DNA of 64,000 nucleotides from a virus. The notes under the pieces are model-generated. The model had not been told where the DNA came from, did no database searches, and was given only the letters and a program-made list of their open reading frames with translations. Location: positions 9,657-73,656 of the IMG/VR virus record IMGVR_UViG_3300004369_000009; one strand, written 5' to 3'. Made by a program: the position numbers and the translations under genes. Below are positions 1-64,000 of the stretch, piece by piece (positions within the stretch are counted from its first letter, which is position 1; every line of letters starts with the position of its first letter).

Positions 1-3000
1 AAGTTTACAACGATAGCGATCGTCGTGGTCATCGGCATATGTTAGTGTGCCAGTTGTATAATTGGCGGAGGTTGCTCCAGGAACATCAGTCCAATTGCTT
101 CCTTGATCATCAGATCTCTGCCACTGGAAAGTAACACTGGGGGTATGATCGCTAAGGATTTGGGCATATGTTTTATCCCAAAGTGCTTGTTGATCTGGAT
201 CATCAAATTGATTTCCACCCCCTGCTGGAGTAGTCCAATCGGCAATACCGAAGGAAGAACTTACTAGAGCATTGATAGCCTGATTGACAGCAGTGCCATT
301 CGCAGCAAATGATGCGGTCTCTCCCTCATTAGCCACTTGAGCAGTGGGTTCCAGGGTGATGCTAATGTTAACGGTTTCTACCTGAAGAACCGCAACATCA
401 GAAGTTACCGTGGGAGCACCAGCAGCAGCGATGAGAACTCTAAACTGATACTCATCATCGCCCGCAGTGAGAGTAGGAGTTGTATAAGATGCTGTATTAG
501 CGCCAGAGATGTTTGACCAGTTAGATCCACCATCGATGGACTGTTGCCATTGATATGTAAGATCGCCAGGAACACCGTCCGATGTAGTAGCGGTCACACT
601 AAATGTTCTAGTGCCACCAACAGATCCAACTTGGTTCTGAGGTTGAACACTAATAACAACAAGTCTAGTAACTGTTAACTCTGCTGCTGTAGATAGAACA
701 TCAGAAGAACCATCAACCCTAAGATTACACTTAAAGAATGTGCTGTTGTCGTTAGCGTATGTAGTTGCTGGTGTTGTATACGAAGGGGAAGTAGCACCAC
801 CAATATCGGAATATACTCCGTTAATGGTAGTGGATCTTTTCCACTGATATGCCAAAGTAGCACTATCAGCAGTAGAAGCAACAATTGTGAAGGTAGCTGC
901 GGCAGGAGCAACGACGCTTTGTGGTTGGGGATCTTGAGATACAGCGATCACTCTGTACATGCTCAAGTTAGCCACATTAGATGTGGTTGTTTGTACCGCA
1001 GTGCTGGAATCTAGAATACAACGATACTGATAACCATTAAATGCGAAGTCGTCATCAACAGTCAGAGTATCAGTAAGTTCTCCACTGTGTCCTGCCAAAG
1101 AACTAATGTTGTTCCAGTTGGAGCCCGTATCTGTAGAGTATTGCCACTGATAAGTAACTGTGGATGAATCCGAAGAGTATCCTTGGAGTGGACCGAAGAC
1201 CGCATTTGTACCACCACCAGCTTCAATATTTTGATCAACTGGTTGAGTTGTGATGAATACCAGAACACCCGTTCCGTTTGTTTGGAAGGAATAACTGCGG
1301 GATTCACCACTCTTCAGTTCAGTGACAGTGATATTAAAAGTTAGGTCTTGATAGCTAGAAGTTACTGTTCCAGAAAGAACACCAGAACTGGTACTGAAGG
1401 TAAGACCTGTGCCACTAATACTATCCCCACTCAGTTGATATTCCCTAGCAGCAAATGGTTCATTAGCATACGAAACAATAGTTTGGATGCCAAGTTGGAG
1501 ATTCACCGAAGCTCCATTATCATATCCCTGACCACTTGTTAGATCACCTGCGCTAGTGTACCAAGTGATTGTCTTGGGAATGAATGGGTTGAACATACCC
1601 ATAACTTTGGAGATGACCGAATCTGTGCTCGATACATCAAAGTCAACACCAGTATGTACTGGGATATTATTAATGGCTCTACCACTATGAGTTGCCTCTT
1701 CAGAGTCAAGCTCAGCGAATAAAGTTATGTTAGAAAATGTTGGACCATCAGTAAACTCATGAGTATCAGAAATAATACACATGTAGTTGTTTGTTCCACC
1801 ACCGCTTGCTGTGCTAGTAGCAGGGTTCGATACACCGATGGTGATCGTATTGTTTACAGGATCCTGTGCTGTAATCTGATGCCATTGATAGGATTCATTT
1901 TTAATATTAACACCACCAACACTCAGAGAAGAGGCACCTACTCTAAACTGGATATACTTGTTAATGTTGTTGAGGAATACAGAAGACTGTGCTGGTGGAA
2001 AAGAGATTTTCAGATCAGTGCTAGCCGAAGTTGTAGCAAAAGGATCCGTTGGTAGTCTGTATTCTGTAGCAGTATTGATTGGATATGCGGTGCTACTGAC
2101 AGCAGAGATATCTCCAACAGTACCCCTCTGGCGGATAAAGTCTTTAGCCAGCCCAGTAAGATCTGTAGTTGTCAGGTTGTAGTTATTGCTAGTCACCCAC
2201 TGACACATGATACCAGCAACAACAGGGGCAGAGAAAGATGTACCGCTGATGTTTCCGTAGTTGCTTGTGCTGGTATACGGGGTATTAGCAGTCCAATCGT
2301 AGAAAGGAACTGTCATGTGCGCCCCTGGGGCTACGGTGGTTGTACCAGATCCGTAGTTAGAAAAGTCTGCCCAACGGTCGTTGTAATCAGAAGCACCAAC
2401 CGAGATGCTCTTGATATTAACGTCCTGATAGTTTACATCATTATCGGAGAAGCCAGAGGATCTAGCACCAGCAACATATCTTGTCTGGAGTGGACCAGCA
2501 AAATTATTAGAGGCATCGCTAAATCCATTGCCAGCAGATCTGACAAGAATGATATTGTTATCGACGATTACTTTTTCAGCTTCGTCATAGAGTTCCAGGT
2601 CGAACCCAGCGTCTTGCCCACTCTCGTTAATCTCAACGTAGGGGAAAGAACCGCTTGGAGATGCGGGTCCAAAGGAAGCGTTAATAACAGAAGGTCTTGT
2701 ATTGCCCTTGTAGTTGGGGTGACCCGAATCATTATGGTCAATGACCGCCTGATAGGCATCGATGATGTCAGCGAGAGATCCACTACCTGAGCTACTAAAA
2801 GCTTTTAGAGCATAGATCTTTGTTTTGCGAGCAACACCTGCCCTGATGCCAGCCGCACAAATGGCACAGTTAGTTCCGTGACCCTGGTCATCTTCATTGG
2901 AGTTGGTACCATATGAACCAACAGTAAAACCAGATTGGAATCCAGTTACTTCATATACACGATAAGACTGTTGCTCCGAAGTACCGTTTAGGTCGATAAT

Positions 3001-3903
3001 GTTATCGGGGTCATATAGTTCTGGGTGAAGCGCAGCGTTAGTTCCTGTGGGTCTAGAAGATCCACGAACACCAGTATCAATAACATAGAGGTCGCATCCG
3101 TCGCCTTCCTCTGGGCTATTGTACACACCGTTCATGTAGGAACGGTTTTGCTTTGTAATTCTATCGAGGTGCCAGAAGTCATGAATACAGAACTTACCAA
3201 AACGAGCAGGACTATCGTTGTAGTTGCCGTAATTGGAAGAGTTAGCGTTATACCAGTAGATAACAGATGGGGTGCTAGAACCTACAGTAATTCTTGTATA
3301 GGCACCAGACTGTCCAGGAGTACCAGCAGCGGTTACACCTGTGGAGTAAATAACGCCACCAGCAGTCCATATGCCGTCGGGCGTAATAGAGAGTCTAAGG
3401 GGGTGACCTGCGTTTGAGGAGTCTGACTGGTCAAATGTATAAGTACCGCCTTGGAGGAATCCAGTAAAGGTTGAGATTCTACTAAATGGTCCACCTGAAC
3501 TTGTTGAGAAGACGTATCTTGGACCAGCAGTAAAGTTCTGAACACGCACATAGATAGTTCCACCAGAGCCAGTGGAAAGAATCCTAGTGTTCTTCGTGTC
3601 TTGAAGTTGGGCATCATTATCTTCAACTTCATCACCAACATACTCTACATTTAATACTTCGCCACCATCGTCATAATCAGTGACGCGAAACTCTCTATCC
3701 CAAGTGGCTCCTTTGAGACCTTCGGTTAGACGCACACTTTCAAGATTCTCGGCAGTAGCATTCTCGTCTGCCACGCTAAATCTGATGGTGCGGAATGATC
3801 TAAGTGTCTTTACAAACTCTAAATAATCATGCTGACTAAGGAGAGTATCCTTTACATCGTTAACGTCAAATGAGTCTGCGACCTTAACTAATAGGGTTGC
3901 CAT
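1..3903 (-). CDS. Large S8 (subtilisin/proteinase K-like) serine peptidase with prodomain-like N-terminus and C-terminal Ig-like repeats; probable virion protein; 3' end lies outside the window
   Basis: Partly translated by hand from ATG at 3903 (MATLLVKVADSF...). The catalytic triad is in frame: YVIDTG (Asp codon 3078-3076), DQGHGTNCA (His 2880-2878), ISGTSFSAP (Ser 2238-2236), plus oxyanion motif RSAGNG and FSNYG. Its absence from the ORF track fits a frame with no stop before the window edge. Confidence 0.9.
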   Translation of the reverse strand, partial: MATLLVKVADSFDVNDVKDTLLSQHDYLEFVKTLRSFRTIRFSVADENATAENLESVRLTEGLKGATWDREFRVTDYDDGGEVLNVEYVGDEVEDNDAQLQDTKNTRILSTGSGGTIYVRVQNFTAGPRYVFSTSSGGPFSRISTFTGFLQGGTYTFDQSDSSNAGHPLRLSITPDGIWTAGGVIYSTGVTAAGTPGQSGAYTRITVGSSTPSVIYWYNANSSNYGNYNDSPARFGKFCIHDFWHLDRITKQNRSYMNGVYNSPEEGDGCDLYVIDTGVRGSSRPTGTNAALHPELYDPDNIIDLNGTSEQQSYRVYEVTGFQSGFTVGSYGTNSNEDDQGHGTNCAICAAGIRAGVARKTKIYALKAFSSSGSGSLADIIDAYQAVIDHNDSGHPNYKGNTRPSVINASFGPASPSGSFPYVEINESGQDAGFDLELYDEAEKVIVDNNIILVRSAGNGFSDASNNFAGPLQTRYVAGARSSGFSDNDVNYQDVNIKSISVGASDYNDRWADFSNYGSGTTTVAPGAHMTVPFYDWTANTPYTSTSNYGNISGTSFSAPVVAGIMCQWVTSNNYNLTTTDLTGLAKDFIRQRGTVGDISAVSSTAYPINTATEYRLPTDPFATTSASTDLKISFPPAQSSVFLNNINKYIQFRVGASSLSVGGVNIKNESYQWHQITAQDPVNNTITIGVSNPATSTASGGGTNNYMCIISDTHEFTDGPTFSNITLFAELDSEEATHSGRAINNIPVHTGVDFDVSSTDSVISKVMGMFNPFIPKTITWYTSAGDLTSGQGYDNGASVNLQLGIQTIVSYANEPFAAREYQLSGDSISGTGLTFSTSSGVLSGTVTSSYQDLTFNITVTELKSGESRSYSFQTNGTGVLVFITTQPVDQNIEAGGGTNAVFGPLQGYSSDSSTVTYQWQYSTDTGSNWNNISSLAGHSGELTDTLTVDDDFAFNGYQYRCILDSSTAVQTTTSNVANLSMYRVIAVSQDPQPQSVVAPAAATFTIVASTADSATLAYQWKRSTTINGVYSDIGGATSPSYTTPATTYANDNSTFFKCNLRVDGSSDVLSTAAELTVTRLVVISVQPQNQVGSVGGTRTFSVTATTSDGVPGDLTYQWQQSIDGGSNWSNISGANTASYTTPTLTAGDDEYQFRVLIAAAGAPTVTSDVAVLQVETVNISITLEPTAQVANEGETASFAANGTAVNQAINALVSSSFGIADWTTPAGGGNQFDDPDQQALWDKTYAQILSDHTPSVTFQWQRSDDQGSNWTDVPGATSANYTTGTLTYADDHDDRYRCKL

Positions 3904-3937
3904 GTACGCCTGTCCAGGTCAGTGTTATCCTCTTCAG

Positions 3938-3945
3938 TATTTATA
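3938..3945 (-). promoter_or_regulatory. T4-type late promoter TATAAATA for the S8 peptidase gene
   Basis: Exact T4 gp55 late consensus, about 35 nt upstream of the ATG at 3903. Confidence 0.75.
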
Positions 3946-3950
3946 GCCAA

Positions 3951-4229
3951 ATGTCGTTAAGAGATAGAACCGCACCTACGGGTGAATATAGAAATAGGGA
4001 ACATCTTTGGTCTCGCATCAAAGCACCCTTTGATGGAACTCCAGAGACTGTTCCCTATGAAGTAGGCGGTAAGTATGATGGAAGGGAAATTCGTTCCATC
4101 GGTATTACCAAAAATATTTACGGTAAAAGATATTACCTAATTGTTGCTGGTGATAAGACTCATGCTCCTCAAAGATTTGAATTTGATGAGAAGCATGATA
4201 TGCTTAGCAGTAAGGCTTTACTCAGCTAA
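3951..4229 (+). CDS. Hypothetical protein (92 aa); the only plausible plus-strand gene
   Basis: ATG at 3951 (MSLRDRTAPTG...). It fills the gap between minus-strand genes and has a protein-like composition. Confidence 0.6.
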   Translation: MSLRDRTAPTGEYRNREHLWSRIKAPFDGTPETVPYEVGGKYDGREIRSIGITKNIYGKRYYLIVAGDKTHAPQRFEFDEKHDMLSSKALLS

Positions 4230-4419
4230 CAACCTCAACTTCACCCGTAGTAGCGGGTTCATCAAGATTCTTTTCAGCCAGACGGAGACCTTCAATTGCG
4301 CCACCAAGACGCAAGAGTTGTTCTTGTCTGGCTTTTAGTGCGTCTTCGATCTCCGAGATTTCACCACGGATCTTACCGCGCTGCTCTTCAAAGTCTTTGA
4401 TCATTTCTTCAATAGTCAT
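4222..4419 (-). CDS. Small coiled-coil hypothetical protein
   Basis: 65 aa, rich in E/K/R/L heptads; ATGA overlap with the upstream gene. Confidence 0.75.
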   Translation of the reverse strand: MTIEEMIKDFEEQRGKIRGEISEIEDALKARQEQLLRLGGAIEGLRLAEKNLDEPATTGEVEVVS

Positions 4420-4685
4420 GCTTCACTCCGTTGGATTTTGGATTCTTCACCAAGAACTTTGGTGCGTACAAGGTCAAGGGCTTCACAAGCACCTTCAAGT
4501 TTGAGGCACTTGTTCCGAACTTCGTTAAGTTCGGTAAGATCTACACGAGTCAAGAGGGCAGAATTCTTTTCAAGCTCGTCTTCGCGCTCTTTAACATCCT
4601 TACGGCAAGCGACAAGTTGCTCAACAAAGTCATCCCACACATCCGTAAAATCTAGAAGACCTTCGGTTGTTGTTTCTTCAGACAT
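4416..4685 (-). CDS. Small coiled-coil hypothetical protein
   Basis: 89 aa, charged and helical; KLEGACEAL resembles RLGGAIEGL in the neighbouring gene. Confidence 0.75.
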   Translation of the reverse strand: MSEETTTEGLLDFTDVWDDFVEQLVACRKDVKEREDELEKNSALLTRVDLTELNEVRNKCLKLEGACEALDLVRTKVLGEESKIQRSEA

Positions 4686-5310
4686 AGTTTCTCACTTCAT
4701 CTTTAATGTGTCCTTCTGTCAGCTCATATGGAGTAGCAAGATAGGGACGAGTATCATACTTTAGATCGCTATAGTGACCATTAGCAAAGACATACTGCAT
4801 GAAAGCATTCATCTGCTCTCTGCCTGTATACTTCTCACGCCAGTGGGGAATGAGTGATCCTGAATATATTACCACATCTCCTGGCTCAAGGTCAACCTTT
4901 CTCAGGTTACCTTCCCATTCAAAGTAGAGGAACGATGGATGTTCCTCATCCCTTGCGATGTTGACGTTTACTGCTACTTCAGAACTTCTACGGTCAACGT
5001 GCCGAACAAGCTCGCTGCCTTCAGTATATATACGACCATAAGAATAGGTCGGATGTAACTTCTCTTCTAGAATCCTCTCTACCTTTGGTTGGAGAACCAG
5101 ACTTAGAGATTCAAAACAAAGTGGAGAGTACCAAGAGAATGTGTTAGGAACAGTAGGGTCATTATATCCCTCAGTGTTTCCCATCGCTTTTAGAGCATCT
5201 CGCATAAGTCTAAACTCGGTAGCGAGAAGATCAATGGCATTGGGAGATACCATCTGCCTAACCAGTTTAACAAATGGCTTTCTATGTAATTGTATAGTGT
5301 GTTCTGTCAT
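4678..5310 (-). CDS. 2OG-Fe(II) oxygenase-like protein
   Basis: PTYSYGRIY..G..L.RHVDR (HxD) and PGD.VIYSG..IPHWR (distal His). Confidence 0.8.
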   Translation of the reverse strand: MTEHTIQLHRKPFVKLVRQMVSPNAIDLLATEFRLMRDALKAMGNTEGYNDPTVPNTFSWYSPLCFESLSLVLQPKVERILEEKLHPTYSYGRIYTEGSELVRHVDRRSSEVAVNVNIARDEEHPSFLYFEWEGNLRKVDLEPGDVVIYSGSLIPHWREKYTGREQMNAFMQYVFANGHYSDLKYDTRPYLATPYELTEGHIKDEVRNYV

Positions 5311-5965
5311 AGAAATTAGAGGGTATCACAGTGGGCATACATGGGATGCTCATTGACAGTCTTCTGGAAGTTGGTGTGGCTTTGTGCCACGCCCTATCTG
5401 GAATATACAACATATCTCCAGGTTTGAGAACCCCCTGCCAGTCAACTTCATATTTTGATTCATCTACGGGTTTATCGTTCCTAGCTTCCCATAGAGAGGT
5501 AGCCCTATTTTTATAGACTACCCAATCTGTTTCACCTTCGCATTGAATAATAAAGTTAGCGAAGTGGTCATAATGGCACTTGAAAGAATTAGCCGAATCT
5601 CTTGCCCCATAGACATGGATATCAGAGTTTACATCAAAGTGCCTTTCGATCTCAGCGCATAGAGATCTAACTCTAGCATTTGCTCTACTATATGACAAGA
5701 TAACAAAACTCTTACCACTTACGATGTGGTTATGGATAAGTTTTTTATCTTGATCTGGAGTTCTAGCCCATGCTGGTTTATAGATTTCAATGTCTCGCTT
5801 AGAACCATCTGGCATGATGAGTTCCCAATACATATCTGATCTATGTAAAGCATCCTCTACTGTCTCCCAAGAACAATACTTCTCAGGAGACTTGAGAAAA
5901 TCTGGAACATAAGTGGCTTGATCCTTTCCCAGTAGATTAGCCGTTGCGAAGAAATTGTTCCACAT
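5282..5965 (-). CDS. JmjC/cupin-4 (ROXA/YcfD-like) 2OG oxygenase
   Basis: SFKCHYD..ANFIIQCEGETDW and LKPGDMLYIP..AWHKA are characteristic JmjC-type motifs. Confidence 0.85.
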   Translation of the reverse strand: MWNNFFATANLLGKDQATYVPDFLKSPEKYCSWETVEDALHRSDMYWELIMPDGSKRDIEIYKPAWARTPDQDKKLIHNHIVSGKSFVILSYSRANARVRSLCAEIERHFDVNSDIHVYGARDSANSFKCHYDHFANFIIQCEGETDWVVYKNRATSLWEARNDKPVDESKYEVDWQGVLKPGDMLYIPDRAWHKATPTSRRLSMSIPCMPTVIPSNFYDRTHYTIT

Positions 5966-6551
5966 TTCGAGCTCTACTACACAGGTTTATAGTCAATGCT
6001 ATTCTAGCATCATGTTCCTTAGGGCAGGAAGAAGCATGATAGTGCTTTCCATCAAAGACAAACAGTTTGTTCCTCTCAGGATGACACTGGTACTTGATAG
6101 TGTATTTGTCAGATTCTGTAGTCTCATTAAATACGACAGTTGGACCATCAGAATCATTTACATAATACAAACAAGTAAAGTGATCTCCTACCTGGGTCTC
6201 TGGATAATCGATATGTGGTTGATTGTGGAGCATATGCTCATCCCTAAAAGTAGGGAAGTTCAAACCACAGCGAATCCGAGCCAGTTGCCAATCTCTATAA
6301 TCTAACTCCATCGCATCCAGGATGTAGTGGTAGATAAAACTAAACTTATCATACCACTCACTAGCGCGACCATCGACATAAGGAGTGTGATGCATTCCAG
6401 GTTGAGACCTGTAATATGCTGGAACTTCATCCCTAGCATCGGGAGAAACTGTTACATCATCAAGCCAGTACCAAGGAAAAATATTCGAGGTAAGGAGATC
6501 ATGAACCTCTAGTGCTAGAGAGTTAGGTAGAAAATTCTTAAATTCTTTCAT
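5937..6551 (-). CDS. 2OG-Fe(II) oxygenase
   Basis: PHID (HxD), LYYVNDSDGPT, FDGKHYHASS, and a terminal Arg in ARIAL. Confidence 0.85.
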   Translation of the reverse strand: MKEFKNFLPNSLALEVHDLLTSNIFPWYWLDDVTVSPDARDEVPAYYRSQPGMHHTPYVDGRASEWYDKFSFIYHYILDAMELDYRDWQLARIRCGLNFPTFRDEHMLHNQPHIDYPETQVGDHFTCLYYVNDSDGPTVVFNETTESDKYTIKYQCHPERNKLFVFDGKHYHASSCPKEHDARIALTINLCSRARNVEQFLRNG

Positions 6552-7111
6552 CGTAAATTAAATGACAAAGATATCCTGTCAGAAAAGGATAGGTTAGCTT
6601 TCACATGATGCATCACCCACGCTGGGAAGATAATCAAGCGATTTGGTATCGGTGTATACTCATACTCAGCATTACTATATCTAGTCATGTTTGGAGCAAT
6701 GGTTCCCAGAGCGAAGTCATTGGACCCTCTAGTAAAGCATAGATTGCCAGCGTTCTCATCTGCTTTCACATAAAAAACCCCAGACAGTTTACATTCTGGA
6801 TGTACATGAACTTGATTATATGAAAGTCTGGGATTGATATTGACCCAGAGATTGACAATACTATCAGCAGGTTCTGGTATACCTAACTCATTGGAAGCCA
6901 CCGCTGCCATCTTAGCAATTGCTTCGACTAAAGGTTTAAGTGGTGTCCTATCAAACTCTTTGTAGTCATTTGACTGCCACCCACCAACGTTAGATACCAG
7001 TCTACCTTCATCTTTTTCCTTCTCAAGATAAGCCCAATACATGATGCTATCGAGATCAAGTTTCAGGTCAGTTCCCCATATGGGAGTGGGGAAGATTTCA
7101 TCTAGGAACAT
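6548..7111 (-). CDS. Putative 2OG-Fe(II) oxygenase, TIGR02466-like
   Basis: FPTPI, WVNIN, HVHP, LSGVFYV, IFPAWVMHHV, RISLSFN. Confidence 0.85.
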   Translation of the reverse strand: MFLDEIFPTPIWGTDLKLDLDSIMYWAYLEKEKDEGRLVSNVGGWQSNDYKEFDRTPLKPLVEAIAKMAAVASNELGIPEPADSIVNLWVNINPRLSYNQVHVHPECKLSGVFYVKADENAGNLCFTRGSNDFALGTIAPNMTRYSNAEYEYTPIPNRLIIFPAWVMHHVKANLSFSDRISLSFNLR

Positions 7112-7880
7112 TTCGTAAAGGCGTATACTTAAATCCGAAGCAATGACTCCATCTCCATTCTACACTCTCTGGGATCCATGGAGCGTGAATGGTGTTCGCA
7201 TTGTACAGTGTCATAGTTCCGTACTCTGCTGCGGCGAAACCTGTCTTAATGAAACCCCAATGCCGTTGCTTATCTGAATCGAAGTTGATCCATCTGTCGT
7301 CATGATTGGTGCCGTCTCCGTGCCAACTATGCCACTCTTTATACCTGTGGTGATTTGGATCGATTTGGAAATCGTACCGTCCCTCATCAATCGTTCCTTT
7401 ATACTTAAAGAAGTTGGTTCCTGTTTCATTTTCTTCGTGGTGAGAAAGCCAGAGGTTAGCAATGAATCCTTCATCAGTGCCAAAGTCTCTATGTGGCATC
7501 TGCCAACAACTTACAGGACGGCACCTATCTTTAACATAGATGTTCCCCCATTCAGAGAATCTCTCATCATGTAGTCCCACATCAGCTGATTGCTTGAAGT
7601 GGTTGACCATTATGAAATGACGGATCTGTTCTGCGATGGGGGAAAATATCCAATAAGGTATCGACGTTTGCGCGAAAGGGTTTGAATCGCTCGCACTACC
7701 AGCATTGTTGTAGTCTTCTATTGGATAGCACTTGAGCACCTCAACGAATTCATCGAGGTCATAAAACATATCACGAATACGCCAGTATTGCCCATGGAAC
7801 GTAAAGTTCCATTCATCAAATGGTTTGATGAACTTGGCTTTATGTTTGGGAACAGGAAGAATCTTAAAATCTTCAATCAT
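7098..7880 (-). CDS. 2OG-Fe(II) oxygenase-like protein
   Basis: PHRD (HxD), NLWLS, GTNFFKYKG, LYNANTIHAP (distal His). Confidence 0.65.
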   Translation of the reverse strand: MIEDFKILPVPKHKAKFIKPFDEWNFTFHGQYWRIRDMFYDLDEFVEVLKCYPIEDYNNAGSASDSNPFAQTSIPYWIFSPIAEQIRHFIMVNHFKQSADVGLHDERFSEWGNIYVKDRCRPVSCWQMPHRDFGTDEGFIANLWLSHHEENETGTNFFKYKGTIDEGRYDFQIDPNHHRYKEWHSWHGDGTNHDDRWINFDSDKQRHWGFIKTGFAAAEYGTMTLYNANTIHAPWIPESVEWRWSHCFGFKYTPLRNVPR

Positions 7881-8478
7881 AACCTAGGTAATTAAATGAT
7901 ATAGCGATCCTCTGAGAAGCATTACTTGGTGGGACTCTATGCCTTACCCAAGATGGGAAAAGAATAAAGTCATACTGCTCTGCTGTCACTTCAGTAGATA
8001 TAGTATCTATACCTGCCATGTGTTCATATGGTGTCATCCTTAGAATGTAATCATTGGGATTACAAAATCGAATGTTAGCCGAACCCTTAGGCTTCTTAAA
8101 ATAGTAGACTCCAGATACTTGGCATCTACCATTCCAACCATCTCTATGACTGTGCTCTGCTGTGCTGTCATTAGAGAAATGTTTGTTTGCCCAAGAGTGC
8201 TGACACTCAACGTAAGCCATCCTTCTATATCCAAGGATGTTCACCCAGTAGTCTCGGACAGCGTAATCAATCCTTTTCCAGAACCATTTCAATTCAGGAA
8301 TGCCATGAAGGTCCATGCCATTAGGTGCGGTAGATAAACCAGTCTCACCAGCAAAGTCACCCAACTTAGAATCCAAAAACATTCTAGTAAGGATGTCATC
8401 AAACTCGGCTTCTTGATATTCGGTGGGGCAAAGATGCCCCTTGAATACTGGAACCGAGAACAAAGGATGGATGGTCAT
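7873..8478 (-). CDS. Putative 2OG-Fe(II) oxygenase, TIGR02466-like
   Basis: LFSVPV, SWAN, HSH, SGVYY, LFPSWVRHRV, RIAISFN. ATG at 8478 forms an ATGA overlap with the upstream stop. Confidence 0.85.
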   Translation of the reverse strand: MTIHPLFSVPVFKGHLCPTEYQEAEFDDILTRMFLDSKLGDFAGETGLSTAPNGMDLHGIPELKWFWKRIDYAVRDYWVNILGYRRMAYVECQHSWANKHFSNDSTAEHSHRDGWNGRCQVSGVYYFKKPKGSANIRFCNPNDYILRMTPYEHMAGIDTISTEVTAEQYDFILFPSWVRHRVPPSNASQRIAISFNYLGYD

Positions 8479-9305
8479 TTCCAATACTTTCGCAAGATTT
8501 TATTGGTCTTCAGTTGACGTTTAGTGACGTTAACGTTTTCCTGAAATTCATTATAAGCCGTAAATTGAAACTCGTTTTCTAAAACAAAATCTTCTGGAGT
8601 AGCAACATCAATGGATACATCCAAGTTTTCTAGGAGTTTGCGGGAAATAGGAACGTAGCAAGCAAGAGGAGTTCCTGCCTTAACTACTTCATCACCTTCC
8701 TTCACGTGCCACCAGAGTTGGACATTGACTTCATAAGCCGAGCGTGGATCAAGGATACCAGAAATAGCGCTGAATCTAGATTCATTTACAAACGGGACCT
8801 TAGTCTGAAGGAACACAATGTCATCATCTGCTTGTACTCTCCAACACGTATTGACTTTGATGACTTGATCAATAACGTTATCTTTAGAAGAGTCCATCAA
8901 CCACTTGGCGGTATCACTATCGTGGAGGACCACATAGTCAGAACCAGGAGGACTGAACGGAGTGGTAGTGAAAAGAATAGTATGCCCATCCCCATTGGTG
9001 TGGACCTTGAAGTCAGCTGGAGCACGAACAACGTACCCAGTCCGCATCACCGAGTTAATTGCTGGACATTTACCAATACTATGGGGTTGATTAAATGGGA
9101 TGGCATTCATGATGTTAGCCATAGGGCATTTGGTTTGCCGTTCCCTATAGTCTTCCTTCTCATTCTTAATCCAATCCCGATCCAGTTCTTCAGATCTAAT
9201 CACAGGGTACAGAGTATGCGCCCCAGGAATCAGACTAAAAAATCTAGCACGCGGTTTTTTGGGTTTCTTCATCAACCCCATAAATGTTTTTAACAAGGTA
9301 ATCAT
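8475..9305 (-). CDS. Hypothetical protein of a type that often accompanies phage oxygenase clusters
   Basis: KCP...GYVVRAP.DF, SGILD and AGTPL motifs. Start uncertain (9305, 9281 or 9272); overlaps the halogenase 3' end. Confidence 0.7.
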   Translation of the reverse strand: MITLLKTFMGLMKKPKKPRARFFSLIPGAHTLYPVIRSEELDRDWIKNEKEDYRERQTKCPMANIMNAIPFNQPHSIGKCPAINSVMRTGYVVRAPADFKVHTNGDGHTILFTTTPFSPPGSDYVVLHDSDTAKWLMDSSKDNVIDQVIKVNTCWRVQADDDIVFLQTKVPFVNESRFSAISGILDPRSAYEVNVQLWWHVKEGDEVVKAGTPLACYVPISRKLLENLDVSIDVATPEDFVLENEFQFTAYNEFQENVNVTKRQLKTNKILRKYWK

Positions 9306-10806
9306 AATGATTTGGGAGTTTAGCAACGTGCCTTTCTAGACTGGTCTTATACTTTTCAAACTGTCTAACAGCAGATTCTATTTCTGCTTGTGGATACTCG
9401 TTACGATTTCTAGTATAGATACTATCGGTCTGAGTCAAAGGATGGTATCCAAGACCAGCAGCAATATAAACCAATCCTCCAAGGTCTTTCGGAGCATTTG
9501 CGATATTGAAATTATGTATGAACTCTTGATAGAGTCTAGGTGACCTTACCACTTTATCATACATCTCTTCATATGTCAGTGGACTACGCTCAGTATAATA
9601 TCTCCAGTAAGGAGTATCGTCTCTGGGTGACAGATAATAATGCATGTAGACGAACTCTTTCATTGCTTCGAGTTCGTATGACACAGCATGGTTATATCCA
9701 TCAATGTCAATCTGAGTGATCTTACCGTTCCTTCTTTCAAAGGTATCAACCAATCGAAGAATGTTCTCGTGTGTAGTGAAGAGACCTGTGGATTCTAGTG
9801 GCTCTAGGAAACCATAGGATAGTCCAATACCAATAACATTCTTATACCACCCAAACTTGTGCTTACCGTGGCGGAACTTGATGTGTTTGACTTCTCCATC
9901 CCACTTGACATGATCACGGAACTCCTTCTCTGCCTGTTCTTGGGAACAGAACTTAGAGGAATAAACATAGCCAGTTCCGATACGATCCCAGGTAGGAATA
10001 GTCCATACCCATCCATTACCTAAAGCATAACCATCGGTCGTGTTAATCATCTGCTCCCTACGATTAGTGTAGGGAATACGTGCTGCGACAGCAGAGTCAT
10101 TAGGGAGATCATCTTCAAAAGAGATATAGGGAACTCCCATATATCCCTCTAGGATTGCTGACTTAAACCCAGTACAGTCAATAAAATAATCGGCATGATA
10201 CTGATACCCCTCGTCATCGAGCAGGTACACAATCTCACCCTTATCATTAAGTGAGGCACCACTGATGTCAGCATAATGGTGAGTCACATTCAGACAAAGG
10301 TTCTTACGCAACCATTGCCCAAACTGATCGGCATCAAAGTGGTAAGCCGCAATCCACTTTTTACTGTAGTTCGGGAAGTATGGATCGTCATCGCACATCT
10401 TATTGGCAGCTGCCAGATATGAGACTGGATTATAGAACTCAGAAAATGTTGTGTCTGGGAATTGTTCTGGGAAGAAGTTATGGATGTGATACCAATCTAG
10501 AAATCCACCACGAGAGTAATCAAAGTCACCAAAAGGATACTGGAAGACATCTCCCTCATTCTTCCAGTTGGTGAACTGAATTGATAATTTATACGTTGCC
10601 TTACAGGAAGGCATCCAGTCTTTATCCTCAATACCCAGACAATCTAAGTACCGATTAAAATGCCCTAGGGTAGATTCACCTACACCCAAAGGCTTAGAGT
10701 GTTGGCTTTCGACTAGAGTGATATCCCACTGGGGAAACTTTTTAGATAAAGCGGCAGCAGTCATCCATCCTGAACTGCCACCGCCAACAATACAAATCTT
10801 ACGCAT
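9244..10806 (-). CDS. prnA: Flavin-dependent (tryptophan-type) halogenase 1
   Basis: Start reassigned to MRKICIVGGGSSG (GxGxxG). Also GVGEST, catalytic Lys in ATYKLSI, GWVWTIP and FLEPLESTG. Confidence 0.92.
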   Translation of the reverse strand: MRKICIVGGGSSGWMTAAALSKKFPQWDITLVESQHSKPLGVGESTLGHFNRYLDCLGIEDKDWMPSCKATYKLSIQFTNWKNEGDVFQYPFGDFDYSRGGFLDWYHIHNFFPEQFPDTTFSEFYNPVSYLAAANKMCDDDPYFPNYSKKWIAAYHFDADQFGQWLRKNLCLNVTHHYADISGASLNDKGEIVYLLDDEGYQYHADYFIDCTGFKSAILEGYMGVPYISFEDDLPNDSAVAARIPYTNRREQMINTTDGYALGNGWVWTIPTWDRIGTGYVYSSKFCSQEQAEKEFRDHVKWDGEVKHIKFRHGKHKFGWYKNVIGIGLSYGFLEPLESTGLFTTHENILRLVDTFERRNGKITQIDIDGYNHAVSYELEAMKEFVYMHYYLSPRDDTPYWRYYTERSPLTYEEMYDKVVRSPRLYQEFIHNFNIANAPKDLGGLVYIAAGLGYHPLTQTDSIYTRNRNEYPQAEIESAVRQFEKYKTSLERHVAKLPNHYDYLVKNIYGVDEETQKTAC

Positions 10807-12367
10807 GAATATAGTGAGGAACATCAACACCAGACACACGTTCATAATAGAACTCTTCTGGTGTGGGGAATTCATCGATCTCCCGCACCGTATCGGGGTG
10901 GAGCTCGTACCCAGATTCTAGCGTCCTCCACTGGCTTAAGTCAAGGCTATGCCGCCTTTCCATGTAGTCAGCGTGCCATGAAGTCACTGGATGCTGGTTG
11001 AATCCAGCAGCAAGATATGCGTTACCTTCAAGATTATTCATATTCCAGATGTTCATGTCATGCATATCTAGGAAGATCTGTTTCTGAGGATACACTCGAT
11101 ACTCATCTTGAACGTGAGCACTGAGATAATCAATATCCTGAGTGATGTACTTCCAGTAGGGAGTATCTTCCCTGGTGGATAGCATGAAGTGATTGCCCAC
11201 AAAGTAAGCAAAGTTCTGGAAGTTCTGACGGCAACGACGATTGAACTGATCCTTGAGTAGCGTGTTCACCTTGCCATCATGTGCTGACAAAGCATCACAC
11301 AAATACATGGCGAAGTTGTGAGCACTCATGAGTCCATTGGATTCGAGTGGCTCAATAAAACCAGCAGAGAGTCCAATGCCAACAACGTTCTTGTTCCAGA
11401 TCTTCTTGGAGACGCCGTTCTTCCATTCAATCAAACGGAAGTCACTGATCTGACGATCCTCAAATCCCTCGCCCAGGTGCGCCTTGAACTCCTCCAGAGC
11501 ATCCTCATCCGAGATGAACTTGCTGCTGAAGTTATATCCAGTACCGTAGCGAGTGCTGAGAGGAACATGCCAGACCCAGCCATTACCCAGTGCGGTACAC
11601 AGAGTATGGTTGAGCATCTCTGTCTTCTTGTCCTTATACTTCAGGCGAACTGCCCAGGCACGATCATTGATCAGGAATGGGAATTCATCCCACTCAGTAC
11701 CCAGGGTCTCACCCAAAAGCAGAGACTTAAAGCCAGTACAGTCAATAAACAAATCAGCGCTGTAGAAAGTATCACCAACATAGACTCGCTTGATACCAGT
11801 CTCGTCGTGATCAATCTCAGTGACAGTGCCCTGTACATGCTTGACGCCACGGGGAACACAGAACTCACGACGCAGATACTCAGCAAACTTCTGAGCATCC
11901 ATATGATACCCAGCATTGTCTAGATAGCTGAAGTAATCAACGTCCCGAGGAACGACCTTGTTATCTTCGATGATCTTCCAATAAGGAACCATCCACTCGC
12001 AGAAGGACTTATCTGGATTACCGTTAGTAGCACGGTAATGAAGGAACCAGTCCAGAAGTCCAACCTTTGCGTTGGGTGGCTCTTTACCAGGAAAGAATGG
12101 GTAGTGGAAATCACCGTACTCGCTGAAGTTCTTAAACTTCACACTGTACTTATAGGTGGCTTCGCACTCATCCATCCAGACATCAGAGAGACACATCTCT
12201 CTAGTCCAGTCCCTAAAAAATTGGGTAGTCGATTCTCCGACACCAATCGTAGGAATGTCTGGTGACTCGATTAGAGTAATTTGCTTTTCAGGAAAAAATC
12301 TAATCAAAGAAGCAGCGGCAATCCATCCAGCGGTGCCGCCGCCAACAATACAAATTTTATCAATCAT
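10799..12367 (-). CDS. prnA: Flavin-dependent (tryptophan-type) halogenase 2
   Basis: IVGGGTAG, GVGEST, ATYKYSV, GWVWHVP, FIEPLESNG. Confidence 0.92.
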   Translation of the reverse strand: MIDKICIVGGGTAGWIAAASLIRFFPEKQITLIESPDIPTIGVGESTTQFFRDWTREMCLSDVWMDECEATYKYSVKFKNFSEYGDFHYPFFPGKEPPNAKVGLLDWFLHYRATNGNPDKSFCEWMVPYWKIIEDNKVVPRDVDYFSYLDNAGYHMDAQKFAEYLRREFCVPRGVKHVQGTVTEIDHDETGIKRVYVGDTFYSADLFIDCTGFKSLLLGETLGTEWDEFPFLINDRAWAVRLKYKDKKTEMLNHTLCTALGNGWVWHVPLSTRYGTGYNFSSKFISDEDALEEFKAHLGEGFEDRQISDFRLIEWKNGVSKKIWNKNVVGIGLSAGFIEPLESNGLMSAHNFAMYLCDALSAHDGKVNTLLKDQFNRRCRQNFQNFAYFVGNHFMLSTREDTPYWKYITQDIDYLSAHVQDEYRVYPQKQIFLDMHDMNIWNMNNLEGNAYLAAGFNQHPVTSWHADYMERRHSLDLSQWRTLESGYELHPDTVREIDEFPTPEEFYYERVSGVDVPHYIHA

Positions 12368-12384
12368 AATCTAGATGGATATCC

Positions 12385-12900
12385 TCAGGAGATTCTAACA
12401 GGTCTACCAGTTACGGGATCAGGACCCCAGCCCTCTTCGTAAACTGTCCCATTCCTAAAGGTTGTGACCTTTTGACGCTTTTCTGCGGGAAGAGATTCCC
12501 AAGCAGGAGCATCCTCGGTACCCATCTCAAACTCTCTCTTATCAGCGTAGAAAGTAGGATTAGCATCAGCAATAGACTGAGTGGGTTCTGCTGATTTGAT
12601 CGAGGCAATATGATCTTTCCAGGTGGTCGTTCCGTTGACCTGATCCCAGTACATCATATCCAGCTGCTCTTCGATAGAGCCATATGCGACCTTACGCTTC
12701 ATATCCTGGTTACGTTCCAGGCGAAGATCTCCAGAGAAAAACTCTCCGTTATAAAGGACCCAAGTATTATCCACATTGTCATCATCACAAATGACCCAGC
12801 GGATATGAGAATCGGGACCTTGATATACTTCAAATTCATCACCAACATCTCTGATGTCAGTAATAAATCCTCTGTAATCTACAAGACAACTTTTAGCCAT
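12385..12900 (-). CDS. Tail-fibre-associated small protein (assembly/chaperone-like)
   Basis: RKVAYGSIEEQLDMMYWD...W..HI..IK motif, typical of small genes that follow fibre genes; gene position. Confidence 0.55.
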   Translation of the reverse strand: MAKSCLVDYRGFITDIRDVGDEFEVYQGPDSHIRWVICDDDNVDNTWVLYNGEFFSGDLRLERNQDMKRKVAYGSIEEQLDMMYWDQVNGTTTWKDHIASIKSAEPTQSIADANPTFYADKREFEMGTEDAPAWESLPAEKRQKVTTFRNGTVYEEGWGPDPVTGRPVRIS

Positions 12901-12923
12901 TTTACTTTAGATTCCTTGGTAAC

Positions 12924-12930
12924 TATTTAG
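12924..12930 (-). promoter_or_regulatory. Late promoter CTAAATA upstream of the 171-aa gene and the halogenase/oxygenase cassette
   Basis: NTAAATA cyanophage late consensus in a 32-nt intergenic gap. Confidence 0.65.
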
Positions 12931-12932
12931 AG

Positions 12933-13688
12933 TTAAATGAATTCCATAACAACAACACATCCCTTCATGCCATTGGCACCTTGATAAGAACGCTGATAAC
13001 CAGATGTTCCACCCGCACCATAAGCAGCACGTAGTTGGTTAGATCGAGTACCTTGTACCCAGTTACCATGAGCACTCATAGTACCGCAACCAAAGAAAGA
13101 GCTGCCACCATGACCCATGTAGTTCATGTGACCAATTCCACCACCACCATAAATGTTTAGATTGCCACCAGAGCCCAAACCACCAAGACCACCGCAGTGT
13201 TGGAAAGACTGGTTAGCACCGAGACCCCCCGACGCAGAAAGGTAGTTTCCGAACGAGGATGACTGACCGCCTCCACCATTACCAGAATAATAAGTGCCGC
13301 TCTGAGAGCCATTGCCCACAGTAATAGTAACAGACGAGATTCCACGGACATCGATTACCTCTTCGGAATAGCCGCCTGCGCCGCCCGATTCAGAATGACC
13401 TGATCCGCCACCGCCAGCACCTACGACACGAACCAAGACACGGTTGATGCCTGCTGGTTTAGTCCAAGTAGCACTATTATAAAAAGTCTGAATACTAGCG
13501 GGACCGATATTTTTATACGACGCAGAAGTTCCGTCACTGACAAGAAACTTACCAGCATTACCTTCTGGTGGGGGTGGAATAGAGTTCTTGTTCAGAGTAG
13601 TTCCACCGAGGGACAGGTTGTATCCATCGGGGATAAGAATAGTAGTTCCCGACGCAGCGTCGAGTTCATTGATACGAATATTAGACAT
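12933..13688 (-). CDS. Glycine-rich tail-fibre tip/adhesin-like protein, paralog 3
   Basis: MSNIRINEL N-terminus; TWTKPAG..RVLVRVVGAGGGG; repeated Gly tracts; ends G.VVVMEF. Confidence 0.75.
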   Translation of the reverse strand: MSNIRINELDAASGTTILIPDGYNLSLGGTTLNKNSIPPPPEGNAGKFLVSDGTSASYKNIGPASIQTFYNSATWTKPAGINRVLVRVVGAGGGGSGHSESGGAGGYSEEVIDVRGISSVTITVGNGSQSGTYYSGNGGGGQSSSFGNYLSASGGLGANQSFQHCGGLGGLGSGGNLNIYGGGGIGHMNYMGHGGSSFFGCGTMSAHGNWVQGTRSNQLRAAYGAGGTSGYQRSYQGANGMKGCVVVMEFI

Positions 13689-13691
13689 TGT

Positions 13692-14453
13692 TTATGCGAA
13701 GTTCCAAACTACTACAATACCTGCCATACCTCTAGCACCACGAGTAGAAGTGTGATAGCCAGGAGAACCACCACTACCAGGGGCAGCTCTGTATTGGTGG
13801 TTGTAAGCATAGTGACCGCCACGAGGGTGACCAGTAGCACCAGCTCCGCCCCAGAAAGATCCACCGCCAGGATATCCAGCCCAATACTCGTGACCAGATC
13901 CACCACCACCATAGATGTTAAGTTGACCACCTGAGCCTACGCCAGGAAGTCCTCCACAGTGCTGGAAGTTACGGTTGGCACCGTTACCACCAGAGGCAGA
14001 CAGATAGTTACCGAAAGAAGTAGTACCGCCATTAGCAGCACCACTAGAGTAGAAAGTACCACCCCAAGATCCAGGTTGCCCAACGGTAATAGAAACAGAA
14101 GAGATGCCAGTAACGTCGATAATTTCTTCGGCGTATCCACCAGCACCACCTGCTTCACCCACACCTGAACCAGCACCGCCAGCACCAGAAAGTCTAACGA
14201 GAATTCTCTTTACGCCAGAAGGTCTACTCCAAGTTCCGTTGGATGTCCATACCTGCATCGATACGGCACCATGTTCAGTCCATGATCTAGTAGACCCGTC
14301 ACTGGTCAAGATTTTACCATTTTGACCAGCTGGAGAAGGCATGACACTAGAAGCATCCAGTGTCTTAGTACCCAGTCGAAGACTATAACCACTTTCAATG
14401 GTTACATTACTGCCCGACTGGGCTCTCAATTCATTGACCTTAAGAATAGACAT
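13692..14453 (-). CDS. Glycine-rich tail-fibre tip/adhesin-like protein, paralog 2
   Basis: Same architecture as its neighbours (GTWSRPSGVKRILVRLSGAGGAG; FQHCGG). Confidence 0.75.
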   Translation of the reverse strand: MSILKVNELRAQSGSNVTIESGYSLRLGTKTLDASSVMPSPAGQNGKILTSDGSTRSWTEHGAVSMQVWTSNGTWSRPSGVKRILVRLSGAGGAGSGVGEAGGAGGYAEEIIDVTGISSVSITVGQPGSWGGTFYSSGAANGGTTSFGNYLSASGGNGANRNFQHCGGLPGVGSGGQLNIYGGGGSGHEYWAGYPGGGSFWGGAGATGHPRGGHYAYNHQYRAAPGSGGSPGYHTSTRGARGMAGIVVVWNFA

Positions 14454-14456
14454 TGT

Positions 14457-15209
14457 TTACTTAAATTCCCAGATTACTACCATACCGTGTTTACCATCTG
14501 GTCCGAGGTAGGAACGGAACCAGCCATTAGCGCCACCCGATCCAGGAGCACATCTGTCTTGGTGGTTTCTCGAATAGTCTCCACCACGGGGATGTCCTCT
14601 GGCAGCGCAACCACCAAAGAAGGAATAACCACCTGCTCCGTTGTATCTACCATGAGCAGATCCACCACCGCCGTACATATTGATATCACCACCAGCACCA
14701 ATGCCACCCAGTCCACCAGCATGTTGGAATGACTGGTTAGCACCATCGCCACCAGTAGCAGAACAAAATGAACCAAAAGAAGTAGAACCGCCCTGGCTAG
14801 ATCTGCCAGAGTAATAAGTCCCCGCACCACCCTGTCCAACGACAACGGATACAGTATTTACTCCAGACACATCACAAACTCTTTCGGCGTATCCACCAGC
14901 ACCACCAGATTCAGCATGACCTGAACCACCGCCACCGCCACCTACAAGTCTAACAAGGACCGTATTTACGCCAGCGCTTTTAGTGTAGGTACCAGAACTC
15001 TGGAAAACTTGAATACTTTGAGCACCGTAAGTGTCATATGTCACGGACGATCCATCACTACCAACTGCTCTGTTTGCCTGCCCAGAAGCACTGGGCAGGA
15101 CAGAGTTCTCATCAATCTTGGCTCCACCAAGAGAGAGGGAAGTAGTAGCAGGGATTGTAATGGTAGATCCGCTATAAGAGCGGATGTTATTTACGTATAA
15201 CCTACTCAT
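14457..15209 (-). CDS. Glycine-rich tail-fibre tip/adhesin-like protein, paralog 1
   Basis: Same architecture (FQSSGTYTKSAG..VLVRLVGGGGGG); directly follows the long fibre gene. Confidence 0.75.
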   Translation of the reverse strand: MSRLYVNNIRSYSGSTITIPATTSLSLGGAKIDENSVLPSASGQANRAVGSDGSSVTYDTYGAQSIQVFQSSGTYTKSAGVNTVLVRLVGGGGGGSGHAESGGAGGYAERVCDVSGVNTVSVVVGQGGAGTYYSGRSSQGGSTSFGSFCSATGGDGANQSFQHAGGLGGIGAGGDINMYGGGGSAHGRYNGAGGYSFFGGCAARGHPRGGDYSRNHQDRCAPGSGGANGWFRSYLGPDGKHGMVVIWEFK

Positions 15210-15217
15210 AGATTTAC

Positions 15218-18200
15218 TTAGAGAATTACCCAGGCACCGCCTGAGGCGACTTGAATGGTCACGCCACTATTTATAGTGATAGGACCAAAGGATCCACAGG
15301 AGTCACCGTTGTTAATGGTGATGCTCTCACCAATGTTGTTACGGTTTCTCTTGATGATACCATAGGAGTCAAGATACTGCTTGTCTCCACCTGCTCTGAG
15401 AACAGTAGACTTTTGACCACTGGAGAGTGCTTCAGAAGCGTTAATGTTCAGTCCATTATCGCCAGTGACCTGAACTCTGTAACTAGACTGAATACTATCG
15501 CTACCTGGCTCGTGGAAGTGGCATCTACCACCTTCATCCCAAGAAGCAAAGGTCTGGTCACTATCATTTCTGAAGAAGAAGTCATTACCAGTTCTGATGT
15601 ATGTATGAGAGTTATTGGAGAAGTAGAATCTAGGTTGACCACCAGCATCATTGATCCAGGTATTGACTTGGCTAGACAGGTAAGGCAGGTTGTTTGCCTG
15701 ATAACCATCCAGCAGGTCAGCGTTCAGGTTAGAACATACTGTAGTGGAATCTACGTTGAAAGGAGAAGTACCAGTAGCAATGCGGGAACGAATCTGACCG
15801 AAGAAGTGAACGGTAGAATCGTTATAGCGGTACTTCATGACACGAGTGTCAGTACCATTATCTCTTCTGTAGAAGGTGATGTCGTCACCAGCCTCAGAAC
15901 CGAACGAGGCAGGAGAGTTGTCACCGTTGTAGGCAATACCACCGCCATAAACGCTGTCCTGACCAACGTACAGGTAACCAGTACCTTGGCTGTTGCCGTA
16001 TGCTTCAAAACCTGCCTGGTTGCTATCGCCTGCGAGTGCGCGGACGAAGGTGTTAGCAGATCTACTTGTAGTACCAAAGACAGCATTACCAGTAGAAGTC
16101 AGACTTTGAGCTGGGTTGCTATCGCCAATACCAATTCTATCATTACGGAAGTAGATTGTACCGTAGGACAGGTGAGTTCCATTGAATCCAAGGCTCTTAC
16201 CATCACTACCAAACTGGACGTAACCAGAGTTGGTGTCCTGTCTACCTCTGATGGACAGGTTGTTAGTGCCTGCCTTACCAAGGTTGATACCGTTGCCATC
16301 AGCAAGTTGAAGGATCGATTCACCAGTATTGGCGAAGATACCCTGGTCAGCGGTGATGTCCGAAACAAAGATATTGCTGCTAGCGTCTCTACGAACCAGA
16401 GCATTGGCAGTGTTAGTAGCGCTCTGGATGTAACCATCAACATAGTGTGCGTCCAACTGAGAGGAAGCACCGTCATTGCCAGAGTGCCATACGGTGTTGC
16501 CGTTCAGGGTAAAGGAACTGGTCTTGAGTTCGAGAACACCTTGACCGTCCTGTGCGGTACCGCCACTAACTTCAAATCTTACATCATAGTCAGCAGCCAG
16601 AGCGCCAGATCTAAAATCAATGGTTGGGGTGGCAACAACGTTAGTTCTACCGATCTCAAGCAAAGCACCGTTAGCGGTGTTGCTTATAGCGAACACTTGA
16701 CTTGCGCCAGTGGTCAGCAAGTTGGAAGAAGTAACAGTCCACTTGGTACCAGGGTTAGGACCAAAGACCTTGATATCTTTATTACTAAAGGCACCAACAA
16801 AGTTAATTGTACCTTTGACTAACGTGTAGACAGATCCAGTAGTTGAATCATTTACTTCAGTGATACCATTAGCAAGAACGGTAATTGTACCGATGTTGTT
16901 AACAGCGGCTTCATCGGAGTAGATGGTATAGACTCCGTTGTTAGACAAGTTACCAACGGGAGCAGTACCAGTAGAAGCGAAGTAGTCAGGGATATAAAGT
17001 TCATAAGTTTCACTGGAAGCAACCAGATAGAGGTTGTCAGCAAAATACTTATTGCGACCCAGGAGTTCGGGCAGAGCAGTATCACCAATGACACCATTTG
17101 TTCTCTGATCATTAATGTTGTAACCAGACTGGAACCAGAGACCTTGCTTACCGTCAAGGTAATCAGCGTCTGGACCAGGGAGAGTGCCACGACGAGGATC
17201 GTTAGGATCAGGAGCACCATCATTCTCAGAATGCCAAACCTTCGCCCACTGACCGTAAACCGTACCAGTGTCAGAGTTGCCTCTAAGGTACAGGTTGTCG
17301 GTGGCAGAGAAAGCCACCTGAGCAACGGAGTTACCAGTGGCAGATCTACGGAAGGTCATGATACCCGCTCTGGTACCACCCGCATCGGTAGGAATACCAG
17401 TTACGGAGTTAGATCTCAGAGCAAGCTGAGTACCTACGTTAGCAGCGCTAACCAGGGAAGCGTTAGCGGAGGATGGAGCAGTTGTCTCGCAGAACAGAGT
17501 GTTTGCGTAGTCTGCTGTACCAGAGATCGAGATGTTGTAGGTGGTGTTTGCCAGACGCTGAGGATCAAGGATACCCTCAACGAGGTTAGTGGCATTCTGA
17601 TAGAAGGAACCTTCGTTACCATCCAGTTTGTCAGCGTTCAGTTTAGAACCAGGACCCTGGTCAATGGTAACTTCACCAGCAGTAGTGATAACGAAACCAC
17701 CGAGGTCTTGGTTAGCCAGTGCTTGCTCAGAAGCGGGCTTACGGTACTTAGCGATACCATAGTTACCGAAGACAGAACCACCAGCCTGAAGGGTTGTTGG
17801 GGTAAGGTTGTTTGCCTTGAGAAGGTCAATCGAAGCATTACCGTAGTAACGAGAAAGTGTACCCTTAACAGCAGTCAAACTACCTGCTACAGCTGGCTGA
17901 CCCAGTTCGCTAGGAACAGTCAGAGTAAAGTTTGAGTTATATCCAGTACCAGGAGTAACAACAGAAACACTGGAGATGGCACCGAATATTGTGCTAGAAG
18001 TCAGAGTAGATACAGTTAAGGTTACACCCTGCTGAACAGTACCACCGAAGAGTGGACCATCAAATTCGAGAGTATCCCCACCACTGTAACCAGAACCACC
18101 ATCCAGGATGATGTCAACCGCAATGTCACCGACGGAATCAGTAATGAATCTAATCTGAACACCAAGACCAGCACCATCAGTGTTGGACGCGGCTACATCA

Positions 18201-21200
18201 AATGTAGAGTTGGGAGTATAAGATCCAGGAACAAAGTTGAGATTACTTACGCTGTCAATGATACCGCCAGTTACAACGTCAGAGACTGTGTATGTCGCAC
18301 GGGCGACCCCAGCTTCAGAGATTTGAACATTACCACCGACCATCGGGATGTTCTGGTATGTACCAACGGTATATCCAGAACCAGGATTAATGATATCAAC
18401 TCTTTCAATATAGCTATTATCCTGAATTGAAGATTCACCAACCAGAACATCATCTGTAGTAAATTTAATCGACTGAACAGCATACTGGAAGGAAGCATCA
18501 CCTCTAAGGAAGGTAAACGAGTTAGCGATGCCAGTATCAGCCAAGCGCTGTGGGTCAATAACACCAGCAACGATGTTAGAAGCATCAATGTTAGTGGAGG
18601 ACAACTGAGTCCAGTTTTGAGCGTTACTAGCAGATGTATTAACAACTCTGGTAATATCAACAATTCTCTTTCTGTTGTAGTTACCAGAAGTCAGAAGTGC
18701 TGTTTGAGCAACAACTGTATATTCATTTGCGTTGACAATGCTGTCAATAGCGTAGAATCCACTGGTCGAAGAACCAGAGGTGAACTCCAGGTATACAGTA
18801 TCACCTTGGCTAAATCCGTGATTGGTTTCAGTAACTGTGATATCGAAGGTATCGTGGGTATAGACACCACTTACTACAGTTAGGTTTGCTTCGTCAAGAA
18901 GGAAGTCAATATCAGAGAGTTTGATATTGTTGGCAAGATCGACAGTAAGTCTGGCTTCAATTCTAGCAGCATTGCCCTGAGCAGTAGCAGTTGTACCGCC
19001 CGTAGGAGCGCCAGTGAAGGAAACTGTAGGTGGGGTGTAGTAACCACTACCAGGATTAGTAATGGTGACAGATGCTACCTGACCATTAGTGATGGTACAA
19101 GTAGCAGTCGCTTGAGTACCACTGGGAGGAGCACCGATAGTAATACCAGGAGCTGTAGCGTATCCAGAACCAGGATCATCAATCAGAATGTCTCTTACAA
19201 CACCACCTTCGTAGTTAGTGACGATTACCTGAGCAGTGGTCTGAGATCCAACAAGTAGAGAATTGTTGTTGAATACGTACTGACTGTTTGGAGTAAACGC
19301 AGCAAACATCGTATCAAGGTCATTCTCCAGAATGTAGGAGATGGCAGCACCCTCTGTACGGAGGACATGAGTACCAGTACCTTGAGATGTCAGGTTTCTT
19401 TCTGTACCTGACTGAGCATCAGAAAGTGATGTAGCAAGTTTGATGTAGTCGGTGGTGTTAGCACCAACGGCATGTTGAATTACATAGTAGTTGGCACCAT
19501 CAGCCAAGTTACCGATGTTAGAGGTGCCTTGGAAATATGTCAGGATATCACCAGTATTCAAACCGTGAGATGGAATGGTGATGACGTTGTTGACAATATC
19601 GACGCTAGATGGAGCAACTTGGAAAGAAGTCGAAGTTGTTTCAATAGCGATGTCACCAGCGCTGGCATCTTCAATCGCGAGACGCTCAGCGGTAGATGTA
19701 ACCGATGTGATATTGAAAGGACGCAGAGCGGGGATCTGTTCAATGTTGATCTTACCGCTAGTAGTCAACTGAACCAGAGCGCTAGGAACAGCGTTGGTTG
19801 AGTATGGTTGGTTCAGATAAGGACCAAGTTTATTGGTGATGTAGTCCTTAACAGCAGCCTGTGTAGGCAGCAAGGAGTCAGAAGCAAAAGCACCACCCAG
19901 TTCATCACTATCAGAGAAACCAGTAACGGTGATAGAGCCACCAACGATCTTAATCGAAGACAGTTCGGAGATACTAACAGTACCAACGAAGCTGATACTA
20001 CCAGTTCTGTTGAAGATAGTAACGAAGTCACCAACCTTAAAGTCACCAAATTCATTAGTACCAGAGGTGTAGACCTGACCGTATGCTTCCTCAACGGCTT
20101 CGTTAGCAGGGATACCAACGCCACCGTTTTGAGGCAGAGCGTTGTAGGTATCACCAGCACCAACATATTCCCAGGTGTGGGAGGAGGAGTTACAGATCGA
20201 AGGTCTGTGGAGTCTGATGACAGCATTGTTCAGCAGATCCAGGTTACCATTCTGGAACGATACGTTTGTACCGTCAGAAGTTCTGATCAGATCGAGACCG
20301 AGACCATCGTTAGTAGTAATGTTAGCGGTGATCTGAGTACCAATAGAACCCGACAGTTTCTCAGTGCCGAGAATAAAGTATTCCTTGGATGGATCGGTAT
20401 TTGTAAATCCATCAAACTTGATGATATAATCTTCAACGGGGAAGTTGGTCATAGGACCACCAACCTCAATGATCTGACGACCAGTCTGAGCACCGTTATT
20501 ATCTGTCTGGTTTCTGACCTGAGTTACAGTACCAACGTCAAACTCATAAGCCTCAGTACGGTAACCAGTTGCCTTCAGAGCACGAGTACCAAAGTTAGAA
20601 GCAGAGTTAGTCAGAGAAGCATAACCACCAGACTGTACGACAACACCGTCGCCACCAAAGATGACGAAGACCGACACCAACTGGGTGTAACCATCGTTCA
20701 GAATGTTATATCCAACACCGCCGTTGACCGAGATGATCGTAAAGGCGTTGGCAACCATTGACTTGCCCTGAGGTGGGAAAGTAGGACGCTCAATACCGTT
20801 ACCATCGAGGAACACACCAGGACGGGGAACGTTTGGTTGAGCAACCTTAGCACCATCAATTTCAGCACCAGACGCACCCAAGAACGAAATCAGCGATGCG
20901 TTCTGGATGTAAGGAGATGCCTCAATGACAGGAAGGTCAAGGTTATCAGAGAGCATTGGAACTCTCTTAAGACCGCTATCATCTCTCAGCAAGGAGCTTG
21001 GCTCGGTAAGAGTTACGCCAGAGAGTGATGTGCCAGCAGTTGTAAGCGCATCATCCAGGATTGTATACAGACCTGTCAGGACGTTGATGGAAGCACCACA
21101 CTCAGGTTGGTTGCTATCAACTGTAGTAGATGCGTTATGGAATGGAGCAATACCACTGAAATTGCCTTGAGGGAGTTGGTTGCGAATAGCAAGGATCGAC

Positions 21201-24200
21201 ATATCCTTCGCCTTTTCGTATACCTCACGAGTCTGAGGTACCTCATTGGTAACATAATTGATGCTAGTACCCTGAAGGTATTTCTGTGCGGCTTCAATAG
21301 TCTTAGAGTTGCCGCCATAACGCATATCGTACATCCAAGAACGGAGTACGTGATATACGTCATCGATACACTGCTGATCTCCAACTGGATAGGTTCTGGT
21401 AACACCATTCAGGTTACCAGGGGAACCTGTGCTACCGATAGCACCAGTAACAATAGCGGTCAGCGATGTGATAGCAGCTGCTGTATCAGAACAGCGGTTT
21501 ACATAAGAAAGAGTTCTAGTAACCGTCGAGAGGCTATTTGTATCAACAGCAACCTCAACAATATTCATCAAAGCAGTAAATGCTGCGATGACATTAGCAC
21601 AGATAGGTAGACCAGTATCTTGAGTAATGGTCAGATCTCTATACTGAGTCAGGTTAGTGTATCCACCAACAGAAACAAGTTCATTTTGGAAACACTCAAT
21701 CGCAATATCTCTGGCTTGACGGAATGCGTAGATGGAATGATTTTCTTCACCAGCAACATGAGCACCCGTTATATACAGTTCGGCAGCATCATAGGTGAAG
21801 TCATTACCACCCATCGCAGTGTTCCAAGAAGTTACTTCCAGGACATTGATGATGTCATCGATACATGCCTGGTTGCCAGTTGGAACAGAGAAAGCAGTAG
21901 GAGTTGTCTTGGTGACACCAGACAGGGTGTCATTCTGAATAGCATCAGTGACGATGCCAAAGAGAGTATCAATAGTAGACTGTACGTTAGCACAATCAGC
22001 AGCACTATAAGCACCACCAGGAGCAGATTGATCGTGGGTAATTGTAGTATCAAATACCTGATCGAAATCATGGGTACCCAGTTTAGTATGGGTTCTGTTA
22101 GTGATGACCAGTTTGGCAATGTCTTTCGCATGGTTCATAATAGCGATAGACTTTGCTTCCTCACCATCAAGGTGAGGAGTACCAACATAAAGATTAGCAG
22201 CATCCCAAACTTGGTTGTTGCTACCATGCTGGACGTTAAAAGCAATTGCTCTCAGAACATCAGCAACGTCATCAATACAATCTTGGGGATCACCTGTTGG
22301 TGTGGTCAGTGTTGGATCAGCAGCCAACTCAACTTCATATGCCTCAGCAGCAATGAAATCGACGTTAGCAATAATCAGATCGTGGGCATCCATGTGTCTG
22401 GAGTCCACAATCTCATAAGGAATATTCGCCATCATTCTACCGACGGCGATTTCAGCAATAAATTGCTTATTCTTATAGATCAGATTACGAGCATCACCGA
22501 AGCGATCACCAACGCCAGACTGAGCAGAGTCTGGGCTAATAGTGAAGTCCTTAATCTGAGTTAGACCATGACTACCTTGAATAGTAATGGTCTCGTTACG
22601 CATTGCCTGAATGGCAAGATCTCTAGCTTGTTCAAAGACCTCTACCGATTCATCTTCCTCACCTACAACGTGAGCACCTTGAACATAATACTTGGCAGCA
22701 TCATACACCTGATCGTTACCACCATAGGCAAGGTTGTATGCCATTGCTTCCAAGAAGTCAATAGCATCATCAATACATGCCTGGTTTCCAGTTGGAATGC
22801 TGAACGTTGGGTTATTGAGAAGCATACGAGCAACTGCTTCTTGAGCAATCAGTTGCTTGTTAGCCAAGATCATAGAAGTACCATCACCGTTTCTATCTAC
22901 GGGAGGTACAGAGTTTGGTGTCTGCCAAGGAGCAGGTACAGTGATAGTTACTGTGCCAGAATCTGTGCTAGCGGAAGACAGAATGATTGTGAAGGTTCTG
23001 TGATCAGCACAATCATCAACAATGTAAGCACCATCTTGAGTAGCACCACTAAAGTTGAAAGCGTATGAGCTCTTAGCAAATACGCCATGACCCCTAGGAG
23101 CCACAACCGTCATTACATTGCCAACGCAAGTGTAAGAACCAGTTCTGGAAAAGCTTGTGTTAGTGCCAGCATTGTACTGAGACTTAACATAAGCATAGGA
23201 TTCCTCAGCAATAAAGTTAAGGTTGTTGTTGATCGTCTCAGCAGCATCTCTCTGCTTAGCAGACTCTTGGATGCTAGCACCAAACTCTACCTTGTCGAAC
23301 GCATAGGGAGAGTTCCTCAGCGACATCAAGGCATAGTTAGTAGCCGAGCAAACCTGCTGGTCACCACTAGGATCCAGAGCTGTAGCGATTCTTGAGCAAG
23401 AACCTCTCGTTACAAATTTCAGTGCGTAACCGTCAGCACGCTCAATACGATGAGTAATGTACTTACGACCGTTGAAATCGCCAAGGTTATCAAATACCGT
23501 AACGTTACCACTTCTAGTAACACTGTCTACGGCTCTCAGGATAAAGTAAACTTCATTTGTAGAAGAATTATATCTAGCAACACCAGCACCCAAGTTAGAT
23601 GGGCTGCCCAGATAAGCACCGAAGTCGGACTGGGTTTGAGCCAACGTACCATCTTGATACGTCGCAATATGGAAAGACTTATTGATGTGACCAGTGTTTC
23701 CAGCATCGTCAAAGACCATGCGTACGCCAACGCCCTTACCACCCACAGGACCCAAGGTCTTGAGGTTTGGCCAAAGAACGTTCATTACTGTTGGGTCCGT
23801 ATTAGAAACGGTAACAGTAATTTGATTAGCAGTTTGAGTATAGGTAGCGCTAGCACCAGAACCAAAGCTCAGTGCGGTATATGGCATACCATAGATATGA
23901 ACTTCCTGACCGACTTCATAGTCGTGCCCAACAAAGTTAATACCCTCAATAACTCTGGAAGCAGCAGTAACTTCCATGATGATGCCATTATACTCTTGCT
24001 GAGTGGCAACATCAGTAGTTACAAAAGCAATGTCAATAACGTTGAGTGCTTTTTCAAAGCGCTGATAACCAATACCTTCAGAAGTCAGAGGCAGAATTAC
24101 TGGAGCATCTTCACCAGCAATGTTCTTATTAGTAGCATCTGCCTGAGTATTAGCCAGTTTGAAATGGTGACTGTCTACTCTATAGATAAAGATCAGGGAG

Positions 24201-26119
24201 TTCTCATTGAGACCACCAATACCACCTGCTTTAGAAGCACGATAATAAACACCATTACCCGTAAAGAGACCATGGTTGGGGAAGTAAATGGTGTCGTCGT
24301 TAGTAGAAACCCTACATGTGAATAGGGTGTGCTCATCGCCACTACCTTCATCACTTAGGTTTCTAATACCAGTTGTAGTCTGGAGACTTGTGGCATCCAG
24401 CCAAGTATCATACAACTCAATAGTATTCTCATTGATAACACGAACAAAGTAAGTGGTGTTATCGTTCAGACCCTCAACGGCAGCGCCGCCTTCATTCTGA
24501 ACTTTATAGATTACCTTGGCACCAGTATACAATCTGTGGAGTGGGATTGTAATTCTGTTGTCAGTAGTATCAATGACACTATTGAGATCTGTACCATCAA
24601 AGCGCAGAGTCTCAGTTTCGGAAGAGATAACGTGCTGATATCTCTGGTGCTTGATAACCTCAGTCTCAGGTCTCTGAGATTCACGGTCAGAAACGTCAAG
24701 GGAGTCAGATGGAGAAGCACCTGTCTTAACGATGTTGGCGTAGATGTCAGCATAATACAGTTTTTCAGCCAACAGGAATGTTGACTGGTCATCGCTCATC
24801 AGTACCTGAATGGTACCAGAAGAATATGGAGAAGCAGTAGGACCAGTAAATACTACAGATTCAATGATACCTCTGGAGGAAGACGAACCACCTTCAACGG
24901 CATAACCTACAAGAAGTGTAGTGTTATCACCAGTGTGGTTCTCAAAGGTAATAGCAAAAATGTTACGACCTTGGTTCCCAAGACCAGGAGAGAATGAGAA
25001 TGGCTCAAGGTCAGGTTCGTAGTAGAGACGCTGTTTGTCGTCAAATACGTAAGCGTATTTCCAGGTCCAGTCTGGAGATCCAGTATTGTCAAGGTGATCT
25101 CTGAATACAACGCCTGCAGCATACGTCTCGTTGGACGCCTTGATCATGTGGCGATCCTGGTTCAGAGGACGCAGAACAACACGACGGAGGTTGTCACCGA
25201 TCAGTGAGCAGTTGAAAGGCAGAGAGATCGGGTTGTCTTCAACATAGTCACCACCAGAACAGATGATGGACACATACTCAGGTACTTCAGTGTCCTGCTG
25301 GAGGGAGTAGGCAATCTGTGCTGCCTTCTTAATAGTACGAACTGGCTTAGCGGCGGAACGACCATCATTGTCGTCGTCACCGATACCAGGAACCGAAGAT
25401 ACGTATACACGACCGCCGTTATCGGCAGTAGCAACGTCATATACGAACTTGGTTGTAGCAATTCTATTGTTCTGTGTCTGACGTGGAGGGTTGTCAGCAG
25501 TAGGATAGTAGATCGTACCGAAGTCATCTGCGGTAGGATCAGTTTCCTCAAAGTTGATCAGGTTAGGACCACGCAGATCCAGACCCTTGGTTACAAACTC
25601 GTTAGTAACATCCAGGTTTCTGATTTGCGCTGTATCAGAAATGATGGATCGAGTAGTTCTGATCTGACCTTCAACGTCGAGGTCAAATTCGGGGTTGGTG
25701 TTGTTAATACCAACACGGATGTTTCCAGTAGGACCCTTGTTAATAAAGACAGCATCATCTTCGTTGGCACCAATGCCAACGGTGAACGCCATGGAATCAG
25801 TGGCGTTAAGAACAAAAGATCTTACAAGACGATAAGAGCAAGATGTAGCCGCCTCAATGAAATTCTGACCAGTGCCAAGAATGGTAAAGGTATCATCATC
25901 AATTACATTGATGAGATGTTGACCCTCTGGGATAGTTCTAAGAAGGGCGTCTTCGCCAAACTTAATGTAGACTCTATCCTGATCATTTAATCTATGAGCA
26001 ATCGAAGTAACAGTGACGATACCATTAGCTCTACCATAAGTGGCGGAAGTCCAGGGACCCTGTGGGACTAGACCACTACCTTCAAGTCTCTGTTGTGAAG
26101 AATTAAGGCGTAAGCTCAT
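15218..26119 (-). CDS. Giant tail fibre/virion structural protein (3633 aa) with an interrupted beta-helix, four phycobiliprotein-like helical domains and a fibre shaft
   Basis: Beta-helix entry NDGRS..KPVRTIKKA/GDYVEDNPI/LIGDNLRR; GSGY..P repeats; LNADKLDG shaft motifs; C-terminal GPITINSGVTIQVASGGAWVIL. Confidence 0.85.
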   Translation of the reverse strand: MSLRLNSSQQRLEGSGLVPQGPWTSATYGRANGIVTVTSIAHRLNDQDRVYIKFGEDALLRTIPEGQHLINVIDDDTFTILGTGQNFIEAATSCSYRLVRSFVLNATDSMAFTVGIGANEDDAVFINKGPTGNIRVGINNTNPEFDLDVEGQIRTTRSIISDTAQIRNLDVTNEFVTKGLDLRGPNLINFEETDPTADDFGTIYYPTADNPPRQTQNNRIATTKFVYDVATADNGGRVYVSSVPGIGDDDNDGRSAAKPVRTIKKAAQIAYSLQQDTEVPEYVSIICSGGDYVEDNPISLPFNCSLIGDNLRRVVLRPLNQDRHMIKASNETYAAGVVFRDHLDNTGSPDWTWKYAYVFDDKQRLYYEPDLEPFSFSPGLGNQGRNIFAITFENHTGDNTTLLVGYAVEGGSSSSRGIIESVVFTGPTASPYSSGTIQVLMSDDQSTFLLAEKLYYADIYANIVKTGASPSDSLDVSDRESQRPETEVIKHQRYQHVISSETETLRFDGTDLNSVIDTTDNRITIPLHRLYTGAKVIYKVQNEGGAAVEGLNDNTTYFVRVINENTIELYDTWLDATSLQTTTGIRNLSDEGSGDEHTLFTCRVSTNDDTIYFPNHGLFTGNGVYYRASKAGGIGGLNENSLIFIYRVDSHHFKLANTQADATNKNIAGEDAPVILPLTSEGIGYQRFEKALNVIDIAFVTTDVATQQEYNGIIMEVTAASRVIEGINFVGHDYEVGQEVHIYGMPYTALSFGSGASATYTQTANQITVTVSNTDPTVMNVLWPNLKTLGPVGGKGVGVRMVFDDAGNTGHINKSFHIATYQDGTLAQTQSDFGAYLGSPSNLGAGVARYNSSTNEVYFILRAVDSVTRSGNVTVFDNLGDFNGRKYITHRIERADGYALKFVTRGSCSRIATALDPSGDQQVCSATNYALMSLRNSPYAFDKVEFGASIQESAKQRDAAETINNNLNFIAEESYAYVKSQYNAGTNTSFSRTGSYTCVGNVMTVVAPRGHGVFAKSSYAFNFSGATQDGAYIVDDCADHRTFTIILSSASTDSGTVTITVPAPWQTPNSVPPVDRNGDGTSMILANKQLIAQEAVARMLLNNPTFSIPTGNQACIDDAIDFLEAMAYNLAYGGNDQVYDAAKYYVQGAHVVGEEDESVEVFEQARDLAIQAMRNETITIQGSHGLTQIKDFTISPDSAQSGVGDRFGDARNLIYKNKQFIAEIAVGRMMANIPYEIVDSRHMDAHDLIIANVDFIAAEAYEVELAADPTLTTPTGDPQDCIDDVADVLRAIAFNVQHGSNNQVWDAANLYVGTPHLDGEEAKSIAIMNHAKDIAKLVITNRTHTKLGTHDFDQVFDTTITHDQSAPGGAYSAADCANVQSTIDTLFGIVTDAIQNDTLSGVTKTTPTAFSVPTGNQACIDDIINVLEVTSWNTAMGGNDFTYDAAELYITGAHVAGEENHSIYAFRQARDIAIECFQNELVSVGGYTNLTQYRDLTITQDTGLPICANVIAAFTALMNIVEVAVDTNSLSTVTRTLSYVNRCSDTAAAITSLTAIVTGAIGSTGSPGNLNGVTRTYPVGDQQCIDDVYHVLRSWMYDMRYGGNSKTIEAAQKYLQGTSINYVTNEVPQTREVYEKAKDMSILAIRNQLPQGNFSGIAPFHNASTTVDSNQPECGASINVLTGLYTILDDALTTAGTSLSGVTLTEPSSLLRDDSGLKRVPMLSDNLDLPVIEASPYIQNASLISFLGASGAEIDGAKVAQPNVPRPGVFLDGNGIERPTFPPQGKSMVANAFTIISVNGGVGYNILNDGYTQLVSVFVIFGGDGVVVQSGGYASLTNSASNFGTRALKATGYRTEAYEFDVGTVTQVRNQTDNNGAQTGRQIIEVGGPMTNFPVEDYIIKFDGFTNTDPSKEYFILGTEKLSGSIGTQITANITTNDGLGLDLIRTSDGTNVSFQNGNLDLLNNAVIRLHRPSICNSSSHTWEYVGAGDTYNALPQNGGVGIPANEAVEEAYGQVYTSGTNEFGDFKVGDFVTIFNRTGSISFVGTVSISELSSIKIVGGSITVTGFSDSDELGGAFASDSLLPTQAAVKDYITNKLGPYLNQPYSTNAVPSALVQLTTSGKINIEQIPALRPFNITSVTSTAERLAIEDASAGDIAIETTSTSFQVAPSSVDIVNNVITIPSHGLNTGDILTYFQGTSNIGNLADGANYYVIQHAVGANTTDYIKLATSLSDAQSGTERNLTSQGTGTHVLRTEGAAISYILENDLDTMFAAFTPNSQYVFNNNSLLVGSQTTAQVIVTNYEGGVVRDILIDDPGSGYATAPGITIGAPPSGTQATATCTITNGQVASVTITNPGSGYYTPPTVSFTGAPTGGTTATAQGNAARIEARLTVDLANNIKLSDIDFLLDEANLTVVSGVYTHDTFDITVTETNHGFSQGDTVYLEFTSGSSTSGFYAIDSIVNANEYTVVAQTALLTSGNYNRKRIVDITRVVNTSASNAQNWTQLSSTNIDASNIVAGVIDPQRLADTGIANSFTFLRGDASFQYAVQSIKFTTDDVLVGESSIQDNSYIERVDIINPGSGYTVGTYQNIPMVGGNVQISEAGVARATYTVSDVVTGGIIDSVSNLNFVPGSYTPNSTFDVAASNTDGAGLGVQIRFITDSVGDIAVDIILDGGSGYSGGDTLEFDGPLFGGTVQQGVTLTVSTLTSSTIFGAISSVSVVTPGTGYNSNFTLTVPSELGQPAVAGSLTAVKGTLSRYYGNASIDLLKANNLTPTTLQAGGSVFGNYGIAKYRKPASEQALANQDLGGFVITTAGEVTIDQGPGSKLNADKLDGNEGSFYQNATNLVEGILDPQRLANTTYNISISGTADYANTLFCETTAPSSANASLVSAANVGTQLALRSNSVTGIPTDAGGTRAGIMTFRRSATGNSVAQVAFSATDNLYLRGNSDTGTVYGQWAKVWHSENDGAPDPNDPRRGTLPGPDADYLDGKQGLWFQSGYNINDQRTNGVIGDTALPELLGRNKYFADNLYLVASSETYELYIPDYFASTGTAPVGNLSNNGVYTIYSDEAAVNNIGTITVLANGITEVNDSTTGSVYTLVKGTINFVGAFSNKDIKVFGPNPGTKWTVTSSNLLTTGASQVFAISNTANGALLEIGRTNVVATPTIDFRSGALAADYDVRFEVSGGTAQDGQGVLELKTSSFTLNGNTVWHSGNDGASSQLDAHYVDGYIQSATNTANALVRRDASSNIFVSDITADQGIFANTGESILQLADGNGINLGKAGTNNLSIRGRQDTNSGYVQFGSDGKSLGFNGTHLSYGTIYFRNDRIGIGDSNPAQSLTSTGNAVFGTTSRSANTFVRALAGDSNQAGFEAYGNSQGTGYLYVGQDSVYGGGIAYNGDNSPASFGSEAGDDITFYRRDNGTDTRVMKYRYNDSTVHFFGQIRSRIATGTSPFNVDSTTVCSNLNADLLDGYQANNLPYLSSQVNTWINDAGGQPRFYFSNNSHTYIRTGNDFFFRNDSDQTFASWDEGGRCHFHEPGSDSIQSSYRVQVTGDNGLNINASEALSSGQKSTVLRAGGDKQYLDSYGIIKRNRNNIGESITINNGDSCGSFGPITINSGVTIQVASGGAWVIL
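21044..23257 (-). repeat. Four nested helical domains (DA..LI..N...IA..A / P.GN..CxxD...GGN / GEE / C.NV...I..L)
   Basis: Repeats read directly from the translation. Confidence 0.85.
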
Positions 26120-26137
26120 CTAAGGATACTCCGAAAT

Positions 26138-26677
26138 TTATGCTGATGTTACATTTGTGATTTCAATCATCGCAAGCCATTTTACAGTAGAGGTATTAGT
26201 TACCGTCTCAACATCATAACTAAAGAAAGCTGCTGCCCCAATTTGGAAAGCAACAGGAGTGTAGTCCCAGGTTTCGATTCCAGGAAGGTGTTCGTGGATA
26301 ACCGTTTTGTAACTACCCTGAAGGGTTGGAACTCCACTAGCATCAACAGTTACTACAGACTCGTCAATACCCGCAAGGATGTAGGTATTGTCGTTTGCTT
26401 CCTGTCCAAAAATTTTAGCCTTGATAAAGGCTACACTATTATGACCAAGGGAAGGAGTATTGGTAGCAATATTTGTACTTCCGTCAAGGCTAAGACGAAG
26501 AACCGTATTCGCGGGGTCTGTAGTTCTTTTAGCAATGTACAAATCATTTGAAGCATCGCTAAAATTATCACTAACCATGTGGATGGCTGAGATATTTTTA
26601 AGCTCGAATTCGGTGTTAAGCACCTCGGTCGAACCTACGGCAAACCCCCCTACCGATGAAAAGTTCTTAATCGCCAT
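26138..26677 (-). CDS. Virion structural protein (179 aa)
   Basis: Lies between two fibre genes, beta-rich, preceded by TATAAATA. Confidence 0.7.
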   Translation of the reverse strand: MAIKNFSSVGGFAVGSTEVLNTEFELKNISAIHMVSDNFSDASNDLYIAKRTTDPANTVLRLSLDGSTNIATNTPSLGHNSVAFIKAKIFGQEANDNTYILAGIDESVVTVDASGVPTLQGSYKTVIHEHLPGIETWDYTPVAFQIGAAAFFSYDVETVTNTSTVKWLAMIEITNVTSA

Positions 26678-26697
26678 TTTTTTAGGTTACCTTTCGT

Positions 26698-26705
26698 TAT
26701 TTATA
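26698..26705 (-). promoter_or_regulatory. Late promoter TATAAATA
   Basis: Exact consensus, overlapping the upstream stop codon. Confidence 0.7.
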
Positions 26706-29700
26706 CTTTGACTTTAGTAGTAGTGTATCTACCAGTAAAGGTTGAAGAAGAGGTTGCCTGCGACGATTTAGCCAAGGAAATTTGGACGTTATTGCCAGCA
26801 ACCGAGACGGAAGCATCCATCAAATCATTGTCAGATGTAATGGAGTTTGTGACCGTAGCATGTGCTACTGTACCGCTAGCGGCACACACAGTTGTTACTT
26901 CAAACATGTGTACCTTACCGTCATCACTCTCAAGAGTGATTAAAGTCTTAGCACCCTTATACTGAGTCTTCTCAAATTGGGTGATAGTTGCGGTTGTGGA
27001 GAAGGAAGTAATTTCACCACCTTCAACTCTGGCATCATTAAGTTCTACAAAAGAAGCCGTAGAATCGAGTACAGTTAGGTAGTCAACGCCACCAGTTGCG
27101 TATGCTCTATTTACCTTCAGTCTAGCATCCGCTTGATTAGAATCCAGATTAAGGAACTGCTTATCACCATTAAGGTTAAAGCGAAGTTCGCTTTGGAGAG
27201 CACTAATCTTACCGTGTGCGGTATCTGGATTGCTAATTGTAGCAACTGTGAAGGTAACATCAGTACCAACAGCGCCACCAAGAAGACCACCAGGAATAGT
27301 GATGGTTTCGCCAACTTCGTAGTTAATACCACCAGTGGAAATAGTGATACTTGTAATTCCACCACTGACATTTGTGATTACATTGAAAGCAGCACCAGAA
27401 CCACCGAACTCAGAGATGCCAGCAATAGCGCTGAATGTCTGGGAGGGAGTGTAAACATTACCAGAGCTATTGAAGGTCCCATCAGCAGCACCGAGAGATC
27501 CATCATTAAATGTGGCAACGGTACCAGCGGCTAATTGATTCTTAATGTACAGACCACCAGTGATTTCAAGATCCTTGGTAGTTCTTACCTTGACAATAGA
27601 TGTTCCCTTACGTTGTACATCTAAAGTGTCAAGACCAGTTGTACCATTAATTGAAAGAGTACCTTCAACATCAATGGTGCGAGTAGATTTAAGAACAAAT
27701 CTATCTTTATCAATACTAAGACTATTGATACCAGCGCTATAGAACTGGAAAGTATCTTCGTCAGAACCAGGAGTTACTTCTGTGAGAATGTAGGTGTCCT
27801 GGTCAACGTCACGAACACCACCCAGGGATACAAAGTCAATGCCATTGTAACCTTCAAACTGAGAAGTAGTTGTGTTATATCTAATACCACCAACGTAAAG
27901 ATCGTCAGAGTATGGTCTATCGTTTGTGCTACCTACTGGAACGATAAACGTACCAGTACCATCGACTCTAACGTTTCTGCGGTTTTGTGGCTTGATATCA
28001 ATACCACTACCACTTACATCCGTGATAGTAACTGTCTGAGCAGGATCAGTACCGATAACGGCAGGATCAATTGTGATTGTATCACCAGCAACATAATCTC
28101 TACCTCTGCTTCCACCAGCAGCAATAGTAACACTTGTGATAGTGCCGCCAGTAACAACAACGTCTACCTGACCACCAGTACCCTTTCCAGTACCCGTAGC
28201 AGTGATGTTGACGTTGGTAAATGAACCATTAGTAAATAAAGTTGCTGTGCCACTAGTATCAAAAGAAACCAGTTCTCCAAAGGAAGACAAAGCCAGAGAT
28301 TGATTAGACAGTGTGAAGTCATCAATTCTGAATCTTTGACCAATAGTAAGGTGCCCAGAAAGTTCTGCGTTTCCACTGTCAAGATCTACCTTGAGCAGTT
28401 CATTAGCAGTTCCATCATTAAGAACAAAGTCTTTATCAGTACCACCAACAATAGTTACATTTCCTGTTCCCTTTGGCTGAAGGGTAATGCCGATATCAGC
28501 AGCAGTACCATTACCCTCAATGAGTCCAGTGCTACTAATACTAAGACCAGTAGCAGCACTACCAATTCTTACAAGGTTAGTTGCTGGGTCGGCATCGAGC
28601 AGAGGAGACGCGGTTATAGCACTAGAACCAACTTGGAATCTAGTTCCAACGGCATAAGCAGCAGGACCAATTCTGCCAGTCTCAGTACCAGCATTGGAAA
28701 TTCCAATGATGTCAGTGTCTGCCCAGAACAAACCAGTGGTGGGACTGGTGTTAAGAGCCAGGGAAGGAGCAGCAGCACTACCATCAGCAAGAGTGCCAGT
28801 CAGTTCTTCGAGGAAAGAAGCACCACCAGACTGAGTGAAGATGCCATCGATGGTCATATCTCCCGTCAGGTCGAAATTACCAGTCTGGGCAGTATCACCA
28901 GTAGCAGTTGTATTAGCAGCAACTGTAATAGTGTCAGCGGCAGCATCGTCACCAAGAACAAGGTTGCCCTTAACCGTGAGGTTACCGTCAGTTGTAATGT
29001 TACCATACTCGGTTTCCATTACAATCTTAGGAACACCAACACCAAGACTCAGTGTACCTGGCTCATAGGTGGGATCTTTAGCTCCAGCAACCTTGAACGC
29101 TGGATTTACAATAGATCCATCATGAGTTAATTCCCAAACGCCTGTTGTGGTAGTGCTACCAACAGAGATTTGGAATGGATTACCCTCTGTTTCAGGATCA
29201 ATTCTGGGATACAGGACTTCACCTGCGGTGTACCCATAACCTTCACTGCCCTGAACTACGGTAACGTCTCTTACAAAACCAGCATCGGTTACTGTATATG
29301 TAAAGTTAGAGCCAGATCCACCAACGTTCTGACTATCAACACTCAGAACCATACCAACTTGGTAAGGACCGCCAGCGAGGCTAATATCAGTTACAGAACT
29401 GATAGTTGTATCATTAGCAGCAAGAGTCCAAACAAATCCAGTACCAGCTCCACTGGTATCCATAGCGAATGGATTGACGGAAAGGGTATCACCTATAGCA
29501 TAGTCAACACCCTGTCCATCAGATTTAATTGCGGTAATCTGACCACCAGAAACAGTAACGTCAGCAGAAAGTCCAGTACCATAGTTACCAGCACTACCTG
29601 AAGTAATGGTAATGCCACTACCCATGTTGGCATGGTTTGTACAAATATAATCAGCTACTTCACCAGCAGTACCTGGCTTAACGATAATATCAACAAATGC

Positions 29701-32700
29701 TCCATCATCTCCTGCTGTTCCATAAGTAACGGCGACAATATCAGTGGAAAGAGTTCCACCATCTTCTCTACCAACCGACAGTGGGTGTCCACTGTTGGAA
29801 GCATCAGACACATCAAATCTGTAAGTATTACCCTCAACAAATGTGAGAGACTGCTGAGTAACACCATTAATCTGATATACATTATCAGGAGGAGGTGTGC
29901 CAGGATTCGAGATTACAGTTACAGTGTAAGTGGCGGCAGGCACGTTGTACATAACGTGACCGTCATACTGACCGTCAATATATCCAGAACCAGCATTAGT
30001 AATGTTGCCAGTCCAACCATTAACGGTAAACGTTGCCGTGGCATCAGCAGCAGGAGCCCCAGAACCACCAGAAACATATTCAAGTTGTACAGCATTATAT
30101 TCGCCAGCAACATATCCACTACCACCATTAGTGATAGTACCGTCTAGCGACTGAACATTAATAGTAAATCGACCATCGCTACCAGCACCACCATAGAAGG
30201 TTACGGTAGGAGCTGAAGAATAGCAAACGCCAAATCCGATGATATCAATGGAAGAGATATTTCCTTTCTTCTTATCCAGAAGAGGAGCAAGAACAGCTTC
30301 TGTAACTGGAGTGCCACCACTCAGTTTATATTGAGGAGCAAAAGCATAACCAGCACCAGCATTAGTTACTGTTATGCCATTATCCTCTACCTGAGCAATA
30401 GGGAAACCAATAGTAGATGTGGCAGCAGCGCCACCGCCAGAGGTATCAATGGCAGCGTTGGTAAAGCTAATAGTTGGAGCAGCATTATATCCACTACCTC
30501 TACTGTCGATAGTAAAACTAGCGAGAGGAGATCCAACATAAAGAGTCAAAGTCGCAGCAGTTGTTGGAGACTGCGATCCATCTTCTTGGACAGCAACACC
30601 AGCACCCCTGTCGTACAGAGATCCAGGTTCGTTAATTACGACTCCAGTAATAGCACCACCACTAACAGTAGCAGTTGCTGTGGCTTGTACACCATCAAAT
30701 AGATGAGCTTCACCGTTACCAGCAGTAGAAGCAGTCAAAGAAATCGCGCCGCCACCTTGAGTGGCAGAAACTTGGAAACTAACACCCGCTCCTGTAAGGG
30801 GATCGGAAACTATGTTAACAACGTAGTAAGTAGTTCCGTCACTAAGACCAATATTTTGAGATCCAGAGTTTTGATTATAGACTACTCTGGTACCATTACG
30901 CATTGGGTGGTTAGCCAATACGATAGCGTTACTAACAATCTCAGTTTCAGTATCAAACGAGAAGTTGCCAGGAGCATCAACAACAAGACCAGGAGCAGCA
31001 GTATACCCTTCGCCGCCGTCGTCTACAGTGATTGCTTGAACATCACCATAACTGTAAAGAACAGCAGTGACCGATGGAGCAGAACCCTGAGGATCCTGAG
31101 GAGCAGTGAAGTTAACGGTTGGTGCGGAAACATAATTATCACCGCGAGCAGTAACTGTAGCAGTCTTCAGAGAACCATCCTGAAGGTCAAGCGACAGAGT
31201 AGCAGTACATACTACTGGGGCATTAGTGTCAGCATTAACTGTAGTAGCACCACCAGCATATCCATCACCAGGCGCGTCTACATTAACAGTAGCGACAATT
31301 TCTTTTGATAGATAAAGGTTGGTGTCAGATTGTACACCATAACCATTGAACCCACCACGTCTTTGACTTTGACCTTCATAGAAACCTAGGTTACCAGGAA
31401 CATCAGTCTTAAAGTTGGCAGCCTTTGGTTGATCAAAGAAGACAGCCTCAGTAAAGATGGCTTCAGCATTATATACAACGTCCTGGTTACCAGCAGGGTC
31501 AAAGATAATATCACCACTCGTAGTGGAGACCGTGTTACCAGCAAGACGCAGGTTCCCAGTTTCAATATACGCTGGGAAGATATTTGTAGTACCAGTAGCA
31601 TCAGACAGGGTGATGCTAGCGGCTTCCTGAGAAGTAGAGGTAGAACTAAAGTTAACGTTACCAGTTTCCTGGTCAACAATAAAGACGCTACCTACACGGA
31701 AGTCACCTTTTTGGTCAGTAGAGGAGTAGAAGACACGACCACCATTAAGTTCAATGACCTCATTACTCTGAGCAGCAAGAGATCCGTCGTTGGTGAAGTC
31801 TTGTCCAGAACCAATATAAGCAAAGTTGTGAGCAGTAAGAAGGAGTTTTACGCCGTTACCTTCAGCAACAACACCCTTATTACCGTAGACGTTTGCCGAA
31901 GCAATAGATCTCAGTTCAGCACCAAACTGGTTATAGTCAACCAGAGAAATGCCAGTAGCCGAATCGCCGCCGTCAGAACGGATATCTTTAATAGCAGATC
32001 CAGAGTCTATAAAGATCGTAGAGCCATCATTGGCGTTAAAGTGGAGCAACAGAACTGTAAAGATATCAGTTCCATACTCAACAGAAGGAGGAGTAAAGTT
32101 ACCAGTAAATCTAGCAGTACCTTTACTCAGTCTGATCTCATCAAAGTGACCAGCATAGTTTCCAGCATTAGAATAATCAGCACCAAGTTTAAGACCCTTC
32201 TCAGCACCGTAATTATTAGTATCAGTGTAGTTGGTACCTACTTGGTTACCAGCAACAAAGAGCTTTGTAACTCCATTAAATCTAGCAACAGCTATATGTA
32301 CCCAGTTGCCAGTTGTAAGAGATCCACCAGAAATTCGAGTTGTACCACCAACAGCATACTCAACAGTACCACCATTGAGTCTCAGAGTTGGAGCAGTGTC
32401 AGCAGCAGATCCTCTAAAGTCAAACAGAGTCTGAGTGCCAGCAAGAGAATTTGGATAGATCCAAGTCTCAACACAGAAGTTAGCAGTACCGAAACCAAAG
32501 TCAGCTTCGGAAGCATAGTTAACGTAGTCGCCAGTACCATCAAGTAACAGCGAACCAGTACCAAACTGCTTGATAGAATTATCTACCTGAGCGTCAGCAT
32601 TAGGTACAGCGGTCTTACCACCCTCAACGGTGGTTGTAAATTGACCCTCACCCTTACCACTCAGGTAAATGTAGTTACCATCGTTGAGGGTAATGAGACC

Positions 32701-33885
32701 GTAACCTTCGGATTTTTTATACGTTACGTTACCACTGGTTGTTCCAGACGCACCAGTGGAGAATGTAAATGTATTTGTGGTAGCACTAGTGATCTGATAG
32801 AAACCATCAGTAGCAGTGCCAGAAATAAAATCTGCGTAGATACGGTCATTTTGTACAAGACCGTGAGCATTTCTAGATACGGTTACTGTAGTCCCAGAAC
32901 GAGAATATGTACCAGACTGGAATTGATCTTCCAACTGGTAGATAGATTCACCAGCCGAGAATGTACCAGAAGTACCAGAAAGTTTAAGACGTGTTCTACC
33001 AGTGCCATATACACCTGTAGCACCCTGAACACCTTTAATACCTTCATCAGCAAAGTAGATAAAGCCGTTAAGCCACTCTACACGAACACCATTGGTTAGA
33101 TACAAACCAATAGAGTTGGGTACGATAAACGTACATTCATTGAAAAGAACAGCAGCTTCAATACCAGAGCTGCTAGCAATAGAACCATCCAGTTTGGCAC
33201 CACGACCAGCATCACCTTGCTGGAAACCATATGGATCCGAACCAGTAACTACACTACCCTTATTAAGGATAGTTACTCTTTGGACGTAGGCGCTTCTGCT
33301 GGAGTTCCAGCCATTCGCACATACAAAACCATATCCAGTATCATTTGTACTGTTGTAAAAGAAATCACGAACAGTAAGATCCTCAAGAGTGGTATCACCA
33401 TTGAGGACGAAAGCATTGAGATCATTTGTGCCGCCAGTTGGCTTAATCTCCGTTTGGCGAATTCCAGCTCCCCTAACATGAACCCCATCGGGGATAGTTA
33501 GAGGAAAGGTCTCAACATAAGTACCAGCACTAATTTCAATAGAATCACCAGACTGAGCCACGCTCAGTGCTTTAGCAACAGTTAGAAATGGAGTGTCGGG
33601 GTGTTTACCGTTTGCTCCACCACCACCCAGAGTCGTTACATCAGTACCATTTAGAGCGACAAACCAAGTTTGCCCAGGACCATTTGTAATGTCCGTGGCA
33701 AGCATCGCCGTAGTAACACTAGCAGGATTGGGTTCGGCGTTAGCCACCTCCTCAATCGTACCATTGTTATTGACGTATAATTTCTTGTCAGTAATGTTTA
33801 AGGCAACTTCACGATCTTCTAAATTAGAAGTCGTTGGAACTGCCTGAGCTGTTACTGAGCTTTTGAGTTTGATCCTCGTTGCCAT
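26701..33885 (-). CDS. Large tail fibre/structural protein (2394 aa) with beta-helix, LamG/ConA-like and cupredoxin-like domains
   Basis: PFLTVAKA...GDSI.ISAGTYVE beta-helix start; LamG motifs F..ETWIY, WVHIAVAR, GHFDEIRLSKG; GHPL...YICTNHANMG. Confidence 0.85.
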   Translation of the reverse strand: MATRIKLKSSVTAQAVPTTSNLEDREVALNITDKKLYVNNNGTIEEVANAEPNPASVTTAMLATDITNGPGQTWFVALNGTDVTTLGGGGANGKHPDTPFLTVAKALSVAQSGDSIEISAGTYVETFPLTIPDGVHVRGAGIRQTEIKPTGGTNDLNAFVLNGDTTLEDLTVRDFFYNSTNDTGYGFVCANGWNSSRSAYVQRVTILNKGSVVTGSDPYGFQQGDAGRGAKLDGSIASSSGIEAAVLFNECTFIVPNSIGLYLTNGVRVEWLNGFIYFADEGIKGVQGATGVYGTGRTRLKLSGTSGTFSAGESIYQLEDQFQSGTYSRSGTTVTVSRNAHGLVQNDRIYADFISGTATDGFYQITSATTNTFTFSTGASGTTSGNVTYKKSEGYGLITLNDGNYIYLSGKGEGQFTTTVEGGKTAVPNADAQVDNSIKQFGTGSLLLDGTGDYVNYASEADFGFGTANFCVETWIYPNSLAGTQTLFDFRGSAADTAPTLRLNGGTVEYAVGGTTRISGGSLTTGNWVHIAVARFNGVTKLFVAGNQVGTNYTDTNNYGAEKGLKLGADYSNAGNYAGHFDEIRLSKGTARFTGNFTPPSVEYGTDIFTVLLLHFNANDGSTIFIDSGSAIKDIRSDGGDSATGISLVDYNQFGAELRSIASANVYGNKGVVAEGNGVKLLLTAHNFAYIGSGQDFTNDGSLAAQSNEVIELNGGRVFYSSTDQKGDFRVGSVFIVDQETGNVNFSSTSTSQEAASITLSDATGTTNIFPAYIETGNLRLAGNTVSTTSGDIIFDPAGNQDVVYNAEAIFTEAVFFDQPKAANFKTDVPGNLGFYEGQSQRRGGFNGYGVQSDTNLYLSKEIVATVNVDAPGDGYAGGATTVNADTNAPVVCTATLSLDLQDGSLKTATVTARGDNYVSAPTVNFTAPQDPQGSAPSVTAVLYSYGDVQAITVDDGGEGYTAAPGLVVDAPGNFSFDTETEIVSNAIVLANHPMRNGTRVVYNQNSGSQNIGLSDGTTYYVVNIVSDPLTGAGVSFQVSATQGGGAISLTASTAGNGEAHLFDGVQATATATVSGGAITGVVINEPGSLYDRGAGVAVQEDGSQSPTTAATLTLYVGSPLASFTIDSRGSGYNAAPTISFTNAAIDTSGGGAAATSTIGFPIAQVEDNGITVTNAGAGYAFAPQYKLSGGTPVTEAVLAPLLDKKKGNISSIDIIGFGVCYSSAPTVTFYGGAGSDGRFTINVQSLDGTITNGGSGYVAGEYNAVQLEYVSGGSGAPAADATATFTVNGWTGNITNAGSGYIDGQYDGHVMYNVPAATYTVTVISNPGTPPPDNVYQINGVTQQSLTFVEGNTYRFDVSDASNSGHPLSVGREDGGTLSTDIVAVTYGTAGDDGAFVDIIVKPGTAGEVADYICTNHANMGSGITITSGSAGNYGTGLSADVTVSGGQITAIKSDGQGVDYAIGDTLSVNPFAMDTSGAGTGFVWTLAANDTTISSVTDISLAGGPYQVGMVLSVDSQNVGGSGSNFTYTVTDAGFVRDVTVVQGSEGYGYTAGEVLYPRIDPETEGNPFQISVGSTTTTGVWELTHDGSIVNPAFKVAGAKDPTYEPGTLSLGVGVPKIVMETEYGNITTDGNLTVKGNLVLGDDAAADTITVAANTTATGDTAQTGNFDLTGDMTIDGIFTQSGGASFLEELTGTLADGSAAAPSLALNTSPTTGLFWADTDIIGISNAGTETGRIGPAAYAVGTRFQVGSSAITASPLLDADPATNLVRIGSAATGLSISSTGLIEGNGTAADIGITLQPKGTGNVTIVGGTDKDFVLNDGTANELLKVDLDSGNAELSGHLTIGQRFRIDDFTLSNQSLALSSFGELVSFDTSGTATLFTNGSFTNVNITATGTGKGTGGQVDVVVTGGTITSVTIAAGGSRGRDYVAGDTITIDPAVIGTDPAQTVTITDVSGSGIDIKPQNRRNVRVDGTGTFIVPVGSTNDRPYSDDLYVGGIRYNTTTSQFEGYNGIDFVSLGGVRDVDQDTYILTEVTPGSDEDTFQFYSAGINSLSIDKDRFVLKSTRTIDVEGTLSINGTTGLDTLDVQRKGTSIVKVRTTKDLEITGGLYIKNQLAAGTVATFNDGSLGAADGTFNSSGNVYTPSQTFSAIAGISEFGGSGAAFNVITNVSGGITSITISTGGINYEVGETITIPGGLLGGAVGTDVTFTVATISNPDTAHGKISALQSELRFNLNGDKQFLNLDSNQADARLKVNRAYATGGVDYLTVLDSTASFVELNDARVEGGEITSFSTTATITQFEKTQYKGAKTLITLESDDGKVHMFEVTTVCAASGTVAHATVTNSITSDNDLMDASVSVAGNNVQISLAKSSQATSSSTFTGRYTTTKVKV

Positions 33886-34033
33886 TTATAGCATTCTCTG
33901 GTGAGTTTTTTTCTTGGTTAATACTATTTAACTGGTTAGTTAAATCGAGAATTTTCGCTTCCAACATAATGTTACTCAAGGTCAACTCAGAAACTTTACG
34001 TTGTAATGTAGCAATAATAATGTTTACATCCAT
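33824..34033 (-). CDS. Small coiled-coil hypothetical protein
   Basis: MDVNIIIATLQRKVSEL..NIMLEAK; typical small gene between cyanophage fibre genes. Confidence 0.65.
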   Translation of the reverse strand: MDVNIIIATLQRKVSELTLSNIMLEAKILDLTNQLNSINQEKNSPENAINGNEDQTQKLSNSSGSSNDF

Positions 34034-34045
34034 GTTAATTTAATT

Positions 34046-35734
34046 CTAGAACGTTCCACCATCAAGGACGTTACTCCAGACGGGGATCCCAGCAGAGGTC
34101 ACTGTCAGGATTTGGTAAGAGGTAGTAGCATCGCTACCAGTGCCAGGTGCTCCCATGTTGGCAGCATCGGTAACTTGGAAAGGATTAGCGGCGTTACCGT
34201 AGATGATACCATACTGAGTAAAGGTAGAACCACCAGTACCACCATACTGAACAGCAAGATCAGTATCAAGTTCCAGGTCTCCCAATACAACAGTACCGCG
34301 ATTACCATTTATACCGAATACAGTGCCAACATCGGTAGCATCTTCGATAAAGGTCCAAGCGCCTTGACCGTCAGCACCACCGCTGCGATCGTAACCAAAG
34401 AAGCCAAATTTGGCAGCACTACCATCATGGTAGTGAAGTTTAACACCACGATCAAGAGCGTCGTTAGTATCTCTTACAACTGTCAGTTGCTCACCAGCAT
34501 TACAGTCTGCAGTGAGAGCAGCACTCAGAGTAAGAGTATGGACTACTGGAGAACCAGCAGAAGAAATGTTGCTGATTGTGGTAGCAGCAGGAATACCAGC
34601 ACCAGAAATAGTATCGTTAATGGCAATACCATCTACTTTATCTACTTCAATAGTGGTAGCACCCGACAGAGCAGTAGTGGTTGCTGTCAGTACAGTAGTA
34701 GGATCACCCAGTTCAATGGTAGGATCGTTAACCGACATAGAAGCCGAATTAACAGTAGTAGTAGTGCCGTCGATCTGGAGGTCACCTTTGATGATAACCA
34801 GACCCTCAGCATCACCACCAGCGGGGAATGGGTCAATGATCAGTTCTGTACCAGAGGTGGTAGACAGAGCGTTACCATCGAGTCTCAGTTGGTCAATATC
34901 AATGTAACCAGTCTGAGCTGTGTTACCAGTAACAGTGCTAGTACCATTAAAGATAACGTTACCGTTGAAGGTAGTAGCAGAGTTTACAGTCAGGTTATCT
35001 GAGGTGGTATCACCAATGGTGGCATCACCATCAACAGCCAAACCGTTTGCCCAGACTGTACCACCAACACCTACACCACCAACAACTTGAACAGCACCAG
35101 TTGTTTGGGAAGTAGCAGCAGTGTTATCAGCAAACTTTACCTGAACGCCAAGATCAAACTCTTGATCGGCACCAGCCCAACGCAGTTTATCGAGAGTTGC
35201 CTCATCATAATAAACACGAGCGTCGTTATTAGTACCAAACTTTAGGGGGATGTCATCTTGTACCAACAGAGCAGCGGCGGCATTACCACCTGCTCTACGA
35301 ATCTCCACATCACCAGTAGTGTCGTTCCAAGCCAGTTCAATATCACCAGATGTACCGAACTCAAGTTCTTGACCGTCTTCCAGGACAACCTTACCAGCAC
35401 CGTTAGCGCCGAGGATTAGATCGCTATCGACTACGTTGGTGGTAATAGTATTACCATCAAGGGTAATGTTATCAACCAGGAATTGATCAACTTTGAGATT
35501 GCTGTCAACAATTACAGCACTAGATGCGGTTAGGGTACCATGAACCTGATCCAGAAGGTCGGTGAAATACTTACCACCAACTACCTGAGCAGCGGAGTTG
35601 TTATCACCAACAAAAAGACGGTCGCCCAGGTTACCTTGACTACCTGCGCCGACAGTTACGGCAAGTTCACCGTAGTTAATAGTACCAGGCGCAACTGTGC
35701 CTGTACTCCTTTTAATTAGAATTTCCGATGCCAC
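34046..35734 (-). CDS. Tail fibre-like structural protein (562 aa)
   Basis: N-terminal ILIKRS...P....GELA..LFVG anchor shared with the 2394-aa protein; ends DGGTF. Confidence 0.8.
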   Translation of the reverse strand: MASEILIKRSTGTVAPGTINYGELAVTVGAGSQGNLGDRLFVGDNNSAAQVVGGKYFTDLLDQVHGTLTASSAVIVDSNLKVDQFLVDNITLDGNTITTNVVDSDLILGANGAGKVVLEDGQELEFGTSGDIELAWNDTTGDVEIRRAGGNAAAALLVQDDIPLKFGTNNDARVYYDEATLDKLRWAGADQEFDLGVQVKFADNTAATSQTTGAVQVVGGVGVGGTVWANGLAVDGDATIGDTTSDNLTVNSATTFNGNVIFNGTSTVTGNTAQTGYIDIDQLRLDGNALSTTSGTELIIDPFPAGGDAEGLVIIKGDLQIDGTTTTVNSASMSVNDPTIELGDPTTVLTATTTALSGATTIEVDKVDGIAINDTISGAGIPAATTISNISSAGSPVVHTLTLSAALTADCNAGEQLTVVRDTNDALDRGVKLHYHDGSAAKFGFFGYDRSGGADGQGAWTFIEDATDVGTVFGINGNRGTVVLGDLELDTDLAVQYGGTGGSTFTQYGIIYGNAANPFQVTDAANMGAPGTGSDATTSYQILTVTSAGIPVWSNVLDGGTF

Positions 35735-35955
35735 TAGAAGGTGCCTCCGTTAACTGTGATGTTGTTCAGAACCGTTGTTGGGATAAATTTTGTTTTGTTG
35801 GAATCATAAACAAGCAGGCTTCCATCCTGTAATCCACCCAACGATGTGTCCGTCAAATCAATGTCCGCAAGTGCGCCAATAGTTCCGCCGCCACCGCCAG
35901 TGGCAACGCGGGTCACTCTAGGAACTGACTGATCTCCGAATCTTAATCTTGCCAT
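35734..35955 (-). CDS. Small structural protein (73 aa)
   Basis: LADID...LQDGSLLVYD...F; ends NGGTF; coupled to its neighbours. Confidence 0.7.
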   Translation of the reverse strand: MARLRFGDQSVPRVTRVATGGGGGTIGALADIDLTDTSLGGLQDGSLLVYDSNKTKFIPTTVLNNITVNGGTF

Positions 35956-36293
35956 TAGAGTGTAACGCCCTCCAGAACACTAACAGTACCTTCAAGCACT
36001 CTAGTTTTTAAGCCAGATGGTGCGGTGATGACAACATCATAAACATAACGACCAGACTTCATTGCTGCTGTCTGTGAGTTATTAAGAGAAAGTTGAATGC
36101 GTCCTGCGGTTTCGGGTGTAATAATTGCGGCAGTAACAGTGACCGCAGAAGAACTTGTGTAGTGCTTCTTAATCTTACATGCCGCAGAATACCCTGACAA
36201 ATTGAACTCGGTCCCGTTATCATTCTCGACTGAAAAGTCGATGGTGAAATCGGCACCTTGATAGATCAATAAATTGGATACAGCAGATGCCAT
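35955..36293 (-). CDS. Ig-like virion structural protein (112 aa)
   Basis: NLLIYQGADF...GRYVYDV...RVLEG motif, common in cyanophage tail regions. Confidence 0.75.
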   Translation of the reverse strand: MASAVSNLLIYQGADFTIDFSVENDNGTEFNLSGYSAACKIKKHYTSSSAVTVTAAIITPETAGRIQLSLNNSQTAAMKSGRYVYDVVITAPSGLKTRVLEGTVSVLEGVTL

Positions 36294-36315
36294 TCGCTAA
36301 GGTTTTTCTCTTTAG

Positions 36316-36322
36316 TATTTAG
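36316..36322 (-). promoter_or_regulatory. Late promoter CTAAATA
   Basis: Consensus in an intergenic gap. Confidence 0.6.
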
Positions 36323-36329
36323 CTCACTC

Positions 36330-36644
36330 TTATTTATCGTTCTTCTCAACTAGAAGTTTGAGCATTTCTTTCAACTCATTAATCTCATTCTTCAGTTCCT
36401 GAGTCTCAGAGACGTTGAGTTTATTCTTTTCCCTAGCCTGAATGTATTGCTGATAACCAGTCTTATCGGTATTGATAATCGCATTGGATTTAGGATCACG
36501 CCCTAAGTTTTCGTGACCCTCAACTTTCATCAATCCAAGTTCTGATCTAATATCTCTATTTTTTTCATACTCAGCTTTATCACGACGAGCGAGAACTTCT
36601 TGTTCCCGCCGTCTTACTATATCCTCAATTTTATCAAAGTCCAT
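36330..36644 (-). CDS. Conserved hypothetical protein downstream of the VrlC-like gene
   Basis: KVEGH.NL.RD..SNAIIN motif plus a C-terminal coiled coil. Confidence 0.75.
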   Translation of the reverse strand: MDFDKIEDIVRRREQEVLARRDKAEYEKNRDIRSELGLMKVEGHENLGRDPKSNAIINTDKTGYQQYIQAREKNKLNVSETQELKNEINELKEMLKLLVEKNDK

Positions 36645-39600
36645 TATGCCAGAGCGATAATTCTAAGATCCTTAACTCTTGGAATGTATGGCTGGTTATA
36701 ATTTCTCAGTACCAACTTCAGTTGGAATCCATCGAAAGCAGCCGCGTCATTCAGGGTGTACTCATAATCATTCCATACAAATGGGTCATTTTGGGGAACC
36801 ATTTTTCCGCTATCGGGACGACCATCAGTGTTGAAGAATTCATAGTTGATGTCGTCTGGATCGCCAGTGTAACCAGCGGGAACGAGTTTGTACATAGCAA
36901 TGATGTCTGAGAATTCAAATGTATTAGCAGACAAAGCAACCTTAACACCTGTAGACGAATTTTCCAGTCTAGCAAGTCTCGTGATGTATATAGCGGCGTT
37001 CTCATCACCGATACCCTTACTAGGAGTAGCGTAGTTGATGAGGTTAGCAGTCGTGGTGACACTCATGCGCTGGGTGTCAATAACTGGTGACAGATGGCTT
37101 ACATCCGAGAACATGTTCAATTCCAAGGTCAAAGACTTACCACCAGACATGTTGCTGATTTCATTCTGCTTGGAAGCGATAATCTTATGAGACAGGAAGT
37201 AGTTAATATCGTTAAGAGTGATTTCTCTCCAGGTAGAATCTGCTTGGAAAGAAGTTTCAGGGCTAACACCAGATGGGAAAGGACCACAGGAAGTACCGCT
37301 AGTGGCTCTTGCTCTAGCAGCAATCGAACATCCAGGTTGTACTTGAGTCTGAACTTGTGGCGTCAAAACATCCCAAGGGACATTTTGAGAAGAAAGAATA
37401 TTTTCACCACCACCATTGATAGTCTTATGGGACTTGAATCCAGTGATATTCAATCTATACTTATGGGGGCTATTCAGAGAAGAAAAACCACCGAAAGTAG
37501 TTGTGTGGTGAGTTCCATTAACTCTTGTCAGAGGAATACCAGCAAGGTTATAGCACTGAACAGCAGCGTTGGCAGTATGAGCAGTTCCAGAAGCGGAACC
37601 AGAATTGCTAGCGGCATCCCAGTTTCTACCAGATACGGTACCCGAGTTGTGACCCAGAACGTTAATTACCCAGTTAGGAGAACCATTGTTAATATACTCA
37701 TAAGCAATGATCTCATCGCCAATCTTAATGAATCCAGGATTGGTGTCAGAGACCGCAGGAGCGGCGTTACCAGGACCCGTGTTAGAAGCAGTCAGAGAAG
37801 CGGCTTGAGTGCTGTTGCCGCCGATACAGCGGTGGAATAGTGAGGCATCAGAGACAACAATCTGAGAAGCCGTAGCAGACAAATCGCTAGAAAGTACAGT
37901 GTCACCAATTTCAGAAATAACACCATCCAAGATTACATAGTTGGCATTACTCTGCATGCCGTGGTTGCTGTGGAAAACTTCAATGTATGCTTGATTGTCA
38001 GTTACAGCAATCGAGTTTGGCAGCAGTGGGAGGAAACCACCGTTGTTCTCTTCGAGAGTAGCGTTGTTCAGGAAGACTTGAGACTGGTTCAGAGTAGTGG
38101 GCAGAACAAAGTCTGCTCTGTAGATCTTGAACATCAGGTCTTCAAACTGAGAAGGTGTCCAAGTAGAAGCGTTCTGAGACTTGAACAGTACACCAATATA
38201 GGGTTGCTCAGAGATCTTCTCACCAGCATGAGCAGCGTCGATAGCATCCTCACCCAGCAAGGAGATGAACACCTTGTACTGGTTAGAGTCGGAGGTTACG
38301 ACAATACAATGCTCAGTTTGATGGGGAATATAAACGGGGGATTCAAATGTGAAGGTAGTAGGAGCCGAAGCATCAGTAGAAGTAACTACATCACCCGCTT
38401 TCTTAATGACCTTAGAGAAAGGAAGAATAGTCTGAGTTGGAATACCATTTTCTACCGTACGAATATCAATGGCAACAGGAATCTCAGAGTCCTTCTGCTG
38501 GAAGTACAGATCAATCTTAGTAAGGAATACACCACCCTCAAGCTCGTCATCTTGAATCAAGAAAGTTTGAGCCAATGGGTCAGACCACAGAGTCCTGTTT
38601 TGAGTCAATCTCTCCTCATCGAGTTTAGCATTACGAACCGAGATGATTGTTTCCTGAGTGGTCTGGAGAATACCAGTTGCGCTGTATTCGGTTTGAGCGC
38701 TGGACTCAGACTCACCAACAACTGTAGAATCATTAGTAGTATCCGACAAGCGGAATACACGAGTACCAGTCTTAAACTTGGGATTAGTAGATTTACTTGG
38801 ATCGGGGATAAAGAATGTACCTTTCAGGAAACCTGCCTGGTCAGTAACCAATCTTCTTTCCTTAACCTTTGCCTTAGCACCAGAAGACTGACCCACAAGA
38901 ATTTCACCAGCAATAGGATTGCCCGAATAAGCACCTAGAGCCTGAGCAGCAAGTGAAGTAGTGTCGAGATTAATCCAACCAAGGTTAGCAGTATAATCGT
39001 TAACTGATGCGATATTCTGGTTAGTGTATGGGTTTATAGTGTACTCATTGTTTGGCTCAAGAATACGAAGAGTCGCACCAGAAGTCAAACCTTTAACAGT
39101 TTCGCCAACTTGGAATGGAATACTATTGGTGTCAGAGTCATCATTAGGATTCTTAGTCACTTCCAACATCTTAGGTGTGATGTAAGACTTAACTGAAACG
39201 CCATCAAAGAAAGCATAGAAACGAGTTTTGGGCTTAAGTTTCTCTGCCTTAAACTCAATATTTCTAGAGCGCATATTTTGAATGTGCTCAACAGAAACAA
39301 CTCTATTACCAAGAGACTGCTGCTCAATGATAGGAGTAATTCTGTAACGGATACCACTTCTGGTCTGATCCGTTCTAACTCTAGAGAAACGTTCTGTACG
39401 AGTCGAACGATTCTTACCCTTACCTGTAGTAACTTGGCGACTAAACCAAATACGACCAGACCATGTGGTCTGCCAGGAACCCCATTGAATAGGAGTAATA
39501 CCATTCTGGTCCGCTCTCATATCACGGAGAGTGGTCTGGTAGTTACCCTCAACAGTTGGACCCTGAAGAGCAGCCAGAGATTTAGTATCTACCCAGTCAT

Positions 39601-42600
39601 CAGACTCAGGATAGAGTTTAATGTCACCAACGAAAGTAAAGACGTTGAATGGATTGACATTCTCAAGCGCAGAGGCAAATGGCTGGTCAACCAAAACAAC
39701 ATCACTATAAGGCAGGGTGATGATGTCACCAGTCTGCTTAATGTTGGTGGAATTGGAGCTAACAATCAAAGGAACGTTAGTTGTATAGTGAGAAGGGCGC
39801 AGATGACCTTCTTCAAAGTCAATAGAAACTCTGTAGTCTGGATGGAATGTATCGCTAGTTCCCAGAGAAGCAAAGTTGTCTACAATAAAACCATTCTTAA
39901 ATCTGTCCAGACCATTAGTATCTCTGATCTGAAGAGTAGCAGTTTCAGTTTCAAGGAGAGACAGTTGAGTGTAGTATTCCAGAGTTTTAATTCTGGTTTC
40001 CAACTGTTGAATATCTCTAAAAGTATATCTCTTATAGTTTGTTTGAGTGATATCTACATCTTTGTCGATGTCAAAGATGTAAGGACGCATGAAGATGGTA
40101 GCCAGAAGCATGGCATCTTCAATCTCAGAAGGCTCTACTGGATTTTCAGCAGGTTCACCTTTAATTACTTGAATCTTATTATCTTTGTTGATGAATACTT
40201 TGTCAGTTCTACCCAAGTAGTATTCATAAGAAAGGATAGTGGTATCGGACTGACCAGGAAGACCAACAAAGTTTCCAGTAAACTCTCTATTATCAAAGTC
40301 AAGTTTACCAGAAGAGGTATGCTCAAAAGGAGACAATCTTGTACCAGATCCACTAATCAGGCTTGGAACCATTGGACGGAAGTCCAAAACATTTCTTAGT
40401 GGGAACTCAGAGAAAGTTGGAATCTCTTTATATACTTCACTGGAGTAAGAATCTACAGTATAGAAACCATCACCACCAGTGGTTACAAATCTATCAAAAA
40501 TTACAAGCAGTTTGTGAGTAGGAGCAGCATACCCAGACTTTCTAACGAGTCTGGAATAATCATAATACTGCTCTCTCTGACCATTGTCCAATTCGTAAGC
40601 ACTGGTTACATTAGAACTGCCTAGAACAATGCTATTGGCTACGATACGAGCAGTGGTTGTTTCGGTATTAATGACCTCTGCGTTATCAAACAGAGTATCA
40701 GTTAGCATCACAAAGTAAACATAGTTACTATCAAAGGATACAATCTGAGCTTTAGCGCCAGAAGAAACACCAGTTATAATCTGGTTGATCGCATAAGAAC
40801 CAACTAGGTTGGTATATGAGAAGTGTGGAATAACAGGAGACTGAGAATCTTTGGATTCATAGACTGCCTTAATCTTAAAGACATCAGGACAACCCAAAGA
40901 AATTGTACGATCCTCAACTCTAGTACCATAACCAGCTGTATAACTGGTAAGACCATTAGCACTACCAAGAGCAGATTTATTAATCAAAGCCACTTTCATG
41001 CGTTCAGTGGTCTTAGACTTAGCAGATCTATTGCTACTGTATACTGTGGCAATTACAATACAACCATTAACTGTAGTGGGAAGACCAGAAACAGAAACGG
41101 AAGCAGATCCAGCACCAGTGCTAGTAGTAAAATTGGGGAAAGTATAACTATTACCAAGAACACCACTTCCAGAAGAGACGCTAGTTACAATGATTTGGAA
41201 ATCATCAGCATCTTGTGGTGCTCTAAAGACAAGGTTTGATCCAGCAGAAAGCGAGAATGAACCGTTAGTGATCTCAGAAGAAGGAATAACGTATGACTTA
41301 CGGAAATAACCCAGAGGAGTTACAGAAGCACCCTGGCTGTTTGTACTGGTAGATTTGACAGCAGCCTTAGGAATAGGAGTAATCAGAGCACGCTTAGTAG
41401 CAAACTGAATCTGAGGTCTCGTCAGAGTAATGGCAGAGGTTACAGATCCATTAGCAAGAGTCGTGCTACCTTCTCTAGTAATTGTGAAACTAGAGTTGCT
41501 AGTTACATTAGTAACTCTAGCGGTATGTTGTTGATTGTTGTTAGAGAAACGAATGATATCACCAATTCTCAGCTGAGCCGTAAAGTTAGACAGGCTAGCA
41601 GTGATAGTAGCGTTTCCTCCAGATACCCCACTAACAACAGGACCGTTAGCAGAAACCGTTGCTTGAACATCCAAAAGGACATTAGCAGTAAAAGTGCCAC
41701 TAAGGGTCATAGAACGGATGTCACTAAATTGATATCCGTAGATGCTAGAAATTGTTCCCAGGTTACTGGAAGCACTTTCATACCTAACGGCTTCACCAGC
41801 AACAAAGTTGCCAGTGATTCCGTATACAGTACAAGTGGAGTTAGAACCATTAGTTCTAACAAAGCCAGACGCGCCAGAGTTGACACCAACAATTTTGGTT
41901 CCTTGGACCCAAGTTACCGCACCAGTCATGGTGAGGGTAGTGAACAACGTCGTATCCGAGACATTTACTCGGTAAATTGTGCTAGAGGCATCTCTAACAC
42001 CAGAATCAAAACTAAAGCCAAAGACTCTAGTAAGACCGATAACATTACCCACAGCAGTGCCAGGGGTAGTTACCAGTCTATCACGAAGTTCTACAGTTTC
42101 GTAAAGTTCTACGCCACCATACAATTCGTCCACCAGAACGTAGTTTCCAAAGTCAGAAGCAAACGACTGGGAATCAGCAGCAGTAAAAGTTCTTGGTTTA
42201 TCACTATCCTTAAAGGTATTTGCCAGTTTCTCAGTTCTGTAACCAGAAATGTAGGCAGTACCAGGAGAGATCTGAATGGACATCTTGTCCTCAGATGGGT
42301 CATTACCATCTTGAGTAACAGCATCCGATTCATATACACCATTATTGAAAGCGTTATTAAGATTTTCTCTAACATCAATAGAGAATCTCTTAACATAATA
42401 ATCGCCAGACTCTTCTTTTGTTCTAAGAGCCAGAATATCATTAATATAACTAAGATCACTACGCTCTACTTTACTCTCTAATTTACCTTCATTGGTACGG
42501 AGAAGTTCAATAAAGTCAGCGGAGTTAGGATCTTTAAGTTCCTTTTTGATTAGGGTCAGGTTGATCTTGAAGCGATCAGCACCAGGAGCAGAGAAGTTTG

Positions 42601-43324
42601 TGCTACCAATTGCGTTGTCATAAAGGGTAGGATCTTCATCAGCAGTGATGATTCTTTCCTCAACCTTCAAACCAACCTTGTATGAGGGGCTATTGCTATA
42701 TTGATCAAGAACAACCGTTTGTTCGGGTACAGTTACAAAATAACCACGAACAAAATAAACACCTCTACCAATATTAGCGGTGGAAGCAACGGCAGTGCTG
42801 TTGGAGTTCAGCAACTGAGCCAGAGGCGTACCAGAAACAATAGTGGATGTGCTGTAAGTAATATCTTCTTCGCAAGTCAGAACTTCGCCAGCCTGAAAGA
42901 CGCTAGTAGTATTATCGTCTGCTTTTGTCAGGTAAGTCAAATAGAACGAAACGTATCCACGAGTAGACTCAGCGGCACTAATACTGAAGTTTACACGAGC
43001 ACGAATGTTCGAGTTAGAACCTTTGATTACCTTATTATTCAGCGCTTCCCTATAGAGCTCAACGGGAAGGTTGAGATAGTTATTTTGTACAAGTACAACT
43101 GGATACTGTTTGTTGAGGGTGATACCCCCAGGCACAACCATACTACCCTCACGGTAGATGCCCTGACCAAACGAGTTGATTTGGTTCTGGAGCAGTGACT
43201 GTAGGGTGGTTAATTCTCTAGCTTGGACTGGATATCCAGGCTTAAAGAGTACCTTGAGAAACCCCTTATCCTCATCAAAGTCGTCAAAATAAGGGGAAAT
43301 ATTAAGGTTGGTATTCTGTGCCAT
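36644..43324 (-). CDS. VrlC-like (DUF4815-type) baseplate/virion structural protein
   Basis: NLNISPYFDDFD, LFKPGYPVQARELT.LQS, APGADR, RFKNGFIVDNF, DPLAQTF, C-terminal PRVKDLRIIALA. Confidence 0.9.
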   Translation of the reverse strand: MAQNTNLNISPYFDDFDEDKGFLKVLFKPGYPVQARELTTLQSLLQNQINSFGQGIYREGSMVVPGGITLNKQYPVVLVQNNYLNLPVELYREALNNKVIKGSNSNIRARVNFSISAAESTRGYVSFYLTYLTKADDNTTSVFQAGEVLTCEEDITYSTSTIVSGTPLAQLLNSNSTAVASTANIGRGVYFVRGYFVTVPEQTVVLDQYSNSPSYKVGLKVEERIITADEDPTLYDNAIGSTNFSAPGADRFKINLTLIKKELKDPNSADFIELLRTNEGKLESKVERSDLSYINDILALRTKEESGDYYVKRFSIDVRENLNNAFNNGVYESDAVTQDGNDPSEDKMSIQISPGTAYISGYRTEKLANTFKDSDKPRTFTAADSQSFASDFGNYVLVDELYGGVELYETVELRDRLVTTPGTAVGNVIGLTRVFGFSFDSGVRDASSTIYRVNVSDTTLFTTLTMTGAVTWVQGTKIVGVNSGASGFVRTNGSNSTCTVYGITGNFVAGEAVRYESASSNLGTISSIYGYQFSDIRSMTLSGTFTANVLLDVQATVSANGPVVSGVSGGNATITASLSNFTAQLRIGDIIRFSNNNQQHTARVTNVTSNSSFTITREGSTTLANGSVTSAITLTRPQIQFATKRALITPIPKAAVKSTSTNSQGASVTPLGYFRKSYVIPSSEITNGSFSLSAGSNLVFRAPQDADDFQIIVTSVSSGSGVLGNSYTFPNFTTSTGAGSASVSVSGLPTTVNGCIVIATVYSSNRSAKSKTTERMKVALINKSALGSANGLTSYTAGYGTRVEDRTISLGCPDVFKIKAVYESKDSQSPVIPHFSYTNLVGSYAINQIITGVSSGAKAQIVSFDSNYVYFVMLTDTLFDNAEVINTETTTARIVANSIVLGSSNVTSAYELDNGQREQYYDYSRLVRKSGYAAPTHKLLVIFDRFVTTGGDGFYTVDSYSSEVYKEIPTFSEFPLRNVLDFRPMVPSLISGSGTRLSPFEHTSSGKLDFDNREFTGNFVGLPGQSDTTILSYEYYLGRTDKVFINKDNKIQVIKGEPAENPVEPSEIEDAMLLATIFMRPYIFDIDKDVDITQTNYKRYTFRDIQQLETRIKTLEYYTQLSLLETETATLQIRDTNGLDRFKNGFIVDNFASLGTSDTFHPDYRVSIDFEEGHLRPSHYTTNVPLIVSSNSTNIKQTGDIITLPYSDVVLVDQPFASALENVNPFNVFTFVGDIKLYPESDDWVDTKSLAALQGPTVEGNYQTTLRDMRADQNGITPIQWGSWQTTWSGRIWFSRQVTTGKGKNRSTRTERFSRVRTDQTRSGIRYRITPIIEQQSLGNRVVSVEHIQNMRSRNIEFKAEKLKPKTRFYAFFDGVSVKSYITPKMLEVTKNPNDDSDTNSIPFQVGETVKGLTSGATLRILEPNNEYTINPYTNQNIASVNDYTANLGWINLDTTSLAAQALGAYSGNPIAGEILVGQSSGAKAKVKERRLVTDQAGFLKGTFFIPDPSKSTNPKFKTGTRVFRLSDTTNDSTVVGESESSAQTEYSATGILQTTQETIISVRNAKLDEERLTQNRTLWSDPLAQTFLIQDDELEGGVFLTKIDLYFQQKDSEIPVAIDIRTVENGIPTQTILPFSKVIKKAGDVVTSTDASAPTTFTFESPVYIPHQTEHCIVVTSDSNQYKVFISLLGEDAIDAAHAGEKISEQPYIGVLFKSQNASTWTPSQFEDLMFKIYRADFVLPTTLNQSQVFLNNATLEENNGGFLPLLPNSIAVTDNQAYIEVFHSNHGMQSNANYVILDGVISEIGDTVLSSDLSATASQIVVSDASLFHRCIGGNSTQAASLTASNTGPGNAAPAVSDTNPGFIKIGDEIIAYEYINNGSPNWVINVLGHNSGTVSGRNWDAASNSGSASGTAHTANAAVQCYNLAGIPLTRVNGTHHTTTFGGFSSLNSPHKYRLNITGFKSHKTINGGGENILSSQNVPWDVLTPQVQTQVQPGCSIAARARATSGTSCGPFPSGVSPETSFQADSTWREITLNDINYFLSHKIIASKQNEISNMSGGKSLTLELNMFSDVSHLSPVIDTQRMSVTTTANLINYATPSKGIGDENAAIYITRLARLENSSTGVKVALSANTFEFSDIIAMYKLVPAGYTGDPDDINYEFFNTDGRPDSGKMVPQNDPFVWNDYEYTLNDAAAFDGFQLKLVLRNYNQPYIPRVKDLRIIALA

Positions 43325-44848
43325 TTAGAATTCAATTACTACTTTGAGCTCTTCGTTCTGATCCGCCGATCTGGAAATCGGGTTCCTATTATCTATGTAG
43401 AGGATTTCTCCAGAGTTGATTTGAACCTCTCCGTTAGCATAACCCTCAACAAAAGAGAGACCAAGTTCATAAACAGAAACACCAATCTGAATCTGACTCT
43501 TAGGAACAGATGCTGTACCAAAAGTAGAGTCGGGAGTGGCAGTGATCAAATCAGATGAGGTAATTTCATAGTTACCAGAGAACTCAATGATGTTACCCGA
43601 AGTAACTCCATCAAATGAATCCTGGTAATACTTCAAAAGCTTAGTATTGGAATCATAGGAAACTACATATCCTTTTGCGAGTGTAGTTGCCTGTGAGATT
43701 GTAGATCCAGGTTGGAACGTTCCGTTAGGGGCGCCAGTTCCAGACTGAGGGAAGATCATGGCTTTTACACCAGATCTTGTGTTTTGAGAAGACACCGTTG
43801 TGGTGTTGTAGTCATATGGGTTAAGAACCAGACCGACTCTACGGAATGTAAGGTCAGTTGGGAAGTCAACAAACGCAGTAGAGGTTTCAAGTTTGGAAGC
43901 AAACATCAAACGATAAGATCCAAGTTCTCTAGCAGCATCAGAACCATGACCACCGTTAGGAGGAATAATGATATCCAAATTTGCGTTAGCACCAGTACCG
44001 ATGTTTGTAATCAAACCAACATCAATAGTGGCAAAACTATAGTTAGATCCAGACTGAGTAACGGTAACATTACTAATACTACCAGAAACAACAGTAATGG
44101 AACAATATGCTTGAGTTCCTCCATTGATTTCCCAATCACCACGAATGGGTACATTAGTGAATGTGCCGTTATTATAACCAGCACCAGCATTCTCAATAAC
44201 AATAGTATCAACTGAACCAGCACCAGCGGCAGCTTCTACCAGAGCATTGTCAAGGACGGGGATAAACTCAGAAGTAACGAACTTCAGAATGTTATCAGCG
44301 TCAATGGTGTACATGTACTTCCAACGATACTTATAGTCGGAAGAATCATTAGTTTCAATAACTGTGGTCGAGGTGCCAGTTGGCTCTACTAGCGAAGGAC
44401 GACCTTTGGGAAATTCGGGAGTCTGACCATTATAAAGACACTTGTAGACATTAAAGTCTGAGTTCATCACATAGAAGTTAGAGTCATACAAACGGGTCGC
44501 GCCATTTGCTGTCGTCTTTGCTGGTGAATAATCAGGTTTGTACATAGAGTATGTACGACCAGTACCACCAGTAGTTTCTGTTGGGTCAATCCAGTCAACC
44601 CTAGGAATGACGAGAGCGGTGTCAGAAATATCTACGCGCTTATATGCTACCGAATCAGAGTATACCTGTCGATGGTATGTAAATGAATCAATAGGCTCGT
44701 CTGTGGGAGGTGAATCTGAATTTCCTGCCCATGCCTTAGGTCTACCTACAAAGAGATAGACTCTATTAGCATCAGAGCCTGCACTGCCTAAGGTGTTTCG
44801 GAACGCCTCGGCAGCATAAATCCTAAATTTGTCGGTTACAAGAGCCAT
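43325..44848 (-). CDS. gp8: Baseplate wedge subunit gp8
   Basis: FYVMNSDFNVYKCLYN, YRWKYMYTI, SGEILYIDNR...QNEELKVVIEF. Confidence 0.9.
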   Translation of the reverse strand: MALVTDKFRIYAAEAFRNTLGSAGSDANRVYLFVGRPKAWAGNSDSPPTDEPIDSFTYHRQVYSDSVAYKRVDISDTALVIPRVDWIDPTETTGGTGRTYSMYKPDYSPAKTTANGATRLYDSNFYVMNSDFNVYKCLYNGQTPEFPKGRPSLVEPTGTSTTVIETNDSSDYKYRWKYMYTIDADNILKFVTSEFIPVLDNALVEAAAGAGSVDTIVIENAGAGYNNGTFTNVPIRGDWEINGGTQAYCSITVVSGSISNVTVTQSGSNYSFATIDVGLITNIGTGANANLDIIIPPNGGHGSDAARELGSYRLMFASKLETSTAFVDFPTDLTFRRVGLVLNPYDYNTTTVSSQNTRSGVKAMIFPQSGTGAPNGTFQPGSTISQATTLAKGYVVSYDSNTKLLKYYQDSFDGVTSGNIIEFSGNYEITSSDLITATPDSTFGTASVPKSQIQIGVSVYELGLSFVEGYANGEVQINSGEILYIDNRNPISRSADQNEELKVVIEF

Positions 44849-44867
44849 CAGACAAAGCTTTTAGATG

Positions 44868-44875
44868 TATTTATA
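44868..44875 (-). promoter_or_regulatory. Late promoter TATAAATA for gp8
   Basis: Exact consensus about 20 nt upstream of the ATG. Confidence 0.75.
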
Positions 44876-44876
44876 C

Positions 44877-44905
44877 TTGACAAAGAAGAGATTCAGGAGT
44901 AGACT
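44877..44905 (+). promoter_or_regulatory. Sigma70-type promoter TTGACA-N17-TAGACT pointing antisense to gp7
   Basis: -35 at 44877-44882, 17-nt spacer, -10 at 44900-44905. Confidence 0.55.
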
Positions 44906-44943
44906 CTACAGTGTAGCGGGTTCAAGGATGAGCTTTAGCTACT

Positions 44944-47900
44944 TTATGCGTAGAGTCTAACAATTGGACGGATCTGTAGTGTAGCGCTGGTTTCCTGAAG
45001 AGCTACAGTAGAGGTAATTGTAAAGGTTGCGTCACCAGTCTTGGTAACTTTATATACCCCATTCAAAGAACTATATGACAAAGTACCACCAGAACCAGGA
45101 ACTGTTCCGCCAGAAGTGAAGAAGATATATCTCTCCATTCCAGTTTCAAGGTTATGATCACTAGACATAGTTACAGAAATGGTGGTGCCGTTGGCGGTCC
45201 AAGTTCCATTTTCAATGTTAATATTGTGTCCAACACCTAGGCTTGGACCTGTACGCTTGTAACCTCTACCATTAGTTGTAACAACAAAAGTATTAGCGTT
45301 ATAATCAACTGTTCCGTAAAGAACTCTTTCTACACTCCAATTAGTACCATTCCAATAAGGAATCATTATTTCACCGTCACTTGGGAAACCTTCACCAGCA
45401 TCATATCCAAAGTCTTGGCAAGGAATAGTTTGTGCTGTATCTGTAATAGAAGAAGAAAGAATCGCGGTGTAAAGGAATCTACTATTACTAATGGTCCTAT
45501 CTCTTTGAGTTCTTTCAACAGCAACTGGGTGGAAAGTTTGTACAGTTGGAGCATTGACGTAATTAGATCCACCTTGAAGATCAATAACCTCAATGACTTT
45601 ACCACTACCTTGCTCAATGATAGTTCTAGCGCTAGCGCCAGTACCACCACCACCATTAAAGGAGAGGAATGGTGGATATTCATAATTGCCACCAGCATCA
45701 ATAATATTGACCTTAACTACTTTTCCACCAACAACAACGGCTTCAAAAGAAGCAACAGATGGTTGGAGACCAGTATATTCATAAGTTTCAATAGAACTTG
45801 AAGAAGCAATCTGAGCAAGAATACGATTTTCACCTTCGGAGTCAATTCTGAGAAGATCGCCAGGGTCAATACTGTTGTAAGTATCTTCAACTGTGATGTC
45901 TAGGTCAGAACCAGTGTAGATGAAGGTCAGACACTCGGCACCTGCTCGTGGTGCTTCAGTGAATTCAAGAATTGAACCATTCAGAACAAATGATACTTCT
46001 GGTTCCTGATAGACACCATTCATGAACATGATAATATTGTTCGCTGGGATAACGGCAGGAGAATCAGATTCCAGGGAGAATGGCTGATCATTCTTCTTAA
46101 GAATGAATGTTTTTCTCTCATTATCAAAGAATGGAGCAATAGGATCTAGATCTTTCAACTGACCAACATAGAAGCAGTAGAAATCCATGTTGCCCAGCGG
46201 GGCTTCAGTGAAATTGATGGTAGATGGAGTTCCTGTGTAACTGTAAGAAACACCAAGTTCCTGAATGTGGGAATTAAGAAATAGCAGGAATCTGTCGTTA
46301 CCTGGCAGAGTATATCCAGTACCACCAACTTTAGCGGGGTACGAAGTTGTAGTTCCGTCAAAGGTAACGGTCTCAACTTCAATTTGGAAACTGTTGATTA
46401 CAGTACCGCCAACATCAGCAGCATCAACACCAAGCATATCAGTGTTAAGGTAATTGCTACCTCCATTTACCAAAGCTACGTCGGTAACCGCACCTGTAAC
46501 TCTAGCAATTGGATTGGTAGCAGCAGTTGTTGGATTGCCACCAGTAAATGCCAGAGTAGGTGCTTGATTGTAATCCTTACCTGTTTGTTGAACTTCAAGA
46601 CGCTCGATAAATCTACCAACAGTGGCAGAAGCCAAAGCAGTTGTGGTAATAGTATCAGCAGGGTCGTTGATAATTTCAACAACAACATCATCGTAACCAT
46701 AACCACCGTAAGTAACATTGATTCCAGTAACTGCTCCACCAGAGATGGTAGCAGTAGCAGTAGCGTTAAAACCACTATTGGATTTGATCACTACAGTTGG
46801 AACATTGTTATAGCCAACGCCAGGTTGGGTTACTGCGATACTCTTGATGAAACCTTCAGAGGAAAGAACAGCAGAGATTGCGCCATCTGTAACAGCAGTA
46901 TATCCAGACTGAACAATAGTAGGAGCACCTTCATACCCATCACCACACTGACCAACAGTTCTAGTGAAGGTATTGAAGTTGCCCTGACCGATAACGGTGT
47001 AGGCAAAATCCATCAAAGTTTCAATCGTAGAGATTACATTTGTACAACCTCCAGAAACCGAAGTGATGCTAGGATCCTTGTACTGGCTTCTAGTGCTGAA
47101 GTTATACTGCGAATAGGTCTCATAAGTTTCATTGTTAATTGCCTTCTTGACCATCTGACGTGCTTCTTCAAACACGTATTGGGTCTCGGCTTCTTCACCC
47201 TGTACGTGACCACCATTGAAGTACATATCGAGGTTGTCCCACAGAACGTGGTTACCACCGAATGCTACGTTAACGCCAACGGCACGCAAGATGTCAACAG
47301 TGTCAGATTTACACTGTTCATCACCAATACCAGGAGAGTTGAATCCAGTAGGAGCAGTTCTAGTAAACGTAGAGAGAGAATCAGTGTCGATCGCAACTTC
47401 GATGATATTCATCAGAGTATCAATCGCAGCGGTTACGTTTGTACAACCACCAACGACATTAGTAATACTAGAGTCCGTAACCTGAGAAATGCCGTGGGAA
47501 CCGCGAACGGTAACTGCGGTATTATCAATTACTTCCTTAGCAATCTTAGTGGCTTCTCTATAAACGTACTTAGAGTGAATCTCTTCGCCATCCAGATGTG
47601 AGGTGCCTACGTAGTAAGCAGCGGCATCATAGATTTCGCTGTTGGAACCATACTTGACGTTGATAGAAAGCGCTTCCATAACATCAACAACGTCATCGAT
47701 ACAGTTGACATTGCCGTTTGGAACGGTAAAGGCAGCAGGTTCAGTTCTGGTGGCATGAGTCATCAGATCTGTTTGGATTGCCAATTCGATGATGTCGATC
47801 AAAGTGTTGACACCAGAGATGACGTTTGTACAACCACCAGATACGTTGGTGATTCCACTGTCGATCGTCTGGGTGTATCCATGAGAACCAGTGATACTAA

Positions 47901-50900
47901 TTGTCTGGTTATCGATAGCCAGTTCCATCAGTTCTTCAAGTCTGCCGATAGCAGCAAGAGTTTGTTGCTCTTCGCCATCAATATGGGTTGTGCCAACGTA
48001 ATAATTGGCGGCATCCCAGACTTGGTTGTTGGCACCATGGAGAACGTTAAATGCTACAGCATCTACGATATCCAGGAGGTCATCAATACAATCCTGAGAG
48101 TTGCCTGTTGGAGTTACGAATCCAGGGAAATCTACGGTGCTCATCAGGTGATAAGCTTCGTATGCTAGCAGGTTTTTGTTAGCGAGGATTGTGTTATATG
48201 CGTCAAAGTGTCTGTTGCTTTGAACCTCAAAAGGAATGTCGAGCAGCATACGCTCAACGGCTTCGTTAGCAATGAAGTTCTTATTGGTTGTAATCAAAGT
48301 AGAAGCATCGGCAAAACGATTTGCCTGAGGTGTGCCAAAACGATTCATCAAACCAACAGCAACATCAGCAATAAGTCTGGCGTTATTGTTAATCAATACA
48401 CGAGCATCGCCAAATCTGTCAGCGGTTACATTAGTAGCCGTATCGAGAACATTGGTAATTGTGATGTTACCAGTAGCTCCAGTGCCATTTCCAATTTTAT
48501 TTGTAAATGCTACATTATTGTATACGCCAGGAGTGTATCCACTACCCTGGTAGATACCATCTGTGGTATTCAGGGAAGTAATAACGTCTCCAAAGATATC
48601 CAGCTGGAAGTTGCCGCTGATATCTTGGCGTTGATAATACATGATAATACAGACCGAATCCTTAATCGGTGGCTCGGAGAAGGTGAGGGTGCTTCCACTT
48701 AGACTATACGAAACTGGGTTCTGTACAATACCGTTGATGGTTACCATCAACTGATTTTTGTTTAGAGGTGTTATCTCAGTATCTCTGAATCTCAACTGAT
48801 AATCAACAGTTTCATCATCAAAGGCAACGGTCAATTTGTGCTTAATGCCTGTGGAAACTCCCGTCAGTGGAACTGCGGTACCAGCAGTAGCATTGGCTTT
48901 GGTTGTTGCCAATTTGAGATTATCATCATCAACTCTGATGATGTAGTAATCAGTATTAGCATCCAAACCACCAATGGGAACAGAGTTGGCAATTTCAGGA
49001 TAATATCCTGGGTTGCGCTCTGGAACGCTGGATGGATTGTCAATACCACCCCATACAATCTCAGCAAGAGTGTCAATAGTATTCTTGACATCTGTACAAC
49101 CGTTAGTATCCAGAGTGATAGTAATATCAGTTACTGGGAGTTGGTTTACAATCGCCTGCTTAGCCAGATCTCTGGCATATTGAATAGCACCGATTGTTTC
49201 CTCTTCTTCGCCACCAATATAATATACACTATTGTTAGGTACAGTTCTGGTAAGACTACCAAATGGACCATTAGCACCAGAATCAACAGCATCCGTAAGG
49301 ATTGTCATGAGGCTAGTGATACTACTAGCGACATTCTGACAGGAAGCTACATAACCACCTGTCTTTTCAGTTCTATTCTCTACAAGGTGCGAAAGTGGTG
49401 CGGTGATGGCAGCAGTTACAATGTCCATCAGAGTAGTGATGGCAGAAACTTGATCCGCACACTTGACGTATGAAGGATCATCAGCGGGGGCAGTGTCATC
49501 TGTAATCGTCAGATCAAAGACTTGACCAGACATGTCACCGACTGGCTTATTCTGAATTACCAGAATCGCAATATCTCTTGCTTGCTCAAAAGCATAGATC
49601 GATTCAGTTTCTTCGCCAAGGATGTGAGTTCCAGTTACATAGTAGTTCGCAGCATCCCAGATTTCGTCGTTTCCACCACGAGACATATTCTCAGCAAGTG
49701 CTTCGAGAACATCTACGATGTCATCTTCGCAATTAACTCTACCGTTTGGTACAGAGAATGTTGGGAAGTTGGACAGCATTCTGTCTACAGCAGTTACCGC
49801 AATCTGAGTCTTATTAGAGAGAATGAGATTTCTGGCATCAGCATGTCTATCACTAATGTAACCAGCAGGATCTTTAGTGATAGTGTTATCGAATACTTGA
49901 GTTTGGCTGGTATACTGTGGATTGATTGGATAATTTTGCATGGCTTGAATTGCCATGTCTCTAGCGTGGTTGAATACCTCAATAGTTTGGGTTTCTTCCC
50001 CAGATACGTGTGCTCCTGTGATATACAGGTTAGCAGCATCATATACTTCGCTGTTTCCGCCGAATGACAGGTTATAAGCCAAAGCCTCAAGGATATCGAT
50101 AACATCATCGATACAATCTTGATTATTACCAGTAGGAACAGTAAATGCGATATTATTTGGATCAGCAAGCATTCTACCGACTGCTTCTTCAGCAATCAGT
50201 ACCTTGTTATCGAGGATGCTCTGTCTAGCATTGGCATAGCGATTGCCAATGGTACCAACACCACCAATGTATTCTTGTACAGCATCCCAGGTAAATGCGT
50301 TTCCACCATAACGGAGGTCATTAACCCATGCTACGACAACCAATCTAAGGTCACGAGCACATATAGTTCTATCGTAATCTGGTTTGGATCCATCGGTTAG
50401 AGCTGGATAATTTGCTTCTAGCCATACAATAGACTGATCAATAATATAGTCAATGTTCTTAAGAATTAGGTCTCTAGCATCTTGATATCTGTCAGCAGGG
50501 GCAGAGTAATTTGCTTTCTGACCAGTAATAAATCCATGGTTAGTGAGAGCAAGAGTGTCACTAGCATCTAGAACTACAGCTGGATCTGTGCCATCAAATG
50601 TGTAAGTTTTAGATTCGATTTTATCTAGTTTGTTTACAATGGCACTAAGAATTCTCTGGACGTCCAGAAGTTGCTTACCTTGAACAAGAACATTTGTAGG
50701 CACTGAAGACGTGTAGTCTGGCTTGCCCATAAAGTAGTTCTGAATCCTAGAAAGCTTACCAGCATTGGAAGCAGAGGGTTTTGGCGTAAAGAATGTAGTT
50801 CCATTGAAGGACTGGAATTCATTACCAAACCTTTGAGCATACCAGTTGTTTGGATCTGGGTTTGATGGGTTATTAAAGGAAGCAGCATTGTATCTCTTAA

Positions 50901-53900
50901 ATGCGGTTTGAGAGATAACCTGTGTACCAAGAACCTTAAATCCAGCAGGGTGAGCTGTTGTCTTAAATTGATTCTTCCACTCACGTACGTTGATTGGAGA
51001 ACTTACAACGTAAGAGAACTCTTGGAATCTATCTGAGTCATATAGACGCTGTTCATTAAGATCAAGAATACCAGTGGTTCTCTTAAACTGAGCTGTAGCA
51101 GTAGCGATTGGAGAAACTTGGAACGTAGCGTCTGCTTTATCAAAATCATGAATCTCACCGAATGCTTTAGTCTCAATACCAAAGATTGGTTGATTAAGTT
51201 CAAACTCCCCAGACTGAACTTCAACTGACAAAATTCTACCAAATGGATCCCATGCTTTAACAATACCGACAGCATTAAACGATGCTGTAGATGTACCCTG
51301 ATAAACTGTCTCACCAACAGCAAACGATGCAGGAGTCAAAGAAACATCAATTGAATCTCCAAGATCTGTAGTTGTGAGTTGGAATGTAGCGGTACCACCG
51401 CTACCAACAGTAGCGGGTCCAGTAAGTGTGACAGCAAGTCCACTAACTGCGTTAGCCAACGTAGTAGCAAGCCACATTTGGTTAGAACCAAGACCATTAG
51501 TTAGGCTTGGAGCAATAGCATAGTAAATTCTATTGGTAAGCAAAGGTGGTGGTAGTCTACCATCAATTTCACGTAGCTCTACTTTAGTCCCAGTTGGGAT
51601 CTTAGTATTGTATGGGAAGTTGAGAGTATTGTTAGATGTAAGAGGTACAAATTGGTGAGTAACTCTAGCCAGAACATCAGGTGTAGATGAGAAACCCTTA
51701 CCTGGATTAATGACATCAATGCTTTGGATAACTTCATTATCTACGTTAACTTTCACTTCAAAACCAGATCCACCACCACCAACAAACTCAATAGTTGGTG
51801 TGGAGACGAAGGAATATCCACCATTAGTTACAGTGAAGAAATCTACAATTTGAGTTCTAACCAACTGGAGGTTATATGTTGTATTGACCTCTGGCTTGAG
51901 AGTTCTATCGTGAGAGTAGTTATAGGTAATGTTGTCACCACCAAGATTGATGATCTTACCAAGGTCACTAGACTTCAGAAGAATAGAAGCACCTCTACCA
52001 AGTTTCTGGTTAATAGCAATAATTGGAGCATTCTGGAACTTAGATCCAGCATTTTCAATGATAATCCTAGTTACTGATTCATCTACAATTTCTGCTCTCA
52101 ATACTGCATCAATACCAGTACCACCAGAAATAGCAACTTCTGGAGCAGACAAATATCCAGAACCAGAACTTGTTAGAATAATCTCGTCAATAGATGCGTT
52201 GATTGTAGTAGAAGTTTCTGCTGGTCTTACAAATTCCAGAGAATCAACTCTAAGAACAAAATCATCAGTTCCATCTACGCCGCCAGGAATTTGAGCGCCA
52301 GAAATCGTAATAAGGTCACCCAATGAATATGTACTGCCAACATTAGTTACTACAACAGAAATAATGTCCTGGGTAGAAGCATCGATAGTTATAGTAAATT
52401 CAACTCCAAAGCCACCAGTAGGAGCAACAGATTTTTGAGTTACGCCAGTATGAACTCCTGGAGTAAAGTTGGCAGAACTATTTTGGTTTTGAACTTCAGC
52501 AGTCTTAACACCACCGTAGTAAGGATTATCAATATAAATTGTTGGAGCCTTTCTATAATTTGATCCGCCATTGTTAATAGCGATATTCGCAATAGTTCCG
52601 AGCTCTGGACCACTAGGGGGTACAACCGCAGCAACTTGTGCGTGAGTTCCAGATACAGCAATAACTTCTGCTTGGTTAGGACCACTAAAGACTTTATTTC
52701 TCTGTGCGTTGCTAGCATTAAACATTAGGAATCCACGATTAGTAGCCCCTACCAGATTGTTTCTGAGTGGTTGGACTCTAAGAGTGGATGTATTGGGATT
52801 CCAGGAAATTACCTTACCACGAGCACTATCTCCAGATAGATCCTTCTCCGAAGTAATTACATCACCTTGAGAGAATGTGCCAAATACCTTATCTACAGTG
52901 AGGTCAACAAAATCTGGAAGACTACAATATACAGAAGGTGGATTAGATGGTTCATATCCAATTCCATTTTCAAGAATAGCAACGTCCTCCAAGAATCCAG
53001 AAATGGTTGCTGTGGCAGCAGCACCATTACCAGACCTTGTTACCCCAAGGAACTTAGGTAGAGTAGAATAATTTCTACCTTTATCACCAATATTAATAGA
53101 CGCAATACCGCCGCTAGGATAAATCGACGTTGTGGAGTAAATTACACCATTAGATTTCGAGTATCCACTATCTGGCTCATTTGGCAATATAAACGAAACT
53201 GTATTTTGAGTAACGGAAGTGACTGTATTGGATCCAATATAAGGATCTTGGATTACACTAAAATAACTACCACTTAGATTACCGTTGATATCAAAATAGA
53301 ACAACGTTCCAGGAATATCTTTAATGAGAACTTGAATGCCTAATTGTTGACCTGTTACTGGATCATTTTCTACATCTGTGATATTTTTGTAAGTAAAGAC
53401 ATTAGTGTTTTCCTTATCAAAGGTAAACTCTAGTCTTCTATTTTGATTGGAAACATCAGAAGTATTAAATGTATAAGCATGACCATTAATTAGATTCAAG
53501 TTTGGCTCTTGGCAGTAAATAACCGCCTGAGTTACGATTGCTTCATTTGGAATCGAAGATCCTGTTGGGATATTAAACTGGAATCTTCTCTGAGTTGTAG
53601 CACCAGTTACTACAAAGGTTCCATCATATTCAGATGGTTGACAACCAGTAACAACAACTTGATCTCCAGCTTTGAGGTTGTGGGAAGCACTAGATCTTAA
53701 AGTATATTCAATCAGTACATTATTTGGAGTAAGGGTAAATCCATTACCATTACCAATGTTTAGATTGTTGGCTGTCAGTTGCTCCCCAGCTCTATATCCA
53801 GAACCAGCTTTGGTTAGAACAACTGAACTGACTTCTTGATTGCTGTTGACAGTAATCGTAAATTCGGCACCCTCTCCAGAATCTTGACCATTGAACAGTG

Positions 53901-56900
53901 GGACATTAAAGTAAACGCCTTCAGTGTATCCACTGCCAGCAAAAATAACCCAATCCTGATCGATCAGGGAGCCAGTCTTAAGAACGGTACCAATATCAAC
54001 ACTAAATCCATTTCCACCGCCACCACCAATCTGTGCGTCATTTATCGTAAGAACATCTCCATCAAGATATCCTTTTCCTTGATTGGTAATAGTAATCGCA
54101 GTAACAGCACCACCAGTAACGGTGATATTAGCAATGGCACCAGAACCAGAACCACCACTAAGGCGTCTGCCATTATAAGTGCCGTTTAGATAATTTTCAC
54201 CACCAGTAATTACCAGTTCACCTTGCTGGATTCTACCAGGACTACTTTGGTAATAATCAGTAGCATCAAAGTAACTGAAGTTATATTTGTTATTAATGAT
54301 TTTGACATCAATATCCTTATTGATGTAATTGTCAGCAATACTTACATCAACAAATTCATCTGGTTTGATGAAATGTGGTTCCTCTGTGGTAATAGTAGCC
54401 GTGATAACATCAGTGTCGTTATTAACAGAGTATACTAATCCACTAACAACTTCTCCAGTGATTTTACCAACACGAGCAGAAATTCCACTGCCACCCGTGT
54501 TAGTTTCGTCGAAGATGAGTCGATCATTAACTTTATAGTCAAAGCCAGCACCTTCAATCAAGTATTGATCAATACCAGAGGAGAAATATCTGTTTGTAGC
54601 AGAAACATAAAGGGAATCTGTCTTACCGCCTTTAATTGTTGGGAAGTAATCATAGTAACCAATACCAACATCATCAAATACCAAGTATACTGGTTCGGTG
54701 CCACCATTAGTAAAGTTCTCCAAAATAATTGGAGTGGTAGCATCTTCCAGTGCTAGCAAGAATTCTTCTGGATCGCCAAGATCTTTTCTGCGAACGACAG
54801 ATTCATCAACTGCGATATATGGAGCCTTATAACGAACAGCATCTTCAGTAAATAGACGCTGAAGACCATTACCAGTCCAGTTGATACTATCTGCTTGAGA
54901 GTAGAAGTCTGGACCAATAAAATAAGGGAATTTAGGATTACCTGTTGTACCATCAATGGCACAGAAGTATGCGTATACACCACCAGGATACTCTGGAGTT
55001 ACGCAGAAACGACCGTTGTAGCGATCAAGGTCACCAGACCCTTCAATATATTCGTAGTCTTCAATGTAGGTACCCATACGGTCAGTCAGACCCTGTACAA
55101 GCGCATCTCTGCTGGTTCTCAGCCTATAGCTGGAAACCATCTGCTTATACTGGTTAAATGGGTTTTTATTCTCCCTATCAGCGTATCCATAAGGACCATA
55201 GATGGGATGACCATCAAAAGCCCAACCAAGGATAGGCGAGTGCCTAGTTGGATTAAGTTCTGCGTTATTTCCGTCGCTAACGTTATCTTTTAGTAAGAAG
55301 CGAAGCTTCTTGGGGTTGTACATATATCCATATTCACCACCATATACCGCAAAGTTAGATCCTCGAATGGAAACTCCATTAGCAGCATCAGCAACTTTAT
55401 ATGGAGACATCTGAGAACTTGTCAGACCGAATTCTTCTGGAGTTGCGGCTTTGTTATAGTTAAGGACAGGCAGTTCTACTTGGAAAGAAGCACCTGTACC
55501 AGGATAGACAATATCAACAAATGTCTTACCAGCGGTATATCCAATACCACCGTTTGTAACTCTAATAGCAGTAACTTGCTGAGAATTAGAATCAATCTCA
55601 GCAAAAGCCACAGCACCTACGCCATCACCAGTAATGATAACGTCAGGAGGACCATAGTAGTTTTTACCACCATATGTCAGAATGATAGAAACAATTCTTC
55701 CATTAACAATGGAAGGATATGCTACAGCACCTGTACCAGAAATTAGAGTGATATTTGGTCTTTCATCGTAATTGGATCCAGGGTTTGTAATAGTAATACC
55801 ATCAGATTCCAATCCGCCACGAACAACGGCTTCAGCAGTAGCACCACTTCCACCACCACCACTCAGAGTTACAGTTGGTACACCAGTATATCCAGAACCC
55901 TCAGCAGTGACACTAATAGCAGTAACCACGCCAGAAGTAATAGTGGCAGTAGCAGCTGCTTGTACTGTAGGATTACCACCGCTAATAGAAACAGTAGGAG
56001 CAGTGGTATAATTTGAACCACCATTTGTCACGTTAATCGAAAATACTCTACCAGAAACAGATACTGTAGCTTCAGCAGAAACACCTTCAAGTTCCCACAG
56101 GCAAGAACCATCTACAGTAAGGCTACCGTCAACAGCAGTGGGTTCAGTTCCACGTTCTGCGGATTTACCACTACCAAGGTTTTTATATCTGTTACCAACG
56201 CTATTGCGAACTCTCTGGTTAATGAAATAGTTAGTTCCTGGTTTCCAAAGTGGTTCAAATTCTACAATAGGTGGATTGGTGATATCATAACCATCACCAG
56301 GGTTAAGTACGCTAATTTCACTAATACCACCATAAAGTCGGAAATCTTCCGATTTATATGAAAAAAATGGTACACCATTTACACCAATACCAATTTGACC
56401 CACTGGAGTTGGAGTCTTAGTTGATTTTGTAAGGGTAGTTCTAGGAATACGTTTTAGGTAACGTTGGTTACCAGGATCTAGATCGATACCTTGGAAAAAT
56501 GGTCCAATTTTATGGCTAGGCAAACCGCTAGAAGCAATGATAGCATGGTCATCACTTCTGTAGGTATTTTGGATATCAGCAGGAATATTTTTAACAATGT
56601 TGTTGATGCTGGTGTCAGTAGAGCTGGATTTTGCGAATTCCCTAGTAATCAGAAAATCACCATTAACACCAGCAATAGGAATGACATTTAAGCGAACTGT
56701 AAACTGAGTATCGTTCGCAGTACCAATAACATTGAAAGTTTGATTATATACGTCTTCTGGAGCATTGAGAACAACAACTGTGTCATCACGACGTAATCCG
56801 TGAGGCTTTGAAGTTGTAATCAAAGCTTCTACTCTTCCCTGAGAGTCTGGGGAAGATAATTCAATTTTTGTACCAGTAAGAAGCTTCTTAACGTTGTAAA

Positions 56901-58281
56901 TAAACGAACCCCAGATTGGCTCTAGAGAATCAAAACCAGGAGCAGCAGGAGTAGTGACTTTAGAGTCTTGTACGTAGTATTTGCCGCCATTAGTGAGGTT
57001 GACACCTCTAGTGCCACCAAATACAGCAATCTCAATTCTACTTTGATCTACATTAGAATATCCGTAAATACCAAACGCAGAAATGACTTCAGAACCAGAT
57101 AAGTGTGGACGAAGTTCAGTATTCTGCCTAGCACGAGTTACTCCAAGAAATTGAGTTACAGTTTTATCTTCATACTCAAAAATTTCACTGTTAATACGGA
57201 AACTTCCGTTAGTCTCTGGCCAACCGAGTGTAGAATCAACAGTAACGAATCCATGGTCAAGATTTGAACTAAGATCTTCGGAAAGAACCGTTTTATATGG
57301 TGTGGTGAATTCACCTTTACCATTTTCAGTATCTACATCCAATTCGTAGATTTTACCGTCTTCGGTAAAAACTTCTACAACAGTTTTGACATAAATTCGG
57401 GCATCCTTTACATTAGAGTCATTGAGATCAGCATCTTGGTACAAAACTTCCCCTGTAAGTTCTACGGGGTTACCAGAGATGGCTTTGGCACGAATAATTT
57501 CTCTGGTGCTATAGTAAGCATCAGATGGTTTGAAAATTCTATCTTTAGGGTATAGAATTGTAGATTCTACACCAAAAAGAACCCTCATCAGATATTTGAA
57601 GGATCTGGAGGTTCCTTTAGCCGCATAAAAGTCTTTCAGTCGTTTTGTGACTGAAGAATCCCTAATACCCTCGGCAAACTTATTAGGGAACGATTCAGAG
57701 AACTGAGTTCTGAATCTTTCAAGAATAAACAGCGCAAAGAAGTTATTAAGGTTGATTACCTCAGATTGGAAAGCATGTTCTGCTGGTTCGGACTCAGCAA
57801 ACGTATATTCCTTGATTAAACCAATATTTGTCGTCGCGTGGAAACCACGAACACACCCTCTGAACTGAGTGTTAGTTTTTTCTCTGTAGTATATAATTTC
57901 TTCGTCAATAAGGATTAAACCCTCAGAAGGGAAGTCCTTAGTATTCTGTACGTCAATAATGCCAGCATCAACCGACACTGAGCCTGCAGTTACTGTAGAT
58001 TCGACAAGATCGTTGAGATTGTCGATATTATAGTAGTCATCAAAGTTCCCAATGATGTCCAGGGGATTACCCTTCAGTTCTTGGCTCCTATAGTAATACT
58101 TTAGGAACTGAATGAAGTCAGGATAATCTTCTCTGATAAATTGAGGTAAAAATTCCTCAACTCTATCAGATATTCTGTCTTTAACATCAGGTGAGACTGT
58201 AGCGTCAATGGGAGAGACTCCAACCGATGTGGAGGGAGTCTGCCAAGACGCTACGCGCCAAGATGACCTTTCAATTGCCAT
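44944..58281 (-). CDS. gp7: Baseplate wedge initiator gp7 (4445 aa) with a YHYH-like domain and six phycobiliprotein-like helical domains
   Basis: [35 protein letters not shown]...HPAGF; position between gp6 and gp8. Confidence 0.9.
46987..48420 (-). repeat. Three nested helical domains in gp7 (cluster 2)
   Basis: CIDD, CIDD and CKSD motifs, plus three GGCTNV closing helices. Confidence 0.85.
49039..50493 (-). repeat. Three nested helical domains in gp7 (cluster 1)
   Basis: CARD, CIDD and CEDD motifs; closing helices CADQV, CQNV and CTDV. Confidence 0.85.
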
Positions 58282-58287
58282 TAGGGT

Positions 58288-60141
58288 TTAACTATAGCTG
58301 GACTCTGGGATAATACCTGTACCTGCGGTATTGGAACCGCTCGCAATCTCATCATCAATTACATTTACCACTAGGTTATCTATACCCAATGTCAAATAGG
58401 TTTCTCGGAGTGCTACGAGATCATTTGACTCAGGTACGACCGAAAACTGGAGAATATTTTGATTACTACCGACAACTTCATCAATGATCAAATCGTTGAT
58501 AGTGATTTCTCCTCTTTCATAATCAACACTTCCCCAATTACCACCAATATACTGGGTAGCACCATTTTCGGTAATGTAGAAGAGCCTTACAGTACCGAGA
58601 CCATCATCATTTAGGTAATATGTAAAATTGCCACCATCCACTCTCTTAAAACCATTAGAGGTGAAACTTGGAGACTCCAATTGTGCGTTGATTCTATTAC
58701 CAAAGCAAATAGTATAGTTAAAACGCTGGTTCAGGGATACGGTAACATTCTTTCGCATTCTGATGCGAGTGATATTTGATGTAACCGACTTTTCAGCATC
58801 GTCAATGATTTTCTGTAATTTTGAATACTTAAATTTGCCACCAAACTTGTTAAACTCCTTAGTTTGGTTAAGAGACTCCAGAGTCGTGAAAATGACCTGT
58901 TTGAGCTCCTCCTGGGAGCGTCTGGTGACATTTGGGTTAAAGTATACGAAAGAAGTTAAATCAATATAGACTACAGATGGATCTATAATCTTTGGCTCGA
59001 CTGCTCCTACAGAATAGTTGCGGATTTTCTTAAGAACTGCCTCTTTTTCGGAAATTGACAGTCTGTCAGCATTTTTGGGTTTAATGGCAATCATAACTTT
59101 GCCATATTCGGGAGGATCTGCTTGCTCTCCTCCGAATGCGACAATTGATTGGACATTTGGGTAAATTTGAGGAATAATCGACTCATAATCTTTAGTAGTT
59201 ACCGCTCTACCGAAACTAGAGTAGAATTTGGGTGCGGCATACTTGATAGAAGTCACAGATTCGGCTTCTGCGCCACCATCAGGAGCAGATTCGAGTGTCA
59301 GAGTGATTCCAGAGGTGATTGGGTTGTTAGACGAGTCCTTAATTGTGCCAGCGAACGTAAAATCGTCCAATCCGTTAGCACCAGAACCACTAGAAAGCGA
59401 ATAAGTCGCTTCAATGACATCACCATTCAAAAGTTTCTCTCCGATGATGCCATCACCGAAGATAAGTTCAAATCTTCTGTACTCAGACTCTTCTAAAAAG
59501 AAGTTTTTGCTGCTCTTATCGACAGCAGTAATATCAGTAGCCAAAAGATAGGCGTCAGTAACAGTTCCGCGAGTTACTTCAATCTTTAGGGTTGAAGTAT
59601 CGGCTTTTTCATTTCCAAGGATGAATCTTTGACGATCAGAAGTGTTTCTAACAAAAGTATCCTTAATGAAGATGCCTTCATAGGCAACAACATCATTAAA
59701 AGTCGCAATACCGTTCAGAGTATTGACAGAAACGATCAAATCTTTGGGAATTGAGAAAATATAGTTCGTATTTTCCTCACCAACGAAGCTTGCGAAGATT
59801 CCAGCGTTGATTTGGACCGCTTGAGGGTAAGGAAATGGAGTTTGGATCTCAACTTTGAAGGTAGCACGCGCAGATCTGTAACTTCTTGGCGTATAACCGA
59901 TCAATTTAGCCAATTTTACGACATTTTCGCGCAAAATTGCGCTGTCAAGGAAATTTTCGTTGACAATGAGGTTAGAACTGACCGCCGAATAGTAAGTATT
60001 GTAGGCGAGAACGTCTAAAAGGACCGAAAGTGACGATCCTTCAAAGTCATAATCCGAAAATTCGTCTTGACCAGCAAGATATGCCTTAAGTTGGGCTTTA
60101 ATCTCGTTAAATTCTAACGAGTTGACCTGGGTAAGTGCCAT
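58288..60141 (-). CDS. gp6: Baseplate wedge subunit gp6
   Basis: FSDYDFEGS.LS.LLD.LAYNTYY, ENFLDSA, RAVT..DY. Confidence 0.95.
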   Translation of the reverse strand: MALTQVNSLEFNEIKAQLKAYLAGQDEFSDYDFEGSSLSVLLDVLAYNTYYSAVSSNLIVNENFLDSAILRENVVKLAKLIGYTPRSYRSARATFKVEIQTPFPYPQAVQINAGIFASFVGEENTNYIFSIPKDLIVSVNTLNGIATFNDVVAYEGIFIKDTFVRNTSDRQRFILGNEKADTSTLKIEVTRGTVTDAYLLATDITAVDKSSKNFFLEESEYRRFELIFGDGIIGEKLLNGDVIEATYSLSSGSGANGLDDFTFAGTIKDSSNNPITSGITLTLESAPDGGAEAESVTSIKYAAPKFYSSFGRAVTTKDYESIIPQIYPNVQSIVAFGGEQADPPEYGKVMIAIKPKNADRLSISEKEAVLKKIRNYSVGAVEPKIIDPSVVYIDLTSFVYFNPNVTRRSQEELKQVIFTTLESLNQTKEFNKFGGKFKYSKLQKIIDDAEKSVTSNITRIRMRKNVTVSLNQRFNYTICFGNRINAQLESPSFTSNGFKRVDGGNFTYYLNDDGLGTVRLFYITENGATQYIGGNWGSVDYERGEITINDLIIDEVVGSNQNILQFSVVPESNDLVALRETYLTLGIDNLVVNVIDDEIASGSNTAGTGIIPESSYS

Positions 60142-60530
60142 TATTTCTTGAGGATGACTGCGATGTTGTCAATAACGTTTGGTAGACCTGTGATGAGATA
60201 GTATATCTCTACGTTGAGATCATTTTGGTCCTCAGTGAATTTCACTTGAACGTCATAACATACAACACGAGGTTCATATTCATTGACTAAGGTTTTCACC
60301 CTGTCCTCAAATTGGATCTTATTGCCAGATGACCAAAGTTCAAATAGTGGCGAAATTAGGTTTCCACCAAAAGCTGGTAGAAACGGCTTCTCATAGAAGT
60401 TGTAACGAACGATGTTCTTTACAGACTCTTTGATAGCCGCTTCATTCTTCAGAGTGTTAACATCGTCCGTGACGGGATTTTTCCGAAAGGAAAGATCAAA
60501 ATCCTTAAACGAACGGCTAGTGGATGCCAT
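60141..60530 (-). CDS. gp25: Baseplate wedge protein gp25
   Basis: FKDFDLSF..NPVT.D, AIKESVKN, EKPF.P.FG, YEPRV. Start probably at the second Met (60530). Confidence 0.92.
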   Translation of the reverse strand: MASTSRSFKDFDLSFRKNPVTDDVNTLKNEAAIKESVKNIVRYNFYEKPFLPAFGGNLISPLFELWSSGNKIQFEDRVKTLVNEYEPRVVCYDVQVKFTEDQNDLNVEIYYLITGLPNVIDNIAVILKK

Positions 60531-60551
60531 TTGCCACAACTCGACCTACTG

Positions 60552-60558
60552 TATTTAG
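60552..60558 (-). promoter_or_regulatory. Late promoter CTAAATA for gp25
   Basis: Consensus just upstream of gp25. Confidence 0.65.
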
Positions 60559-60577
60559 CAGGTTTTCTGAAAGGGCA

Positions 60578-60766
60578 CTATTCCCAGCGTTCTACGTAGT
60601 CATCAAATCCATTTTTCCCACCACACTGGCGAGAAAGGCGATTTGAGGGTGGTTCGTTAAGTTTTGCCTTGGTTGATTTTAGATATTTATCAGCTGCTGG
60701 AGAGGTAATTAGTACCATTCCGCTCTCAATGAACTCTTTACCGACATCTACAGGTGAGTTAGCCAT
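60578..60766 (-). CDS. Hypothetical protein (62 aa)
   Basis: ATG with a strong AGGAGG Shine-Dalgarno sequence. Confidence 0.75.
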   Translation of the reverse strand: MANSPVDVGKEFIESGMVLITSPAADKYLKSTKAKLNEPPSNRLSRQCGGKNGFDDYVERWE

Positions 60767-60773
60767 AAAAAAT

Positions 60774-60836
60774 CCTCCTAAAAGTCTCGAAAGAGAACTT
60801 TTTAGGAGGTTGCTATCTCCGTGAGTAGTTATTTAG
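60774..60836 (-). promoter_or_regulatory. Late promoter CTAAATA followed by a structured leader that sequesters the Shine-Dalgarno sequence
   Basis: CCTCCTAAAAAGTTCTC-TTTC-GAGACTTTTAGGAGG hairpin (60774-60809); promoter at 60830-60836. Confidence 0.55.
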
Positions 60837-60838
60837 AA

Positions 60839-60982
60839 CTACTTTCCTTGCCCACGGTACTTTTTCTTTGCTTTGTTACGAGAAGTAGCAGCGCATTTGG
60901 TGTTCTTAGAGCTACCCTGACGAGTGCACTTGGGCTTAGACTCCAATTTTACGTTGCCAGTGAACGAAGGACGCTTTGCCAT
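60839..60982 (-). CDS. Small, very basic protein (47 aa), below the ORF-track cutoff
   Basis: MAKRPSFTGNVKLESKPKCTRQGSSKNTKCAATSRNKAKKKYRGQGK; has its own sigma70 promoter. Confidence 0.8.
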   Translation of the reverse strand: MAKRPSFTGNVKLESKPKCTRQGSSKNTKCAATSRNKAKKKYRGQGK

Positions 60983-61009
60983 GGTCGTTTTTCTGTGTGT
61001 TACCCCAAA

Positions 61010-61038
61010 ATCATAGAGCCAAAGCGAGTTTTTGTCAA
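61010..61038 (-). promoter_or_regulatory. Sigma70-type promoter TTGACA-N17-TATGAT
   Basis: -35 at 61038-61033 and -10 at 61015-61010, about 28 nt upstream of ATG 60982. Confidence 0.75.
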
Positions 61039-61039
61039 C

Positions 61040-61357
61040 TCAGTCCCCGATGTAGACTTTTTTAGCGCCTTCGGAGATGCCATGGTTGGCAACTTTGCTC
61101 CCGCAAGCGATGTCAGAACCCAATCGAGCGCATTTTTTGCCGTTTACAAAGACTGTATTCGATCCAGTAGTGATTTTTCTTGCCGCTGGGGCGTGAGTAG
61201 TGCTATCACAAGTGTGTGCTGACCACTCATCAGTCACTCTACCGACGTTTTGACCGCCCGCATAGACGTTTGGAGACCCCGCAGGGAGGGTTGTGGGGGG
61301 AAAACAACCGTGTCCAGTACAATATCCGCCAACAACCGATGGTGTAGTGCTAGCCAT
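61040..61357 (-). CDS. PAAR spike-tip protein (gp5.4-like)
   Basis: CTGHGCFPP, GSPNV, HTC...H, GSNTVFVNGK..ARLG..IACGS. Confidence 0.9.
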   Translation of the reverse strand: MASTTPSVVGGYCTGHGCFPPTTLPAGSPNVYAGGQNVGRVTDEWSAHTCDSTTHAPAARKITTGSNTVFVNGKKCARLGSDIACGSKVANHGISEGAKKVYIGD

Positions 61358-61362
61358 AATGA

Positions 61363-62007
61363 TTAATATCGAGTTTGAGTGAGTGCGGTGCCCAATTTAT
61401 CTCTACCTAAGTCCCAATTATTCTTCAAAGTCTGAGTAACAGTGAAAGTATAGGTCACAGGGGCGCCAGAACAGAGGGTAATTACATCATATGTATAGGT
61501 TAACGCCCTAGTGGCGCGGAAATCAGGCTTGTATCTGATGAATGTATCCACTGTAGATGGAAAATCATTCTCAAATTGACCACCTGTAGTATATGGATCT
61601 GGTTGAACATTGTCTTTGCTGATAGTAAAGATCTCACCACCTTCGCTTTCAGTGCTATCTAACTTAGTTATTGGTGTGTGAACCTGTTTTCCAGTCTCGT
61701 CGTCACGGTATTCCCATTCCCGCTCATCAAACAGGGTCTCATTAAAAGTCCCAATACAACTAATCGTAGGGAGAGTGCTGAGCACTGCTGTGGGTATATA
61801 CGTCAAACCGCCTACTGGATACCCTGGGCATAGTCCAGGATCGATTCCAGAGGCGACTGAAGGGGTTACAGAAGTCATTTCAACACTGACTAGAACCTCT
61901 AATGGAGATATGTCAGTGGGGCATGGCTCAAGGATAACCGTGATCGTATCCGAAAATGGGATCCCGATCGTAGCATCGTTAAAATTGTATTTGCTTAGGT
62001 ACGCCAT
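61363..62007 (-). CDS. Hypothetical (probably baseplate-associated) protein
   Basis: 214-aa ORF directly upstream of PAAR. Confidence 0.7.
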   Translation of the reverse strand: MAYLSKYNFNDATIGIPFSDTITVILEPCPTDISPLEVLVSVEMTSVTPSVASGIDPGLCPGYPVGGLTYIPTAVLSTLPTISCIGTFNETLFDEREWEYRDDETGKQVHTPITKLDSTESEGGEIFTISKDNVQPDPYTTGGQFENDFPSTVDTFIRYKPDFRATRALTYTYDVITLCSGAPVTYTFTVTQTLKNNWDLGRDKLGTALTQTRY

Positions 62008-62040
62008 GCCCTTTGAGTTCGCGGTTTTTACGCGATTTTT

Positions 62041-62247
62041 TTAATCGTCAGTGAGGTGATCTAAACACATCGGAGATGTTCCTACCTCAATACTATTTAA
62101 GCGTTTTTCATGGTCACAGACAACATCAACGAGTTTTTCATATTCCTCAGAGCCTGGACGGCGCATAAGGAGTGTCATGTCATTCAGACGCTTTTCGAGG
62201 GCTTCTACTTGACTCTTCAGCAGAAGAATCATGTCTAATTCGCTCAT
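62041..62247 (-). CDS. Hypothetical protein
   Basis: 68 aa; ATGA overlap with the upstream gene. Confidence 0.7.
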   Translation of the reverse strand: MSELDMILLLKSQVEALEKRLNDMTLLMRRPGSEEYEKLVDVVCDHEKRLNSIEVGTSPMCLDHLTDD

Positions 62248-62444
62248 AGTGATTCACAGGAGATACACTGTTCTTGTAGATTATACACTAACTTGTGATT
62301 GTCAGTGACAACATAAAATCCGTCTACATTTTGATCATCAGAACTATGGAAGCCATAGGTTCTCACTTTCTCGCATATACCGTCGATACAAAACTGCTTC
62401 GTACCTGCGAGGTATGAGTGAAAACGGTCATCCAGGTTAATCAT
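62244..62444 (-). CDS. Hypothetical protein
   Basis: 66 aa; ATGA overlap with the PPTase stop. Confidence 0.7.
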   Translation of the reverse strand: MINLDDRFHSYLAGTKQFCIDGICEKVRTYGFHSSDDQNVDGFYVVTDNHKLVYNLQEQCISCESL

Positions 62445-62902
62445 AGTGCTACGGCTCCGTAAAGATTGTTTGGGAGCCCCTCTAAGGTAATTATAGAGGA
62501 ATGTTCTGGGATGACAACCTTTAAGTTACCGTTGATACCTTTCTTAACTTTCTTCCAGTAGGCTTCCTTCCTTACCCAGATACCATAAAATTCCTCTGCC
62601 GTTCTCACCTGCTCCTCTTCTGAAAAATACCTACGGCAAAGTTTTTCAAATTCTCTCGGACGCCCAACTTCAATGTCTACCCCAATCTGCTTGGAACCTA
62701 CCGCAATCGCGACATAATCGTCACTATCGGATTTACTCCAATGTACGTGGGCGGGCAAATGACAATTGAGCTTACCCTCTAACCAGTCTGCGATACACAA
62801 TCGGATTAACTCGGAATGTGTAACACGGGGGTTATCAAAAAGGTAAACTCGGAATTTTTTCTCGGAAAAAATTTTGAGAATAGGGATCCTATGAAAAAGC
62901 AT
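62441..62902 (-). CDS. 4'-phosphopantetheinyl transferase (Sfp/HetI-like, truncated)
   Basis: HWSKSDS..VAIAV, IGVDIE, RRYFSEEE, FYGIWVRKEAYWK...GI match the PPTase motifs GxDxE and WxxKEAxxK. Confidence 0.85.
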   Translation of the reverse strand: MLFHRIPILKIFSEKKFRVYLFDNPRVTHSELIRLCIADWLEGKLNCHLPAHVHWSKSDSDDYVAIAVGSKQIGVDIEVGRPREFEKLCRRYFSEEEQVRTAEEFYGIWVRKEAYWKKVKKGINGNLKVVIPEHSSIITLEGLPNNLYGAVAL

Positions 62903-62964
62903 TGGCGTTCGTTCGAGGGGGCGAGAGCAAGACTTTATAGATTAGGCTTGCGGGTCCCTTTTAG

Positions 62965-62995
62965 CTAGGGGGGGGCGCCCACGGCGGGCGCCTAG
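62965..62995. terminator. GC-rich hairpin at the end of the early gene block
   Basis: GGCGCCC-ACGGC-GGGCGCC stem flanked by CTAGG/CCTAG. No U-tract follows, so terminator function is uncertain. Confidence 0.35.
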
Positions 62996-63004
62996 TGTGA
63001 TTCT

Positions 63005-63244
63005 TCAGAGGTCGTCCATCATGTCGTTGATCTCCAGTCCGTCGATCGCGGGGTCATCCCAGCGGCAACCGTCAGGGGTCTCTTTGCTGCCGCACTCCCA
63101 GAGCATTGCCACCAGATCCTGATAGGAGCGCCCACGGCGTGCCAGGCGGCGTGCCTCATTGTACAGACCCTCATCGTTCTGAATCCAGAGGGACACGTTC
63201 CAGGTCTCCCAGTTTGCCCATCCGTTGTAGGTTGCTGCGGTCAT
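63005..63244 (-). CDS. Early hypothetical protein (YNGWANWETWNV family)
   Basis: 79 aa; motif typical of cyanophage early genes; promoter upstream. Confidence 0.85.
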   Translation of the reverse strand: MTAATYNGWANWETWNVSLWIQNDEGLYNEARRLARRGRSYQDLVAMLWECGSKETPDGCRWDDPAIDGLEINDMMDDL

Positions 63245-63269
63245 GGTCTGTCGTTTGTGTGTTGTGTGT

Positions 63270-63327
63270 ATTGTAGAGCCAGGGTCGTCCCCTCTAGGGG
63301 GATGGTGGACAGTGCCTCCACTGTCAC
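63270..63327 (-). promoter_or_regulatory. Early promoter: -10 TACAAT with upstream inverted repeat GTGGACAGT-N6-ACTGTCAC
   Basis: -10 at 63275-63270, motif at 63305-63327; the same layout recurs at 63672-63732. Confidence 0.65.
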
Positions 63328-63431
63328 CACCAGGGGGTTCGGTTGTTGACTTTCATGCCCAAGGCAGCACACAGCATGGGGAACCCGATAGCAACGATCA
63401 TCAGGAGGGCAGCGGCGAGGTAGTGGTTCAC
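63324..63431 (-). CDS. Small membrane peptide (35 aa)
   Basis: GTG start overlapping the upstream TGA; MNHYLAAALLMIVAIGFPMLCAALGMKVNNRTPWW has one hydrophobic segment. Confidence 0.5.
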   Translation of the reverse strand: MNHYLAAALLMIVAIGFPMLCAALGMKVNNRTPWW

Positions 63432-63649
63432 TTGGCAACCCCAAAGACGAGATCAGCGATAGCGGCGGTGTTCTCATCGGCGCGACACCAGCGGACGGGC
63501 TCTCCCTTCTGGGGGCACATCCAGATCATGCAGGGCTCGCCTGTGAGTTGTGCCAAGCGGTAAGCGTGGTTCATGTCGGTCGCCCAGTCGCAACCGTGAG
63601 GATCGAACTTGCCCCATGCTGCGGGTTGAACTGCGATGGCGTTGGGCAT
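63428..63649 (-). CDS. Early hypothetical protein (73 aa)
   Basis: Start reassigned to MPNAIAVQP, downstream of the TATAAT promoter and an A/C-rich leader. Confidence 0.75.
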   Translation of the reverse strand: MPNAIAVQPAAWGKFDPHGCDWATDMNHAYRLAQLTGEPCMIWMCPQKGEPVRWCRADENTAAIADLVFGVAK

Positions 63650-63671
63650 TGTGCTTTGCTTTGTTCCCTTA

Positions 63672-63732
63672 ATTATAAGGGCACGATGGGGACAGATCGG
63701 GGGGACAGTGGACAGTCCCCCAATTGGTTCAC
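63672..63732 (-). promoter_or_regulatory. Early promoter: -10 TATAAT with GTGGACAGT-N6-ATTGGTTCAC motif
   Basis: -10 at 63677-63672; GTGGACAGT at 63708-63716. Confidence 0.65.
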
Positions 63733-63893
63733 TTCCTGAGCTCGTGCTGTGCTGCCAGGATGATGTCAGCAGTGATGACCCGAAGGGGACGGATCGGCTC
63801 CCAGGCAACGTACAGCACGAGAGCCGCCACAACGATCTTAAGCATGGTCTGGCGATGGTAGGATGCAGAGCGGGACTTAGTGAGGGCTTTCAT
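63729..63893 (-). CDS. Early small membrane protein (54 aa)
   Basis: MKALTKSRS...MLKIVVAALVLYVAW; ATG lies 2 nt after the upstream stop. Confidence 0.65.
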   Translation of the reverse strand: MKALTKSRSASYHRQTMLKIVVAALVLYVAWEPIRPLRVITADIILAAQHELRK

Positions 63894-63895
63894 GA

Positions 63896-64000
63896 TCAGT
63901 CGCGGTCGCTGATGTTCCAGATCCCCCACTGTCCATCGTTGGCGTGGGCGTCGCGGGTCTCGATCGCTTGGAGACGCTGGGCGCTGGTGTAGGTTGCCCA
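63896..64000 (-). CDS. 3' end of an early hypothetical protein
   Basis: ...WATYTSAQRLQAIETRDAHANDGQWGIWNISDRD*; open to the window edge. Confidence 0.6.
   Translation of the reverse strand, partial: WATYTSAQRLQAIETRDAHANDGQWGIWNISDRD

What the first reader, a model, noticed from the sequence alone, without database searches (positions are those of the whole stretch)
46987..50493. Six more phycobiliprotein-like domains in baseplate gp7, one with a literal CARD...GG chromophore motif
Seen: two clusters of three domains. One reads [38 protein letters not shown] (Cys codon 50361-50359). This is in exact register with the recalled phycocyanin alpha motif [22 protein letters not shown] (CARD, L16, G19, G20). 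The other first-Cys motifs are CIDD (three times), CEDD and CKSD, so the Cys and the fourth-position Asp are invariant while the middle varies. All six also have the second Cys in the closing helix, and five of six keep the Asp39-like residue. Inference: 20 of 20 Cys retained across ten diverged copies in two Cys-poor proteins points to selection on these residues.
Basis: partly seen in the sequence, partly recalled or inferred. Interest (0 to 1): 0.9.

Follow-up and report, generated by a model that had tools for sequence, protein, structure and literature searches.

The report
Phycobiliprotein-derived domains in cyanophage baseplate protein
A giant baseplate protein of a marine cyanobacterial virus carries six domains that are true relatives of its host's light-harvesting pigment proteins and keep their pigment-attachment residues, so it can now be tested whether the virus particle itself carries pigment, which has not been shown.

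Summary
Observation confirmed. The 4445-aa gp7-like ORF (44944-58281, minus strand) holds six copies of a ~150-aa helical domain, nested inside one another, not in simple tandem. Four more lie in the 3633-aa ORF at 15218-26119.

The domains are real phycobiliprotein (PBP) homologues:
- The AlphaFold models match PBP beta chains best (Z 15.7-17, rmsd 2.1-2.6 Å).
- A profile of the ten window copies finds PBPs in the PDB (best E 0.0015).
- hhalign against host PBPs gives 95% probability.
- The two cysteines align with beta-Cys82 and beta-Cys153.

In 1311 copies from 150 related giant proteins the first Cys is kept in 98.8%, within a C-x-R-D motif (Arg 92%, Asp 99.6%). Here only copy 1 (CARD) has the Arg.

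All named matches among 50,697 phage records are cyanophages. In 21 phage genomes the domain and the phage T-type bilin lyase CpeT occur in exactly the same 17.

Bilin attachment is inferred, not shown. My ten literature searches found no paper describing this. This scan has noted the same domains in at least 75 other genomes.

The parts
44944..58281 (-). gp7-like giant baseplate wedge protein, 4445 aa, host of the six domains
   Evidence: ORF. It lies between a phrog_219 gp6-like gene and a phrog_438 gp8-like gene. phrog_2885 'baseplate wedge subunit' covers its N-terminal, middle and C-terminal parts (E 2.8e-209, 8.3e-210, 2.4e-62). PF23786 Baseplate_wedge scores 28.4 bits against a cut-off of 27.
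50251..50484 (-). Copy 1, N-terminal half (residues 2600-2677; helices A, B, E and F'). It has the canonical C-A-R-D motif, with Cys2641 at 50359-50361.
   Evidence: HMM positions 1-75, E 1.4e-6, and not part of the model. CARD is kept in 5 of 5 collinear orthologues.
49855..50235 (-). Copy 2, main part (residues 2683-2809), inserted into copy 1. Motif CIDD, Cys2723 at 50113-50115. It lacks its closing helix at this position.
   Evidence: HMM positions 1-126, E 1.3e-57.
49396..49842 (-). Copy 3, complete (residues 2814-2962), inserted into copy 2. Motif CEDD, Cys2851 at 49729-49731. Second Cys2941 at 49459-49461.
   Evidence: HMM positions 1-146, E 2e-55. In the AF2 model of the cluster, residues 213-366 superpose on PBP beta chains at Z 17, rmsd 2.1-2.2 Å, 137-138 residues.
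49270..49344 (-). Closing helix assigned to copy 2 (residues 2980-3004), with Cys2981 at 49339-49341
   Evidence: HMM positions 124-148, which complement copy 2's 1-126, but the match is weak (E 3.2). Predicted as a helix (model 386-407). The assignment is inferred.
49033..49215 (-). Copy 1, C-terminal half (residues 3023-3083; helices G and H), with Cys3062 at 49096-49098
   Evidence: HMM positions 76-146, E 6.8e-8, exactly complementing 1-75 of the N-terminal half. Orthologue L043 has the same two halves split by only one inserted domain.
48421..49032 (-). Spacer between the two clusters (residues 3084-3287), not PBP-like
   Evidence: No significant HMM match: one stretch at 3257-3289 with E 1e+02. 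phrog_2885 and phrog_10330 match inside it.
48235..48411 (-). Two orphan A-B helix hairpins (residues 3291-3315 and 3324-3349) that precede cluster 2. They are the likely N-terminal parts of copies 6 and 5.
   Evidence: Both match HMM positions 1-25, weakly (E 1.1e+02 and 0.27). Copies 5 and 6 start at HMM position 22 and lack these helices. The pairing is inferred. Earlier scan note e1-6202301 proposed the same parse.
47752..48207 (-). Copy 4, complete (residues 3359-3510). Motif CIDD, Cys3398 at 48088-48090. Second Cys3484 at 47830-47832.
   Evidence: HMM positions 1-151, E 7.8e-74. AF2 model pLDDT 80.5, pTM 0.80. Best fold matches are PBPs.
47365..47751 (-). Copy 5 without its A-B hairpin (residues 3511-3639). 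Motif CIDD, Cys3527 at 47701-47703. Second Cys3613 at 47443-47445.
   Evidence: HMM positions 22-151, E 1e-61.
46966..47364 (-). Copy 6 without its A-B hairpin (residues 3640-3772). Motif CKSD, Cys3657 at 47311-47313. Second Cys3746 at 47044-47046.
   Evidence: HMM positions 22-151, E 2.3e-61.
21020..22897 (-). Four further copies (all CIDD) in the 3633-aa fibre-like ORF 15218-26119
   Evidence: HMM matches at E 3.3e-45, 2.4e-48, 7.4e-41 and 5.7e-15. Motifs. Pfam PF00502 touches the first copy at 15.2 bits, E 7.6e-4, below the cut-off.
58288..60141 (-). gp6-like baseplate wedge gene (context)
   Evidence: phrog_219, E 5.7e-182.
43325..44848 (-). gp8-like baseplate wedge gene (context)
   Evidence: phrog_438, E 1.6e-164.

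Best explanation
The six units are copies of a globin-type domain derived from a phycobiliprotein beta subunit. The domain lacks the N-terminal X-Y helices. It has been multiplied by insertion of one copy into another, inside the baseplate wedge protein gp7 of a T4-like marine cyanophage.

Shown:
- homology to PBPs;
- both Cys in register with the two bilin-attachment sites of beta subunits;
- near-invariance of Cys and Asp across the family;
- restriction to cyanophages among the named phage records;
- strict co-occurrence with the phage T-type lyase gene cpeT in the 21 genomes tested.

Inferred:
- While gp7 is made in the infected cell, bilins from the host (or, in some phages, from the phage's own reductases) bind in the helix-E pocket.
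- They become thioether-linked to the Cys82-equivalent, either autocatalytically, as in other bilin-binding globins, or through host lyases.
- They are also linked to the Cys153-equivalent, with phage CpeT as the lyase.
- The assembled virion would then carry bilins on its baseplate and fibres.

Most speculative: the chromophores make adsorption light-dependent.

In this window, copy 1 (CARD) is the best candidate for the first site. The five copies with Asp or Ser in place of Arg may bind differently or only at the second site.
For: Fold:
- The copy 4 model (pLDDT 80.5) was searched with Foldseek against the PDB. Of 41 listed rows, 40 are PBPs and 1 is a 'bacterial fluorescent protein' (best E 1.9e-4, TM 0.70).
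- VIA-align against 48,161 chains puts phycoerythrin beta first (Z 15.7, rmsd 2.6 Å, 145 residues). Eight of the top nine are PBPs or ApcE, and other globins score Z 9-12.
- Copy 3 scores Z 17 at rmsd 2.1 Å.

Sequence:
- A profile of the ten window copies searched against 177,635 PDB sequences gave 25 hits at E <= 10. Of these, 21 are named PBPs (best E 0.0015), with Cys on beta-Cys82 and Asp on Asp85.
- hhalign against 10 host PBPs gives 82% probability, E 1e-5.
- With a 453-row profile it gives 95.4%, E 1.8e-8, over 125 columns, and the second Cys falls on CpcB Cys153.

Conservation in 1311 copies from 150 proteins:
- Cys 1267 of 1283; Arg 91.8%; Asp 99.6%.
- Cys makes up 0.47% of residues outside the domains.
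- The Asp39-equivalent and the second Cys go together: 102/25/2/153, odds ratio 312. The coupling also holds within the Arg type alone: 65/23/1/149.

Distribution:
- Cyanophages only among the named records and in BFVD.
- A motif scan of 185,579 species genomes gave 21 loci, all on MAG or bin contigs and all in giant ORFs carrying the domain.

Link to CpeT:
- The domain and CpeT are present in the same 17 of 21 genomes and absent from the same 4 (Fisher p 1.7e-4).
- The bilin reductase control shows no association (p 0.57).
- In S-PM2, cpeT lies 1.45 kb upstream of a domain-bearing fibre gene. In S-RSM4, S-CAM1 and Syn1 it lies within about 3 kb of one.
- The complete close relative G002 (87% identical in the cluster-1 region; 13 domain matches) has cpeT and psbA.

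Literature:
- C-x-R-D is the PBP chromophore motif, and globins that carry it bind bilins without lyases (PMC10151467, passages).
- T-type lyases serve beta-Cys153 (PMC10452541, passages).
- The role of phage cpeT is 'unresolved' (PMC3037559, passages).
Against: - There is no direct evidence of a chromophore.
- Five of the six copies here have Asp or Ser where all 10 host PBPs have Arg84.
- Orthologues L039 and L040 have lost the first Cys of copies 2 and 3.
- Pfam PF00502 stays below its cut-off on this genome (none at E <= 1; 15.2 against 22.2 bits).
- The X-Y helices are absent: alignments start at PBP residue 27-36.
- These phages encode only a T-type lyase, and I identified no phage lyase for the Cys82 site.
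- The bilin-binding globins tested by Rockwell et al. were photoinactive, which argues against a light switch.
- P-SSM2 and S-SSM7 carry a bilin reductase but no domain, so the phage bilin-synthesis genes are not explained by this.
- The co-occurrence and co-variation counts are not corrected for relatedness. Eight of the 21 genomes were already known to hold the domain, and the S-ShM2 CpeT match is marginal (23 bits summed against 21).
- Both models rest on shallow alignments (10 and 11 rows). The nesting of copies 1 and 2 was not tested by the fold search.
Confidence: 0.55

Rival explanations
1. Chromophore-free structural module. A captured PBP fold is used only as a stable helical building block or oligomerisation unit in the baseplate and fibres. 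The conserved Cys, Arg and Asp serve folding or packing.
For: - The domain sits in structural proteins and is multiplied up to about 30 times per protein.
- Copies tolerate loss of the Arg (5 of 6 here) and, in L039 and L040, loss of the first Cys.
- The X-Y helices and every other phycobilisome context are absent.
- No paper found in my searches reports coloured virions.
Against: - In PBPs the C-x-R-D residues line the bilin pocket and not an interface (PMC10151467). Keeping them at 92-99.6% in 1311 copies is hard to explain by packing alone.
- It does not explain why the Asp39-equivalent and the Cys153-equivalent are kept or lost together.
- It does not explain why the domain and cpeT occupy the same 17 of 21 genomes.
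Confidence: 0.28
2. The domain binds a ligand other than a bilin, for example haem or another tetrapyrrole as in other globins, or a component of the host surface. The Cys is used for that ligand.
For: - Haem-binding globin sensors are the next-best fold matches (Z 9-12).
- The Arg-to-Asp change in the copies here suggests an altered pocket.
- Baseplate and fibre proteins are the usual receptor binders.
Against: - PBPs outrank haem globins in every search.
- The motif kept is the bilin motif, and the co-occurring enzyme is a bilin lyase.
- I did not look for a proximal-His equivalent.
Confidence: 0.08
3. The two cysteines form a disulfide or a metal or redox site that stabilises an extracellular virion protein.
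For: - The virion is extracellular in oxic sea water.
- In the Asp-type copies, 30 of the 31 that cover the column keep the second Cys as well.
Against: - Of the 457 Arg-type copies that cover the second-Cys column, 293 have another residue there, yet the first Cys is kept in 98.8%.
- The two Cys align with beta-82 and beta-153, which sit in separate chromophore sites far apart in PBPs (recalled geometry). The models superpose on PBPs at rmsd 2.1-2.6 Å.
- I could not measure the distance between them, because the tools give no coordinates.
Confidence: 0.07
4. There is no real relationship: a chance resemblance of a helical repeat to PBPs.
For: - Pfam finds nothing.
- phmmer with the whole 1169-aa stretch finds no PBP.
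- Helical models often reach Z of about 14 against unrelated chains (note printed).
Against: - Three independent methods agree on the same family and the same register.
- Pfam PF00502 itself touches the copies: E 7.6e-4 here, and above its cut-off when summed in S-PM2 (30.3 bits).
Confidence: 0.02

Closest known systems
Phycobiliprotein beta subunits (CpcB, CpeB/MpeB, cryptophyte beta chains; Pfam PF00502)
   Same: - Globin-like fold from helix A to helix H (Z 15.7-17, rmsd 2.1-2.6 Å).
- The A-B helix pattern and the P-x-G loop.
- A Cys and an Asp in the register of Cys82 and Asp85.
- A Gly at the position of G100.
- A second Cys in the register of Cys153, together with the Asp39-equivalent.
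   Different: - No X-Y helices, so no alpha-beta monomer or disc is expected.
- Embedded, nested and multiplied inside giant virion proteins.
- 16-23% identity, below the Pfam threshold.
- Five of the six copies here have Asp or Ser in place of Arg84.
- Chromophore binding is untested.
Bilin-binding globins outside phycobilisomes (BBAGs and photoglobins; Rockwell et al. 2023, PMC10151467, passages read)
   Same: - PBP relatives that are not antenna proteins.
- Some carry C-x-R-D and attach bilins without a lyase.
- Photoglobins use a variant motif (C-x-Q-D), which shows that the Arg is not indispensable.
- Solved photocobilin structures match the copy 4 model at Z 10.8-11.2.
   Different: - BBAGs are small cellular proteins clustered with bilin-synthesis genes in heterotrophic bacteria and some cyanobacteria.
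- The phage domains match PBP beta chains better.
- They lie in virion proteins.
- No tree relating the two groups was built here.
ApcE (phycobilisome core-membrane linker), PBP-like domain
   Same: A PBP domain built into a large multidomain protein. Solved ApcE chains match the model at Z 11.8-13.2. From recall, not tested here: its PBP domain is interrupted by a loop insertion and attaches its bilin autocatalytically.
   Different: - ApcE has one PBP domain.
- It sits in the phycobilisome core.
- It keeps the contacts to allophycocyanin.
T4 gp7 baseplate wedge protein and cyanophage giant gp7 (phrog_2885)
   Same: - Gene order gp6-gp7-gp8.
- The PHROG and Pfam baseplate-wedge matches.
   Different: - The PBP-like clusters are an extra, variable module.
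- phrog_2885 matches the 1169-aa stretch only in the spacer (E 5.1e-12).
- No phage of non-cyanobacterial hosts matched.

Membership tests
Phycobiliproteins (PF00502) | Globin-like PBP fold, helices A-H | tested here: met
   PBP beta chains are the top matches for two independent models: Z 15.7 (145 residues, rmsd 2.6 Å) and Z 17 (138 residues, rmsd 2.1-2.2 Å).
Phycobiliproteins (PF00502) | Score above Pfam's gathering threshold | tested here: not met
   No PF00502 match at E <= 1 for the 1169-aa stretch. The best match in the whole record is 15.2 bits against a cut-off of 22.2, in the other ORF. Remote homology is nevertheless supported by hhalign (82% and 95.4%).
Phycobiliproteins (PF00502) | C-x-R-D chromophore motif at the Cys82 position | tested here: inconclusive
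   Cys and Asp are present in 6 of 6 copies. The Arg is present in only 1 of 6 (copy 1, CARD). Family-wide the Arg is at 91.8%. All 10 host PBPs have C82, R84 and D85.
Phycobiliproteins (PF00502) | Second attachment Cys of beta subunits (beta-153/155), with Asp39 | tested here: met
   The second Cys is present 6 times. It aligns with CpcB Cys153 in the 453-row hhalign. The Asp39-equivalent is present in 5 of 6.
Phycobiliproteins (PF00502) | N-terminal X-Y helices that form the alpha-beta monomer | tested here: not met
   Sequence and structure alignments begin at PBP residue 27-36. Nothing precedes helix A in the repeat unit.
Phycobiliproteins (PF00502) | Covalently bound bilin | not testable with these tools
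   This needs spectroscopy or mass spectrometry of the recombinant domain or of virions.
Bilin-binding globins in the wide sense (PBPs, BBAGs, photoglobins) | Globin fold with a Cys-x-x-Asp bilin motif on helix E | tested here: met
   The motif definition is taken from PMC10151467.
T4-type gp7 baseplate wedge proteins | Position between gp6 and gp8, and profile matches to baseplate wedge families | tested here: met

The most novel reading that the evidence does not exclude
The virion is a biliprotein. Bilins attached to the PBP-derived domains of gp7 and the fibres, partly by the phage's own CpeT acting as a virion-maturation lyase, absorb light and gate baseplate or fibre deployment. This would be the long-sought cause of light-dependent adsorption of cyanomyoviruses, and the first photoreceptor carried by a virus particle.

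In the few phages whose phenotype I could read about:
- P-HM1, P-HM2 and S-PM2 adsorb only in the light and carry 6, 5 and 9 domain matches.
- P-SSM2 and P-SSP7 adsorb in the dark and carry none.
Probability: 0.2. Interest if true: 0.97.

Novelty: new variant of a known kind. Interest (0 to 1): 0.85.

Why it matters
- **An unresolved gene.** Sullivan et al. 2010 call the role of the phage-encoded T-type bilin lyase cpeT 'unresolved' and that of the phage bilin-synthesis genes 'a mystery' (PMC3037559).
- **An unexplained phenotype.** Light-dependent adsorption of cyanophages does not depend on host photosynthesis. [quoted passage not shown]
- **A testable link.** A family of PBP-derived domains that keeps both attachment sites, sits in the host-contacting parts of the virion, and occurs in the same genomes as cpeT gives both questions a concrete molecular hypothesis.
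- **Family size.** The family is large: 1070 representative proteins at E <= 1e-3.
- **Evolution.** It is a clear case of a host photosynthesis protein turned into a virion part, with unusual domain-in-domain nesting.
- **If apo.** Even if the domains prove to carry no chromophore, this corrects the annotation of hundreds of 'hypothetical' or 'structural' cyanophage proteins.

Tried and rejected
- **Direct family and sequence searches on the 1169-aa stretch.** Pfam hmmscan gave only a chance TTI1 match (E 0.095). phmmer against PDB sequences gave 6 weak hits and no PBP. Single-sequence methods do not see the relationship; profiles and folds do.
- **Megablast against phages.** No match. No close isolate is in the collection.
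- **The search for homologous proteins with A1.** It returned only 29 short unnamed fragments.
- **The listing of cluster members.** It gave no informative names: the only name any source gave was 'hypothetical protein', for 2 of the 10 clusters.
- **Fold search with the 496-residue cluster model.** It tested only copy 3 (model residues 93-366 fill the list). The nesting of copies 1 and 2 and the pairing of the orphan hairpins in cluster 2 therefore rest on complementary HMM coordinates and on the orthologue L043, not on a structure.
- **Idea that the phage bilin reductases serve these domains.** Rejected as a general rule. The reductase is present in 5 of 17 domain-bearing genomes and in 2 of 4 genomes without the domain (p 0.57).
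- **Idea that the domain resides in cellular genomes.** All 21 motif hits in species genomes are on MAG or bin contigs. Two show gp6-gp7 or gp7-gp8 order. I read these as binned phage contigs but did not prove it for each one.
- **cpeT in the window's own record.** None was found, but the record is only 40% complete.
- **Papers not seen.** Gasper et al. 2017 on phage CpeT is not held. What I say about it is recalled. Jia et al. 2010 was not read; I know it only through Liu et al. 2019.
- **Supplements.** None were opened. Table S of PMC3037559 (which virion-protein cluster shares the distribution of cpeT) and Table S5 of PMC10665884 could bear on the co-occurrence claim.
- **'Not in print'.** This rests on searches, and on passages read.

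Full report
**What is there.** The window is part of a 73,656-base IMG/VR virus record that CheckV rates 40% complete. Bases 44944-58281 on the minus strand form one ORF of 4445 aa. It lies between a gp6-like gene (phrog_219, E 5.7e-182) and a gp8-like gene (phrog_438, E 1.6e-164). Its N-terminal, middle and C-terminal parts match phrog_2885 'baseplate wedge subunit', and PF23786 scores just over its cut-off. Calling it gp7 is therefore justified.

These 12 cysteines are half of the 24 in the protein.

**Anatomy.** An HMM built from five of the copies shows that the units are not simple tandem repeats.

In cluster 1:
- Residues 2600-2677 match model positions 1-75, and residues 3023-3083 match positions 76-146.
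- Residues 2683-2809 match 1-126, and residues 2980-3004 match 124-148 (weakly).
- Residues 2814-2962 form a complete copy.

The simplest reading is that copy 3 is inserted into copy 2, which is inserted into copy 1. The orthologue L043 supports this: its two halves of copy 1 are split by only one inserted domain.

In cluster 2, two orphan A-B hairpins (3291-3315 and 3324-3349) precede one complete copy (3359-3510). Two copies that lack the hairpin follow (3511-3639 and 3640-3772). An earlier scan note (e1-6202301) proposed the same parse.

The AF2 model of cluster 1 (pLDDT 72.1, pTM 0.45) predicts all the expected helices. The fold search tested only copy 3, so the nesting remains an inference.

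Four further copies lie in the 3633-aa ORF at 15218-26119.

**Homology to phycobiliproteins.** Single-sequence searches see nothing. Profiles and folds do.

- *Fold, copy 4.* The AF2 model from the ten window copies has pLDDT 80.5 and pTM 0.80. Foldseek lists 41 PDB rows. Forty are phycoerythrins, phycocyanins or phycobilisome chains, and one is a 'bacterial fluorescent protein' (best E 1.9e-4).
- *Fold, independent aligner.* VIA-align over 48,161 chains puts a phycoerythrin beta chain first (Z 15.7, rmsd 2.6 Å, 145 residues). Allophycocyanins and ApcE follow. Haem-binding globin sensors come lower, at Z 9-12.
- *Fold, copy 3.* It matches PBP beta chains at Z 17 and rmsd 2.1 Å.
- *Profile against PDB sequences.* The ten-copy profile gives 25 hits at E <= 10. 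Twenty-one are named PBPs, the best at E 0.0015.
- *Profile against host PBPs.* I took ten real PBP genes from a marine Synechococcus MAG. hhalign gives 82% probability (E 1e-5) with the ten-copy profile. It gives 95.4% (E 1.8e-8, 125 columns, PBP residues 36-171) with a 453-row profile.

All alignments agree on the register:
- the first Cys on beta-Cys82;
- the Asp on Asp85;
- the Gly-Gly on G100;
- the leading-helix Asp on Asp39;
- the second Cys on CpcB Cys153.

The X-Y helices of PBPs have no counterpart.

**Family-wide pattern.** The profile finds 1070 representative proteins at E <= 1e-3 among 1.84 billion. The best 150 are mostly 1000-7000 aa long and hold 1311 copies, up to 29 in one protein. 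The conserved positions:

| Position | Residue | Frequency |
|---|---|---|
| First Cys | Cys | 1267 of 1283 |
| Cys +2 | Arg | 91.8% |
| Cys +3 | Asp | 99.6% |
| Cys +5 | Gly | 76% |

The family consensus is therefore K-C-x-R-D-[VI]-G, the PBP chromophore motif as defined in PMC10151467. Outside the domains Cys makes up 0.47% of residues.

The window's CIDD-type copies belong to a minority type: Asp at the Arg position occurs in 4.3% of copies, usually together with Asn instead of Asp eleven residues on. Only copy 1 (CARD) is of the main type.

The second Cys is present in 42% of the copies that cover its column. It goes with the Asp39-equivalent: 102 copies have both, 25 have only the Asp, 2 have only the Cys and 153 have neither. 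Within the Arg type alone the counts are 65/23/1/149. These counts are not corrected for relatedness.

Against strict selection on every copy, orthologues L039 and L040 have lost the first Cys of copies 2 and 3. They keep CARD in copy 1 and all three closing-helix Cys.

**Distribution.** tblastn against 50,697 phage records:

| Query | Records matched | Cyanophage records |
|---|---|---|
| Copy 4 | 339 | 339 |
| A C-x-R-D-type copy | 72 | 71 (plus 1 uncultured marine virus) |
| Cluster 1 | 329 | 329 |

- In BFVD, all 17 matches at E <= 0.001 that carry a name are Synechococcus phages or uncultured Caudovirales. Named phages of other hosts appear only as non-matches with TM <= 0.3.
- A motif scan of one genome from each of 185,579 species gave 21 loci. 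All are on MAG or bin contigs, and all lie in giant ORFs with 1-9 copies of the domain. Two show gp6-gp7 or gp7-gp8 gene order.

**Link to the phage bilin lyase.** I searched 21 phage genomes. They were:
- S-PM2, P-HM2, P-SSM2, P-SSP7 and the complete close relative G002;
- eleven consecutive RefSeq cyanomyoviruses;
- P-SSM4, Syn9, S-RSM4, S-CAM1 and S-CAM8.

Eight of these were already known to hold the domain.

- Seventeen have the domain.
- The four without it (P-SSM2, P-SSP7, S-SM2, S-SSM7) were confirmed negative with a second query.
- Pfam CpeT is present in exactly the same 17 and absent from the same 4. Fisher p is 1.7e-4. It is 8.4e-4 if the marginal S-ShM2 match is dropped.
- The bilin reductase family shows no association (7 of 21 genomes; p 0.57).
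- In S-PM2, cpeT lies 1.45 kb upstream of a domain-bearing 'short tail fiber' gene, on the same strand.
- In S-RSM4, S-CAM1 and Syn1, the long-form cpeT lies within about 3 kb of such an ORF (coordinates).
- G002 has cpeT and psbA but no reductase or haem oxygenase.
- The window's own incomplete record has no cpeT.

T-type lyases act on beta-Cys153 (PMC10452541). [quoted passage not shown] Sullivan et al. call the role of phage cpeT unresolved (PMC3037559). From recall only: Gasper et al. 2017 found that phage CpeT binds PEB tightly but does not pass it to the host beta subunit.

**Light-dependent adsorption.** Liu et al. 2019 (passages) report the following:
- P-HM1 and P-HM2 do not adsorb in the dark.
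- P-SSM2 adsorbs in the dark, though less than in the light.
- P-SSP7 adsorbs in the dark.
- S-PM2 adsorption needs light independently of photosynthesis.
- No mechanism is known.

Domain matches number 6, 5, 0, 0 and 9 in these phages, in that order. This is suggestive, but it is anecdotal: there are five phages, and two of them belong to one species.

**Verdict.**
- The homology and the retention of the attachment residues are firmly established.
- Covalent bilin binding is the best explanation of the conservation pattern and the cpeT co-occurrence, but it is not shown (about 0.55).
- A light-sensing role is possible (about 0.2).
- None of my ten literature searches found a paper describing these domains.
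- This scan has noted the same thing in at least 75 other genomes. All eight follow-up reports shown to me reached the same partial verdict.

Noticed in passing
window 54952-55341 (gp7 residues 981-1110): The same giant protein holds a YHYH domain (PF14240, E 2.2e-27, 96.7 bits). Its role in a baseplate protein is unknown to me.
   Followed up: no
L039 and L040 (IMG/VR orthologues, about 63% identical), alignment A3 columns about 175-180 and 312-316: These orthologues have replaced the first Cys of copy 2 (by Ala) and the whole C-E-D-D motif of copy 3. They keep CARD in copy 1 and all three closing-helix Cys. The second site is therefore retained where the first is lost.
   Followed up: partly
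S-PM2 NC_006820.1 166219-166551 (W04): Pfam's own Phycobilisome model PF00502 exceeds its cut-off (30.3 bits summed against 22.2) inside the S-PM2 'short tail fiber' ORF. The relationship is thus detectable with standard tools in at least one well-studied phage.
   Followed up: partly
L106 = S-PM2 NC_006820.1 165928-177267: In this RefSeq record about 16 tRNA features are annotated at coordinates inside the 3779-aa short tail fibre CDS, and they share its locus tag. This looks like an annotation or coordinate fault in the record.
   Followed up: no
Syn1 19950-26288; S-RSM4 169999-177038; S-CAM1 69570-75478; S-PM2 163952-177267: CpeT comes in two forms. The four genomes with a long form (183-230 aa ORFs, 107-144 bits) have it next to a domain-bearing fibre gene. 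The thirteen with a short form (134-224 aa ORFs, split or weak matches) have it about 14-20 kb into the genome (86 kb in G002), away from those genes.
   Followed up: partly
Protein-representative hits P0033 (5984 aa) and P0034 (6382 aa): These giant proteins consist almost wholly of 27-29 C-x-R-D-type copies. Their best isolate-phage match is only 34% identical, so they may come from a phage lineage without a cultured member. I could not trace their contigs.
   Followed up: partly
window 62001-64000: G+C rises to 0.517 from about 0.40-0.44 in the neighbouring stretches. The content of this stretch was not examined.
   Followed up: no
PMC3037559, table of cyanophage-exclusive genes: The class of genes present in 12 of 16 cyanomyovirus genomes contains cpeT, psbD and '1 virion structural protein'. 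Whether that structural protein cluster is the domain-bearing one could be checked in the paper's supplement, which I could not open.
   Followed up: no
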